From NCBI GenBank assembly GCA_051294375.1, contig CM119268.1:19474625-19538624 (forward strand): a stretch of 64,000 bases of DNA, given 5' to 3'. The notes beneath the pieces are model-generated. The model made no database searches, was not told the DNA's origin, and saw nothing but the letters and a program-made list of their open reading frames with translations. The position numbers and the translations under genes were made by a program. Below, piece after piece: positions 1 through 64,000 of the stretch; position 1 is the first letter of the stretch, and each line of letters starts with the position of its first letter. This stretch comes from Paraspadella gotoi. Lineage: Eukaryota; Animalia; Chaetognatha.

Positions 1-38
<38 letters not shown>

Positions 39-197
39 GTCAAATAATATTTTTCATTTTGTCATCAATCGTCAGAGACGACGCTGAGATTTTCCACCTG
101 CGGATGTGAAAGCAAATGTTTGAAAAGCCAAGTCGCTTATTACATTTCATTTCATCAAACAGCGTCAATGAAGAAAATAATAATAATAATAATAATG

Positions 198-268
<71 letters not shown>

Positions 269-359
269 TTTCTAATACTAAGATGATGATATTATTAATA
301 ATAATGATTGATGATTATGATGATAATAATAATGATGATGATGATGATAATGATGATGC

Positions 360-411
<52 letters not shown>

Positions 412-755
412 GATGACGTCGATGTCAGAGTTGATCCAGCTGAAGGATAAAGGCCAGCTGCGATCGTGAACGAAAAACCCGTCATATCCAGGTNNNNNNN
501 NNNNNNNNNNNNNNNNNNNNNNNNNNNNNNNNNNNNNNNNNNNNNNNNNNNNNNNNNNNNNNNNNNNNNNNNNNNNNNNNNNNNNNNNNNNNNNNNNNNN
601 NNNNNNNNNNNNNNNNNNNNNNNNNNNNNNNNNNNNNNNNNNNNNNNNNNNNNNNNNNNNNNNNNNNNNNNNNNNNNNNNNNNNNNNNNNNNNNNNNNNN
701 NNNNNNNNNNNNNNNNNNNNNNNNNNNNNNNNNNNNNNNNNNNNNNNNNNNNNNN

Positions 756-793
<38 letters not shown>

Positions 794-914
794 GTTTTAC
801 ACACAAATTAAACATATGTTTATCTTTCTCAGTTAGCAAAGGGAGAATAAATCTCACTTTAATTTTCAACTCAGATTCAACATCTTATGTTTAATTTAAA
901 AAAAAATAATTAAC

Positions 915-1317
915 TAATAATTATTTAATTAATTAATACATCTTGCATTTACATTTACTATAAAAAGAAAAAAACATAATCAATTAGTGAGACAGGTTTT
1001 TTGTTTTTTCCATTTAAACTCATTTCCACAGAAACGATTCCCTCGAATCTTGATTTCCAGCTTAATCACAAACTTTCTTACCCACATACAAAATTTTAGG
1101 TCAATCGCCCCATCCACTCATAAGCAATTGGTGTTCAAATAGTGAAATATAATTTTTTTTTTTCCATTTAAACTCATTTCCACTCGGACGATTCCATCGA
1201 AACTTAATATCCAGTTCAATATTCTTCCATCCAATCACGAGTAATTGGTGGTTTTTGCTAAGGTGACAAAGTGAATTATAAGGTCGGGATCTGCTGATAA
1301 GCAGATCCGACTAAAAA
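915..1317 (-). mobile_element. H1 element, partial
   Basis: Palindrome ggatctgct-gata-agcagatcc plus internal repeats (catttaaactcatttccac). Confidence 0.7.
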
Positions 1318-1789
1318 TTGAACTTTATGCGCTCTCTCTCCCTCTCTCTCTCTCCGCCTCCTCTCTCATTTTTAGCCGGCGCCACGGTCGTCCTCTGCTG
1401 TTTGTAAACAATCTCCCGCCCATCAACTGTTTGCTCCGAATTCTTTCGACAAACTTTTCTTCTGTTTGTTTCGTCTACTTAATGATTTTCTTACGATTCA
1501 AGGGGGTGGGGGCGGGGGGCGGGGGGCGGAAGCGGTAGGGTTTGGGTGCTTAGGAGAAGGCAATGACATTTTGAGCGCCGAATGACTTTCGCCTTGTTTT
1601 TTAAGTACAACGAGTTTTTTTTCACTTTTGGAGACTGAAATCGTCGTTAGCCACGTTTTTAATTTGTTGGTGATGAAATCACTTGCTCTAACATTTTTTG
1701 TTTTTATAGAAATTGTGGAAAAAAATCTATATTTAATGATTTTTGAGAGAAAGAGAGAGAGAGAGAGAGAAAATCTGTCAATTATTCAA

Positions 1790-4700
1790 TCATTACATTA
1801 TCAAAATCAATCAATTTATTAGTTATCTTATACAATCTAATTTTTCAATCAATCAATTTTATTACTGAATTAATTAATTATTTTAATCAATTAATCAATC
1901 AGGATCATATCACATCTTTATTCGGGCAATTTACTTGTTCATGTTCGCCATCATCGTCGTCGTTGCTTTTGTCGTGTCATTGACGAAAAGCACCTTAAAA
2001 CAAACATTTTGTATCAAATTTAATTAAAATTCTGTATGTAATTAATTAAATTAATTACCGCCTATTGATCGTCGGCAGATCACGACACTTGTTGCTCAAC
2101 ACTTGTTTATTTTCTTATCTATCCTTATTTCTTTCTTTCTTTCTTTTTCCTAGTACGTTTTCTTTCTTTCCTTATTTTCTTTTTTTCTTTCTTTCTTTCT
2201 TTCTTTATCTTTCTTTTCTTTCTTTCTTTCTTTCTTTCTTTCTTTTTTCTTCGATTTCTCCCTCGTGCATGCTCTCCTTTCTTTCTTTCTTTCCTTTTTT
2301 CTTTCTTCTCCTTTCCTTATTTTTTTCTCTTCCTTCATTTCTTCTTCTATCTCTTCTTTCTTTACTTCTTCTCATCACTTCTTTCTTTCTTTCGTTTTTT
2401 CTTTCTTTCCTTTCCCTATATTTCTTTGTATCTCCCATCTACCTTTCCTGTTCTCTTCTCCCTCCGTCCCTCTCCTCTTCTCCCATCCCCTCTTCCCCCT
2501 CTCGCTCTCTCTCTCTCTCTCCTCTCTCTCCTCTCTCTCTCGTCCTCTGCTCTCTCTACCTCTCTCTCTCCTCTCTCTCTTCCTCACTCCCCTAACGGGC
2601 TAGCTTACTTTGAACGTTTCTGTCTTTTTCTCTCACGCCCATCATCAAAGACTGACATCTGCAGTAGATTTGAGGTCGCATACCTTTTTGAAAAGATGGA
2701 CCGTCAATTGCGGTTTATTGTTGCGTTGTCATCGCTCGCCGTCATTTTCATCCGTCCCCGCCGTCATCGCTCTCCGTCCCACCTTGTCTTTCGTCGCTTT
2801 TCATCGTCGCCCCCGCTCACCCTTGCCTCTCCTCGTGCGTCATCCCACTCGCTCGCCGTCATTGCTCCCACCTCGTCTGACCCCGTTCATTTGTTCCATT
2901 GCTCATAGCGCCGTCATTGTCTCTCTTCCTCACCTCACTCGTCGCCGTCACCCTCCTGTCACCTTCGGTCCCGCCCCCGTCCATCCCCTGTCCACCTAGT
3001 CGCCGTCAATCTGTCTTTCGTCGGTCATCGATCCGTCGCCCCTGCTTCACCTTGTCTCTCCGTTCGTCGTCATTTCGTTCGCCGTCATTACTTCGCTTTT
3101 TACGTTTTGAATCGTTTTTTAGTCCGGCCACCCTCCCTCGCCTTTATTTCATTACGTTTCACCCCTCCGTACCACCATTGTCACCCCGCCAGTCTTCCTC
3201 CGCTCTCACTGTTCATCTCGCTCCGTCGTTGCTTGTCCCGTTTTTTATTTTTCCACCAACCGAATCCAGTAAATAACATGAGACTGCCATAACTAAAATT
3301 ACAAAGCAACAATGCCACCGGACGTGCAATGGACACTCGTGAATCGATCACAGCTAACTTCTCCAACAAATGCCCCTATCATGCACCTGAAGTACACGTT
3401 GACTTTAGTTTCTTAATCGCCGACAAACCCCCCCACACTTCTAACAACGTATTTTTACCTGCCTTCAATTTGGTTCTAGATAACGAATACCCTACTTACA
3501 ACCGCAACCCCCGATCTACCTTTTCGTCCTTTCCACATTTCTCCGCTGGGTTACGAAAAACAGCGCGTAGAGTGAAAATAATTAATAAATTCTTGGTAAC
3601 TATACTGTACCAGCTTTACAATAAAATAATATTTGCCAACCTACTCGGTAATAAAATGTTCATAAAAATAGCTAATAAACAAAACTAATAAAAACAAAAT
3701 AGCAATCGTGGAAGCTAAAGGCGAACAAAATAAACCTGCCAGCAGCATCGGGAGTGGTCCTGCCCGCTAGCAACGCTGCCCGGAGATACTGCGGGCGGCC
3801 GTGCTCGCCGTTTCTGCCCGCAGCTGCCGTCTCCCACTGCAGCAGCGCGGCCATCAAAAATTCTGACTTTAAACTTGGGTCAAGGAAGAAGCATGTCTGA
3901 AGGGTGGAATTAGAGGCAGAAAAGAGAGGAGAGAGAAGGATACGAGAGATAACAGCAGAGAGAGAGAACCCTCTACGCGCGGAGAGGACGCGACAGAGAC
4001 GAGACCGCAGCAGCGGGATGCAGCCAGCTTCGGCCTGTGGCGCACGGCCAGCGCGAGCAGCGCGCGAGCGCCCGCGAGGCGGAGAGAGGCCGAGACGAGA
4101 GAGAAAGATGAGAGAACCGAGATAAGAGGGAAGACGCTAGAACTAGAGCTCGTGACGAACAAGCCCGAGCCGTTTTTTTAAAAATAAAGTAATTTTCTCT
4201 TAAAATCTTTTACCGGGGGGCCCTCCCCCCCAAGGTACGAATCGATGGCAATCATTGTTAATATTAAGTATTTTAAAAAAATCCGACCATAAATAGGGGC
4301 TAGCCGCCCACTCAATGGCGGTGAGTCAATAAATTTAGAGTGCATACATGCTCTCAAACGAATATTTAGACATTTTAAGAACTACTTTCAATGGACAAAA
4401 ACAATTTCTTAACTATGGCTCGTATACCCTAGTAATTATTTTTTAATATTCTTATTTATAGGCATTAGGAAAGCACCAAAAATGTTTTTTGAATTTAATT
4501 TTAAGGGACCAGACTCAGATAGCTCATTAAAAAGTTGTCTACACAAAAGTATGATTCCTTTTTAAAATATTTTACGCATAGAGCTGTTGTTCAAAAAATA
4601 AGAAAACTATAAGATAAATCAATCACTCTCATCATTTAAACGTAATGAATCTCTTTAAAAGCTGCTAGATTATAATTTCTCTGTTTTTAACTTTTTATGC

Positions 4701-7700
4701 TTCTATTGCAAGAATCCATCCAAAACAATTTTAACAGATTTTAAAAAAACTAGTATTTCTCTGCTCTATCTAGTAGGTAATTTATCATTTATCCCAACTT
4801 ACCATACACTCTACTGGTCATGCATCAGATTGATTTTAACGCCTGTACTCATTAAGCATTTAAATTCATCGGCATGAGTGCGCTTACGCATTAATTAGAA
4901 AATATTAATTCAAAATCGTCGGAAATCCACCCCTCTTGCAAGATTTTTGCCATAGAAGATCTTTTCCTGGCAAATCTGACTCCGCGGTGAAAAACTCTTA
5001 GAATATCCGATCGTTAGCTCCTCTTTACTCTTACTTTTTAAAAAGAAAATTTTTTACCCAAAATGCGCACTAGACTGTCACTTTTACCATGGATCGTATT
5101 CTCTCAAAAAACCACAATAAAATGGTAAACGAAACAGATTTTGGACCGAGCCTTCAGACACTATTGCCCCAAAGGATCCAAAATTGGAACCTCAATTTGA
5201 ACTAGGAAACATACCCTCCCCGCCTCACATTTTATTATCGTTTTCAAGGCGCACAAAACCAATCCCCTTTCACTTTCTATATAAATCAGAGACCTGGAAA
5301 ATTTTTCCGCTCCAGTAAGCCAGTTCTAGTCTAGTACTCTGGCTGGTTTGATATCAAAAGATGCTTGATTGATTTCGACAATGAGGAAAAAAAATCGGCC
5401 CGAGCCCTTCCAGATGCCAACACACGGATCGGAATTCACAGTGTATACAACCCTTTTCAATATCCAGCAGTGACTATTACCTCTTACCCTCCAGTTCGCA
5501 TCCCCTTCTTCTCTCACTCACGTGACGTCCTCGCCCTTCTCTACTTCTGTCCCCTCCCTGGTCAGCTCCCAGCATCTTGTCTCAATGCTATCACCCTTCC
5601 AGAAATCATAAAAAATATAATACTCGTACTTCCATGATAAATGCATAAAACATTCACTAAACGAATTAAGACTACATAGAACGAAGACATCGAAATGCAG
5701 ATAAGAGATGAAAAGAAGAAAAAAGAAAAAAACTATGAATATGAGAAGATAAAGATGCTGTAGCAAGAGTAGAGATTAGACCAGATTACTTTAAAAAAAG
5801 AAACAGAAAAAAACATAATGCAATTTAAGGGTGCTAGGACACGGGTTGTTTAGATATATTAGTGTGATCCATTTCAAACTCATCCACCCCGGCAAAAAGC
5901 GAGTGTTCTCCTCGAAATCGGTCATGGATTTCGCAGCTTGAACAGGGTCCAAGACGCAGCGAAAATTTGCGAGATATCTGAGAGAAAGAAAGACGGCCGA
6001 CGCTAAAACAATAATCAAATTATTTTTATGCGTGGTTTACCGAGAAGATCAGACTTCAACTCGACAATACCTGAACTCTATAAATAGATATAAATTGAGG
6101 GTTCTCCTATAGATTTCAAAGATGCTAAGGAACTATTCGCATATATTGCTCTTATCGTAGTTTTCGGTTTCCCGGTCTGTCTCGTTAGACATCCGACCTG
6201 CTCTTCGCGTCAGTCGCTCGCCAGAAAACCCGCGACCACTTCCAATTAAAATAATGTTCACAGTATACAAATATAATACTATCCCCATCGACCAATACCA
6301 AACGTTTCCCACGAGCGTAAAAAATTATTAACAGCGTTCTGTTTAATAGAGCTCTCTATCACAGTGATACTCTCACAGCATAGTAGTCGCGGATATGTAT
6401 ACTTTCTTCTACAGTGCTTCCTGCGGCTCTGCTTCGATACAGCAATTCCCGCAGCTCAAATAAGTCTCTATCTGGTCAATCTCTCTCTTTTCATCGGTCT
6501 GGCTCTCTCTTCTCCCCTTCCTCCTCCTCTCTCTTTCTCTCCTTCTTCCTCTCCTCTCCTCTTTCTCTCTCTCTCCCTCCTCTCTCTCCTCCCTTCTTCT
6601 CTCCTCCTCTCTTCTCTCATTTCAATCTCCTCTCCTCCTTTTCTCTCTTCCTTCTATATTCTTGTTCTATTAAAATTCCCGGTCTAAAAAATTCCCTTAA
6701 CCTATCTTTTTTCTAAATTTCCCTGTGTCTTCCCCCATTATGAGACCTATTCCCGTCGGCGACTGAATAATGGACTCAAGCCATCGGGGGGCAAATGCGG
6801 CGGAACAGGTGAGTTGAGGGGTTGAGGAGGTTGCACGGTTACAAGTGGGCGTAGGGGCCGGTGTGCAAAAGCTATGCAGCAACCATAAAGGACTAAGAAG
6901 ACCCTAGTTTAAACCCCATCTTCCTCGCGGAGACATTGCTAGAAACACCCGAGAGAGCGAGTTTGGTGATCTTTCTAGGACCCTGCAAAAATTCTGCCTC
7001 GGTCTCTCTCTCTCCTCTGCTCTCCTCTCTCCCTCACCTCTCTCTCTCGTCTCTTCTCTCTCTCTCTTCTCCTCTCTCTCTCTCTCTCTCACCTTTCCCC
7101 CTCTCTCTCTTTTCTCTTTCGGCCTGTTAAACAATCTCGCCCCGGCCCCGATCAAGCTGATTTAATCGGTCTTCACGGTCGGGCCGTCAACAAACCGCGG
7201 AGGTACATCGACCCGGCTCTTTCTCGCTGAAAAATTCTCCTAAATAAACCTTCTCTTTCCAAGTTTTTCAATCCGTCCTCCTGTGGTCTTTCAAATATCG
7301 TTTTCACCCTTACTTTAAATTTAATTATTTGACTATCATGTTTTGATCCTTAAAAACCCGATCTATCAATTGAGAGAGGTGTGTATTGAAAGTGGTTTTT
7401 TCGATTTCGCCCGGGTTCGGACTAATGAAAGTTGTCAGGTTTCTTTGTGTCATAAAGTTACTTTTGCCCAATTTACCGCTCAGCAATACGTCTATTCTAA
7501 TTTGAATTATTTCCCCTGAGTAATATTTCAAAAAATATCTTACTCTGAGTAGAGAAGTAATGTTTCATTATGTTAAATGAACGGTGACGTTATATTCACA
7601 AATTTCATTAATTAGAAAGCCCAAGGCGAAAAATAGGAGTTAGACGTAATAACCATATCCTCGTTCGCTAAGAGGTCATAATTTTAATTAGACTTAATAT

Positions 7701-10700
7701 TACCGTTGTAGATATCTCTCTGATTCAAACATCGAGAAAACAATTTTTCTGCCGTGTCATAGAGGAGAATTAGGCCAAGTTAAAATTACCCGGCACAATG
7801 GCTAGAAGTATGGACCTGTACAATAATCGCCTTGTTTAGTATTAAAGCTTGAGAGGAAACCGCTGCAATCACCAAGATGGCTCAGAGAATGCGTGACAAT
7901 TAACTAGTTATAATAAAGCTTGAGAGGAATCGCTAACTCAGCATGCGCACATGGAACGCATTGGCTGACGAATAAGTATTCAAAAGTTTGAGAGAACCCG
8001 CTAAACACAGGACTGGCAGGAGTATGTGTCGACAATAATATTACACTATTTTTGGAGGATGGAAATCGCTCCGTAGCCACCGATTTTTAATTTGTTTGCA
8101 GATGAGGCATTATAAATTAAAAGAGCTTCGAGCAGGACACCGCTAACCATCAGCTGAGCCATGATGCGATCTAGGTAGCATAAACCTATTTTCGTTTAAA
8201 GCAGAGATATATCTAAAGCATTAGAAATTGTTGGGGAAAAGAGAGGAAAACCGCTAATACACAGTAATGTGGCAAGGAGCTATTGGTGTACAAATTGATA
8301 CTAGTTATTGAAACCTTGAGAAGAAGGGACGAGCGCAGAACCGCTGAACACAGGATGGCGCGAAGAGATGGTGCATGAACCGACGGAGATTGAAGGCAGT
8401 AGACGCGCTGAAATTGCAGTGATCGGGAGCGAGAAGAGAAGATAGAAGAAGCGAGAGAAAAGTACCGCAGAAGAAAAGGACGAAGGAGAAAGGCTGCGAT
8501 GATGCAGAGGAGGGCAGGGACGATGGAGGAAATGAAAAGAGAGGGAAAGTTAAAGGAGGAAAGAAAAGAGAGCAAAGCAAAGGCAGGAAACGTAATAGGA
8601 AGGGAGAGACATAAGAAAAGAAGAGAGGAAGAAAAGAGAGTAAAGAAAAAGGAGGGAAAGGAGAAAACGAAGAGGTAAGGCGATGAGGAGAAGACAAGAG
8701 AATAAGCATAGGGCCAGTAGAGAAGGAAAAAGAGAGAGAAGCCAGGACAGAACGAAGGAGACGGAGGAACGATGCGGAGCGAGAGAGAGAGGACGACGAG
8801 AGCATGACAACGACGATGAACCAGATGAACCACGCACAACCAGACCAGCAGTACCAAGAACCAAGAAAGACCAGAACATATGACTCGGAGAAGACAGAGA
8901 AGAAGAAAAAAGGAAGAGACTATTGAACAAAAACAGCCAAATACTCAAATCCAAGCTAAAACAGGACAATCTGACCGACATTAGTCATCACACATACCCA
9001 TCATTATACTGTCCCGGACCATAGCGCTCTCATCTCTCTACTTCTCTCTCTTCTCTCATTCTAACTCTCATCTCTCATCTCATCTCTCTCTCTCTTTTCT
9101 CCCTCAACAACTCCCTTGCTATCCTTGACAACGATAACAACAACACCTCTGCCCACAACCTCCGTCTTTTCAACAGATGTGAAAAAATCCCACAAATTTT
9201 AACCAACACATCCAACTACATACTCATAAATAGAATAATATGATAGATTAATGCTGAATACGGGAGTGAAAGGTGGGAAAACCAGAATTATAAAAAAAGA
9301 ATGAAATGGTAGATAAGATTTTACAACAACACACCCTTATCCTATAAAAAAAGTCGGATACAAAAAAACAAGGATTGACAAAGGAGTAAAAACAAGGTAA
9401 TAGAAACTGACAACAATTTAGTAAACGAAAAAAAATGAAGTAAAGCAACCGGGAACAGGCCCTTATTTTGTCCTAAAAGATGCTTTAAATATACTTAATA
9501 ACATTCATATATTTAACAATCTAGTTTTAAGGTACTGTTTCATATAAAAGTATTAGAGTTAATCGGAATACCCTGGCGCGCTTTTCGAGAAAAAGACGCG
9601 GAGCCGGCACAGCATAGCGAGACTAGAAACAGGTAAGACAGTCGCCGAGGAAGATCACTGTCACGAGTCATGAATAAGCGGAGAAAAAAAGGAAAAGGTG
9701 AGGAAAGGAAAATAGTGAGAGGTTTTTTCGAATATATTGATACTGCGGAGGCAGAATAAGATAGTTCAGGACCCGTCGCATTCTGTATGTGTCCACCTCT
9801 CGAGCCGTTGACGATCGAACCACGCTCCTCTAACGCTGCACGAAATAAAGTCCATGAATCATACTCTTTGAGGTAGGCGGGGGGAACGGAGGCGGGGGAT
9901 GGAACGGGGGCGTTTTTCCTTGACTTTGTTCTCTTTTCCCAGTTCTTGCCTCGTCTATCCTCTTCTTGTTCCTTGGTGACATCTACCTTTTACAATTTCC
10001 TACCATGAGTCTCTCTCTATCATATAATACTCTCTTTACATTCTAATCACTACGTTCACCCGTAACCATTGCTTGTATCTAATTTATTTCGTTATAAGTC
10101 CAAGATCAACATTTATATAATTAGGGTTGGTAAGATTTGGCTGTTTCAATTTAAAAGAAGTTCTAGAGAACAAAGACGAGAGGCGTGAGGAAAGAGCCAG
10201 AGAGAAGAGAGATGGCCGTGTGCCCGATCGCACCCAACACGCCCAGCCCGCTGGGGGAGTTCATAGAGCAGCCACGGCGACGTGACGCGCCTGATCTCGG
10301 TGGAGACGAGGCACCGTGAGAATCGAAGAGAGACCGAGAGAGAGAGAGACGACGCGCTATGGTTCGAAGAATGGAGGCGGAGTACTTAAGTCAGTCGCAG
10401 GATTGTCTTTTTTACTTTGATGCAGCTATTTGCGCAGTTTTTGCTTCAAATAGTCTCTCTCTTCTCGTTTCTCTGCTACTCTCTGACGTCTATGTCTCTG
10501 TTCTCTGTCTGTCTCTGTCTGCCTGCCTCTCTGCTCTCTCTCTCTCTCTTCGCTCTCTCTCTATCTCTCTCTCTTCTCTATCTCTCTCTATCTCTTCCTC
10601 TCTCTCTCTCTCTCTCTCCTCTCTCTATCTCTCTCTCTCTCTCTCNNNNNNNNNNNNNNNNNNNNNNNNNCCTCTCTCTTTCTCTTAGAACTTCTTTTAA

Positions 10701-12384
10701 ATTGAAAACCAAATTTACCAACCTAATTATATAAATGTATCTTGGACTAAAACGAAATAAATTACACAATGGTACGTACGTATGTTAATTAAAGAAGTAA
10801 TATAACTTTAAAAGTATGTCCACCCGTTTCCTCAAAATATGATTCTGACTTTATTCCCCTTCGACGAACCGCTCTACGTCGACGGGTCCTGACTTTTTCT
10901 CCCTCCAGTTCTTTGCCTTCTCTATTTCCTTTCCTCCCTTTCCTTTTTCTCCCTTTCATCTTACATCTCTTCTTCCGCTTCTTCCTTTTCTAGCTTCCTA
11001 TCTTCCGGCTCTCTTTTTCAAAAGCGCCCAGTTTCCGTTACTCCTAAATATTTATACCTAAAAACTAATTTAATTATGAATTTATTAAGAATTAAAGCTC
11101 TTTTAGGAAAATAAGGGCCTTTCGGCTTTCTTCAATTTTTTTCTTTAATTTTCAGTTCTATTACTTTTTCTCTTTTTCTTTGTTTTTTTTCCGACTTTTT
11201 AATAATTGTTTTTTATCTCACCTTCATTTTTATTTCTTTTCACCTTTCCTCCCTTTCATATCCTACCTTTCCTCCCTTTTCTTTTCTCTTTTCCTCCCTT
11301 TTTTTTCCTCGCTTACCTTCGTTTTCTTTCCTCCTTTTTCTTTACTCTTTTCCTCCCTTTTCTTTCTTATCTTCCTTCCTTTACTTTCCTCCCTTTGCTT
11401 TCCTCTCTTTTCTTTCCTCCCTTTACTTTCCTCTCTTTTCTTTCCTCCATCGCCTGCCCTCTCAGCTTCTCCTCCTTTTTCTTCTGGGATTTCTCTTTCT
11501 TTTCTTTCCTCCCCGAATGCATTTCACGGTTACGCCTTCATCTCCGTCGGTTTATCACCATCTCTGCCATCTGTGTCAGCGGTTCCTCTCAAGCTTTAAT
11601 ACTTTATTGTCACCATCTCTGCCATCTGTGTTAGCGGTTCCTCTCAAGCTTTAATACTTTATTGTCACCATCTCTGCCATCTGTGTTAGCGGTTCCTCTC
11701 AAGCTTTAATACTTTATTGTCACCATCTCTGCCATCTGTGTTAGCGGTTCCTCTCAAGCTTTAATACTTTATTGTCACCATCTTTGCCATCTGAGTTAGC
11801 GATTCCTCTCAAGCTTTAATACTTTATTGTCACCATCTCTGCCATCTGTGTCAGCGGTTCCTCTCAAGCTTTAATACTTTATTGTCATCATCTCTACCAT
11901 CTGTAATTTTTAATCTAATCTCTTTGACACCAAATTTTTCTCGATGTGAACATCTGATAAAATATTTAAACGGTAAATTAGTAATAAAATTATATCTAGA
12001 ACGAGACTTTATTACGTTAAGCTCTTTTTTCCCTTGGGCTTTAATTATGAATTTGTGAATTAACGTCACCGTTCATTTAACATAATAAACATTACTTCTA
12101 CATCAGGTAAGATATTTTGAATTTACTCAGGGGAAAAATTAAATAGTAGACGTAATTGTGAGGGTAAATTCAAAGTATCATAACAAAAAATGACAATTTC
12201 ATTAGTGAAGAATCGAAAAAACTTTCAAACATTCTAATTTTTTATCAACTGATAAATTTTAAAGGGTGAAAAAATATTTGAGGCTGTAAACTTGGAAAAG
12301 ATTTTATAGAAATTTAACGAGAAGAAGCCGTCGACTCTCTTGTTGACCCCGAGTGAAGAATTTCACGAGAGAGAAAGAGGGAGG

Positions 12385-12482
<98 letters not shown>

Positions 12483-15400
12483 CCCGCGATAAGCTGGCAT
12501 TAAATGGAAGGATTTTAAAAAGAAGCTGTTTTTTTTGTCAAAGTGGATCGGGTTTTTTTTACATTTTTGGGGGTTTTTCATCGCCGCATCAACGGACGAC
12601 GGCCGAAACTCGATGCAGCGAAGCTTCGATCTCAAAGACTCATAATCTATTATTCATTCATTGAATTTCTCTCTACAGGCATTTTTTACTCCCTCTTTCT
12701 TTCNNNNNNNNNNNNNNNNNNNNNNNNNNNNNNNNNNNNNNNNNNNNNNNNNNNNNNNNNNNNNNNNNNNNNNNNNNNNNNNNNNNNNNNNNNNNNNNNN
12801 NNNNNNNNNNNNNNNNNNNNNNNNNNNNNNNNNNNNNNNNNNNNNNNNNNNNNNNNNNNNNNNNNNNNNNNNNNNNNNNNNNNNNNNNNNNNNNNNNNNN
12901 NNNNNNNNNNNNNNNNNNNNNNNNNNNNNNNNNNNNNNNNNNNNNNNNNNNNNNNNNNNNNNNNNNNNNNNNNNNNNNNNNNNNNNNNNNNNNNNNNNNN
13001 NNNNNNNNNNNNNNNNNNNNNNNNNNNNNNNNNNNNNNNNNNNNNNNNNNNNNNNNNNNNGTCTACGTCGTTCTTAGAGATCAAGGAAGACTTTTTCAAT
13101 TGAGACAATCTGACTACCAAACAATATAAACGCTCCTGGTAAAAATNNNNNNNNNNNNNNNNNNNNNNNNNNNNNNNNNNNNNNNNNNNNNNNNNNNNNN
13201 NNNNNNNNNNNNNNNNNNNNNNNNNNNNNNNNNNNNNNNNNNNNNNNNNNNNNNNNNNNNNNNNNNNNNNNNNNNNNNNNNNNNNNNNNNNNNNNNNNNN
13301 NNNNNNNNNNNNNNNNNNNNNNNNATTTTGATATGATACGATCATGGTAAAGTGAATTAGTCCAGTTTGGTAAAATTTTATTTAAAGTAAAAGTAAAAGA
13401 GGAGCTAACGATCGGAATTCTAAGAGTTTTCAACCCGGAGTCAGATTCAGGAAAAATCTTCTATGGCAAAAATCTTCCAAAGAAGGGGTGGATTTTCCGA
13501 AGATTTTGGTTAATATTTTCTATATTTATGGTAGCCATAGCCGATGAAATTTAAATGCTAATGTATACAGCGTTAAAATAATCTATCATGACCATAGATT
13601 ATGGTATTAAAATATATTACTATATAGAGCAAAAAATATTTTTTTAAAATCTTAAAATTTTTTGATGGATTCTGATAAAGCATAAAAAGTTAAACAAGAA
13701 ATATAATTACAGCTTTTAAAAATTCTTACGTTTAAAATGATGATGATGATGATGATTTTTTATAGTTTTTCTTATTTTTGACACACTTATCGTAAAAATA
13801 TTTAAAAAGGAATCATACTTTGTGTAGACAACTTTTTATGAGCTATCTGAATCTGGTCTTAAAATTTAAAAATTCAAAAAACATTTTTTGGTCTTTCCTA
13901 TCTATAAANNNNNNNNNNTTCAGACATCTTCTCCTTGACCCAAGTTAAAGTCAGATTTTGATGGCCGCCTGCTGCAGTGGGAGAGCAGCTGCGGCAAGAA
14001 ACGGCGACACGGCCGGCCGCAGTATCTCCGCAGCGTTGCAGCGGCAGGACATCCCGATGCTGCTGCAGGTTTTTTTCGCCTTTAGCTTCGACGATTGCTA
14101 TTTTGTTTTTATTAGTTTTGTTTATTACTTTTTTATGACATTTTTATTACCAGTAGGTTGCAAATATTATTTTTATTATAAACTGTACAGTATATTACAA
14201 AATTTATTAATTATTTCACTTACCTGTTTTCGTAACCCAGCGGAAAATGAAAGACAAAATATCGTTGCGTTAATTTATTTTATTAGACAAATTGAAGCAG
14301 TAAAAATTACGTTTTAGAATGTTTTGTCATTAAAACTAAATCAACTTATTCATCATAACATTTTTGAATTAATCATTCATTCCATTCATTCATTGCTTTA
14401 ATTTTCGTTTAATCATTCATTTATTTTTACTTTCGGTTTGAAAATAAAAAACGGGACAACAACGACGACGAAGATGACAGTGAACGAAAGACTGACAATG
14501 ACGAGAAATAATAAATAACAATGACTAAAACTAAAACTAAAAGCGAGTAATGACGGCGACGATGACGACGACGAAGACAATGACAGCGACGATGATGACG
14601 ACGAAGACAATGACGGCGACTATGACAATGACGGCGACGATGACAATGACGGCGACGATGATGACGAAGACCAATGGACGGCGCTTATGACAATGGACAA
14701 TGACGGCGACGCATGCAATGACGGCGCGATGTGACGACGAAGACAATGACGGCGACGATGAAAACGACGAAGACAATGACGGAGACGATGACGGCGACGA
14801 TGAAAATGACGGCGACGATGACAACGACAATAAACCCAATTACGTCATCTTTTCAATTATCGACCCTCAAATCTACTCAATTATCTTTGATGATCGTCGA
14901 GAGAAAAACAGAACGTTCAATACTGCCGTTAGGGGAGTGAGGAGACAGAGAGGAGAGAGAATGAACGAGGCGCGGAGGGAGTGGAGAGATAGAGAGGAGG
15001 AACGAGGAGAGAGAGCAGAGAGAGAGAGCGATGAGGGGGAAGAGGGATGGAAAGAGAGAGGGACGGAGGGAGAGAGACAGGAAGGTAGAGGGAGAAAAAA
15101 AGAAATAAGGAAAGAAAGAAAGAAAANNNNNNNNNNNNNNNNNNNNNNNNNGGGAAAGGGGAGGAAAGAGAGAGCAAGGGGTGAGGGGAGAAGAGAGAGG
15201 GAAGGAGGAAAAGGAGGGAGAGAAGAGAGGAGAGAGGGAGAGAGGGGAAGGGGGGGAGGAGAGGGAAGAAGAAGAAAGAGGAGAAGGGGGTACAAAGAGG
15301 AAGAGGAGAAATGGAGGGGGAGGGTATAAAACAAGAAGGAAAGGCAGAGGAAGGAGGGAAGGGAGGGAGAATGAGGAATAAAGGGAAAAGAGAAAGAGAG

Positions 15401-16180
15401 GGGAGGGAAGGGAGGAGGAGAAAGAGAGGGGGAAAGAGATGAAAGAACAAGAGGAGATAAGGAGAAACACAAAGAGGAGAGGAAAGGAGGAGAGGAAGAA
15501 AAAAGAAGAAAGAAAGAACAACTGAAAATTAATAACAAAAGGAAGAAGAAAAAAATAAGGCCAAGAAAAAAAGATCAGATGGAAGAATACAAAAGACGAA
15601 AAAATAAAAAGATAAGAAAAAACGAAAAGGTGAAATCTAAGAAAGAAAAAAAATAAGGGAGAAAAAAAAATTAAGGAAAGAAAGAAAAAAAAAAAAGAAA
15701 AAAGAAAGAAAGAAAAGAAAGAAAGAAAGAAGAAAAGAAAGAAAGAAAGAAAAAAAGGAAAGAAAAAAAAAAGAAAGAAAGAAAGAAAGAAAAAAAGAAA
15801 TAAGGAAAGAAAGAAATAAAGAAAAAAGAAAGAAAGAAAGAAATAAGGATAGAAAGAAAAAAACAAGTTTGAGCAAACAATGTCGGATCTGCCCACGATC
15901 ATTAGCGGTAATTAATTAATTAATTAATACAAATTTAATTAATTTGATACAAAATGTTTGTTTTTAGGTCTTTTCGTCACTGACCACGACAAAAGCAACG
16001 ACGACGATGATGGCGACGATGACAGTAATGCCAATAAAGATTGAATGATTGATTGATTAATTGATTAAATAATTAATTAATTCATAATAAAATTGATTGA
16101 TTGAAAAATTAATTTATAGATAACTAAATAAATTGATTGATTGAATAATTAATTGATTGAATAATTGACAGATTAATTAA
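1790..16180. other. Large noisy inverted duplication (fold-back), centre about 10400; probable assembly artefact
   Basis: Colinear reverse-complement matches at approximately 2060/15900, 3700/14100, 4560/13810, 5010/13410, 7290/12270, 7900/11700, 9340/11190 and 10120/10720. The left arm is insertion-rich. Confidence 0.85.
11556..11904. repeat. 55-bp minisatellite (about 6.3 copies)
   Basis: Unit caccatctctgccatctgtgttagcggttcctctcaagctttaatactttattgt. A noisy inverted copy lies at about 7790-8370. Confidence 0.95.
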
Positions 16181-16530
16181 TTAATTAATTATTAATTAAT
16201 TAATTAATTATATGATTAATTAATACATCTTGCATTTACATTTACTATAAAAAGAAAAATAAGCATAATCAATAAGTAAAATAGTTTTTTTTTTCCATTT
16301 AAACTCATTTCCATTCAGATGATTCCATCAAAAGACAGACAGACGGACAGACAGACAGACAGACAGAAAGACAGACAGACAGACGGACATCGTTTTTTTA
16401 TATAATTTATCATAATCCGATATTCTGACATGATATATGTGAATGCCCAACAAGATTGAGTGGGCGGACCGACGGACCGACAAAGTGAATTATAGAGTCG
16501 GGATCTTCTGAAAGCAGAGCTGACTAAAAA
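15862..16530 (-). mobile_element. Helentron-associated / DINE-1-like non-autonomous element (family H1), complete
   Basis: The subterminal inverted motif gtcggatctgc is at both ends (degenerate at the right end), with a 5' palindrome, a (GTCY)n microsatellite at 16333-16388 and the 3' end ...caaacttgtt. This is the DINE-1 architecture. Confidence 0.8.
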
Positions 16531-17729
16531 CGAATGACGGACGGACGGACTGACGGATACGAAAGCTCCAAAGAAAAGGAGCGGAAAAGTGAAAAGGCGA
16601 AAAAGAAGAAAAACGAGCCTCAGAGATTTCTCTTCTCTTTCCTTCTCTTTTTTTTATCTTTTCTTCTCTTTTCTTCTCTTCTTTCGTCTAACAAAAACCT
16701 AATCACTTGATTGACCCAAATTCTTTTCCATTTCATGGATTCTGCGATTCTTCTCTCTTGACCTCCGCTTCGGCCGTTCGCTTCCGCCTTTTGATTTCCA
16801 TTTCTACCGTTCGCTTTTACTTTCCGCTTCCGCCTTCTCCCGTCAATTCTTACATCGTTTCTTTACCTTCTCTTTTTTTTCATAATTTCTTCTTAGCTTA
16901 ACCTAACTTAACTTAACTTATTTAACTTGACTTGACTTGACTTGACCATAATTCACTCATTCTTTTCTTTCACTATTTCTCTTTCGTTTCTTCCTTCTTC
17001 TAATTATTTTCTCAATTTCATGCTCTTTATTCATTAAATATGTATACATTACTCCCTCTAGTCACAGCGTCTTCTAATCCACTTTTTTCCTCCGTTCTTC
17101 TTTCTATCTTTCTGTTTCCATCTTTCCATCCAACTAATTCAATTTTCCCTCCCACGTCCAGAACCAAAGATCACCCATTTCAGATTTCCAATCTCTCACT
17201 TTTCTCCCATTGTCCTTTTTGCTCACCCCATTCACAGTTTCATTTATCCCATTTCAAATCCTTCCATCCCCCCACTCCTTTCCATACCCCCTATCCCCCA
17301 CTCCGCGCCACCCCTCTTCCATACCCCATATCGCCACAGCTGCGTTTCCTACCGCGTGGGCTTTGGTTTCCACTCCGTCGATTCCACGAATCGTTGGACC
17401 TGAATTATTCTTCGATCGAAAAAAGGAAAGGGAAGAAGAGATCCCGTTTCCTTTTCCCTCTCTATTTTCTCCTTTCCTTTTTCCTTTTCCGTTTTCCCTC
17501 TCTATTTTCTCCTTTCCTTTCTCTTTTTTCTCCTTTCCTTTTCCATTTTCCCTCTCTTTTTTCTTATTTCCCATTTTTCCCTATCTTGCTTTATTTTTTT
17601 CATTCATCTTGTTTTTCTTATTCCTTGTGGTGTCTTATCGAGCGTTTCTTTTACCAATTGATTGTGATTGATGATGTTTTTTACCATTTATATTTTTTGT
17701 TTTAAATTATTTGGCTTTTCTTGTTGTAT

Positions 17730-18490
17730 AATTTGCTTCATTGATTGTTTCATTTCTATTTCCTCTATGCCTCATTGATTGTTTCCTTTATTTTTTTATT
17801 TGCCTCATTGATTGTTTCCTTTCTTTTTCTCTTTGCCTCATTGATTGTTTCCTTACTTTTTCTATTTGCCTCATTGATTGTTTCCTTTCTATTTCTCTTT
17901 GCCTCATTGATTGTAGAAATATTAGGCTTCACCTATCTTTCTCTCGTCAAATTATAAGACCGGTCATTTTGAGTGATTGAAGCAGCCTTTAAGGTCAATG
18001 TTATCTTTATTCTGGCTTTTTGATATATTTTCATTCACGATCGAATCATGTAACACTCACATTGTACAAATTTGAATGAGCGATGCCTCAAACGCGAGAC
18101 CCAAAAGGCATAAAAAATTTAAATACATTTTCTACATTTATTGTTTCCTTTCTTTTTCTCTTTTCCTCATTGATTGTTTCCTTTCTTTTTCTCTTTTTCT
18201 CATTGATTGTTTCCTTTCTTTTTCTCTTTGCCTCATTGATTGTTTCCTTTCTTTTTCTCTTTGCCTCATTGATTGATTCCTTTCTTTTTCTCTTTGCCTC
18301 ATTGATTGTTTCTTTTTCTGTTTGCGTCATTGATTGTTTTCTTTTTTTTTCTCTTTGCCTCAGTGATTGTTTTCTTTCTTTTTCTCTTTGCCTTATTGAT
18401 TGTTTCCTTTCTTTTTCTCTTTGCCTTATTGATTGTTTCCTTTCTATTTCTCTTTGCCTTATTGATTGTTTCCTTTCTATTTCTCTATGC
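17730..18490. repeat. 33-bp minisatellite in two blocks
   Basis: Unit cctcattgattgtttcctttctttttctctttg at about 17730-17915 and 18135-18490. Confidence 0.9.
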
Positions 18491-20554
18491 ATTCTCATCC
18501 TTTTCCTCAATTTTCTTTTCATTTTTCTATAATTTTTTTTATTCTTTCTATTTCTCTCTAGTCTCCATTCCGTCCACTTCACTTTATAAGAATTCGTCGC
18601 TCTTTTCTCAATTTCTCCCATTTTTTTTCATTTTTCTATTTCTATTATTTTTCTTTTTTTTTCTTTTCTCTGATCCTATAATTCGTTATCTCGATATATT
18701 AGGTTATATTAGGTTTTATTAGGTATATATATATATTAGGTTATATTAGGTTATATTCCCCTGTTCATTATTCTTCTTCCCGTTTTACTTTTCCTTTATT
18801 TTTCAAAACCTTTATTCTCTCTTTATTTAATATTTCCTTTTTTTTTCAATCATCATTTTTATCATAGTACCTACACTCATTTTTTCCCTTCGTGTTTTTG
18901 TCCTTCCTTATTTTTTTATTTCTTTTCTTCTCATCACTGTCTTCTTAATCAATGTCAGCGATGTAGCTATCATTTCCATCGTAGTCATTTTTGTTGACGT
19001 CTTCATCGTTGTCGTCTAACATTGTTTAAAATCTGTCATTGCATAGTCTTCAACGAATTACTTAAAATATATTCTCATGGTGTTGAACCGGGTGTACGAC
19101 ATATTTTATTTTATTCTTTCCAATTTTCTTTTCCTCCAAGTTGTTCTTTTAATACTAATAACAAGTAATTAAGCTAAAAAACATTAATGAATACAATAAT
19201 CATACAGTATTCTGTATTTTCTTTCTTGTCTTAAATTTGACAGGTTTTAGCGTCTCATTCATTTTTTCGTCGTCGTCGTCGTCGCCGTCTTGTACGTCTC
19301 ATCGTCGCTATCATCGTCGTCTTCGTCGTCGTCTCCGCCCTTGAGCTTCTTCCATCGCATAAAATCTTAGAAATGTCGCCGTCATTTTGTGAAATGTGAA
19401 AATTCTAAGCTTCCGCTTTAGAAAAGAGGGAGGGGAGGAAAAATAGGCGGGAAAAAGGGAAGAGGTACGTATTTGAGATGGAATTTAGGAAAATAGGAAA
19501 TGTGATGGGAGAAGATGTGGAAATGTTACTGAGGAAGAGAAAAGTAAAAGAGGAGGAAGGAGGAAGCAAAGATAATTTTGAGATTACTTGTTTTACTATT
19601 GTGGGAGATTGTATTAAAAAAACATTGTTTGAGCACTTAGCTCTAACCAAATTTGTACCTTGTAGATTTCACTGGGCGAAGCCATTTCACTCTCAAAAAT
19701 AAGAATCAATCCAAATCACGAGATTTTAATAAAATAATCAGAGCAGAGCAACAAGAGTGAGTTATAGAGAGAGAGAGCGAGCTATAGATAGAGCTCAAAG
19801 CTGTACAAAAATAATAATTTCAATGATTAGAATTCATTTCAAAAAGTTACAAATATTTCATCATGTTACCTAATGTTTCCTGAGCAATCTCCTAAAAGTT
19901 TAACATTTACTTGCCTTTTTATACTTCTTTAAATTTAAATAGACCATTTAAAAACGACTTTCGACTTTTGAGAATAATTGGATCAGAAAGGTCTCGTCCA
20001 ATCAGAATTAAGAACTAAATAATAACCAATGAAATCAAAGAATAGAGGACGAGTTTGAGAATTAAAACTAGTAACGTTATTGGTATTCCATATAAAACCG
20101 AATATTAATTTCGAAAACCAATTAAATACTTATAAACTATTTAACAACTATATTAGACTAAATTAGACTAATTTTCGAAACGAATATAACAGTTTGATAT
20201 ATTTCACATAAGTATTAGAGTTAATTATTATTTATTTCATATTTATTAATATAATGAGAAGAGCGATGTTAGTGTTGTCTACTGGAAATATAGGGAGCAT
20301 CTATACAACACAAGGTTAACTTTCTAATAAGATATTAGCCATCATTTTTGTTAGGAGATCATTCATTGAAAAATGTTATTTTATTGCAAAATTAGTATTG
20401 AAGAAAAGAAAATGAGTGTACATGTAAATACGACAAAAAAAAAAAAAAATACGGAATAAAAAGAAAAACGTAAAAAAATTTAAGACAGGAATTCGAAAGA
20501 AAAAAGATAAGAACGAAAAAAATATATGAATAAAAGAAAATAACGCGAAGAAGC

Positions 20555-21075
20555 AGTGGATAGGTGAGAAAAAAAGATAAGAAAGAGAAAAAGAAGTAAG
20601 AGAGATAGGTAAGATAGAAAAAAGTAGAGGAGAAAAATTAGTAAGAAAAGAAAATAGATAAGAAAGATATGTAAAAAAGAGAAAAATAAATAAGAAAGAG
20701 AAAAATTGGTAAGAAAGATATGTAAGATAAAAAAAGTAGATGAGAACAATAAGTAAGAAAAGAAAATACTTCAAAATAGATAAAAAGATAGTAAGTAAGT
20801 AGACAGAAAAATAAGAAAAAAAGAGGTAAGAAAGAGAAAAACAAGTAAAAGAGATAGGTAAGATAGAAAAAATATATAAAAACAATAAGTAAAAAAAGAA
20901 AATTGATAAGAAAGATAGGTAAAAAAGAGAAAAATAGGTAAGAAAGAGAACAACAAGTAAGAGAGATAGGTAAGATAGAAAAAAATAGATGATAAAAAAT
21001 AAGTAAAAAGAAAATAGATAAAATAAGATAAGACAGGAAAGACAGAAAAAGAGAAAGATAGGTAAGAAAGATAGA
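20555..21075. repeat. Degenerate purine-rich minisatellite
   Basis: Repeated agtaagaaagagaaaa / gataggtaagatagaaaa units. Confidence 0.7.
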
Positions 21076-21824
21076 CATGTAGATGAGACAGAAGATTTCC
21101 CAATTTTTCGAGGAGAGAAAAAGGAAAAAGTAGAATTCAGGTGGAGTTCTGGAGAGGCGAGGGCAAGAGGTGGAGGTGGGGGTGGGGGTGGGGGTGGGGG
21201 AGGAGACAGGGAGGTGTTGACGAATAGGGCCGACTGGGCGTCACACCTCATATTTTTCACTCCGCCCTTTTATGCAAAGGACTCCGCCTTCGTCAGACAA
21301 AATTCATGGAGAAAATATTTTTGTATCCTTTTTCTGTTTTTCTGTTTTTCTATTTCTGTTTTGGATCGTGGATTCGATTTCTCTCTCTCTCTCTCTCTCT
21401 CTCCCCTTTTTTCTTTTTTTCGCTTCTCTACATGTCGTGATCTACGCAATTTACGCAGTTCTATCCTTTCTCCCTAGATCGAGGATGTGATGATCTCTCT
21501 TCTATTCCAACACTTCTCTTTATTTTTCTCTTCTGTCCATCGACGATTCGTGAGTTTCCATCGCGAATTTCAAAGTTGGCGTCTTTCCCTCAAGATTTCN
21601 NNNNNNNNNTCAAACAGGTTTCGTACATTCGAACGTCTATCTTCCCTTCGTATTTTCCCCTCAACAAACGAACCTTTTTTTTTCGCTTTTAACGAGAATT
21701 CTTCTCTCCGTTAACGTTTTCGTCGAATCTCCGCCTTTAGCGATTACGAAAGGTCGTTAAATCGAATCGCGGTCGTCGTTCCCGACGAGCGGGGCCTTTT
21801 TTCTCTCACGAGTAGCGAAGGTTA

Positions 21825-21918
21825 TGAGTCATAAAAACGTGACGCTTACGTGGAGAGTCGTATCGTTGACGTCAAAGGGTCATCGCCGTCGCCTCGATTG
21901 GTTAAAACGTCAAGGTCA
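21825..21918. promoter_or_regulatory. Candidate enhancer motif cluster
   Basis: TGAGTCA (21825), TGACGTCA (21867), GGGTCA (21877), ATTGG (21897) and TCAAGGTCA (21910) in unique CpG-rich sequence. Confidence 0.35.
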
Positions 21919-22615
21919 TATTAATGTCGTCATGGTTCGAAAGGTTTACGCTGAAGATCATTAGTTTATCTCTGTTGAGGCAAGATCGACGATAGAGATT
22001 ACACAATCGTATTTGTAAACGGATTATGTTATTATGTTATTATGATTATGATTATTGTCAAGTTGGTGAATTCTCGCTAAATACATTTCCTTTTATCTCA
22101 CTCAAGGTTGACCGAAAGAGAAGTGAGAAAAGAGAGGAGAGAGAAGAGGGGGAGAAAAAAGAGAAGAGAGATAAAGAGTAGAGAGAAAAAAGAGTCATGA
22201 GGAAAGAGGGAGGCCAAAATAAGAGGAGACGGAAAAGATAGGAAAGATCGGACGAGAAAAAAACAAAGAGATAAGAGAAAAGACAGAGAAATAGAAAAGG
22301 AATTGGTTATAGTAAACAAACCCTGACTGAAATTGGAATAAATATTTTGTGGCCTTGTTTTTACGCACTGTAGGTACTACGTAGTCGTTTCATATCAAAT
22401 TCTTTTTCTAGTTAATAACTGGCTAACATCCAGAAACGGGATTTCCTCTCTTCACTGAAACAAAATTTTCGACTCTATATCCATCGTAGCTAAATCTCTG
22501 AAGACGAAGAAAAGCACGACGACGACGACGACGACGATGACGACGAAGGAGAAAACTAGAATCGCAATGGTGACGATAAAACCTTATGCCCCTCATGTGG
22601 GCACAAAGATGGCGA

Positions 22616-22697
<82 letters not shown>

Positions 22698-23129
22698 GTG
22701 GGCAAGAAGATAGCGTCCCATCCCTCTTCCGTTGAAACGAGACCCGACAAATAAGAGAGAGAAGGAAAAAAGGAAAAAGGAAAAAAGGAAAATCGAAAGG
22801 AAAAGGAGGAGACGAGAAAGAAGAAATATCAAAATGTAAAAGAAAAAAAAACAGATTGGAATAAATTGAGAGAAGAAATTGATAAAAATTGGAGAAGAGA
22901 AATTGGGAATATTATCCAAACTCTTCCCATTTCAGTTTAAATTTAATAATGAGTTAGTTTGTAAGTTTAAAGTTTAAGTTGAAGGTTAATGATTAGTATT
23001 ATAGTCAAGAGTTAGGGTTTAATTTTAATCCTTAGGATTAGGGATGAATGCTCAGGATCAGGCTAGAGTTACTTATTAATATTAAAAATTTAGTATAAAT
23101 TTGGTAAAATATTTAGGTTAAATTTTACA

Positions 23130-23170
23130 GCATTGATGAAAGCTTGTATCCAAAGCCGAAACATGTCCTA
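23130..23170 (+). ncRNA. Degenerate Penelope-type hammerhead
   Basis: ttgatga-a-agctt...aagcc-gaaacatgtc followed by aataaaattcgttg, like the other copies. The core C is mutated. Confidence 0.55.
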
Positions 23171-24727
23171 TTATTATCAAAATAAAATTCGTTGAAAAAT
23201 CAAAACTTTGCCAATCTTTAAACATTATAAAACAAAAAAAAAAGAAAGGATTATTATACTATAACTATTAGAGTTAAAATAAAGTTCAAGGATAAAAAAC
23301 ATAAATGGGCCGCCTTCGGGAAATAGCGCCGAAAAATTTTGAGAGGAGGGGGATAAAATTTAAAAAAGGAAAAGATGATAAAGTTTAAAAGGACGAATAA
23401 AAATGGAAAAAATGGACGGACGGAGATTCTGCGCGTAAAGATAAAAAGAGAGAAGAAAATGAAGAAAAAGTAAAAGTTTAGGTTGGGGTGACTGGTTACT
23501 TGTGACTAGGGGGTGAACTTAGGTAATATTTTGCCTGATTAAATGAGCAAAGTGTTACTAGGTAAAGAAAAAATTTTTCTGAATCAAAATATTTTGCTTA
23601 TATTTATTTTTAAAGATAAATAAAACAATAAATTTTCTTTTATTGTTTAGATTTTGTTATCAACTATATTTTTTAATTTGTTATTACTATATTTTAAGCC
23701 CAAAAATATTTTCCGAGACAGCATAAAATATGAGTATCAACAGTAGCATAGCGTTAAGCAACTGTCAGACCCAGAACTAAAAAAAATTATCAAGATTGAT
23801 TAAGTCATAGATTAATAAAAAAAAACAGATAATAAAGAAATTAGTAATAACAATAATGATGTATATATTTAAAGGAGTTGCAATTTACGTATTCACTATT
23901 TACGTATCCTGATATCATTGACAAGATTAAAACCTCGATCAAAGATGATGTAAAAATGTACCCAAGACTCAAGTCGCCCAAAAATGTTTTGTATGAATTA
24001 AAAATTTATAATCTCAATGCTCACTAGAATTCTTTGTAGAATATTATATGGATTACTCAATACCTTCCTAGCTGATTATATTAAAAAAATTGAGCTAGAA
24101 TGGAAAGTAAATAACCTATGGATATAAGGCCTTTTCAATCATCGATGCCCCCTTACCATATGACGGAGCAGTGAATCTCTCTTGCTCTCTATCTGGCTGG
24201 ATGACTTAGAGTCAGGATCGGGATCGACAAAAACGACGACGATAATTTGAACAATGGATTAATTGTTTAGGGTTTCGGTTAGGGATAAGGTTAGTTTAGG
24301 GGATATATATTAGGTTGGGATTCGGGTTGTGATTAGGGTTAGGGATTAGGGTCATTTTTCCCGACGCAACTTTTGCAACAATAAAATTCTGGCTTGCTGG
24401 GTTACTTAGCGAGAGAAAGAATTAAGCCTCTAGTCAGGATCGGGATCGACAGAAATGATGATGATAAATTGAACGATGGAGGAAGCAGTTGCGACGGTGA
24501 GAGCGAATATAAAACGACGATGGAAGCAGCAAAAGATACGATTTTTGTGCGTGTGTTTGAGTCCGCTGCTTCAGGAACCGCAGCAAAAAAGTGCCGGATA
24601 TAATTTTTAGAGAAAAAAAATTATCTTTCTATTTTTTTTATTAACAAAAATTTTAACTGAAAGTTGAAAATAACATTTTTGAACATACTAAACTTGATCA
24701 AAGCTGAATATATATTTCTAGCTTTTC

Positions 24728-24791
<64 letters not shown>

Positions 24792-25863
24792 AAGCTGAAT
24801 ATATATTTCTAGCTTTTCATTTTTTTTTACAAAATTAGTTTGTTAGCAATTGTGACTGGTGACAGTGATTAGTGACTTGTGAGAGAGACAAGGAAAAAAA
24901 AACGATTAAAAGTTTTATATGACCAATAAAATTATAAATAATTTAAATAATTACATATATTATAGTTTTAATTATATTTTCATTTTCTATGAAATTGGTA
25001 CAACCAATATAAAAATTATCCATTCATTTAATAAATAAGCTATCTTGCCTCTGACTTTGGACAGGCTTTGGAGGTTTAAGGCCTCCATCACTCTTACAAG
25101 ATAATGACATAGCAGGTCCCTGCAAGCTTTCAATCAAGACTCTCTCACAGTCCTGTTTATTCACTCCCAGATTACATGGCTTCCCTATCAATGAAATGGA
25201 AAATATTTCAAAGAATGTTTCAATTGTATGAAAAGACCACTCCCTTAAGTATTAGATAGTATTATATAATATTTATAGTATATTTACAGTATATTTAATT
25301 ATTATTTATTTATTTATTTATATAATAGTTGTGTTTTAAATGATTAAAATATTATTTCAATAATGTCAATTTTTAAGATATAATCGGTGGAACAGAGAAA
25401 GGATAATTAGTAATTAAAATAGTAATATATGTAATATTATTTGAAAGCAAACAGAGTTACGTTTGCGAGAGTTTGTGTAGTGAAAAAAAATAAGGGAAGA
25501 AAAAAGAGTTTCGCGTTCACGTGACACGACGACTGAAGAAAGAGAAAAAAAATAATTAAAAAGAAAAAAAAATAAAATAAAGAGACAAAAAAGGAGAGAA
25601 TCTGTCGTTGAGATGAGAAAGTTAAAATGTCGACAAGACAGAATGAAGAGGAGGAATAGGAGGAGGAGGAGGAGGAGGAGAAGAAGAGTTACAAGGAGCA
25701 TAGACGAGGAAAGACGAGCTGGAATCGTCTAGGGATGTTTTTCATCTGAAGGGAAAATGGGGAGAGGAAAAGAGGAACTGGAAAAAAATAGGGGAAGTGG
25801 AAAACAAATGAGGAATGAAATGCAGGAGCGAAAGAGGAAGAGGAGCGAGTCAAAGAAAGGAGG

Positions 25864-26736
25864 AACAAGTTTGAGCAAACAATGACGGATCTGCCTAAGA
25901 TAATTCAGCGGTCTTAAGCTAAACAGATGCTAATCACGATAATTCTTTATGATAATTCTTTATGGTCTCTACAGATTTTAACAGATCATGTAACAAAACA
26001 AATCATAACAGACTTCTTAATAAATATTTGAAAATATATATAAATCAATAATTAGAGAATTGACAAAGTTTTTGTTTGCAACGAATTTTATTTATAGTTG
26101 AACAGAAATGCAGCAACTCAGCCCCTCTCTCTTTGGACTGAGCGCCTCCCAAAATGACGGCTTCAGGAGGAAGGAGAGGAGTCTATCATTCCTATCGCAA
26201 AATCGCCCGCCTCGACAGCAGGCGAGAAGAGGGCAGTCGGCAGGCGTATCAGGTCAGAGAGACATAAGAGTGGCATTGGGAATTTTTCCGCCTGGTACAA
26301 TCCCCGGTGCAGAATTTACCGGTTCAGTCGCACTCTCCTCTCAGCCACTGACGCGCCAATGACCCGTCACCATCGTCCATGCCCTTCATTTGCATAAACC
26401 AATAAACCAATAGTAACAATGAAAAAGAAAGGATTACTTCAATATAAATCAATAAGTAAAATAACCTGTGGGTGCACCAATACATGTAAATCGCTTTCAA
26501 CGGATTAGACTGAACTGTTACTGCAGCACAATTAATATTTTATAATTTAAAAAACTATATTCAGTTCAAGCACTTACTTACACTTACTTATACACACACA
26601 AAATTTCATCTCAATCCAATAAGGATTAATTAGAGTAATTATGATGTAATATAAGCAAAAGGATAAAAATGACCGACGGACTGACAATGTGAATTATAGA
26701 TTCAGAATCTGCTGATAAGCAGATCCGACTAAAAAA
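25864..26736 (-). mobile_element. H1 element with GC-rich insertion
   Basis: aacaagtttgagcaaacaatgacggatctgcc at the left and tctgctgataagcagatccgactaaaa at the right. Confidence 0.7.
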
Positions 26737-26835
26737 GGAAAGGGAAAAAAAACAAAAAGAAAGAATGCAAGCGAGCGATTACTTAGCAAGAACATAATGC
26801 AATTTATTATATTATATTATAAATTATTCTTCATA

Positions 26836-27550
26836 TTTTTATCTCGCCAAGGAATCTTGGCGATATAATGCGAAGGGGACACTTCTTTGTGACGATGACG
26901 ACGACGACGACGTCGAAACGATGAATTACGATGAATTTTTATAAAGGTGTGCGATCATAGTAAGTTAAAAATTTAGATATGGCTTCTCATTTTAAAATTG
27001 AAATTATCATATTACATTTGGATTCAGGTATTTTTTGTTTGAATTTCCACTTCATTATGATTTACTGCAAATGAGATTATAGTACTCAATATAATATCCA
27101 AATTAGTATATAGAAATACTTTAATCTAATTTACATATTGCAGTAAATAATATTAAAGTTGAAATTCTTAAAAAAATCTTTAAATCTATAATAAACATGT
27201 GAAATCAAAAGACCTTTTTAATGAGAAGCTATATCTTAATTTTAATACAAATAAAAAAAAAATCTTTTACAAGCTCTCTCCGTCTCTCTTCGTCTCTCTC
27301 CGTCTCTTTCCGTCTCTCTCAAACTCTCTGTCTCTCTCTGTGTGTGTCTGTCTCTCTCTGTACGATCTCTTGCGTGATCGTTCGTTTCATTAGTGAGGAA
27401 GTTGAAATGTGTGTCCATTTTCTTTGTTTCATATCGATTCAAGTATTTTTTGGTTGAATTTCTACTTCATTATGATTTACTGCAATAAGCAAATTAGATT
27501 ATAATACTTTTTCATTAATACTATTCTTTGGCGAGATCCTTATACTTTTT
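26836..27550 (+). mobile_element. Second Helentron-associated family (H2)
   Basis: Subterminal inverted motif atctcgccaa / ttggcgagat, 5' palindrome cgccaag-gaat-cttggcg and (GAC)n. Related pieces lie at about 41800-41960, 42820-43110, 43620-43875 and 60260-60740. Confidence 0.6.
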
Positions 27551-27652
27551 AGATTTTTTTCTTGTGAAAAGATTATCAATGGCTTTTATTTCGGTGAAGC
27601 GAAGGAGAGGGTGAAAATTTATACGTGAGGGGTAAAGGGTAAACCCTCCCGC

Positions 27653-27718
<66 letters not shown>

Positions 27719-29928
27719 AACTTTGGCGGAGAGTGCTCGCGCCATGCAAATGTATTCGATATTCGAAGAAAATTCAAGGCTTCGTCCTACTTCGCCGAAA
27801 GCTTCGTCTCGAAAATTTATCAGTGTGTAACGCAGCGCGGATCCGACTCAATTAAGCGCTCGTTTGGGGAGCGAAAAAGGGGTGGGAGGGAGCGGAAGAC
27901 CGCGGGGGTAATTTGAGTGAGAAGCGCTAATTTGAGGAGAGAGAGAGATGGAGGGCGGATTGTGGATTTGTGTGACTTGTGATTTTGTGTGATGCTATCT
28001 TTTTTGGAAAGCTGTCTTTTAAAAATTCATAGGCTCTCTTTCAGAGTTTTCAAATTATTATCATCTTTAAGTCACTTTTCGCTCGGTCTGTCGGTCGGTC
28101 GTTCTTCTTGTCTGTTTCTCTATAGGTCTGTCCCTTTTTTTAAGAAAGGGAAAAAACTAGCGTCACCTTCAGGAAATCCTAAAACTCTAAAAAATTAAAG
28201 TCAAAATTCCGATGCAGTGCGTGTCATAAATACACGGGCTAATAAAGTTATTGTAGTCATGTAATGTCACGTCAGATCACGTCACGTCATGTCATGTCTT
28301 GTCATGTCACGAAAAATACACGTGATAATGCAGTCACTGCCGCGCAACGCTTTGGAATTACCGTTCTTTTTTTTAAATTTGCCGGGTTCATTTATTGGAC
28401 TATGAAAAGGCTTCATGGGTAAGAAATTAGGAGACGTGCGATGTTGCAAACTTTCGGGGTTCAGCTTGTATAAATGTTTTTTTTTAATTTATTGAACCTT
28501 GAGTCTTGACGCGGCTGAAGTCCTTGTCCTCGAAACTAAATTTAAAATTAGAATTATGATTAGAGCTTGATTGATGCTTTGCGTGATTTACATTCCGGGC
28601 TTATGCCTTACATCCGGAGAATCTACCCTATCCTTGGGGACACCAATCGCAAAACCTTGGCGTGCAATCCCCCCCCCCGATACGAAAGAGACGATTTAAT
28701 TTCCGAGCTTTACATTTTGTAATATTTTGTACTTATTCAGCTTTAAAATCATATTCATAATTAGTTCAGAATTCGGACAGACTGACCCAATTATATTAAG
28801 CATTGCTCTGACTTCGGCAAATTTCTGGGCCATAAAAACGTAATGGTTGTTGTTATTTTTTGTTGTTAGTTGTTCTAGTAGTTGTTGTTGTTGTTGTTGT
28901 TATTTGTTTTTTGTTAAAAGAATCAAAGGTTTGTTCCTAGCGTTGAAAACAATGCTGATCGTTTTGTTGACAAAGTTGTGGGCGAAATGTGGCCTTCAAG
29001 TCTGGCCCAAGATCGTCCAAGTCATTCTTATCGTTGTCTTTTTCTTTTCTTTATATAGTCATCATTATCGTCGTTATCGTCATCATTATCGTCGTCGTTA
29101 TCGTCGTTTTCTGCAATGATCAGTTTAGTCTTGTCGTCGTTTTCGTTGTCAACGTTTTCTTTGTCGCTGGCATTATTTTTCAATGTCACTGTCGTCGTTA
29201 CTAGGTCCTTTTTATTATTATATATCTTCATAGTCAGTGTTCAAGGTGTTCACAGTGTTCACAGTGTTCACTGTTTACTGATCATGAGAATTTTATTCAC
29301 CGACAAATCAGCCAAATACATCTTCATCTTCATCTTCATCTTATAATTTTTCTTATCTGTCGTCGTCGTCTTCGTTGTCGTCATCGTCGCCGTCATCTTC
29401 GTCTTAGTCGTCGTCGGCTTCTTCGTCGTCGTCGCCGTTGTCTTCTTCGTCGTCGCCGTCATCGTCGCCGTCATCGTCATCTTCGTCTTAGTCTTAGTCG
29501 TCGTCGTCTTCTTCGTCGTCGTCTTCTTCGTCGTCGCCGTCAGCGTCGTCGTTCTCATCATCGTTTGCTCTTAATGTTCCAACTCGCGTTGGAGTCGACG
29601 TAGGCGTATTTGGCCAGAAGAAAATAACCTTCGGTCAGTCTGACCAATTTTTAGGGCCAACGACCAGTGAGTCTCGAGGGACTAAGAAGTCGAAAATACA
29701 TTTTATTTTGAAAATTACTTTTATTGTATTAATAAAAGCGGCTTAAAACTTATATGTAGTCGGTTCAGTCGCTTGAAAAAAGGTTGCAAGCATATTTTTT
29801 TTATTTTCAATATTTAAAATGGAATTAATTTTATTAAATAATTACTTTATTTAACGAAAGGCATCTCTTTCAACTACCGTCTACTTAGTATGTATGTATT
29901 TAGCGAACTGACAGAAGTTTTTTTTTTC

Positions 29929-29995
<67 letters not shown>

Positions 29996-29999
29996 GAGA

Positions 30000-30099
<100 letters not shown>

Positions 30100-30441
30100 C
30101 TGAGAGAGAGAGAGCCCTAAAGGGTCAACGCCGTTGATCTAATGAGTTTAGCCCCCTAGATGCCTTCATCGAAACATCGCAGAGGGAGGCAAAGCATGGA
30201 ATGGCATGGCATGGCATGGCATGGCACAAGACAAAGGTGATTAAAAAGATTACATGGTGAAATAAGAGCGAATTACCGGTTAAGAAAATATCATCGCATG
30301 GACAATTGGACATGAACAAAAACATGGACTAGACAAGGCTAAAAAGGTTCAATGACATGGCCAAGACGAAACGAAGGGCATTAACGAGCGATGAGCACGC
30401 GCCTTGGATTAGTAAAGGATCTTCTTTCGATGATGGGCAAA

Positions 30442-30502
<61 letters not shown>

Positions 30503-31112
30503 TTTCCCCCTCTCTCTTTTTTCTTGTAATACGCTAAATCCTTTTTCGACTTTACCTTCTTTCCATCTCTAATCCATAATTATTTTCAGCCGCTGACCGA
30601 GACGAGGGCTAGGTCTGGGACGATGATTTCGACGATGATGACGAAGATGCTAATGACAACAACGACGACGACGATGAGAATGACAAGGGTGACCATGATC
30701 ACAACAGTGACGATGACAACGTCGCTTATTTAAGACGTTTTTGACAAACAAATTAAGAGCTTGAAATATACCAAATTTATCAAACAACGAAGATCACCAT
30801 GACGACGACTTCCTCAACAACGACAACTTCTCGTTGTTGATAATAATAATTGAGCTTCAAAATCTTTGAACGAAACTCACCCAGACGGGCGGACCGCGCA
30901 TCCGCTGTCCCATAATATTTTCGGGTCCATAATCCATCGCCCATATCGCTGAAATGTTTTCTCTTCGGCGAACGCAAGGAGAGAGAGAGACAGAGAGAGA
31001 GAGAGGGAGAGACAGAGAGAGAGAGTTCTATTTAGCCTCTCTCTCGTTTTTTTCTTCTCTTTCTCAATAATCATTCCCCCTTAGTTTGAATAATTCAATC
31101 ATGTAATATTAA

Positions 31113-31971
31113 GGGGACCAGGGGGGGTAAAAAGCTGAAAGCATAAAGTTTGACCCTTTAACTTAAGCTAGTTCTGACCATATGATTCTTTTTTCTATAA
31201 TCATTTAGGAAAGAAGTTAAAAAATTTGATATAATCAGCTAGCTTAATTTTCTTTAAAAAATCGGTAAGAAGAAAATCTTTTTCAAATTTTAAAATTTTT
31301 TTTCTAAAAAAGGGTAAGATCTAATTTTAAAAAGATTTTTGACTTTTATCACAAAAATTTATACAAAAAAAAACTAAGAATGAATCAAAATTTAAGGTAT
31401 TGACTGATTTTATTTAAACTTTCTTTTTAAATGATTCTGTTAATTGGTTAAAAATAAAACCTTCTGGAGTAATATAAATATAAAAAAAAGTTCTATATTT
31501 TTGCAAAATTCTTAATAAATATAATTAGGAATCAATATAGTTTAATAATATGCTTAAGGGATGAATATAAATATTAATTAAAGATTATTATAGTTTTGTT
31601 TCTAAAAGAATATAATTTAGGTTTGATTTTTCTGCTTTTAAGTGAATATAAAAATAAAAAAATATTAGTCCTGTAAAGCTTTTGTTCAATGAGGCTTAAA
31701 CCTAAAATTGTAGCTTTGTATATTAAAAAATAAAAATTTGACATTTAGTAAAAAATATTTGCTAATGCAAAAATAAAATAATGGATCATATAAATATTAA
31801 GGTAGGATCAACTAAATTTGTTTTAATAATTAATAAAATTTTGTTTGCACTACAATAAGAGAGAAATTTTTTCGCCAATATCCTGCGCAAAAAAAAATAT
31901 GACTATCACCATTTAAATTCCTTTCATGATAGACCCTTAAGCTTATGATATCCTTTTTATCACGGGTCCCC
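31113..31971. mobile_element. MITE with TTAA TSD (Kolobok-like termini)
   Basis: ttaa|ggggacc...ggtcccc|ttaa with an extended imperfect TIR (taaaaag..cataa) and an AT-rich interior. Confidence 0.75.
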
Positions 31972-32550
31972 TTAAAACCGAAGATGGCGCGCGCGAAAGA
32001 CAAAAAAAAGCATAATAAAAAAAGTCAAGCAAACAAAGAAACCAATACCACAGACAGAAAAGAAAAAAAGAGGCGTATATAAAGAAACGAAGAGGAAGCA
32101 CGCATCAATTTTTTTTTCCTTTTTTCTATTTTCTTTCTTTTTTTTTCTTCTTCTTGTTTTTTGTTGTTGAATTTTTCCCCCCTTCTGAGCAAACATCATT
32201 AGCGTCATAGGAGATTCTCGCGAAGAAGAGCGAAGTCTGATGGTTCGTTCGCCGCGGGGGGGGGAGGAGGGGGCGTGGTGGAGGGGATAGGGGTGAGAAA
32301 AGGGATGGAGAGATGGAACGAGTCGAATGCTGGGAAATGATAGAGCGATGTTGTTGATGGAATGGATATAATTTTTTAATCGTAGGGGATGTTGGATTGA
32401 GAAGCTGAAAGCTGTTTTGAGGAGGAAAACCTTAGAGATTGTTGTATTGTATCGTTGTTCCGGGGATTAGAAGACCCTGATTAGAGGTGTAAGGGTTAAA
32501 GATGATATCGGTGGACATTTTAACGGTAGAGGCCAAGGTTGACGAACAAT

Positions 32551-32922
32551 AATAGGCCTTTTTCCCCCCGAATGCCCCCATTCAATCTTAAATTTAGAAT
32601 TTGGTTATTTTTTTAGGTTAGAGGTTAGATTTACAGATTAGGTTAAGGATTAAGTTAGTAATTAAGGTTAGGGATTAGTTTAGTGATTAGGGTTATGGAT
32701 TTTGGTAAGGGATTAGTTTTTAATGATATGGGTTACAATTAGAAATTAAGGATAAGGGTTTAGGATTAGGGTTGAGGAGTAGGTTAAGGTTTAGGATTAG
32801 GCTAAGGTTTAGTATTAAGATTATGGGTTAAGGTTAGGGATTTGGTGATAATTTTTTAAAAGTTAAAATCTAATTCCAGGTAACCATAAAGTAATGGGGC
32901 GCTTTAGGAAAAGAGAGCCTAA
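32551..32922. mobile_element. MITE-like element with degenerate TTAGGG-like interior
   Basis: Imperfect TIRs taggcctttttcc..gccccatt / aatggggcgc..ggaaaagagagccta flank ttagg(g/a/t) arrays. Relatives lie at about 22920-23335, 24265-24370, 54455-54760 and 57435-57490. Confidence 0.55.
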
Positions 32923-33579
32923 TAATAATGAAAATGCTCAGATGCTAAGTCTGGAACAATAAGTCAAAGTTTGAGAGAGAGAGGGAAAAGGATCGAGGGT
33001 AAGTTTAGTAAGGTCAGGTTTGACAAAGGTTGCGTGTGATATTGTTCGTCCACAGCGCTCTAGGAAAATAGAGCCCAATAATCGGAAATTGGGGGTAAAA
33101 CGGGGCAGAAAATGGGAGAGAAAGATGAGTGATGATGTTGCAGAATTTGATGTTGATGATGGAGAATGAAAGTTCTTTTCTCTCTGGAGGCGGAGGCGCC
33201 GAATGTCTCCTATAGGACGGAGGAAAGGCCTTTGGAGGGGAGGAAAGAAAAGAAGGAAAGAAGAGAAAAGGAGAAAAAGAAGAAAGAAGGAAATGGGAGA
33301 GATAAAGAGAAAAAGGAGAGATTAAAAAAAAATGAGAAGGAAGGATAGAAGGAGATAATTTTTGATCTCTCGGCGATTATTATTGTTGTTGTTGTTGTTT
33401 ACGTCCGTTGTTTCTTTGTTTATCTCATAAAACCGCAGGGTTTTCCCTTTTTAATTTGTATCCTCGACTTATCACTATCATCATCGCGTCAGCTTTACGT
33501 GAATGAATGTATCGTGCGCTTTTTTATTAGATTCAACCCCGAAGGTGAATTTTGTTTATTTGGCAAGTTATGAAACAAT

Positions 33580-34160
33580 ACTATTAGACGATTCCGTTTG
33601 AAGACCTCTGTTGACCCCAAAAGACTCCACACAACTCATTTTCGCTTCCACGATTCCATCAAAACTTTATATCCTTCTCAATAACATACTATACTACACA
33701 CTTACAAAATTTCATCTCAATCTATCTATCCAATTATGTTTAATTAGCGTTATTATGAGTTAATATAAGTGAAAAAATCCTATAAATGTAACTTTGTTTT
33801 TTTTTCATTTAAACTCATTTTCACTCGCACGATTCCATCAAAACGTTATATCAAGCTCAATCACACAGTTTCCTAACCAGACACAAAATTTCATCTCAAT
33901 CCATTCATCCAATTATGAATAATTATAGTAATTATAGGTTAATGTCAGTTAAAAGATTCAAGTTAATGTTACTTTTGTTTTTCCCATTTTAACCAATTTA
34001 GACTCGCACGATTCTATCGAAACTTTACCCTACCCTACCCTAATTTATCATAATTCGATGTTCTGATATGATAAAAATGATTTACCGACAAGCTGTTGGG
34101 GTGGGACTGACGGTCCCACAAAGTGGATTATAGAGTCGGAATCGGCTGAGAAGCTAAAAC
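33580..34160 (-). mobile_element. H1 element, partial, with internal tandem repeats
   Basis: Repeated actcattttcactcgcacgattccatcaaaac units and a degenerate 5' palindrome. Confidence 0.65.
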
Positions 34161-34749
34161 ATAAAGAAAAACAATGATGGAACTGAATTGAGTTAATTCC
34201 AAAAAATATATTATTGACGATCGTCAAACGTTTAATCATGAATAAGTTTCTAATTAATAGTATAATTCAAAAAGTTGAAAAATGATAGTAGAAAAAATAA
34301 AGAAAGAGCAAAAATAATGATAAAAATAAAAAAGGAGGAAAACAAAAATCCGAGAAGATGAGTTTTTAACGATAACAAACATTTTTCCACTCAAACCGTC
34401 GTCTCTCTGAGTGCAGCGGCGACAGCGGTGACAGCGGCGACAGCGGCGACAGCGCTGACAGCGGCGGTGGCTATGGCGACGGCGAAACAACCAGGGAGGT
34501 GACGGCGTCGTCGCCATCATCGTCGTCATCGCCGTCGTCTACGTCTTCGTCATCATCGTCGTCGTCTTCTTCGTCATTGAGGTCGTCATAATCGCCGTCG
34601 TCGGCGTCGTCATCGTCATCACAGTCGTCGTCACTAACAATGACGACAACGAGGACGATTATGACAACCCCCTGGAACGAAAGAGCATGATGATGATATG
34701 GATATGATGACGTTCGCCACTCTATTTAGGATCCGTCACATTGCATTGT

Positions 34750-35395
34750 GTTACGCAATCAGAGATTTGACATTTGGATTCCTCCAGGGTCGACACGTGT
34801 CCGCACGTGACATCGCCCGACACCTCGTGGCGATAATTGGCACGCGAGCGAAAAAAAAATAAATTCTTGAATTCCATTGTTTTGCGACTCTTTTATCTGT
34901 TTGTTTTAATGACGAGAAACAGTAAAAGTAGTCAACAGTCAACAGAGAAAAAAATCCCCGTTTTTTTTCTCTTTGACATCGAGCGGATTTTTAAATCTTC
35001 AAGCGAAAAAAAAGTTTTCGGTTTGCGGAAACGATTTGTATTTTTTTCGTCTGCTCGGCAATCAAAACATTGAGAGAGAACCGGAGAGAAATTCCTTTCA
35101 ACAAGTTTTCGGGTTAGAAAAAAGGGGAAAAAAGCAAAAGTAACAACAATAAGAGTTAAAAGAGGCAGCGCCCGACCAATTTCCCTTTTTTCGTTTTTTA
35201 AGCACATTCTCCCCCCCAGTTTTTCTCGCATAACAACAACAACGACGACGAAGTCTGACGCCAACGACGACTAACGTCGTTCCGGAATAATTGGCAAACG
35301 CGTCGGATCTTCTTTCCCAAAATCGTTCGCCGATTGGCTGAGAGATATTCGCTCGCCGATTGGCTGAAAAAATGGAAAGAAAAACCCGAGGCGGG

Positions 35396-35400
<5 letters not shown>
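34750..35400. promoter_or_regulatory. Candidate promoter or enhancer region
   Basis: GTTACGCAAT (34750), CACGTG twice (34794, 34804), CACGCG (34841), paired inverted CCAAT boxes (35333, 35359) and a GC box near 35390 next to (GA)n. Confidence 0.4.
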
Positions 35401-35469
<69 letters not shown>

Positions 35470-35638
35470 ACACTTCGCCTTACATGAAGTTGTAGAATAG
35501 AGTTGAAAGTACTTAATCTACATCTTCCAATAAACCGGTACCTAATTTCTAGTATTTCTGTCCTTTTTTCTCTCTGTTTCTCTCTTGGCACTCACGCGCT
35601 CTCTCTCTCACCTCTCTCTCACTCTCTCTCATTTTCTT

Positions 35639-35712
<74 letters not shown>

Positions 35713-36170
35713 CGCGACACAACCGATCCTCTTCTTTTCTTTTTCTTTCTGGACGTCAGTCCTTAATTTTCCTTCTAAGTAGAAAAAAAGGGGGAAAAAG
35801 GAGTAAAAAAGGACAGAAATTAAAAACTTGCCTTTAAAAAAAAAGAAATAGAAGGAAAGTAAAAAAAAGGCTCTGTGGTGCCATCTCCTTGTTGGAAGCA
35901 TCGAATTAATTAGTTGCCTGTCGTCAAAAGGTTTTACCCGTTTTTTTTTCCTCCTTCCCTTTTTTTTTTAATTCTTGTTTTCATATTACTGCCTTATTTT
36001 TTATATTCCTTCTTTTTTATTTTCTTTTTTTTCTTCCTGCACGTTAGAGTTTTTTTTTGTTTTTTTTTCTTAGCTGAAGTTAAAACAAACTCTTTCCCCT
36101 TAAAAAAACCGTAAAGTGGTCGGGAGCGATGGAACCAGCCTCGTTGAGACTGATTAGAAAATGGGTTGAT

Positions 36171-36272
<102 letters not shown>

Positions 36273-37108
36273 ACCTCCCTGACGGATGTCCCACTTTGTC
36301 CCACACGCGTCAATCCTGAGTTGAAACAAGCGCGACGTGTCTCTTAAGGTCGAAGGAAAAAGGGAAAAAGAGAAAGATAACAAAAAAGAAAAGAGTAAAA
36401 AAATGAGGAAGAAAATGATAAAAATTAAAGGGAGACAAAGAGAAATTAAGTTTTTGAAATTAAATAAAACAAATGACACATAAAAAAGCCTAAATACAAT
36501 AAATCAGTTAAACAGAAAACAGTTACAGTCACAAGGAAAGAGAATAAAGTATCTTTTTAAAAGAAAAAGAAATCCAAGAAAATAGAAAAAATAAAATAAA
36601 ATGATAAAAAATGAAAGAAAGAAAGACATAAAAAGGAATAAAAAAATATATGGGTAAAAGCTTCAGAGAAGGAAAAACACTAGGATAAAAAAAAATATTG
36701 GGTCAAACGTAAAAGAAAATTATGTAAAAACAGAAAATAGAGAAGTAAAAGGAAGAAGAAGAGGAAGGTGAAAAAAAAGGAGGAGGAAGAGGAAGGGGAG
36801 GAAGAAGAGGAGGAGGAAGAGGAAAACGAGGAAGAAGAGAAAGAGGAAGAGATAGAGGAAGAGGAAGAAGACTTGGATTTATGAAAAAAGAAGAAAAGAA
36901 AGAATGAAAGTATTTGCGAGGCGTGAGAAGAAAGGAGGAAAGATAAGAAGTGGAAAGTGAGAGTCAAAACTTGGAAAGTCTCCGAAGCACGATTCACTAC
37001 AAAGAGAAACTCACTATGGAAAAAAAAATCTAGCACTATTTTCCTAAAACGCCTAATTACTTGTATTCTTGAATTTAATTGGGACCTTACTTTCTGAATT
37101 TGGTACAA

Positions 37109-37342
37109 TGTGGAAGACGATGTCGCGAGCAGTTTACCGTCCGTTGCACACAAGGTCCCGAACTTCGGATCGGGCTGTAGTCCGACACTACAAGTGGGTT
37201 AGACGCCCCGTCCCGCTTTTACTTGTGCGCATCAGCAGGGCGCGAACCCGAGTCCTTTGGGTTGGGAGGAGCTCGTGCTACCTCCGGCGCCATAGGTGCT
37301 GCTGATTCTCGGACGAGTAGTGGGGTATGAAATACTACCACT
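37109..37342 (-). mobile_element. Second copy of family B solo LTR (inverted)
   Basis: Highly similar reverse complement of 52036-52272. The minus-strand B box is gggttcgcgcc, and the right terminus is altered. Confidence 0.85.
37146..37230 (-). ncRNA. Twister-ribozyme-like fold in family B LTR
   Basis: Minus strand reads cacaag..GGGA-CGGG-gcgtc-UAA-CCC-AC-[P3 ttgtag/ctacag]-[P4 cccga]-UCCG-AA-GU-[tcggg]..cttgtg. Confidence 0.55.
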
Positions 37343-38399
37343 GGGCACTAACAAAGTTATAAATATCTCACTCTCAGAGTTAAATACCCATGCAATACTT
37401 TCTAGGCCGGACACTTCACCGAGCCACAGGCCATTCACTTCTCGTTGCCGCGAATATTGATTGTAAATGCCTCCTTCCCTCCCCCCCCCCTCTCTCTCTC
37501 TCTCTCTCTCCTCTCTCTTTGTACACTTGACCTTTTATTATTATCTTTCCTTCGATTATCACTAAGGTCATTGTATACTTAATTGCCAATATCTTCTGTA
37601 AATCCACTCTCGAATCCCGCTCATTACAAGTCGCTTACCATTTTTCTATGTTTCATACTATCGCCCCTGACTTTGGACGGCTTTGGGTGGTTAAGGCCTC
37701 CATCACTCTTTACAAGATAATGAATATGGTGCCCTGCAAGCTTTCAATCAAGACTTTCTCACTGTCTCGTTTATTTACTTCCTTATTACCTGACTTCCTT
37801 ATCAATAGATGGTATAATGTTTCAAAGAATGTTCAATTGTATGAAAAGACCACTCCCTTAAGTATTAGATCGGAAAATACTATATTGTACTCCGCCAGCA
37901 TCAAGATACAAGGAGCTGAATTTTATGAAAGTTTAATCGGAGGTAGTCTGGGATATTTTTTATTATTTTATTAAGAATTTTTTTTTTCACTTGCTGTCAT
38001 GTAGCAGACATCGTTAGCTTTCATATGATATCTCACATGATGCATTAAAATTATTTTATGATAGCATATGACATAAAAAAATTGTGATAATTTTTTTTCT
38101 GCCAGGCGCTCGAGACACAGCTAAATCTTAAAATTTAAAAATCTGATAATACAGTCTTTTAGCCCTATGTCAGTAGTTTTTAAATCAGGGGGAACAAAGT
38201 TTTGAACTCCTAAATTATCAAATTTAAATCATATGTTTTTTAAGGTTCTAAATGAATTTTTTTTATTTTTTTTGTGTTTTCAACTAAATGATAACATTAT
38301 CCTTATATTTATATAAACATTTGAGGTATAGAAAATTTTTGTTATATCAGAAACATAATTCAATCTACTAATGTTTCAGAATCATATTTTATTTATTTT

Positions 38400-39010
38400 T
38401 TAAAATGTGCCCAATAAGGCGTAGTGAAAGTTACATACGAAAATTCTAAAAGTCAATTATGAACAACATACCACAGTGAACATTAATTTTTAAAAAAATT
38501 AATTTATGAGCTTTTTAATTTTTGCAGTAGGCTATATTTATATATAGTACTATCCTTTAATATCGAAAAATTTTAAATAGGCTTTTCTTAATTTGATTGC
38601 AGATTTGAATTCCTCGTCAAAAGTTGATAAACAAAATATAAATCATTTTTAAAAATTCTTTATTAAGTGGGTTAAAACTTAAAAAACTATATTATATATG
38701 AAAAGTAATTTTCAGATTAATATAAGCTTTTTTAATTTTTGACCTACTTAATTAATCAATGAAGGAATTTTTCAAAAAGAGTTATTTTCTTTTATCAACT
38801 TTTTATGACGAATCCAAATCTGCAAAAAAATCTTAGAATTGTTTTAATTTTATTATACATTTGGTTTAGTACTAGTATAAATATGGCTACTGCGTAAATT
38901 GTAAAATTTAATATAAATTTTTTTATTATATAAATGTTCATTAGTATAATGTTGTTCGTTCCTCACTTTTAAGAATTTAATTAAGTTAAATTTAGAAATT
39001 TTACTACGTC
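38400..39010. repeat. AT-rich interspersed repeat (DNA-transposon-like), host of LTR insertions
   Basis: Inverted homologue at about 51935-53200, interrupted by the B and D LTRs, and a direct homologue at about 62645-62940. Confidence 0.65.
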
Positions 39011-39641
39011 TTAGTGGCCAAGTGTGTTTAATTTAATTTCAAAAGTTGTTATACTTTTGACTAAGATCTGATCAAGATTTAAATGGAAAAGATGCTCCAT
39101 AATTATGGCTTTAATATGATACCAGTCTCATCGTTCAATCATTTTGGTTCAAAAGATATAAAAAAAATCATTTTTTTATTACCAATTGACTCAGCCAAAG
39201 CCAAATATATAAGGCATCGCGTCTATGCGCGTCTACGTAGGTCAATTTTAAAACAGATTTGGAATCCTCAAACGCATATTTACTAGTAACGTGACGACAT
39301 CAAGTGACAGAAGTTCGGTCTCCTTATTATATAAAAAAGAAAAATTAATTCTAATATTTTTAGTTAATATCTATCAATTTCAACGATAAAAAGGCACTAG
39401 ATATATTGCATGTGATTGAACAATGTTTTCGCAATAATAATTTTATCTATTTTATGTATTTTGGTAAGTATTTTAAGTATTTTTATTCAGTGAGTAAAAT
39501 ATTTGCTAATTTTTATCTTCGACGCTTAACGCCAGACTTCCCTATTTTAACTCCAATATTGTGTGTAAATCCTTTCTTTTGTTGTGTTTCGGTTTAAGGA
39601 GACGAACTATTTAATTGCAATAACAACGATTTTTATTGTTA

Positions 39642-39684
39642 GACGAACATGTTTCGGCTCACAGTCTGAGCCTTCATCAGCGTC
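39642..39684 (-). ncRNA. Minimal type I hammerhead ribozyme (Penelope pLTR type)
   Basis: Minus strand reads gacg-CUGAUGA-a-ggctca(gactg)tgagcc-GAAAC-at-GUU-cgtc. Helices I and II are perfect and helix III is very short and palindromic. An aataaa follows. Confidence 0.85.
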
Positions 39685-39737
39685 AAAGTTTTTGTGAAAT
39701 GCTCACAAATCTTTCTACAAAAGAAGAAGAGGGAGAG

Positions 39738-39802
<65 letters not shown>

Positions 39803-40056
39803 TTTCCAACACAGAGTTTAGAAAGGACATATTACATAGTTTATCTTCCAGAAAAGAAACAACTTTTTTGAATATTTTTTTTAATTTAAAAAAATCATAA
39901 TTCATAAACCAATAAGAATTTAAAAAAAATATTGCTCCCAAGAATTAGTAAATTATCTGTTTATAAAAATTTACCTAAATTCATAAAGCAAGCTATTTAA
40001 AAAAAATATTTACAAAGAATTTTGAATTGTTACAACGATTTTATTGTGATTAAATT

Positions 40057-40100
40057 GCAGACATGTTTCGACTATGAGATTTTCGAGTCTTCATCAGCGC
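40057..40100 (-). ncRNA. Minimal hammerhead ribozyme (Penelope pLTR type)
   Basis: Minus strand reads gcg-CUGAUGA-a-gact...agtc-GAAAC-at-GUC-tgc. Confidence 0.8.
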
Positions 40101-40136
40101 TTATTGACAGTTGTGAATAATGGGACAAGTTGTGAG

Positions 40137-40180
<44 letters not shown>

Positions 40181-40507
40181 GATGAAAAGGTTAAAGTTTT
40201 CCAACAAAAATTGAGACAGATTAGTGGTCAGTTTAGAGGACAGATTTTGTTGAGGCTAGATTGAAAAAGTGGTGAAAAGAAATGAAATTTGGTGAAAGGT
40301 GAAAGAGAGAGACAAATAAACAATTACATTTGAGCAATGTACAACAAAGATAAAATTAAAGAAACTTGATTTGTATGTCTAATAACAAAATTGCAATAAA
40401 TTAATTTTGAAATTTGAAAAATTGAAATGAATGAAATTTGAAATATAAGAGTTTGATTCAGAGGGATAGATAAGTAAAGATTTTAGTGAAATATAAGATG
40501 TATGAAA

Positions 40508-40551
40508 GAGCTGATGAAGACTCGAAAATCTCAGAGTCGAAACATGTCTGC
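40508..40551 (+). ncRNA. Minimal hammerhead ribozyme (inverted pLTR copy)
   Basis: CUGAUGA-a-gactc(gaaaatctca)gagtc-GAAAC-at-GUC-tgc. Helix I is weak in this copy. Confidence 0.75.
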
Positions 40552-41475
40552 AATTTAATCACAATAAAATCGTTGTAACAATTCAAAATTCTTTGTAAAT
40601 CTCTATACAACAACGAAAAGAAAGGATATACCATGGATAAAAAAATATTAAAAAATAATCCTTTTATAAGATTTTTTGATGAAAAATACAAAATCGCATT
40701 ATTAAAAAATCACCATTTAATAGAAAATGCACTTAATTCATCAAGTAAGGTGTTCAACATGTACAGTCTTTTACACTTTAATGATTAAAACTGGTTTCGT
40801 TTGAGATATTGAAGAAATGCCCTAATTTTTCAGTTTTTCAGCATTTTTTGAAAAGTTAGCAGCATTTCCCATAATTAAAAAAAAAAAGAATATTGTAAAT
40901 CATCCGCGCATGTATGAAGCTCGTTTTGAGCCCTACTACTAAGATGGATCACAAACTTCAAATTTTCTGGCAAGGTCTAATGTAGGTGTAAACCAAGAAA
41001 AGAGAGACAGAGAGAGAGAGAGAGAGAGAGGAAGGAAGGAAGGAAGAAAGCAGAATTTTCACACAACGAGAGAGGAAATAAATCATTAGCATGAGAAAAG
41101 TATTACAAAAATCACTGTGCCAGGTCCAAGTAACAATGGAATCGATGGGCGGAAACTTTCAAGGTCAAAGGGTCTTTCTGTGGTTCGGATGCGACCTCCA
41201 CCCGGAGTTCACGACAATGAGGTCAAGAACACTGACGACGACGATAATGAAAACGAAAATTTCGACGGCAACAAAAGCAACAACGGCGAATACAACAAAG
41301 TGGGTACAACTAAAGAGTCTGAAAAAAAATTCTTAAATTAAAAAAAGAAGGAAAAATGTAGGTAAAGATGTGACTAATTTGACTAATTTCGCGTTTTTTC
41401 TGAAATAAGTAATAAGAAATATTTTACGGGAAAGAACTAAGAGGTGTTGTGTTTAATTACAATTAAAAAATATAC

Positions 41476-41636
41476 TGTGGCGAAACCGAAATTCGCCTCC
41501 TGTATATCATTGGTATTGACAGCTAAGTACTCTTTCACCAACCGTGAGTTCCAGGTTCACGGTCACGCTGGTTAAAGTGTAATGGTGTCGGCATAAACAC
41601 GCCAGTGATATGGGGAGGTCACGGCAGTTCAAAAGC
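41476..41636 (+). mobile_element. Truncated copy of family D LTR
   Basis: Starts tgtggcgaaaccgaaattcgcctcc and matches the reverse complement of about 52885-53062. Confidence 0.75.
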
Positions 41637-43401
41637 GTGTATGAGTGAGAGAGAGAGAGTGAGAGAGACGGAAGGAGAGGAGGAGGAAGAAGAGGAGGAA
41701 GAAGAGAAGGAAATAATGAAATAAAAAGAAAGAAAAAAATGGTTACATTTGTTTACAATTGGAAATTGTTACAATTGTTTACATTTAGAAGTTGTAAAAG
41801 TGTGTATTTTTATTTGTATTAAAATTTAGATATAGCTTCTCATCATCAATATCTTTTAAAATCATATGTTTCATATCGATTCAAGTATTATTTGTATGAA
41901 TTTCCTCTTCAATATTATTTACTGCAAAATGCAAATTAGAATTTAGCATACTATATATTTAGTATTGTTCATAGTCTCAGCACTAGAAATTCCCTAACTC
42001 CAGAACGCCCATGTTGATAACGGAAAGTGTAGTGTGATGTAGCGTAGCGTTAAAAACCTTCAGTAACAGTAATAAACAAAACAAACATATTTCTCATAGT
42101 TCATGTCAATAACATACTGAGTAGTAATTGATTGATGTAATAGTAATTGATTGATGTAATAGCAATCTATTGATTGATCTAATCGTAATTCATTGATGTG
42201 ATGATAATCAATCATTGATGCAATGATAGTTGATTGATTGATTGATTGATTCAATAATAGTTGATTGATTGATTCATTCATTTATTCACATGATGAATCA
42301 TTCATCGTAACTAAAACGAACAAATACGTGTATGAGTAGAAATCTACTATGAAATTAAATTCAATATGGGCGGGGGTTCAAAACTTTAGTCTTGAAGTCT
42401 ACTTTCAGGTAAAAAAGAATTTTTTAAAAAAGTTCGATTTTAATGCTTTTATTGTTGCTATCAAAATTACAATATTACTATATAATGATAAAAATTTTTT
42501 TTAATCAATCTTAACTTTTGTAATGGATTCTGATAGAGCATAAAAAGTTAAATAAAAAATATAACTACAACTTTCAAAGATTCTTATGTTTTCTTGGTGA
42601 AAATTAAGAAAAAATAATGCGATAAACCTTTCGTTTTCGTTGTTGTTATGATTTAGAGAAAAAACAAAGTTTTTAATTGTGTTACAACGAATTTAATTAA
42701 TTAATTAATAAAATTATCGAAAAATGATGATGATGATGATTATAAATATTTTTTTTTATTTTTCACCCACTTATGATCAAAATATCAAAAAAAAGAAAAA
42801 AAAGAGAGAGAATTGCAAAGATCCTAAAGATGAGAAGCCATATCTAAACTGTTAACTTTATATGATCGCACACTTCATAAAAATTCATTGTAATGTCGTA
42901 GTAGTTTTATATTTAAAAAAAACTGTAAGCCCCAGTCAAAACTATATAAGAAAAAAGCGTGACGCAGACGCAGACGGCGAGGACGAATCACAAAAAAGCT
43001 GAGTCAATCCTAAATCTGCGCCAAGATGGGCAAGCCCGTCTGGTAAGATAAAAATAGTTGAATCCTTATAAAATAATGACTATTGCAAGATCTTAAAGAT
43101 GAGAAGCCATAATNNNNNNNNNNNNNNNNNNNNNNNNNATATATACTTTGTGGAGACAACTTTTTGCAAAGTACCTGAATCTGATTCTTAAAAATAAAAA
43201 AATCCCTAAAAAAATGTTTAGCCTTTCCTAATAACAATAAATCTAAAAAAAATCAATATATGGGGTATGGAGTATATTAATTTTTTTTTTTAAAAATGTT
43301 TAAATTTTGTTTTGAACAGGCTGCTTGATTCAAATTTTTTTAACGACCTTACTGAATTAGGCTACTCCTAGTAAGAGTGAAAAAAGAGAGAGAAATAAGA
43401 G

Positions 43402-43432
<31 letters not shown>

Positions 43433-44394
43433 AAAAAGAAAAAAAAAGCAAAGAAAGAAAAAAAAGAAAGCAGAGAATGGAGAAAAAGAGAAGTTCGACC
43501 GCTTTTTAGACCGTTTTTAGACAAATCAGAAGAAAGAAAGAAAGAAAAAAATTATATATATATATAATTTTTAAAAATTAAAAAAAAAATGTCACAACCA
43601 TTTTACACTAAAAATTGTTACAATTTTTTTTTATTAAAATTTAGATATAGTTTCTCTTCAAAAAGGTTTTTTTAAATAACATGTATCTCTCTCTCTACAA
43701 TTTTAAATTACTATGAACGCACACTTTAAAAAAATGTAAGCCCCAGTCAAAACTATAGAAAAAAAAACGTGACGATGACGACGCCAACGACAACGACGAC
43801 GACGACGTCACAAGGAAGCTGAACCGAACCAAAATCTAGCCAAGACAGGCTTAAGCCCTTCTGGCGAGATAAAAAAAGTATGAGAGTGAGACAGCAGAAA
43901 GATAGGCTTAGAGAGTGAGAGTTTGAAAGAGAGAGAGGGTTAGAGAAAGAGAGAGTGAGAGAGGAAGATGGAAAGAAAGAGAGAGGAGGGAATAAGAGAC
44001 CGCAATAACTTCCCAACGGAAATATTGTTTCTTTTTTTTTAATTATTTTTTTTATTTCTTTAGTAGAAGCTAATCGATAAACATAATTCTCTGTCTCTCC
44101 CCCACATCCTATTTTCTCTCTCTCTCTCTCTCTCTTACTTTCTCTTTCTCTTACTTTCTCTTTCTCTTACTTTCTCTTTCTCTTACTTTCTTAATATTGT
44201 TTAATTGGTTCGAAGCCACGCTCCTCTCCTTCCTCTATCTTCCTCTATCCTCTCTCTTTCTCTTACTTTCTCTTACTTTCTCTTTCTCTTACTTTCTCTT
44301 TCTCTTACTTTCTCTTTCTTTCTTATTAATTGGTTCGAAACCACGCTCGCTCTCTCTCCTTCCTCTATCTTTGTTTATTTTTGGAACACGATCC

Positions 44395-44453
<59 letters not shown>

Positions 44454-45352
44454 TGATGTCCAAACAGTAGTCTTTCCAACAGCGCACTCAGCCTAAGCGC
44501 TGTCTTAACAGCTCTTCAAGCAGCAGTTCCAAATGACAGAGATTACCAGTCAACGACATCTTGTCTTTATAGAAAGACTACACAGTTGAAGTCAACATTC
44601 AGATTAAAGAAAATATTCAATGATTACTGGTGATAAAAAAAACTTCATCAACGACGAAAATAAGGAAAGGAATGACGAATTTTCGCCTCGTTGCAACGGC
44701 AGGAATGTAATATAAAAAGTAATTTATGTAATGTAAAAAAAAAGTCAACATGTATATTTCATGCGAGAACTTTTCGAACGTTTCAAAACGTACGTAAAGA
44801 ACCGAATGGCCGACTNNNNNNNNNNGACAACGACAACGACAACGACCCGGTCTCTTACATCCGGCCTTGAAGCTTATCTTTTCTGCCAAATATATCTCCG
44901 ACTCTTCTTCTTCTTGCCTCCTTCTCTTCCTCCTCCTCCTGCTGCTCTTCCTTTATTCCTTTATTTTCCTTTATTTTCTCCCTTTATTTTTCTCTCCTTT
45001 TTCTTGCCCTCCCTTTTCTTCCTCCCTTTTTCATTATCTTTCTCTATCTTTATTCTATCCCTCCCTTTTTCCCTCTTTTTCTTTCCCATTTTTCTTTCCC
45101 TCTTTCCTTTCTTTCTTTCTTTCACCCTGTCTTTCTCTTGTTATTTTATTTCCCTCCTCCCTTTCTCCCTCTGTTTTTCTATTCCTTTTCTGCCCTCCTC
45201 CCTTTTTCTATCTTCACCCCAAAATTTCGAAGGTGATCATAATCACCGTTTGGGGACATATTTTTAATCAGCAAAGTTGAGCGGGAAAAAAATCCGGCAT
45301 TTTACACTTTAGTGTTTTTTCACTGTTTATGGTTTGAGGTTTTACGAGAAAG

Positions 45353-45800
45353 TTTTTAGTCGGATCTGCTTATCAGCAGATTCCGACTTTATAATTAACT
45401 TTGTCGCTCCATCGGTCCCACCCCACAAGCTTGTCGGTAAATCATTTTTATCATATCAGAATTTCGAATTATGATAAAGTAAACAAATAAAATGATATCC
45501 GTCCGTCAGTCCGAGCGTCCGTCCGTCCGTCCGTCCCCAACTCCAATTACTCGTGATTTGATGGTTGGATGAGAATGACATTTTGTGTGTGATTAGGAAA
45601 GTGTGATTGAGCTGGATGTGTTGCCGGGTCATTGGCATGTCATAGGCTGAGATGCAGTTGGATTGGAAGCTTGTCATGTGATGCGTCCAGGAAGGTTCCC
45701 TGCGGGATTAAATATATGTAAAAAGATTCATGTAAATGGAGCTTATATTTTTTTTATTTAAACCCTTTCACTCGCACGATTCTATTCAAAACTTTATATG
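45353..45800 (+). mobile_element. H1 element 5' part
   Basis: ttttagtcggatctgcttatcagcagattccgact followed by (GTCC)n. Confidence 0.75.
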
Positions 45801-46599
45801 NNNNNNNNNNNNNNNNNNNNNNNNNNNNNNNNNNNNNNNNNNNNNNNNNNNNNNNNNNNNNNNNNNNNNNNNNNNNNNNNNNNNNNNNNNNNNNNNNNNN
45901 NNNNNNNNNNNNNNNNNNNNNNNNNNNNNNNNNNNNNNNNNNNNNNNNNNNNNNNNNNNNNNNNNNNNNNNNNNNNNNNNNNNNNNNNNNNNNNNNNNNN
46001 NNNNNNNNNNNNNNNNNNNNNNNNNNNNNNNNNNNNNNNNNNNNNNNNNNNNNNNNNNNNNNNNNNNNNNNNNNNNNNNNNNNNNNNNNNNNNNNNNNNN
46101 NNNNNNNNNNNNNNNNNNNNNNNNNNNNNNNNNNNNNNNNNNNNNNNNNNNNNNNNNNNNNNNNNNNNNNNNNNNNNNNNNNNNNNNNNNNNNNNNNNNN
46201 NNNNNNNNNNNNNNNNNNNNNNNNNNNNNNNNNNNNNNNNNNNNNNNNNNNNNNNNNNNNNNNNNNNNNNNNNNNNNNNNNNNNNNNNNNNNNNNNNNNN
46301 NNNNNNNNNNNNNNNNNNNNNNNNNNNNNNNNNNNNNNNNNNNNNNNNNNNNNNNNNNNNNNNNNNNNNNNNNNNNNNNNNNNNNNNNNNNNNNNNNNNN
46401 NNNNNNNNNNNNNNNNNNNNNNNNNNNNNNNNNNNNNNNNNNNNNNNNNNNNNNNNNNNNNNNNNNNNNNNNNNNNNNNNNNNNAAATGAGCTTGCATGG
46501 AAAAAACCAAAGTCAAGTTGACTTAAATTTTTATCATTTATGCTCACTCATAAATATTTTCTTTAATTAAATAATTAATTGATTAATTATTTAATTCAA

Positions 46600-46842
46600 G
46601 TGAAAAAATGAAGCAATTTGAAAAAATGATGCAAGTTGAAAAAATTATGCAAGTTGAAAGAATGATGCAAGTTGAAAAAATGATGAAAGTTGAAAATTTG
46701 ATGAAAGTAGAAAAAATGATGCAAGTTAAAAAAATGATGCACTTTATAAAAATGATGAAAGTTGAAAAAATAATGCAAGTTTAAAAAATTATGTAAGTTT
46801 TAAAAATGATGAAAGTGAAAAAAAATTATGCAGGTTTAAAAA
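46600..46842. repeat. Minisatellite of about 19 bp
   Basis: Repeated aaaaaatgatgcaagttga units. Confidence 0.85.
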
Positions 46843-46880
46843 ATATTACTTAAAATTGTTTAACTTAAAAAAAATATATA

Positions 46881-47631
46881 TGAAATGTACAACACAATAT
46901 AAAAATTATCCATTCATTTAATAAATAAGCTATCTTGCCCCTGACTTTGGACAGGCTTTGGTGGTTTAAGGCCTCCATCACTCTTACAAGATAATGACAT
47001 AGCAGGTCCCTGAAGTTTTCAATCAAGACTCTCTCACAAGTCTTGTTTATTCACTCCCAGAGTACCTGGCTTCCCTATCAATGAAGTGGAAAATATTTCA
47101 AAGAAGTTTCAATTGTATGAAAAAGACCACTCCCTTAAGTATTAGGATCGGGAAATACTTATTCTACTCCGCACTAGCATCAAAATACAAGGAAGCGAAT
47201 TTTATGAAATTGGTACAAACCATATAAAAATTATCCATTCATTTAATAAATAAGCTATCTTGCCCCTGACTTTGGACAGGCTTTGGTGGTTTTAAGGCCT
47301 CCATCACTCTTTACAAATAATGACATAGCAGGTCCCTGGAAGTTTCAATCAAGACTTCTCACAGTCTTGTTTATTCACTCCCAGAGTACCTGGCTTCCCT
47401 ATCAATGAAGTGGGAAAATATTTCAAAGAAAGTTTCAATTGTATGAAAAGACCACTCCCTTAAAGTATTAGATCGGGAATACTTATTCTACCTCCGCACT
47501 AGCATCAAAATACAAGGAGCTGGAATTTTATGAAATTGGTACAACCCATATAAAAATTATCCCATTTCTAATAAATAAGCTATCTTGCCCCTGACTTTGG
47601 ACAGGCTTTGTGGTTTAAGGCCTCCATCACT
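46881..47631. repeat. Tandem repeat of about 325 bp (about 2.3 copies)
   Basis: Units start at about 46881, 47205 and 47530. Dispersed monomers lie at about 24989-25257 and 37660-37930. Confidence 0.9.
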
Positions 47632-47635
47632 GTTT

Positions 47636-47882
47636 GTACAAGTAGCATCCGTCTCAGAATTTCTGAGACGGCAAGCTCTGTAACTCGAAGTACAAATGAG
47701 ATTTTAAAGAGAGCTTTTTGTCTTGATATCGAGTACACATATGGCTACTTCCCCTTCGGTAAGCCATTGCTCTCCGACAATTTTGGGACATCAGAACTTA
47801 TTATAAAAAGATGCTTCAGCCAGATTTGAACCCGAAACCTTTTTCGTAACATTGAAATCCGGCGCGCTAAGCACTCGGCCAA
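47636..47882 (-). mobile_element. tRNA-derived SINE-like repeat
   Basis: Minus strand has the A box tggccgagtgc, the B box ggttcaaatc and a 3' hairpin ccgtctcagaa/ttctgagacgg. Confidence 0.65.
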
Positions 47883-48278
47883 ATGATTTTCAAAAAAATT
47901 TTGTACAAAAATAAATTATATAAAGCTGTAGTTTGCTTTTAATTTTTTTGGGGAAACAAAAAAACTCAACGTTCGAAGGCAGAGATTTCGACATCCGAGT
48001 CCCAAGTTTCCCGATTCGGGACAGAATGTCGCAACGACGACAGATAATACGAAGAAAGCGAATATCTGGGCTTATTTTTAATGTTTGAAATTGAGGAAAA
48101 GTCAGTTGCCTCTTTAAGCCGCACGTTGAACATTTTACCTTGCCTTTTAAGGTGTTTTATTAAGTGTTTTTAACTAGTTGCTTATTGTATCAATATTAAT
48201 AAATAGGCTAATGATTGAGAGAATGAAAAGAATGAAATCGTTTCAAAAAAAGAATAATCTAAGTTTTCGATTTGCATA

Positions 48279-48835
48279 AAAACAAGTTTGAGCAACAATG
48301 TCGATCTGCCTACAATAATTAAGCAGTAATAAGCTAATACGATGATAATTCTTTTGGTAATGTTATCTGACTTTCAATTTGTGATCCTAACAGATCATAA
48401 CACGTTTGTAACATAAACAAGTTTGAGCAAACAATGTCGGATCTGCCAACGATCATTATCGGTAATTAATAATAAATTCAAATTAATTAATTAGGCAATT
48501 AATTATTTTGATCCAAAATGTTGTTTTGATTGATTAATTGACTGATGAATTAATTAGTGATTAATTAATGATTTATTGATTAATTAACTGATTAATTATT
48601 TGATTAATTAATACATCTTGCATTTACATTTAATATAAAAAATCATAATCAATTGTGAAACACTTTTTTGTTTTTTTCCATTTAAACTCATTTCCACTCA
48701 AACGATTCCATCAAAACTTGATTTCCAGTTTAATCACACACTTTTCTACTCAATTTCAAGTCAATCTCCCCATCCACTCATGCATAATTTGTTCAAATAG
48801 TGAAATATATTTTTTCTCCCCGATCCGACTAAAAA
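48279..48835 (-). mobile_element. H1 element with duplicated 3' end
   Basis: Two aacaagtttgagc ends (about 48280 and 48416), ending at gatccgactaaaa. Confidence 0.7.
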
Positions 48836-48889
48836 GAATAGAAAAACCAAAATTTATATTGAGGTTTTTGAATTTTTTTTTTAAATAAC

Positions 48890-49141
48890 GAGATGCCGAG
48901 TGGTTAAAAACTAAGACTTCGACGCAGAATGAATGTAGGATTAGAATTCCACTCAATGTAAACTTTATCAATAAACTGCTATGTCCCAAAAAGTAGTCCA
49001 TTAGAGCAATTGGCTTACCGAAGGGGAGATAGCCATATCGAGTACTCAATAAACAAGACAAAAACCTCTCTTTCAAATTATCATTTGTACTCGAGTTACA
49101 GAGCTTGCCGTCTCAGAAATTCTAGACGGATGCTACTGTAC
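48890..49141 (+). mobile_element. tRNA-derived SINE-like repeat, second copy
   Basis: gccgagtggtta A box, with a body that is the reverse complement of about 47636-47800. Confidence 0.65.
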
Positions 49142-49144
49142 CAT

Positions 49145-49865
49145 AGTAACAGTTCAGTTTAATCCCTCGCAAGCGATTTACGCAGCCATTGGTATGATCC
49201 GTTATGATCAGTGAGGATCCAAAATTGAAAGAATTATCGTGATTTATCATCTGAATAGCCAATTACCGCTTAATTATCGTTGGCAGATCCGACATTGTTT
49301 GCTCAAAATTGTTTTTAGTTGGATCTGCTTATCAGCAGATTCCGACTCTATAATTCACTTTGTCCGTCCGTCGGTCCGCCCCAACAATTTTGTCGGTCAT
49401 TTTCTTAAATCATGTCAGAACATCGAATTATGATAAATTAAGCAAAAAAAAAACTATGTCCGTCCGTCCATCCATCTGTCTGTCTGTCTGTCTGTCTTTC
49501 TGTCTTTCTGTCTGTCTGTCTGTCTTTCTGTCTGTAGGTCCGTTCGTTCCCCCTTAGCAATAAACTCCAATTACTCGTGAATTAAATTTTGTGTGTGAGT
49601 AGGAAAGTGTGTGATTGATCTGGATATGAAGTTTGAATGGAATCGTGCGAGTGGAAATAAATTTAAATGGAAAAAAACATCAGTCACATTTAGTTGAATC
49701 TTTTTATTTATTTTAACCCATAATTACTATGATTAATCCTAATTGGATGGATAGAATGGGATGAAATTTTGTGTGTGGGAATGAGAGTGTGTGATTGAGC
49801 AGAATATAAAGTTTCGATGAAATAAAGAGTGGAAATGAGTTTGCATGAAAAAAACAAAAGTCACA
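49145..49865 (+). mobile_element. Head-to-tail H1 junction
   Basis: The 3' end gcagatccgacattgtttgctcaaaattgtt directly abuts the 5' end tttagttggatctgcttatcagcagattccgac at about 49313. (GTCY)n follows. Confidence 0.75.
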
Positions 49866-50089
49866 TCGCAGGAAACGGATTGATCGTGGAGTTTGGAAAG
49901 AGGAGAGGGAACGAGATCACTCTTCAACTTACCTTCAAGAACTCAACATCAAATTCTACTTTATTGTATTTGTTTACTGTCTGTTTATTCTGCATAATCT
50001 CCATCAATTATTGTTATCTCCTCGTGTGATTAATGTTAACAAAACTTCTCTAATTTCTCCTCAATTAACCACGCCTACTTCCTTCAATG

Positions 50090-50126
50090 TGGTGGCAGTG
50101 GTGGGATTCGAACCCACACCTCCAGA
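50090..50126 (-). pseudogene. Reverse-transcribed 3' fragment of mature tRNA-Leu including CCA (extended PBS-like)
   Basis: Minus strand tctggaggtgtgggttcgaatcccaccactgccaCCA matches the tRNA-Leu(AAG/TAG)-type 3' end. Confidence 0.8.
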
Positions 50127-50274
50127 TGTATTTATTAATTAGCAAAACCTGGGAAATAGCTTATTTTGATTAAATATTTAGAGATAGAGCATCATAAGAA
50201 TATTTTGTTTTACGTATTTTTCTTACTTGTCTAATCACTTTTGAAGAGACAGTAATTATTGTTTTGAGTTATAA

Positions 50275-50348
50275 GCAGTGCCTGAGCTTCGGATCAAGCT
50301 GTAACACCGTGTTACAGACGGGTTAAGCGCCCCATCCCTCTTAACTGC
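50275..50348 (-). ncRNA. Twister-ribozyme-like fold in family C 3' LTR
   Basis: Minus strand reads gcagt..GGGA-UGGG-gcgct-UAA-CCC-GU-[P3 ctgtaaca/tgttacag]-[P4 cttga]-UCCG-AA-GC-[tcagg]-actgc. The sister LTR has CGGG and GC at the T1 and T2 positions but lacks P4. Confidence 0.55.
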
Positions 50349-50439
50349 AAGGCAACCACCGGGCTAGAACCCCGGACCTTTGAGTTGGAAGGCGAGAAAT
50401 TTGCCTCCTACACCAATGGCTGCTGATGAATGGTTGGTG

Positions 50440-50786
50440 TGATGGAGACGGAATCGTGAAGAGGAATCTCCAAAGACTCTGAAGTTTCCGACATGTGATA
50501 TTCATATTTATTTTTTCATGTTCATTCATTACTTGTTCCCTTTCAGTTTTGTGAGCATTGTGTTTATTATCATAGAAAGTAGGTGTACGAGTGTGAGTCC
50601 TAATCTGGTTGGCGTCCCTGTTCTCTTGTGTATTCATATTCACAGATCCTATAATGTGGGAAATCTTGTGGTCGACCGTGCTGCCATGTGGTTAACTGAC
50701 ATTGGAGTCTACACGTTAGAGGGTCTCGTGCTTCTCAAGCCCGGCCGGCGCCCGCCGGAATCGCTCACAACAATCACCCTCTAACA
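50440..50786. mobile_element. Solo LTR of an unrelated family nested in the 3' LTR of the TRIM
   Basis: TG...CA ends with an imperfect inverted repeat (tgatggag / ctctaaca) and flanks ggtg/agtg (TSD with one mismatch). It interrupts ggttggtg|gattttag, which is contiguous in the other LTR. Confidence 0.75.
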
Positions 50787-52035
50787 AGTGGATTTTAGTC
50801 CACCATTTATCCCCCCTTCTCTAGGGAGAAGTCTGTTGCGTATCTTCAGTGAATTGTTGGTGGAAAGTTCATCACCAATTTGAGGCATGTTGCCTGATGT
50901 GTTATTGGTGGAAAGTGCATCGCCAGGTTGAGGCAAGTCGCCTGAAAGTGTTGTTGTTTTTTTGTGTTCGGAAGTCGAGCTCACCAATGAAGAGACAGCA
51001 ATTATTGTTATGAGTGTTACAGGCGGGTTTAGCGCCCCGTCCCTCTTAACTGCAAGGCAACCGCCGGGCTAGAACCCTGGTACTTTGGGTTGGAAGGCGA
51101 ATGACTTGCTTCCTGAACCAATGGGCGCTGTTGAACGGTTGGTGGATTTTAGTCCACCATACTTTTATATTTTTTCTCTTCCGCTCCTCTCCTACCTACT
51201 CCGCTCCATCACCCCTCACCACCCCTTCCCCCTCTTTGCCTCATTCCACTCATAGTCACCCTTGCGTGACATCGTTCTGGGAATCATCACGTGTCGAGGA
51301 TGTGATTCCACTTCGCCCCTCGGTCCACCTCCCTTTCTCCTCTCTCCTGGATGAGGGACTGCCTCTCTTTTCGTCTTTAAAACTCTTTCTTATCTATCGC
51401 TACCTATCTCTTCTATTTTCTCTTCATTTTCTTTTCTTTACTTTTCTTTTTTTTAGCTGCGCCACGAGTTGACTCGGGGTAAAACTTAGTGATGTTTTTT
51501 CTGTCAGACGGTTGATTCGTGCACGAGTCTGTCCGTCGGTATGTCTTATGTATCAAATGGTGAGCCATACTGGTTTATAATAGTCAAGCTCCTCTCACTA
51601 ATATGTTTTTACCCCGATCACATCGCTCCTCCCCCCCCATTCTCTCCCCTATCGGTTTCTCCCTCCCCCCCCCTGCCCGCCACCTTCCGATGGCGTCTCG
51701 GACTTAATTCACTGGTGATTTCACTGAATCACTTATCACTCTGTCCCGGTTATGTGATGCGAGCGCGTCCCTCCGATTCGGTCCTTTTTTCGGCCAACGA
51801 GAGAAAATAAGAAAGAATAAAGAAAAAAAGGAAGAAGAATATTTTTTTTCTTGCAAGGGAGGGGGGAATTCGTTGCTCGTCTTTTCACAGTTACGAAGTG
51901 GCAGAATTCGAGTGAGGGGTACGTATTAAAGCATAGTAAAAATTTTAAATTTAACTTTAATTAAAATTCCAAAGTGAGGAACAAACAACAATATACTAAT
52001 GAACATTTATGTTTAAAAAAAGTATAATAAATTTT

Positions 52036-52272
52036 TGTAGTGGTAGTATTTCATACCCCACTACTCGTCCGAGAATCAGCAGCACCTATGGCGCCGGACG
52101 TAGCACGAGCTCCTCACAACCCAAAGGACTCGTGTTCACGCCCTGCTGAATCACACAAGTAAAAGCGGGTCGGGCCGTCTAACCCACCTGTAGTGTCCGA
52201 CTACAGCCCGATCCGAAGTTCGGGACCTTGTGTGCAACGGACGGTAAACTGCTCGCGGCATCGTCTTCCACA
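52036..52272 (+). mobile_element. Solo LTR, family B (tRNA-derived head plus twister-like fold)
   Basis: tgtag...tccaca termini and TSD tttt (52032-35, 52273-76). A paralogous host repeat near 38900 shows the empty site. A-box-like tggcgccggacg and B-box-like gtgttcacgcc are present. Confidence 0.85.
52152..52234 (+). ncRNA. Twister-ribozyme-like fold in family B LTR (A>T at 52170)
   Basis: Outer stem cacacaag/cttgtgtg, P3 ctgtag/ctacag, P4 cccga/tcggg, T1 tccg/cggg, T2 ac/gt, UAA at 52180-82. Confidence 0.5.
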
Positions 52273-52671
52273 TTTTGCAATTTACGCAGTAGGCCATATT
52301 TATACTAGTACTAATCTAATAAATGTTTAAATTTCAAAATAGTTTTTTTGTAAAATTTTTTGACATTTTTGACAATTTTCGTCATCAAAAGTTGATATAA
52401 AGAAATATAACTCATTTTTAAAGATTTCTTTCATTAAGATGATAAAATATAAAAGAAAAAAAATTTTAAGCTGAAAATCTTTTTATGAAATTGGTACATT
52501 GGTATACATTGGTATACATTGGTAATTTATATTAAATATAGTTTTTTTAATTTTTAACCCACTTAATGAAAGAATTTTTATTTTCTTTTATCAGTTTTTG
52601 ACGAGGAATTCAAATCTGCAATCAAAATTAAGAACAGTCTTTTTTGAATATTTACGATTTTATAAGGATAG

Positions 52672-53062
52672 TATGGCAACGGGGGGACATGTGTGATGCA
52701 CGGTGTGTGAGGCATCTCCCTGTAATCGGGCATAGCAAAGTTCACGCCACCTCAAAGCATGACACCTCCAATCGTAACCTAGTGGCTCATTGAGTAAAGC
52801 CATCAGCTCAAGACCACTAGGTAGCGGGTTTAATCCCAACCTAGTACCTACCTTAGGGGAAGTGTGAGGACGGCCGTAAGCCAGGGCTTTGGACCTGCGG
52901 TAACCACCCCATGTCACTGGCGTGTATATGCCGACACAATCACACTTTAACCAGCGTGACTGTAAGGGGATTGAACCCGGAACTCACGGTTGATGAATGA
53001 GTACTTAGCTGTCCAAGCCAACGGGACAAGCTAAACGGGAGGCGAATTTAGGATTCGCCACA
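52672..53062 (-). mobile_element. Solo LTR, family D (tRNA-derived head)
   Basis: Termini tatggc...gccaca and TSD atag (52668-71, 53063-66). The empty site aggatagtactata is seen in a paralogous repeat near 38545 (reverse complement). The minus strand shows a 5' hairpin ggcgaat/attcgcc, an A-box-like tggcttggacag and a B box gggttcaatccc. Confidence 0.85.
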
Positions 53063-54033
53063 ATAGTACTATATATAAATATAGCCTACTGCGAAAATTG
53101 AAGAACAAAAAATGATTTTTTTTATAAATTAATGTTTACTGATGGTATGTTGTTCATAATTGACATTTAGAATTTTCGTATGTAACTTTCACTACGCTCT
53201 AGTAAGTATATGCTAGCGATACGATAATTCTGTGCATATAAAAATTAAAATACGTTTTAATAATTTGTATATCAAATATAGTTTTAATAAGATTAAAAAA
53301 AAGTGAAGAAAAAGCCTCTTAGGATAAGCTATCAAATAATATTATGACTTTTGGTCTGATGATTACAACGATGACTACAGTGATGACGACGAAAAAACAA
53401 ACACGATGACACTGATGACGACAACAATTGCTACGAATCCGACGACAGAGACGACTGATTTAAACAGAAGACGCGACGACGAAAACGACGACGATGACGA
53501 CGATGCCCTCTAGACTCGAAAACAAACATTGCGGAACCACCTGATGCTCCTAAACTGAACTCACGAATTTTGAGAAGCAAGAGCACGCGAATCCAATGCC
53601 ATGGTACAATCATAACATCTCATTGCATTACTTTACATTACATAACATTATATTCAATCCGTTGCCCTGCCACAATAATCGTTCCTGATTAAATTACATT
53701 CTGCGCCTTTTTACCGCTTGGAAAAACGTTTTTTTTTCGTCTTCTTTTTTCATTTCTATCTTTCTTTCATCCTCTTTATTACTTTTTTCCTTCCTCTCCT
53801 TTTTCTCTTGGTTTTTCATTCTTTCTTTCTTTTTTTTCGTGAATTGGTCGCCGGTGCCATCTAGGGGGAATGTGGCACCTCAGGTGTTCTAAACTTTATG
53901 ACGCGCGAGAATATGACAAATGATGACAGCAACGCTATTGCAAAAACACTCTCTCTCCTTCTTCCCTTCTTTACCTATATATTCGACTTATCTTCTTTCT
54001 TCTTTTTTTTCCATACCTCTCTCTATCGCGGCT

Positions 54034-54115
<82 letters not shown>

Positions 54116-55686
54116 CAGTTTACAAAAACTTGTATTTGTTCCAGATTAAAAATGTATTTATTTCTCTCTCCCTGTCTTAATCTCTCCTCTCTCTCTCTCT
54201 CTCTTCTCTCTCCTCTCTCTCTCTCCTCTATCTCCTCTCTCTCTCTTTCATCTCCCATCTTTGAATCGCTAGTATTTATGAGTCCATTTCTTCGTCTTGA
54301 TGTTTATGACTTTCGCCTCACGTCTTCCACGAATTTTTTTCTTTGCTGCCCAGAGATCAAAGGACCAAACTTTGCTTCTTCCAAACGACTCGATATTTTC
54401 GGACAGAATTGTAATCATCGTTGTCGTCGTCGTCGTTTTTATCCCATCACCAATAATTTTCGGCCCTATTTTCCCGAAGCGACCCAAATCATCTTTAATT
54501 CGATATTAAATTAGTTTTTAGTTTTAAAGATTAGCTTAGTGGTTAGGATTGAGGATTAGCTTAGGGGTTAGGTTATGGATTAAAGTTAGGGATTAGGTTA
54601 GTGATTAAGGTTAGAGATTAAGGACTTTGAATTAAGGTTTAGAATTATGGTTAAAGATTAACGATAAAGGTTTAGGTTTAGGTTTAAATTTTGGATTTTA
54701 AAACGAGGTAAAATATTAAGATTATAATTAAGTTCAGAAATAGGGAGCTTTTGGCAAACCGGATTTTCTCTGTTGTTTGACCCATTCCCTTCTTTCCTCT
54801 CTCTCTTTCATATCCTTCTCTCCAAAAAAGGAAACAATTTTTTTTCTCCTTTTTGCAGAATGGTGGACTTTGATGACGTCATTTAGTCGTCGTCATTTCC
54901 TCAATCGTCGTCATCAACGTCGTCATGGTCGTTGTCTTCTTTACTTCCCCCCGCCCCCCCACATCCGCCGGAAGCGTTCGGCGCGGTCGCTTGGAAACGG
55001 AATTGAAACGAGGCATCGCTCGCTTCTTACGGTTGTTTACGGCTGGACGCCTGCTTGATTGCTTACGTCGACGCTTGTATCGTTGCTTGACGATTACTGG
55101 CGCGTTGCTTGCCTCGCGTCACGTGGTTATAATTGTTTTTTTGTTTTTTTTGTTTTTTTGTGTGTGTTTGTATACTTCTAACTCAATATTAATCAAATAT
55201 TTTATCCTCTTATTAATATTACGTTTCGTTGACAGGTTTTTGGTTTTCGGCTACCAGTGCATTCTTTTTTTAAACCAATTTCGATGGCGAAATTGAATTG
55301 GGTTTAAACCTCGAATTTGGTTTGTTGGTGACTCGATAGCAAGCCTTCGCCGACTTTCGCTTGTCGATCTCACTTTGTCGCGTCTCTTCGCCTCATTTGC
55401 TTCAGTCGCTGTCGTTGTTGTTGTTGTTGTTGTTGTTGTAGTTTTTGTTGCTTCATTATCCTTTTGGCGTTGTGGTCGTTGTTGTTGTGGTCGTTGTTGT
55501 TATTTTCGTTGTTGGGCCAATTGAAAAGCTTCAATGTGATGAAGCTTAAATTTTATTTGCCGTTTTTTCCTTAGAAATTAATCTCTTTCTTCTTTTACTA
55601 CACAATGAAAATACTTAAAAAAATTTAATTCATTGTCGAAATTAATAGGATTTCAGACAAGGAAAAGTAGACAATAAACTAGATAT

Positions 55687-55940
55687 TGTGGTGGTATATT
55701 CACACCGCCTCACGTCCGTCATCCTTCAGCCAAATCCATTGGCTCAGAGGGGGAACACACCATCCCAAGCGTAGTGTTCCATCCACAGTCCTAACGACTT
55801 CCCTCTGCGTTGGCATTGCGAGACCGTCCTAGGGTAACTGCGCCAGTGACTGGGTGCGTCACTGAGGGTCGCAAGCCCCCAAAACCAACAGTAACATGCC
55901 CAATCCCAATGGGCATCACAGGCAACCCGCTTTTGCCATA
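55687..55940 (+). mobile_element. Solo LTR, family E (tRNA-like head plus twister-like fold)
   Basis: tgtggt...gccata termini, TSD atat (55683-86, 55941-44), a 5' hairpin and the A box tggctcagagg. It forms a GC-rich island in AT-rich context. Confidence 0.8.
55809..55889 (+). ncRNA. Twister-ribozyme-like double pseudoknot (P5-type permutation)
   Basis: UAA-CUGC-GC, then P3 cagtgac/gtcactg, then P4 ggg/ccc closing the loop UCGCAAGC. T1 is UCGC(55869-72)/GCGA(55818-21), T2 is GC/GC, and the outer stem is gttgg/ccaac. The conserved GA before T1 is replaced by UU. Confidence 0.55.
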
Positions 55941-56348
55941 ATATGCTATTTATTGCTGCTTAAAATACTACAGACTATGCATTCTCCCAGCGAAAAATTA
56001 CATAATATTTTCTCCGTTTTTTTATAAAACCTCGTTGTGTTTTTATTATATTAAATATAGTTTTTTTTACATATAGCTTTTCTTTTTTGTCCCTTTTTTT
56101 ACCGCCTACATTTTTTTTATTCTTTCGCTTTAACTCTCAGCGTGGGATAAACACGACAGAATCTCTGGGGAAGAACAAGAACATGGAGGACAAAAACATA
56201 GAGAACAAGAAAACCTCTTCTCATCTTTCCTTACTTCTTTTTTTCTCTTTTTTTTCTTTCATTTTTTCTTTCTTTCTTTCCTTATTTTTTTTCATATTTT
56301 CTTTCTTTCATTTCTTTCCTTCTTTAATATTTCCTTTATTTTTGTCTG

Positions 56349-56416
<68 letters not shown>

Positions 56417-57490
56417 ACTTTCTTTGGTTTTATTTCTATCTTTCCTTCTTTATTTCTAGTAACTTTTTTTCATTATTTCTTTAAATGTTTTTTTTAAGTT
56501 GTCTGTTGATTATGACACAAAATCACATTGTTAATTCGAATTTTCATTCCTTTTCTTCCTCTTTATTCTATCTAACCCTCTCTCTCTTCACTTGTTTTGT
56601 CTGTTTTTCTCCTATTCTTTCGTTCCACATCTCTCTCTCTTCCTCTTCCTCTCTCTCGCCTTTTTTTTTTTTTCTCATCTCTCTCTCTCTCGCTCATCTC
56701 TACTCTCTCTCTCCTCCTCTCTCTCTCTCTCTCGTCTCTCTCTCTTCCTTTCCTTTCCATTCCGCCCTCATTCTTCAGTGTTCAACAATCAATTTTCTCT
56801 CCCAGACTTTTTTCTATATTTTCTTTTTGCCCTTCTTTCCATCTCATTTCTTTTTTTATCCTTTCCTCTCTTTTTTCATCACATCCCCCCAAAAATATTT
56901 TCATCGAATTTCACTAAATTCCCCTTATTTTACTATTTCCCATGTTAGGAGCNNNNNNNNNNNNNNNNNNNNNNNNNNNNNNNNNNNNNNNNNNNNNNNN
57001 NNNNNNNNNNNNNNNNNNNNNNNNNNNNNNNNNNNNNNNNNNNNNNNNNNNNNNNNNNNNNNNNNNNNNNNNNNNNNNNNNNNNNNNNNNNNNNNNNNNN
57101 NNNNNNNNNNNNNNNNNNNNNNNNNNNNNNNNNNNNNNNNNNNNNNNNNNNNNNNNNNNNNNNNATAGATAGAGAAAGAGATCGAGAGAGTTTCTAATTT
57201 TATCTTTTTTCGTTGGTTTGCAGCCTCTTTCTGGATCCTACGTTACGTTAATTTGAAGGACGAAGGGCCTCTGCTGACAATCAAAACTAATCAGGACGAA
57301 GGGCATCAAAACCAATCAGAGTCTCATTATAGCATGGAGAGGCTTGGATAGTGGGCGGGGGATAGAAGGGGAAGGTGGTGGGAGGGTGGAAGAATGTGGT
57401 CGTAGGGAAAGTTAGTCAATATGAAGATGACAAGAGCACTGTTTTCGGAAAGCGCCTTATTTCTGAACCTTAATCTCAATACTTAATCCT

Positions 57491-57850
57491 TACGTCGCAA
57501 TGCAAGATAAAAGCTAAAAGGGAGTTTCNNNNNNNNNNNNNNNNNNNNNNNNNNNNNNNNNNNNNNNNNNNNNNNNNNNNNNNNNNNNNNNNNNNNNNNN
57601 NNNNNNNNNNNNNNNNNNNNNNNNNNNNNNNNNNNNNNNNNNNNNNNNNNNNNNNNNNNNNNNNNNNNNNNNNNNNNNNNNNNNNNNNNNNNNNNNNNNN
57701 NNNNNNNNNNNNNNNNNNNNNNNNNNNNNNNNNNNNNNNNNNNNNNNNNNNNNNNNNNNNNNNNNNNNNNNNNNNNNNNNNNNNNNNNNNNNNNNNNNNN
57801 NNNNNNNNNNNNNNGAACTCTCTTTCAGCTTTTAGCTTGCATTGCGTCTT
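57491..57850. repeat. Inverted repeats flanking an N gap (probable MITE)
   Basis: cgcaatgcaagataaaagctaaaagggagtt versus aactctctttcagcttttagcttgcattgcg. Confidence 0.5.
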
Positions 57851-57926
57851 ACCCTCATATATAAACCTTAAAACTGATTAATATCTGATGATTTGGCCGG
57901 AAATGAACTGAAAGAAGAGATGAAAT

Positions 57927-57960
<34 letters not shown>

Positions 57961-59501
57961 TCTCTCTTCTCACTCTTTCTCTCTCCTCTCTCTCTCTCTC
58001 TCTCTCCCGTAAGTTCTCGATAAAGTACACTGCGGCGCAAAAAACAAGAAGACACTTCTTTTCACACCGAAAAACACTAGTATTGGATGGATGAATTTTA
58101 CTGAGATATAGAAACATAAAACGAAGCATATTAAAAGATAGAGGTCCCATTAAAATCGGTCAAAGCGTCAGAAAGTTATAGAACGTCAAAGTCTATTGGT
58201 ACAAAACATCTGACGAGAATAAATTAATTTTAATCAAGAAGAGTCTCAAACTTTTCCTTAATATAATATATTTATAAAGTTTGATAGGAGATTAACGAAA
58301 AAAAATCATTTTTTAACAACATTTTGTTTTTATTTTTGCAAACAAAAATCGGACATGTTTCGACTCTAAGGGATTTCGAATTGTCTACCAATATATTTAT
58401 AATATGGAATTGGCTGAATAAATTCAGCATCAAATATCTGTAAGGATAGGTGTTAACCATTTTCAACCTAAATCAAATTAAAATAAGTAGGGAAACTATA
58501 TAGAAAAACAATCTGTTAAAAATAAAAGGAAAAGCAGTTGAGTAATAACTTACCCAAGGATAATTTCAAAGTTTTTTCACATCAAAGTTTTTTGCCTTAT
58601 GACATCTCGTGTTAAAGCAGACTAATATAAAATAAACTCTTACAGTTATATTGAAATTTTTTTTTATCATAAAATTTCGTTTTGATTTTGAGATAATTTT
58701 AAAAAAATCGATTGTTTTCAATATATATTATTAAAATGCTATATTTGGCAGCAATTAACTAAATATTTTTATCGAAAAGTAATGAAAATTTATTGTGAAC
58801 CCTTTTATATGTTTAATTCCATTATGATTTTGTCAATTTTATATTGTAAACATCAGTCAGAAAAAGAAATATCATCAATGCTATCCTTTGGAAATAATTT
58901 TTTCCCAATTCCGTTTTGAGACTCTGACTTTAAAGTCTTGCTATATTCTACTGCCCGAACTAATTAAAATTTTTTGGGTACCAATCGATAGCTCTTTAAA
59001 AGAGCTATACTATATTTTCTCAAAATTAAAAAAGAAATAGTGGTGCATTTAAAGCTACCTAGTCTAGTGGCTTTTTTTTGAGGTAGTTTAAATAAGTAGC
59101 CTAAAGATCTTCTCCTCTTTTCAATATCAATATCAATATCGCTCTCTCGTCGTTGTCGTCGTCGTCGTTGTTATTTGTTATTTTTATTGTTGTAGTGTAA
59201 GCGTTGACTCTTTTTCTTTCTTTTTAACAGAAATTGAATTCGAAGATTCAAAAGCGAAAGAAAACAGATCGGTTCAGATTCTTTCCTCTCTCTCCTCTCT
59301 CTCTCTCTCTCTCGTCTCTCTCTCTCTCTCTCCTCTCTCACTCTCTCTCTCTCTCTCTCTTTCTCTTTCTCTCTCTCCTCGCTAACAGATGCTAAAGAAA
59401 CGGTCGATTACCGTTTGGAGGGTTTCCAGGCGGTGGAAAAGTGACGAGGAAAAATGAGGAAGGTGAGAAAGGTTTGTTGGCGCGAAGAAATAGTGAGAGA
59501 G

Positions 59502-59571
<70 letters not shown>

Positions 59572-62500
59572 GAAGCAGAAGGCGGAATTCGAGAAGCGAC
59601 GAGGATCAGTTCGTTCTTTCTCTGATCCAGGATTCTTCCTTCTCTCTCCGTTGGCGTGTCGGGTTTCTCGGGGAAATAATTTGACTTCGAGAAAAAGAAA
59701 CAAAAACAAGAGAATAACTTTAACAAGAGTAAAAAAGAACGAAAATAATAGAACAATTCGTTATGAGATTTTGCTGTGCCATATACGAAACGACCGTTAA
59801 GAATAAAAAGAAAAAAGTACAACAGACCACCAACCATAAAACTAATCCCATAACAGGAACAGATCAACATCATCATGGTCATTACCATTGTCGTCATCAT
59901 CGTCATCTTGGTTGACTTTCCCGTTATAATTAACCCAAATAAAAAAAAAGGGAAACGAATAAAGTGGAATTTATCTTTCGGTTTTTATGATAATAATTAC
60001 ATAATCTCTCGAACATACTAACTAGGGCAAGGAAGTAATAAAAACCTTGTGTTTTATACATTAGGGTGAAGTGAAAAGTTTTGGAAATCAAAAATTTAGC
60101 GTTTATATCTTGAAAATAATACATATTAGTAATACTAATACTGTAATTATTTTTTTTTACAAATATAGTAGCCTCAGTCAGCTTATTTTGTATATAGTAT
60201 ACTACCACTTATATATGTCAAATTTTATAAATGTTTTAAAGCCGGTCATGGCTCGATATTGATTCGGGTCAGCTTCTTTGTGCGTCGTCGTCGTCGGCGT
60301 CACGCTTTTTTGTAATAAAAACTACTACGCTTTTATAGTTTTGGCTGGACTTACCGGTTTTTTATTTAATTAAAATTATTATAATTACGATGAAGGTTTA
60401 TAAAAGTGTGCGATCATAGTAAGTTAATTAGATATGGCTTCCTCATCTTGAAATAGCTCTGATATTTTCTTATTACATTTGGATTTAAGTATTTTTTTGT
60501 TTGAATTTCCACTTCATTTTGATTTACTGCAATATGCAAATATGAGATTATAGTACTCATTATAGTATCCAAATTAGTATATAGAAATGCTTAATCTAAT
60601 TTACAATATTGCAGTATATTATATATTGATAGATGAAATTAAAAAATTTTTTTAATCTATAATAAAAGTGGGAAACTAAAGGAACTTTTTAATGAAGAAG
60701 CTATATCTTTAATTTTAATACAAAAAAAATAAAATCTTTTACAAAGCTGACGATTGGAAAAATTGGAAAATTTTCCAATTGTAACATTGTAACATATTTT
60801 TTTTGCCTTTCTTTATTTCTTTAAATATATATATAATTATTTCTGTTTTCTGCAACACGAGTTCATGCTCTGGCAGTGACTGTACAGCGGCCTTTCCAGC
60901 AGCTGTCCAGCTTTTGTCTCTCTCTGTTTCTCTCTCTTCTCTCTCTTCTCTCATCTCTCTCTCTCTGTCCTTTCTCTCTCTGTACAATCGTTCGTTTTTT
61001 TAAAATAATATATTATTTTCTTTCTTCTAAAAACTTATTCTCGCTATTTTTTTTCAATACAAAATCTCCCAAATTACAAATCCGAGATTTTTCGTGGATT
61101 CATTTTAGAAAAAAGGGAAGAATAACTTATAATGCAGGCAATGTCACATTTACATCAACTTGCTGCTGTACAAATACCTGCTATATGTCCGGCAATTGCG
61201 CGGATTAATTTAATTTTTTTTTTTTATTGACGTAAACTGACATAAAACAACAACGATCCAAATTGATATAACTACATTCAATGACATGACACAATGACGT
61301 GATGAATAAAGGACCAAACATGACTTAAATGAGGTAAATGATATAAAATGACAAAACATGATTAAAATTACTTAAGGACGCAATATAATAAAATGACATA
61401 AAGGGATCAAATGTAACTATTAATTTAATTGCATATATAATTTTCTAAAAAAAAATAATTTTATTTGTTTTTGTTTATTATTGTAACTTTGGACCGGTCG
61501 GCCCACTATTGGCAAATTATATCTAAAATAGGAGTTGAGAAGAGAGATATAGTCAAATTAAACATTACTTTTTTTGTTATTCTGATAATTTTTACAATTT
61601 TAAATTTGTAAATTTTTTTTAGTGTATATATTTATTCATTTTTATCTTTTTTTAAAATAATAATTATTTGAGGTGGGATAAATATTTATAAATTAGTTAA
61701 ATATGCAAATATGAAATTTGACCTCGGTCTGGTTTCTTCTTAAAAAAAAGAACAATCTAAAATTTCATTCAAGATTAAAACTTTTTTTAGAAAGGAAAAG
61801 AGTTGGTCCCTACTCAGATTCGTCGAAAAACAAGTTCAGCCGGCTGCGGTCCAGCGTCTCGTTATCTTTTCTCTCTCTCTCTCTTCTCTCTTCTCCTTCT
61901 CTCTCTCTCTCTCTTGCTCTTCTTTTTTTTTCTTCTTTATTCCGCCATTGATTCCGCGCTTGTTTCTCTAATACAAAATCCCAAATTTACATCCGATATG
62001 TTGTGGATTTTTTTTCTAAAAATTCTGATTATTTTTATATAAACGATGAGTGTAAATGACCGATGCCTCTCTCCTCTCCTCTTCTCTCTCTCTCCTCTCT
62101 CTCTCTCTCTTCTTCTCTTCTCATTTCATACACGCAATTTGTTTGGTTATTATACATGAATGCATCATCGCGTCAATGAATTTTGAACTATTATCGATCA
62201 ATGAATGATTATATCATCAACATCTATGAATGATTATCATCACATCATAATGAAATGAACTATATCGCATCAATCATTTGATTACATCACATCAGTTATT
62301 TTTTATCTGCATTCAATTATTGTTCCATTTTTTTACACCATAAGGAACCAATTTTAATTCTGTATTTAATTTTAATTAATTTAATGTTTATCGTTTAATA
62401 ACTTTCTCTTTGTCTCTCCTATTTTAATGTTTTTGGCTTAACTTAGACTGTTCTTGTTTGTTTGCTTGTGTCATGATGACTTCTACTGAATTCAACCTCG

Positions 62501-63860
62501 TTGATTATTCGAATAAAGATCGACCTATACAGCTCACGTATATTGTGCCCTTCATTGCCAATATTTTAGCTTCACCATCGGAAGCCAGGCACGTCCCTTA
62601 TCTTTTAAGACGCTCGCGAATTTTTTTTTCTATTCATTCTGAGAACAGATTCAGATTCCTCGTAAAAAGTTGATAAAAGAAATTATAAATATTTTTCAAA
62701 AATTATGTCATTAAGTAGGTTAAAATTATAAAAAAAACTATATTTTTAAGCTGAAAATTAAAAATCCGCGTCTTAAATATAGTTTTTTACATTTTTAACC
62801 AACAAAATTTTTAAAAAAGAATTATACTTTCTTATATCTACTTTTTGCAAGGAATCCAAATCCGATATAAAATTTTAAAAAAATTGTATTTTGAAATTTT
62901 AGCCTATTATATACTTATTACTATATATAAATATAGCTTACTAGTGCCCACTAATGTATAAAATTGAAAAGTAAATTTACCAAAGTATTTTTATTGGTTT
63001 TTATTTTCATGTTTTATATGCTAAATTTTAATTTTATAAAATTTTATCATTTTCACATCCCTCTAGTATACAAGTTCCCTATATTTCCAGAAGACAACAC
63101 TAACAGCCCACTTTCATTAAGAAAATATTTTTTTTTAGATTTAGATTATCTAAAACAAAAAATAATGAAAAAATAATAATACTAATAAAAAAAATATAGA
63201 ATTTGTAATAAATAATTTCAATGAATATCTTAAAATCTAAAACTTCAAATAGTAATTTTGCAATTTTCCTATTATATTCATCGACCAAGAAATTTTGATA
63301 ACAATATCGACGACGACAGTCACAACAACAACAACAACTACAACGACAACAACTAATCGAAGTTGCGAAAAGAAAATCGAGCCAAAAATAATAAAGAGAA
63401 GTCGATTCGACGCAGAAATTGGCAGCGTTATTGCCGTCGGCTTGGTCGCCTGGAGGCGACAGCTTCGGCCGCGGCAGCAGCAGCGGCAGCGGTGGCAGCA
63501 GCGATGGTGAGGAAGTAAAAACGTAACGACCTCTCACAAATAGGAACTATTACCATCTGGTCCATTTGATTTCGTTTAACAGAAATGAATTAATTATAGG
63601 TGGCCTCCACCGTCACAAGATCAAAAGATCTAGTGAGATACCAATCAGCAAAATTCTGCTTTTTATATCATGAAACTTTGCAAAGCTAAAAAAAAGCAGA
63701 CGCGGTACTATATATTTACTATAAAATTAAAATCAAAAGGGGCAGGGGTAAAAAACTTTAGTCATGATGTCTACTTTCCGGTAGAAGAAGAATTTTTAAA
63801 TAAATTTCAAATTTAATATCTTGTTGCTATCGAAATTACTATATTACTATATAATGAATA

Positions 63861-64000
63861 AAACCAAGTTGAGCAAACAATGTCGGATCTGCCTACAATA
63901 ATTAATATAATTATTAATCATTAATTAATTAAATTAATTTTAATATGTAATAATTAATTTTAAATTTATATTCAACTTATCATTCATCGATGTCCTTAAA
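63861..64000 (-). mobile_element. H1 element 3' end
   Basis: caagttgagcaaacaatgtcggatctgcc. Confidence 0.65.

Follow-up and report, generated by a model that had tools for sequence, protein, structure and literature searches.

Helenus/TRIMp3 elements are short non-coding retroelements with two LTRs, a PBS and a PPT, which carry tRNA-like A and B boxes in the LTR, have an animal-type 4-bp TSD and occur as several families per genome with many solo LTRs (Kojima 2024, PMC10886601). Helenus is the tRNA-bearing TRIM, whereas Ajax, to which the first-pass annotation of the present locus had assigned this role, is a 5S type with a 5-bp TSD (PMC10886601). For Helenus itself, Pol III transcription is a prediction (PMC10886601). 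Plant LTR retrozymes (Cervera et al. 2016, PMC4918200; de la Pena 2020, PMC7761336) are also non-coding and TRIM-like with PBS, PPT and 4-bp TSD. They bear a ribozyme in both LTRs, namely a type III hammerhead, and form unit-length RNA without an R repeat, with units of 600-1000 nt and a tRNA-Met PBS; the available portions of both papers do not mention a tRNA-derived internal promoter. Descriptions of LTR retrozymes thus far come from plants and involve hammerheads, and the Pol III TRIMs described have no ribozyme.

The type-P5 twister (RF02684; PMC5408937) has the order P2'-GA-T1'-P1-UAA-P2-T2-(P3)-P4 with a closing P5, an L4 loop U-NNN-AA-GY, two pseudoknots (CCC/GGG and GC/GC) and defined positions of the catalytic G and A. 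A link between twisters and retroelements is known from the Perere-3 RTE T-variants, which tolerate a weak P1; those twisters are of Type-P1, occupy the 5' terminus of non-LTR elements and take P1 from the target site (Liu et al. 2021, PMC8501958). In metazoan non-LTR retrozymes and Penelope pLTRs, hammerheads with a 1-bp stem and a palindromic tetraloop act as dimers, in elements that lack LTR, PBS and PPT (PMC7229834, PMC6765202, 10.64898/2026.07.22.740005).

The window analysed here, i.e., the whole 64,000-nt stretch of Paraspadella gotoi DNA, contains miniature LTR families whose initial description was borne out in part, with corrections, and whose interpretation is partly supported. Read from the sequence, the proposed anatomy of TRIM-type LTRs with A/B boxes of tRNA origin and a P5-order twister fold holds, and it is stronger than first shown because the family-majority letters and a fifth and a sixth family fit it. 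Our preferred reading, with a probability of roughly 55%, is that these are Helenus-like TRIMs which would work like plant LTR retrozymes, via a twister, being transcribed by Pol III, circularised and mobilised in trans. Pol III would start from the tRNA-like boxes in the 5' LTR, and the RNA would self-cut in each of the two LTRs at the U-A bond, possibly as a dimer assisted by a palindromic P1. The resulting unit-length RNA (~400 nt for element C) would, as in plant LTR retrozymes, have no R repeat and would likely be circularised; an autonomous element, probably Gypsy-type, would supply the enzymes that copy and insert it. The conserved twister fold in the terminal repeat suggests that the RNA would likely excise a unit-length, possibly circular copy; transcription by Pol III, cleavage, circle formation and reliance on a Gypsy element are inferred. 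The whole combination had been proposed as novel. However, its tRNA-in-LTR half was already described, because Helenus is a tRNA-bearing TRIM (PMC10886601), and it is the union of a tRNA-derived promoter with an LTR twister that was not found in the literature searched. The word "twister" has 0 occurrences in the Helenus paper (PMC10886601), and none of the six L4-loop motifs lies inside an LTR among 5 of their 6 occurrences in its supplement.

Two LTRs, a PBS-like stretch and a PPT are seen only in family C, whose element (50242..51161, minus strand, TSD CTTT) has the order LTR-PBS-178-nt internal region-PPT-LTR. Its 5' LTR (50988..51161, minus; U at 51031) has lost most of P3, P4 and L4 to a 41-nt deletion. 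The PBS-like stretch (50969..50986, minus) starts with TGG one base past this LTR, and the PPT (50810..50822, minus; AGAGAAGGGGGGA) lies immediately upstream of the 3' LTR (50242..50809, minus), which is split by a nested 347-bp TG..CA insert (50440-50786) and retains an intact twister (50272-50349, minus; P1 GGCGCU, U at 50325). The element is non-coding and under ~1.3 kb, as in Helenus, and combines a ribozyme in both LTRs (the 5' copy partly deleted) with PBS, PPT and 4-bp TSD, as in plant retrozymes. A joint 51162>50811 was rejected as proof of tandem C arrays, since it fits an ordinary PPT-3' LTR junction too. Pfam gave 0 families at cut-off, and 3 weak matches below it, on 99 of 115 filtered ORFs in the window.

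Families B, D, E and G occur in the 64-kb window as solo or partial LTRs only. The two solo LTRs of family B, B1 (37109..37350, minus, TSD ACAA) and B2 (52036..52272, plus, TSD TTTT), form a single family (95% identity over 236 nt) in inverted orientation; B1 is the best-preserved twister copy, with a less certain boundary because its 5' terminus is damaged. Family D comprises a 3'-truncated copy (D1, 41476..41636, plus) and a solo LTR (D2, 52672..53062, minus, TSD ATAG), in whose P5 3' strand the 5' LTR half of the sixth family, G, is nested (52720..52881, plus). This half starts with TGTAA, contains A/B boxes and ends 2 nt past its UAA, with a joint 52720>52882 and junction contigs in runs X2 and X4. 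Family E is a solo LTR (55687..55940, plus, TSD ATAT). Family F is a tandem repeat (46879..47635, minus; ~2.3 units of 323-326 bp, 36% GC, P1 AGGCCU; further copies at 24988-25244 and 37658-37930), which carries the same twister variant without a tRNA head and resembles the tandem 150-450-bp low-GC units of metazoan non-LTR retrozymes (PMC7229834, PMC6765202, 10.64898/2026.07.22.740005). The 4-bp TSDs noted earlier are exact at 5/5 complete insertions (B1, B2, C, D2, E), with a chance per site of 0.005-0.015 from local composition and boundaries picked with the TSD in view. The end letters were refined to the TGT/TAT..ACA/ATA/TCA type, and the bounds given for B2, D2 and E are refined as well. 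The proposed common layout of a 5' hairpin, A box (~+42 to +64), B box (~+86 to +108) and structured domain was confirmed across families, with the cleavage U at ~+131 to +158 (D1 is shorter owing to a deletion).

The tRNA-like head of B1 (37236..37292, minus) has the A box TGGCGCCGGAGG and the B box GGTTCGCGCC, in which A58 is changed. A boxes are near consensus; B boxes are degenerate in B, C and E, with GGTTC in B1, C and D, TGTTC in E and B2, and GGTTT in G; the heads agree with the tRNA-like LTR of Helenus (box A TRGCY..YGG, GGTTC box B). ARAGORN found 0 tRNA genes in the window, and an Rfam search of the window gave no match to the 5S rRNA typical of Ajax and Cassandra. Unlike in Helenus (PMC10886601), the twister domain and its tail add ~100-130 nt downstream of the tRNA part, and this arrangement bears on a linear route, unlikely in our estimate and the best-surviving alternative. 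Here an active twister would cut once and leave a ~90 nt terminal repeat for ordinary LTR reverse transcription, with the 3' LTR cut replacing the Pol III terminator or the 5' cut trimming read-through. The published Helenus LTRs examined mostly end T-rich soon after the tRNA part (PMC10886601), the twister occupies the place of that tract with T4 runs nearly absent, and Perere-3 transcripts have their 5' end trimmed by a twister (PMC8501958). That a single cut would also leave RT-competent linear RNA counts against the circle reading. However, the T4 scarcity is not significant (1 observed vs 2.6 expected, P 0.25), the same module in the tandem repeat F suits unit-length monomer logic, and the linear route needs a way to spare one site, because both LTRs bear the same ribozyme.

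The putative twister follows the A/B boxes in the P5-type order GA-T1'-P1-UAA-P2-T2-P3-P4, and shares with the described class (PMC5408937) the closing P5, the L4 loop, both pseudoknots and the catalytic G and A positions. The type-P5 core (L1 UAA, GA before T1', L4 U-NNN-AA-GY, T1/T2, P4, P5) is exact in B1, the C 3' LTR and F, and complete in D and E with read-majority letters. In B1 (37146..37232, minus), P5 has 9 bp, P2 3 bp plus a bulge, P3 7 bp and P4 5 bp, around a core of GA, T1 CCG/CGG, P1 GGCGUC, UAA (U at 37201) and T2 AC/GU. The B2 copy (52152-52235, plus; U at 52180) has GA changed to GU and 1 P1 mismatch, the E twister (55803-55895, plus) has P1 UCCUAGGG and U at 55835, and G reads AA-GUGU-GA-GGA with P1 CGGCCG and UAA at 52877. 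The U/A sites predicted at 37201/37200, 52180/52181 and 55835/55836 coincide with the U of UAA. The fold, first limited to B, C and E, stands there and extends to D, whose core is the most canonical (P2 ACAC/GUGU 4/4, T2 GC/GC), by union of two damaged copies and one majority letter; the majority comparison covers 40 of 165 difference rows. D1 keeps its UAA (U at 41594), P1 UGUCGGCA and a 4/4 P2, and in D2 (52883-52957, minus; U at 52928) the majority letter at 52926 restores UAA. The T1/T2 letters differ from those of the described class (PMC5408937), T1 being CCG/CGG (B), CCG/UGG (C), CCA/UGG (D, F) and CGG/CCG (E majority). The last replaces the UCGC/GCGA proposed for E: with GA and UAA as anchors, CCG becomes the T1 partner, and at 55872 the letter is G in 99% of read depth. 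Also unlike the described class with its 4-bp P2, P2 has 3 bp plus a bulge in B, C and F; in E it has 3 bp and opens with C-A, a mismatch for which none of the variants listed exceeds 8%.

A twister descriptor hit 3 zero-mismatch sites (B1, C, F) vs 0.1 per shuffled window (40 shuffles), an enrichment that is partly circular because the descriptor was tuned on the same window. Covariation between families, as first claimed, is upheld by compensatory pairs in B, C and F and by T1 across the families, with CGG/CCG in E in place of the letters first given. On the B, C and F rows, 91.9% of 136 cells are paired, 10/23 pairs are altered on both sides and the score was reached by 0/500 shuffles, for 7 rows of related sequences from 3 families from which the structure itself was derived. 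Neither D, E, G, C5 and F5 nor the P5 stem entered this count, because a whole-domain MAFFT alignment that included D and E fell out of register. With D withheld from its construction, a model recovers D2 at E 8.5e-4 (the next match, from outside the families, has E 0.2), and the B/C/F model fails to find E. Nested-only folding gives P3/P4/P5 for B1 and B2 and misses them in the copies of E and D2, with z-scores of -3.5 to +0.5. All Rfam twister scores in the window are below gathering, at 28.0 bits for E with twister-P1 (gathering 67.2) and 28.1, 25.8 and 20.2 bits for F with Twister-P5 (gathering 37.6), with no match in B, C and D; Rfam also gave 0 hammerhead families in the window at E up to 5. 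As this variant escapes the Rfam thresholds, similar elements may be widely missed.

These low scores, together with the imperfect P2 in four families, are what would be expected of plain Helenus-type TRIMs in which the fold is an inactive relic without a present role, brought in by an ancestral tRNA-headed or Penelope-derived insert; Kojima indeed proposes a TRIM origin by SINE insertion into an LTR (PMC10886601). We consider this improbable, since otherwise unalignable families retain GA, UAA, AA and both pseudoknots via compensatory changes, and read-majority letters restore and never disrupt the fold in E and D. Of the 9 majority differences that fall within the E domain, 4 create a pair where the copy has none, 1 replaces a wobble by C-G, 2 re-establish the A-run of L2, another 2 are in the loop of P3 and 0 break pairs.

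P1, first described as nearly absent, is better read as a palindrome. In place of the stable P1 hairpin of type-P5 twisters, all six families have a loop-less self-complementary 6- or 8-mer, each of a different sequence, which is a new feature here. The computed hairpin energy is +2.7 to +5.6 kcal/mol vs -6.3 to -10.7 for the self-duplex, and the background self-complementarity is 4.5% of 6-mers and 1.6% of 8-mers. Canonical prokaryotic and phage P5 twisters have a long P1 hairpin in 13/13 cases and a palindromic P1 in 0/13; one of them flagged by a regex, L041, was rejected since it has a long hairpin. A family-specific motif scan of metagenome contigs gave 0 matches. Looser scans gave 0, 9 and 1 viral loci and 26 metagenome loci, deemed chance because 0/36 have a P4 of at least 4 bp; a palindromic P1 is found in 0/36. 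The minimal stem and palindromic loop recall the dimer-acting hammerheads of metazoan elements. A tentative extension, for which we hold out limited expectation, is a non-plant radiation of LTR retrozymes in which an internal Pol III promoter is joined to a natural dimer-gated twister, a portable module that would also drive a tandem non-LTR retrozyme in this genome. Within a single transcript, the palindromic P1 of one LTR would pair with that of the other; the precursor would then be cut at both sites, whereas the ligated circle and solo-LTR transcripts would remain uncut. Dimer dependence is not required, because P1 is dispensable for near wild-type twister cleavage (PMC5408937). If the preferred retrozyme reading is true, the ribozyme class in LTR retrozymes would be exchangeable, the circular-RNA route would reach beyond plants and eukaryotic twisters would gain a role outside RTE elements; the six palindromes offer a ready test of twisters acting as dimers like minimal hammerheads.

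The least probable alternative, that B, D, E and G are stand-alone SINE- or MITE-like units (single-ribozyme circles or another route) and C the only TRIM, accords with their occurrence without an internal region and the all unlike flanks at the E ends, but their layout and terminal letters match the C LTR, their TSDs are 4-bp and not long, a poly-A or repeat tail is absent, and solo LTRs exceed internal parts in both Helenus (PMC10886601) and plant retrozymes (PMC4918200, PMC7761336). In the reads of run X1, summed depth is 1.8e5-2.2e6 on the elements vs 157-179 on unique flanks, and the same thousands-fold pattern appears in 4/4 runs from other samples, which shows that the families are very abundant, depth not being an exact copy number. 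Run X9 was set aside as expression evidence, being only guessed to be RNA and covering unique flanks as DNA runs do. More than 100 contigs stop at 51161, the edge of the C 5' LTR, with unlike flanks, as is also seen at 55683-55687, and empty-site joints are present in the reads for B2 (52021>52272) and D2.

The miniature LTR (TRIM-type) elements are real, and they hold a twister variant that departs from canonical twisters in its P1 and its Rfam score. They lie in non-coding DNA rich in repeats, where a Pfam search of 99 of the 115 filtered ORFs recognised no gene, its three weak matches all being below cut-off. Exact 4-bp flanking duplications were found at all five complete insertions (ACAA, TTTT, CTTT, ATAG and ATAT), as the first-pass annotation had claimed for these LTR families. 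Within the window, families B, D and E are present as solo LTRs only; the two B copies (B1, 37109-37350, minus strand; B2, 52036-52272, plus strand) share 95% identity over 236 nt, and the two D copies, D1 and D2, 78% over 180 columns. Family C comprises, on the minus strand, a 5′ LTR (51161-50988), a PBS-like stretch beginning with TGG, an internal part of 178 nt, a PPT (AGAGAAGGGGGGA) and a 3′ LTR (50809-50242) split by a 347-bp TG..CA insert; its LTRs are 85% identical over 131 columns, and the tRNA head and twister lie on the minus strand, matching its orientation. The insert (50440-50786; flanks GGTG/AGTG; AATAAA near its 3′ end, minus strand) has a depth of ~100-200 times unique sequence in the public sequencing run X1 and is probably an ordinary solo LTR. 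A lone tRNA 3′ half lies 120 nt from C (50075-50125, minus strand); its B box (GGGTTCGAATCCC) is perfect and its end is acceptor-like.

Contigs of four public runs were aligned to 50200-53100 and 55660-55960. Summed depth in X1 was 1.8e5-2.2e6 on the elements vs. 157-179 on unique flanks, with a like pattern in X2, X4 and X9; summed depth is no copy number, and the excess is of thousands-fold order. At 51161, about 100 contigs in each large run exit the window with dissimilar flanks, as contigs likewise do for E at 55683-55687, and empty sites for B2 and D2 appear as contig joints (52021>52272 and 52673>53067). B2 and D2 lie within AT-rich multi-copy repeats with empty-site joints (51850-52640 and 52590-53200; also 38419-39006), and the reads show AT-rich flanks at the C and E termini too, suggesting a target preference.

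A descriptor in type-P5 order (P2′, GA, T1′, P1, UAA, P2, T2, and P4 with U-NNN-AA-GY), tuned on this window, matched B1, the C 3′ LTR and the tandem-repeat family F without mismatch, against 0.1 per shuffled window (n = 40). The pairings are T1 CCG/CGG, T2 AC/GU and P2 CCC/G(C)GG in B; T1 CCG/UGG, T2 GU/GC and P2 CCC/G(A)GG in C; and T1 CCA/UGG, T2 AC/GU and P2 ACC/G(A)GU in F. D1 and D2 combined give P2 ACAC/GUGU, T2 GC/GC and T1 CCA/UGG, so that D, an LTR family to which the first-pass annotation gave no twister topology, joins B, C and E as a carrier of the fold; P2 of E opens with a C-A pair. Over seven B/C/F rows, pairing holds in 91.9% of 136 cells, both sides are altered in 10 of 23 pairs, the covariation score was reached by 0 of 500 shuffles and slid structures drop to 23-51%, figures that are not a probability because the structure was derived from the same rows of only three related families.

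More independent support for the fold than this pair count comes from read majorities. The E twister domain has nine majority differences from the window copy, none of which breaks a pair. With C>G at 55872 (99%), T1 becomes a full CGG/CCG pairing, replacing the UCGC/GCGA reading, which arose from a private change in the window copy. Changes to G at 55884, 55893 and 55895 complete P5 pairs, whose partners were assigned after the letters were known; T>C at 55839 turns a P2 wobble into C-G, A at 55816-17 restores the A-run before P2′, and the differences at 55854-55 fall in the P3 loop. Among 40 of 165 difference rows, the D change A>T at 52926 (plus strand; 99.7%, X1) re-creates UAA, and P5 gains a 3′ strand from the loose-end consensus at 52882. 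With D and E left out of its construction, a covariance model detected D2 (E-value 8.5e-4; best non-family match 0.2) and did not detect E. Counting against the fold, the proposed Rfam check gave scores below gathering for E (28.0 vs. 67.2) and F (at most 28.1 vs. 37.6), with B, C and D absent from the matches, and nested-only folding recovered P3, P4 and P5 for B1 and B2 but missed them in the copies of E and D2. Selection on the twister fold is given a probability of about 90%, and active self-cleavage is predicted as likely.

The same variant occurs in two further families. D2 contains a 161-nt insert that represents the 5′ half of an LTR from a sixth family, G. It carries A/B boxes as well as AA-GUGU-GA-GGA-CGGCCG-UAA and stops just past UAA; the G/D2 junction is also in X2 and X4 contigs. 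Family F (46879-47635, 24988-25244 and 37658-37930, minus strand) forms tandem units of 323-326 bp with 36% GC and no tRNA head, and resembles a non-LTR retrozyme with a twister as its ribozyme. Its array is truncated by a tRNA-headed repeat (47636-47890, minus strand; A box 47881, B box 47832), probably a SINE, with a second, partial, inverted copy at 48981-49141 (plus strand).

P1 had been described as nearly absent. No stable hairpin exists, yet in six of six families the P1 segment is self-complementary along its full length, loop-less and different in sequence (GGCGUC in B, GGCGCU in C, AGGCCU in F, CGGCCG in G, UGUCGGCA and UCCUAGGG in D and E), the palindrome being damaged in B2 and the C 5′ LTR. 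Hairpin energies are +2.7 to +5.6 kcal/mol vs. −6.3 to −10.7 kcal/mol for the self-duplex. Background self-complementarity in these LTRs is 4.5% for 6-mers and 1.6% for 8-mers, and a loop-less palindromic P1 occurred at none of 36 chance motif loci. Sixteen control loci were selected for a canonical core, P1 being free to vary between 4 and 26 nt, and 13 of them reach the Twister-P5 gathering score. These 13 canonical type-P5 twisters come from contigs of IMG/VR and genomes of GTDB, a single Chthonomonadales contig supplying two, and each carries a long P1 hairpin, in contrast to the palindrome and sub-gathering scores of the window families.

In every LTR a 5′ hairpin precedes a stretch resembling an A box, and then a B box. 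The B box of D2 is perfect; B1 and C have GGTTC followed by mismatches, and E and B2 have TGTTC. ARAGORN called no tRNA in the window. One T4 run was observed in 1437 nt of sense strand vs. 2.6 expected (P 0.25); it sits in E and is missing from the loose-end consensus of that family, the scarcity being a weak Pol III-related sign. Pol III transcription is probable. Beyond the observed anatomy, abundance and fold conservation, Pol III would initiate in the 5′ LTR, at its tRNA head, and continue through the element, and both LTR ribozymes would cleave at U-A. This would release an RNA made up of a single LTR and the internal part (~400 nt for C), which would lack a terminal repeat and bear 5′-OH and cyclic phosphate termini. 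The main rival is a single cut, which would keep the terminal repeat and leave an ordinary linear template. For the two-cut product, plant retrozymes offer a repeat-less monomer ligated to a circle and primed at the PBS (PMC4918200), and animal retrozyme monomers are joined by RtcB (PMC7229834). In the P5 order each monomer end would hold half of one ribozyme, clamped by P5 and P2, so ligation would be favoured; a circular unit-length RNA has roughly even odds. Two palindromes might also pair into a domain-swapped double twister, as precedented by hammerheads with a 1-bp stem and palindromic tetraloop (PMC7229834). P1-less twisters cleave at a near wild-type rate (PMC5408937), so the dimer may merely assist, or the palindrome may dimerise the RNA for another purpose; P1-less cleavage is also termed "inefficient" (PMC8501958). 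Dimer-assisted cleavage is offered tentatively.

The elements would work like an LTR retrozyme, sharing the architecture of plant LTR retrozymes, whose ribozyme is a type III hammerhead. By the features compared, family C is a Helenus-type TRIM; the tRNA-bearing TRIM is Helenus, and Ajax, named earlier, carries 5S (PMC10886601). The initial observation is in this way partly confirmed and corrected, and its interpretation partly supported. In 3 of 11 supplement parts of that paper the tRNA portion is close to the 3′ end of the LTR, and the word "twister" is absent from the paper; six L4 motifs had six occurrences in the supplement, the five examined all in internal regions, at motif rather than structural level. 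A 2026 preprint (10.64898/2026.07.22.740005) still divides retrozymes, as hammerhead elements, into an LTR type in plants and a non-LTR type in metazoans, with no occurrence of "twister"; Naiads are without canonical hammerheads, and the word has no occurrence in the Naiad paper. Twisters have been linked to RTE-type elements (PMC8501958). The literature searched, mostly at title level and with few subscription journals, yielded no description of a twister in an LTR element or TRIM, or of a palindromic-P1 twister.

Elsewhere, the window holds a long diverged inverted duplication (1904-8043 vs. 11571-16049; blocks of 71-87% identity) and a MITE-like 95-nt inverted repeat (40008-40102 / 40506-40600; 98% complementary, 403 nt between). 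Tandem arrays lie at 11552-11904 (~55 bp), 17667-18556 (~33 bp) and 46548-46871 (~18 bp).
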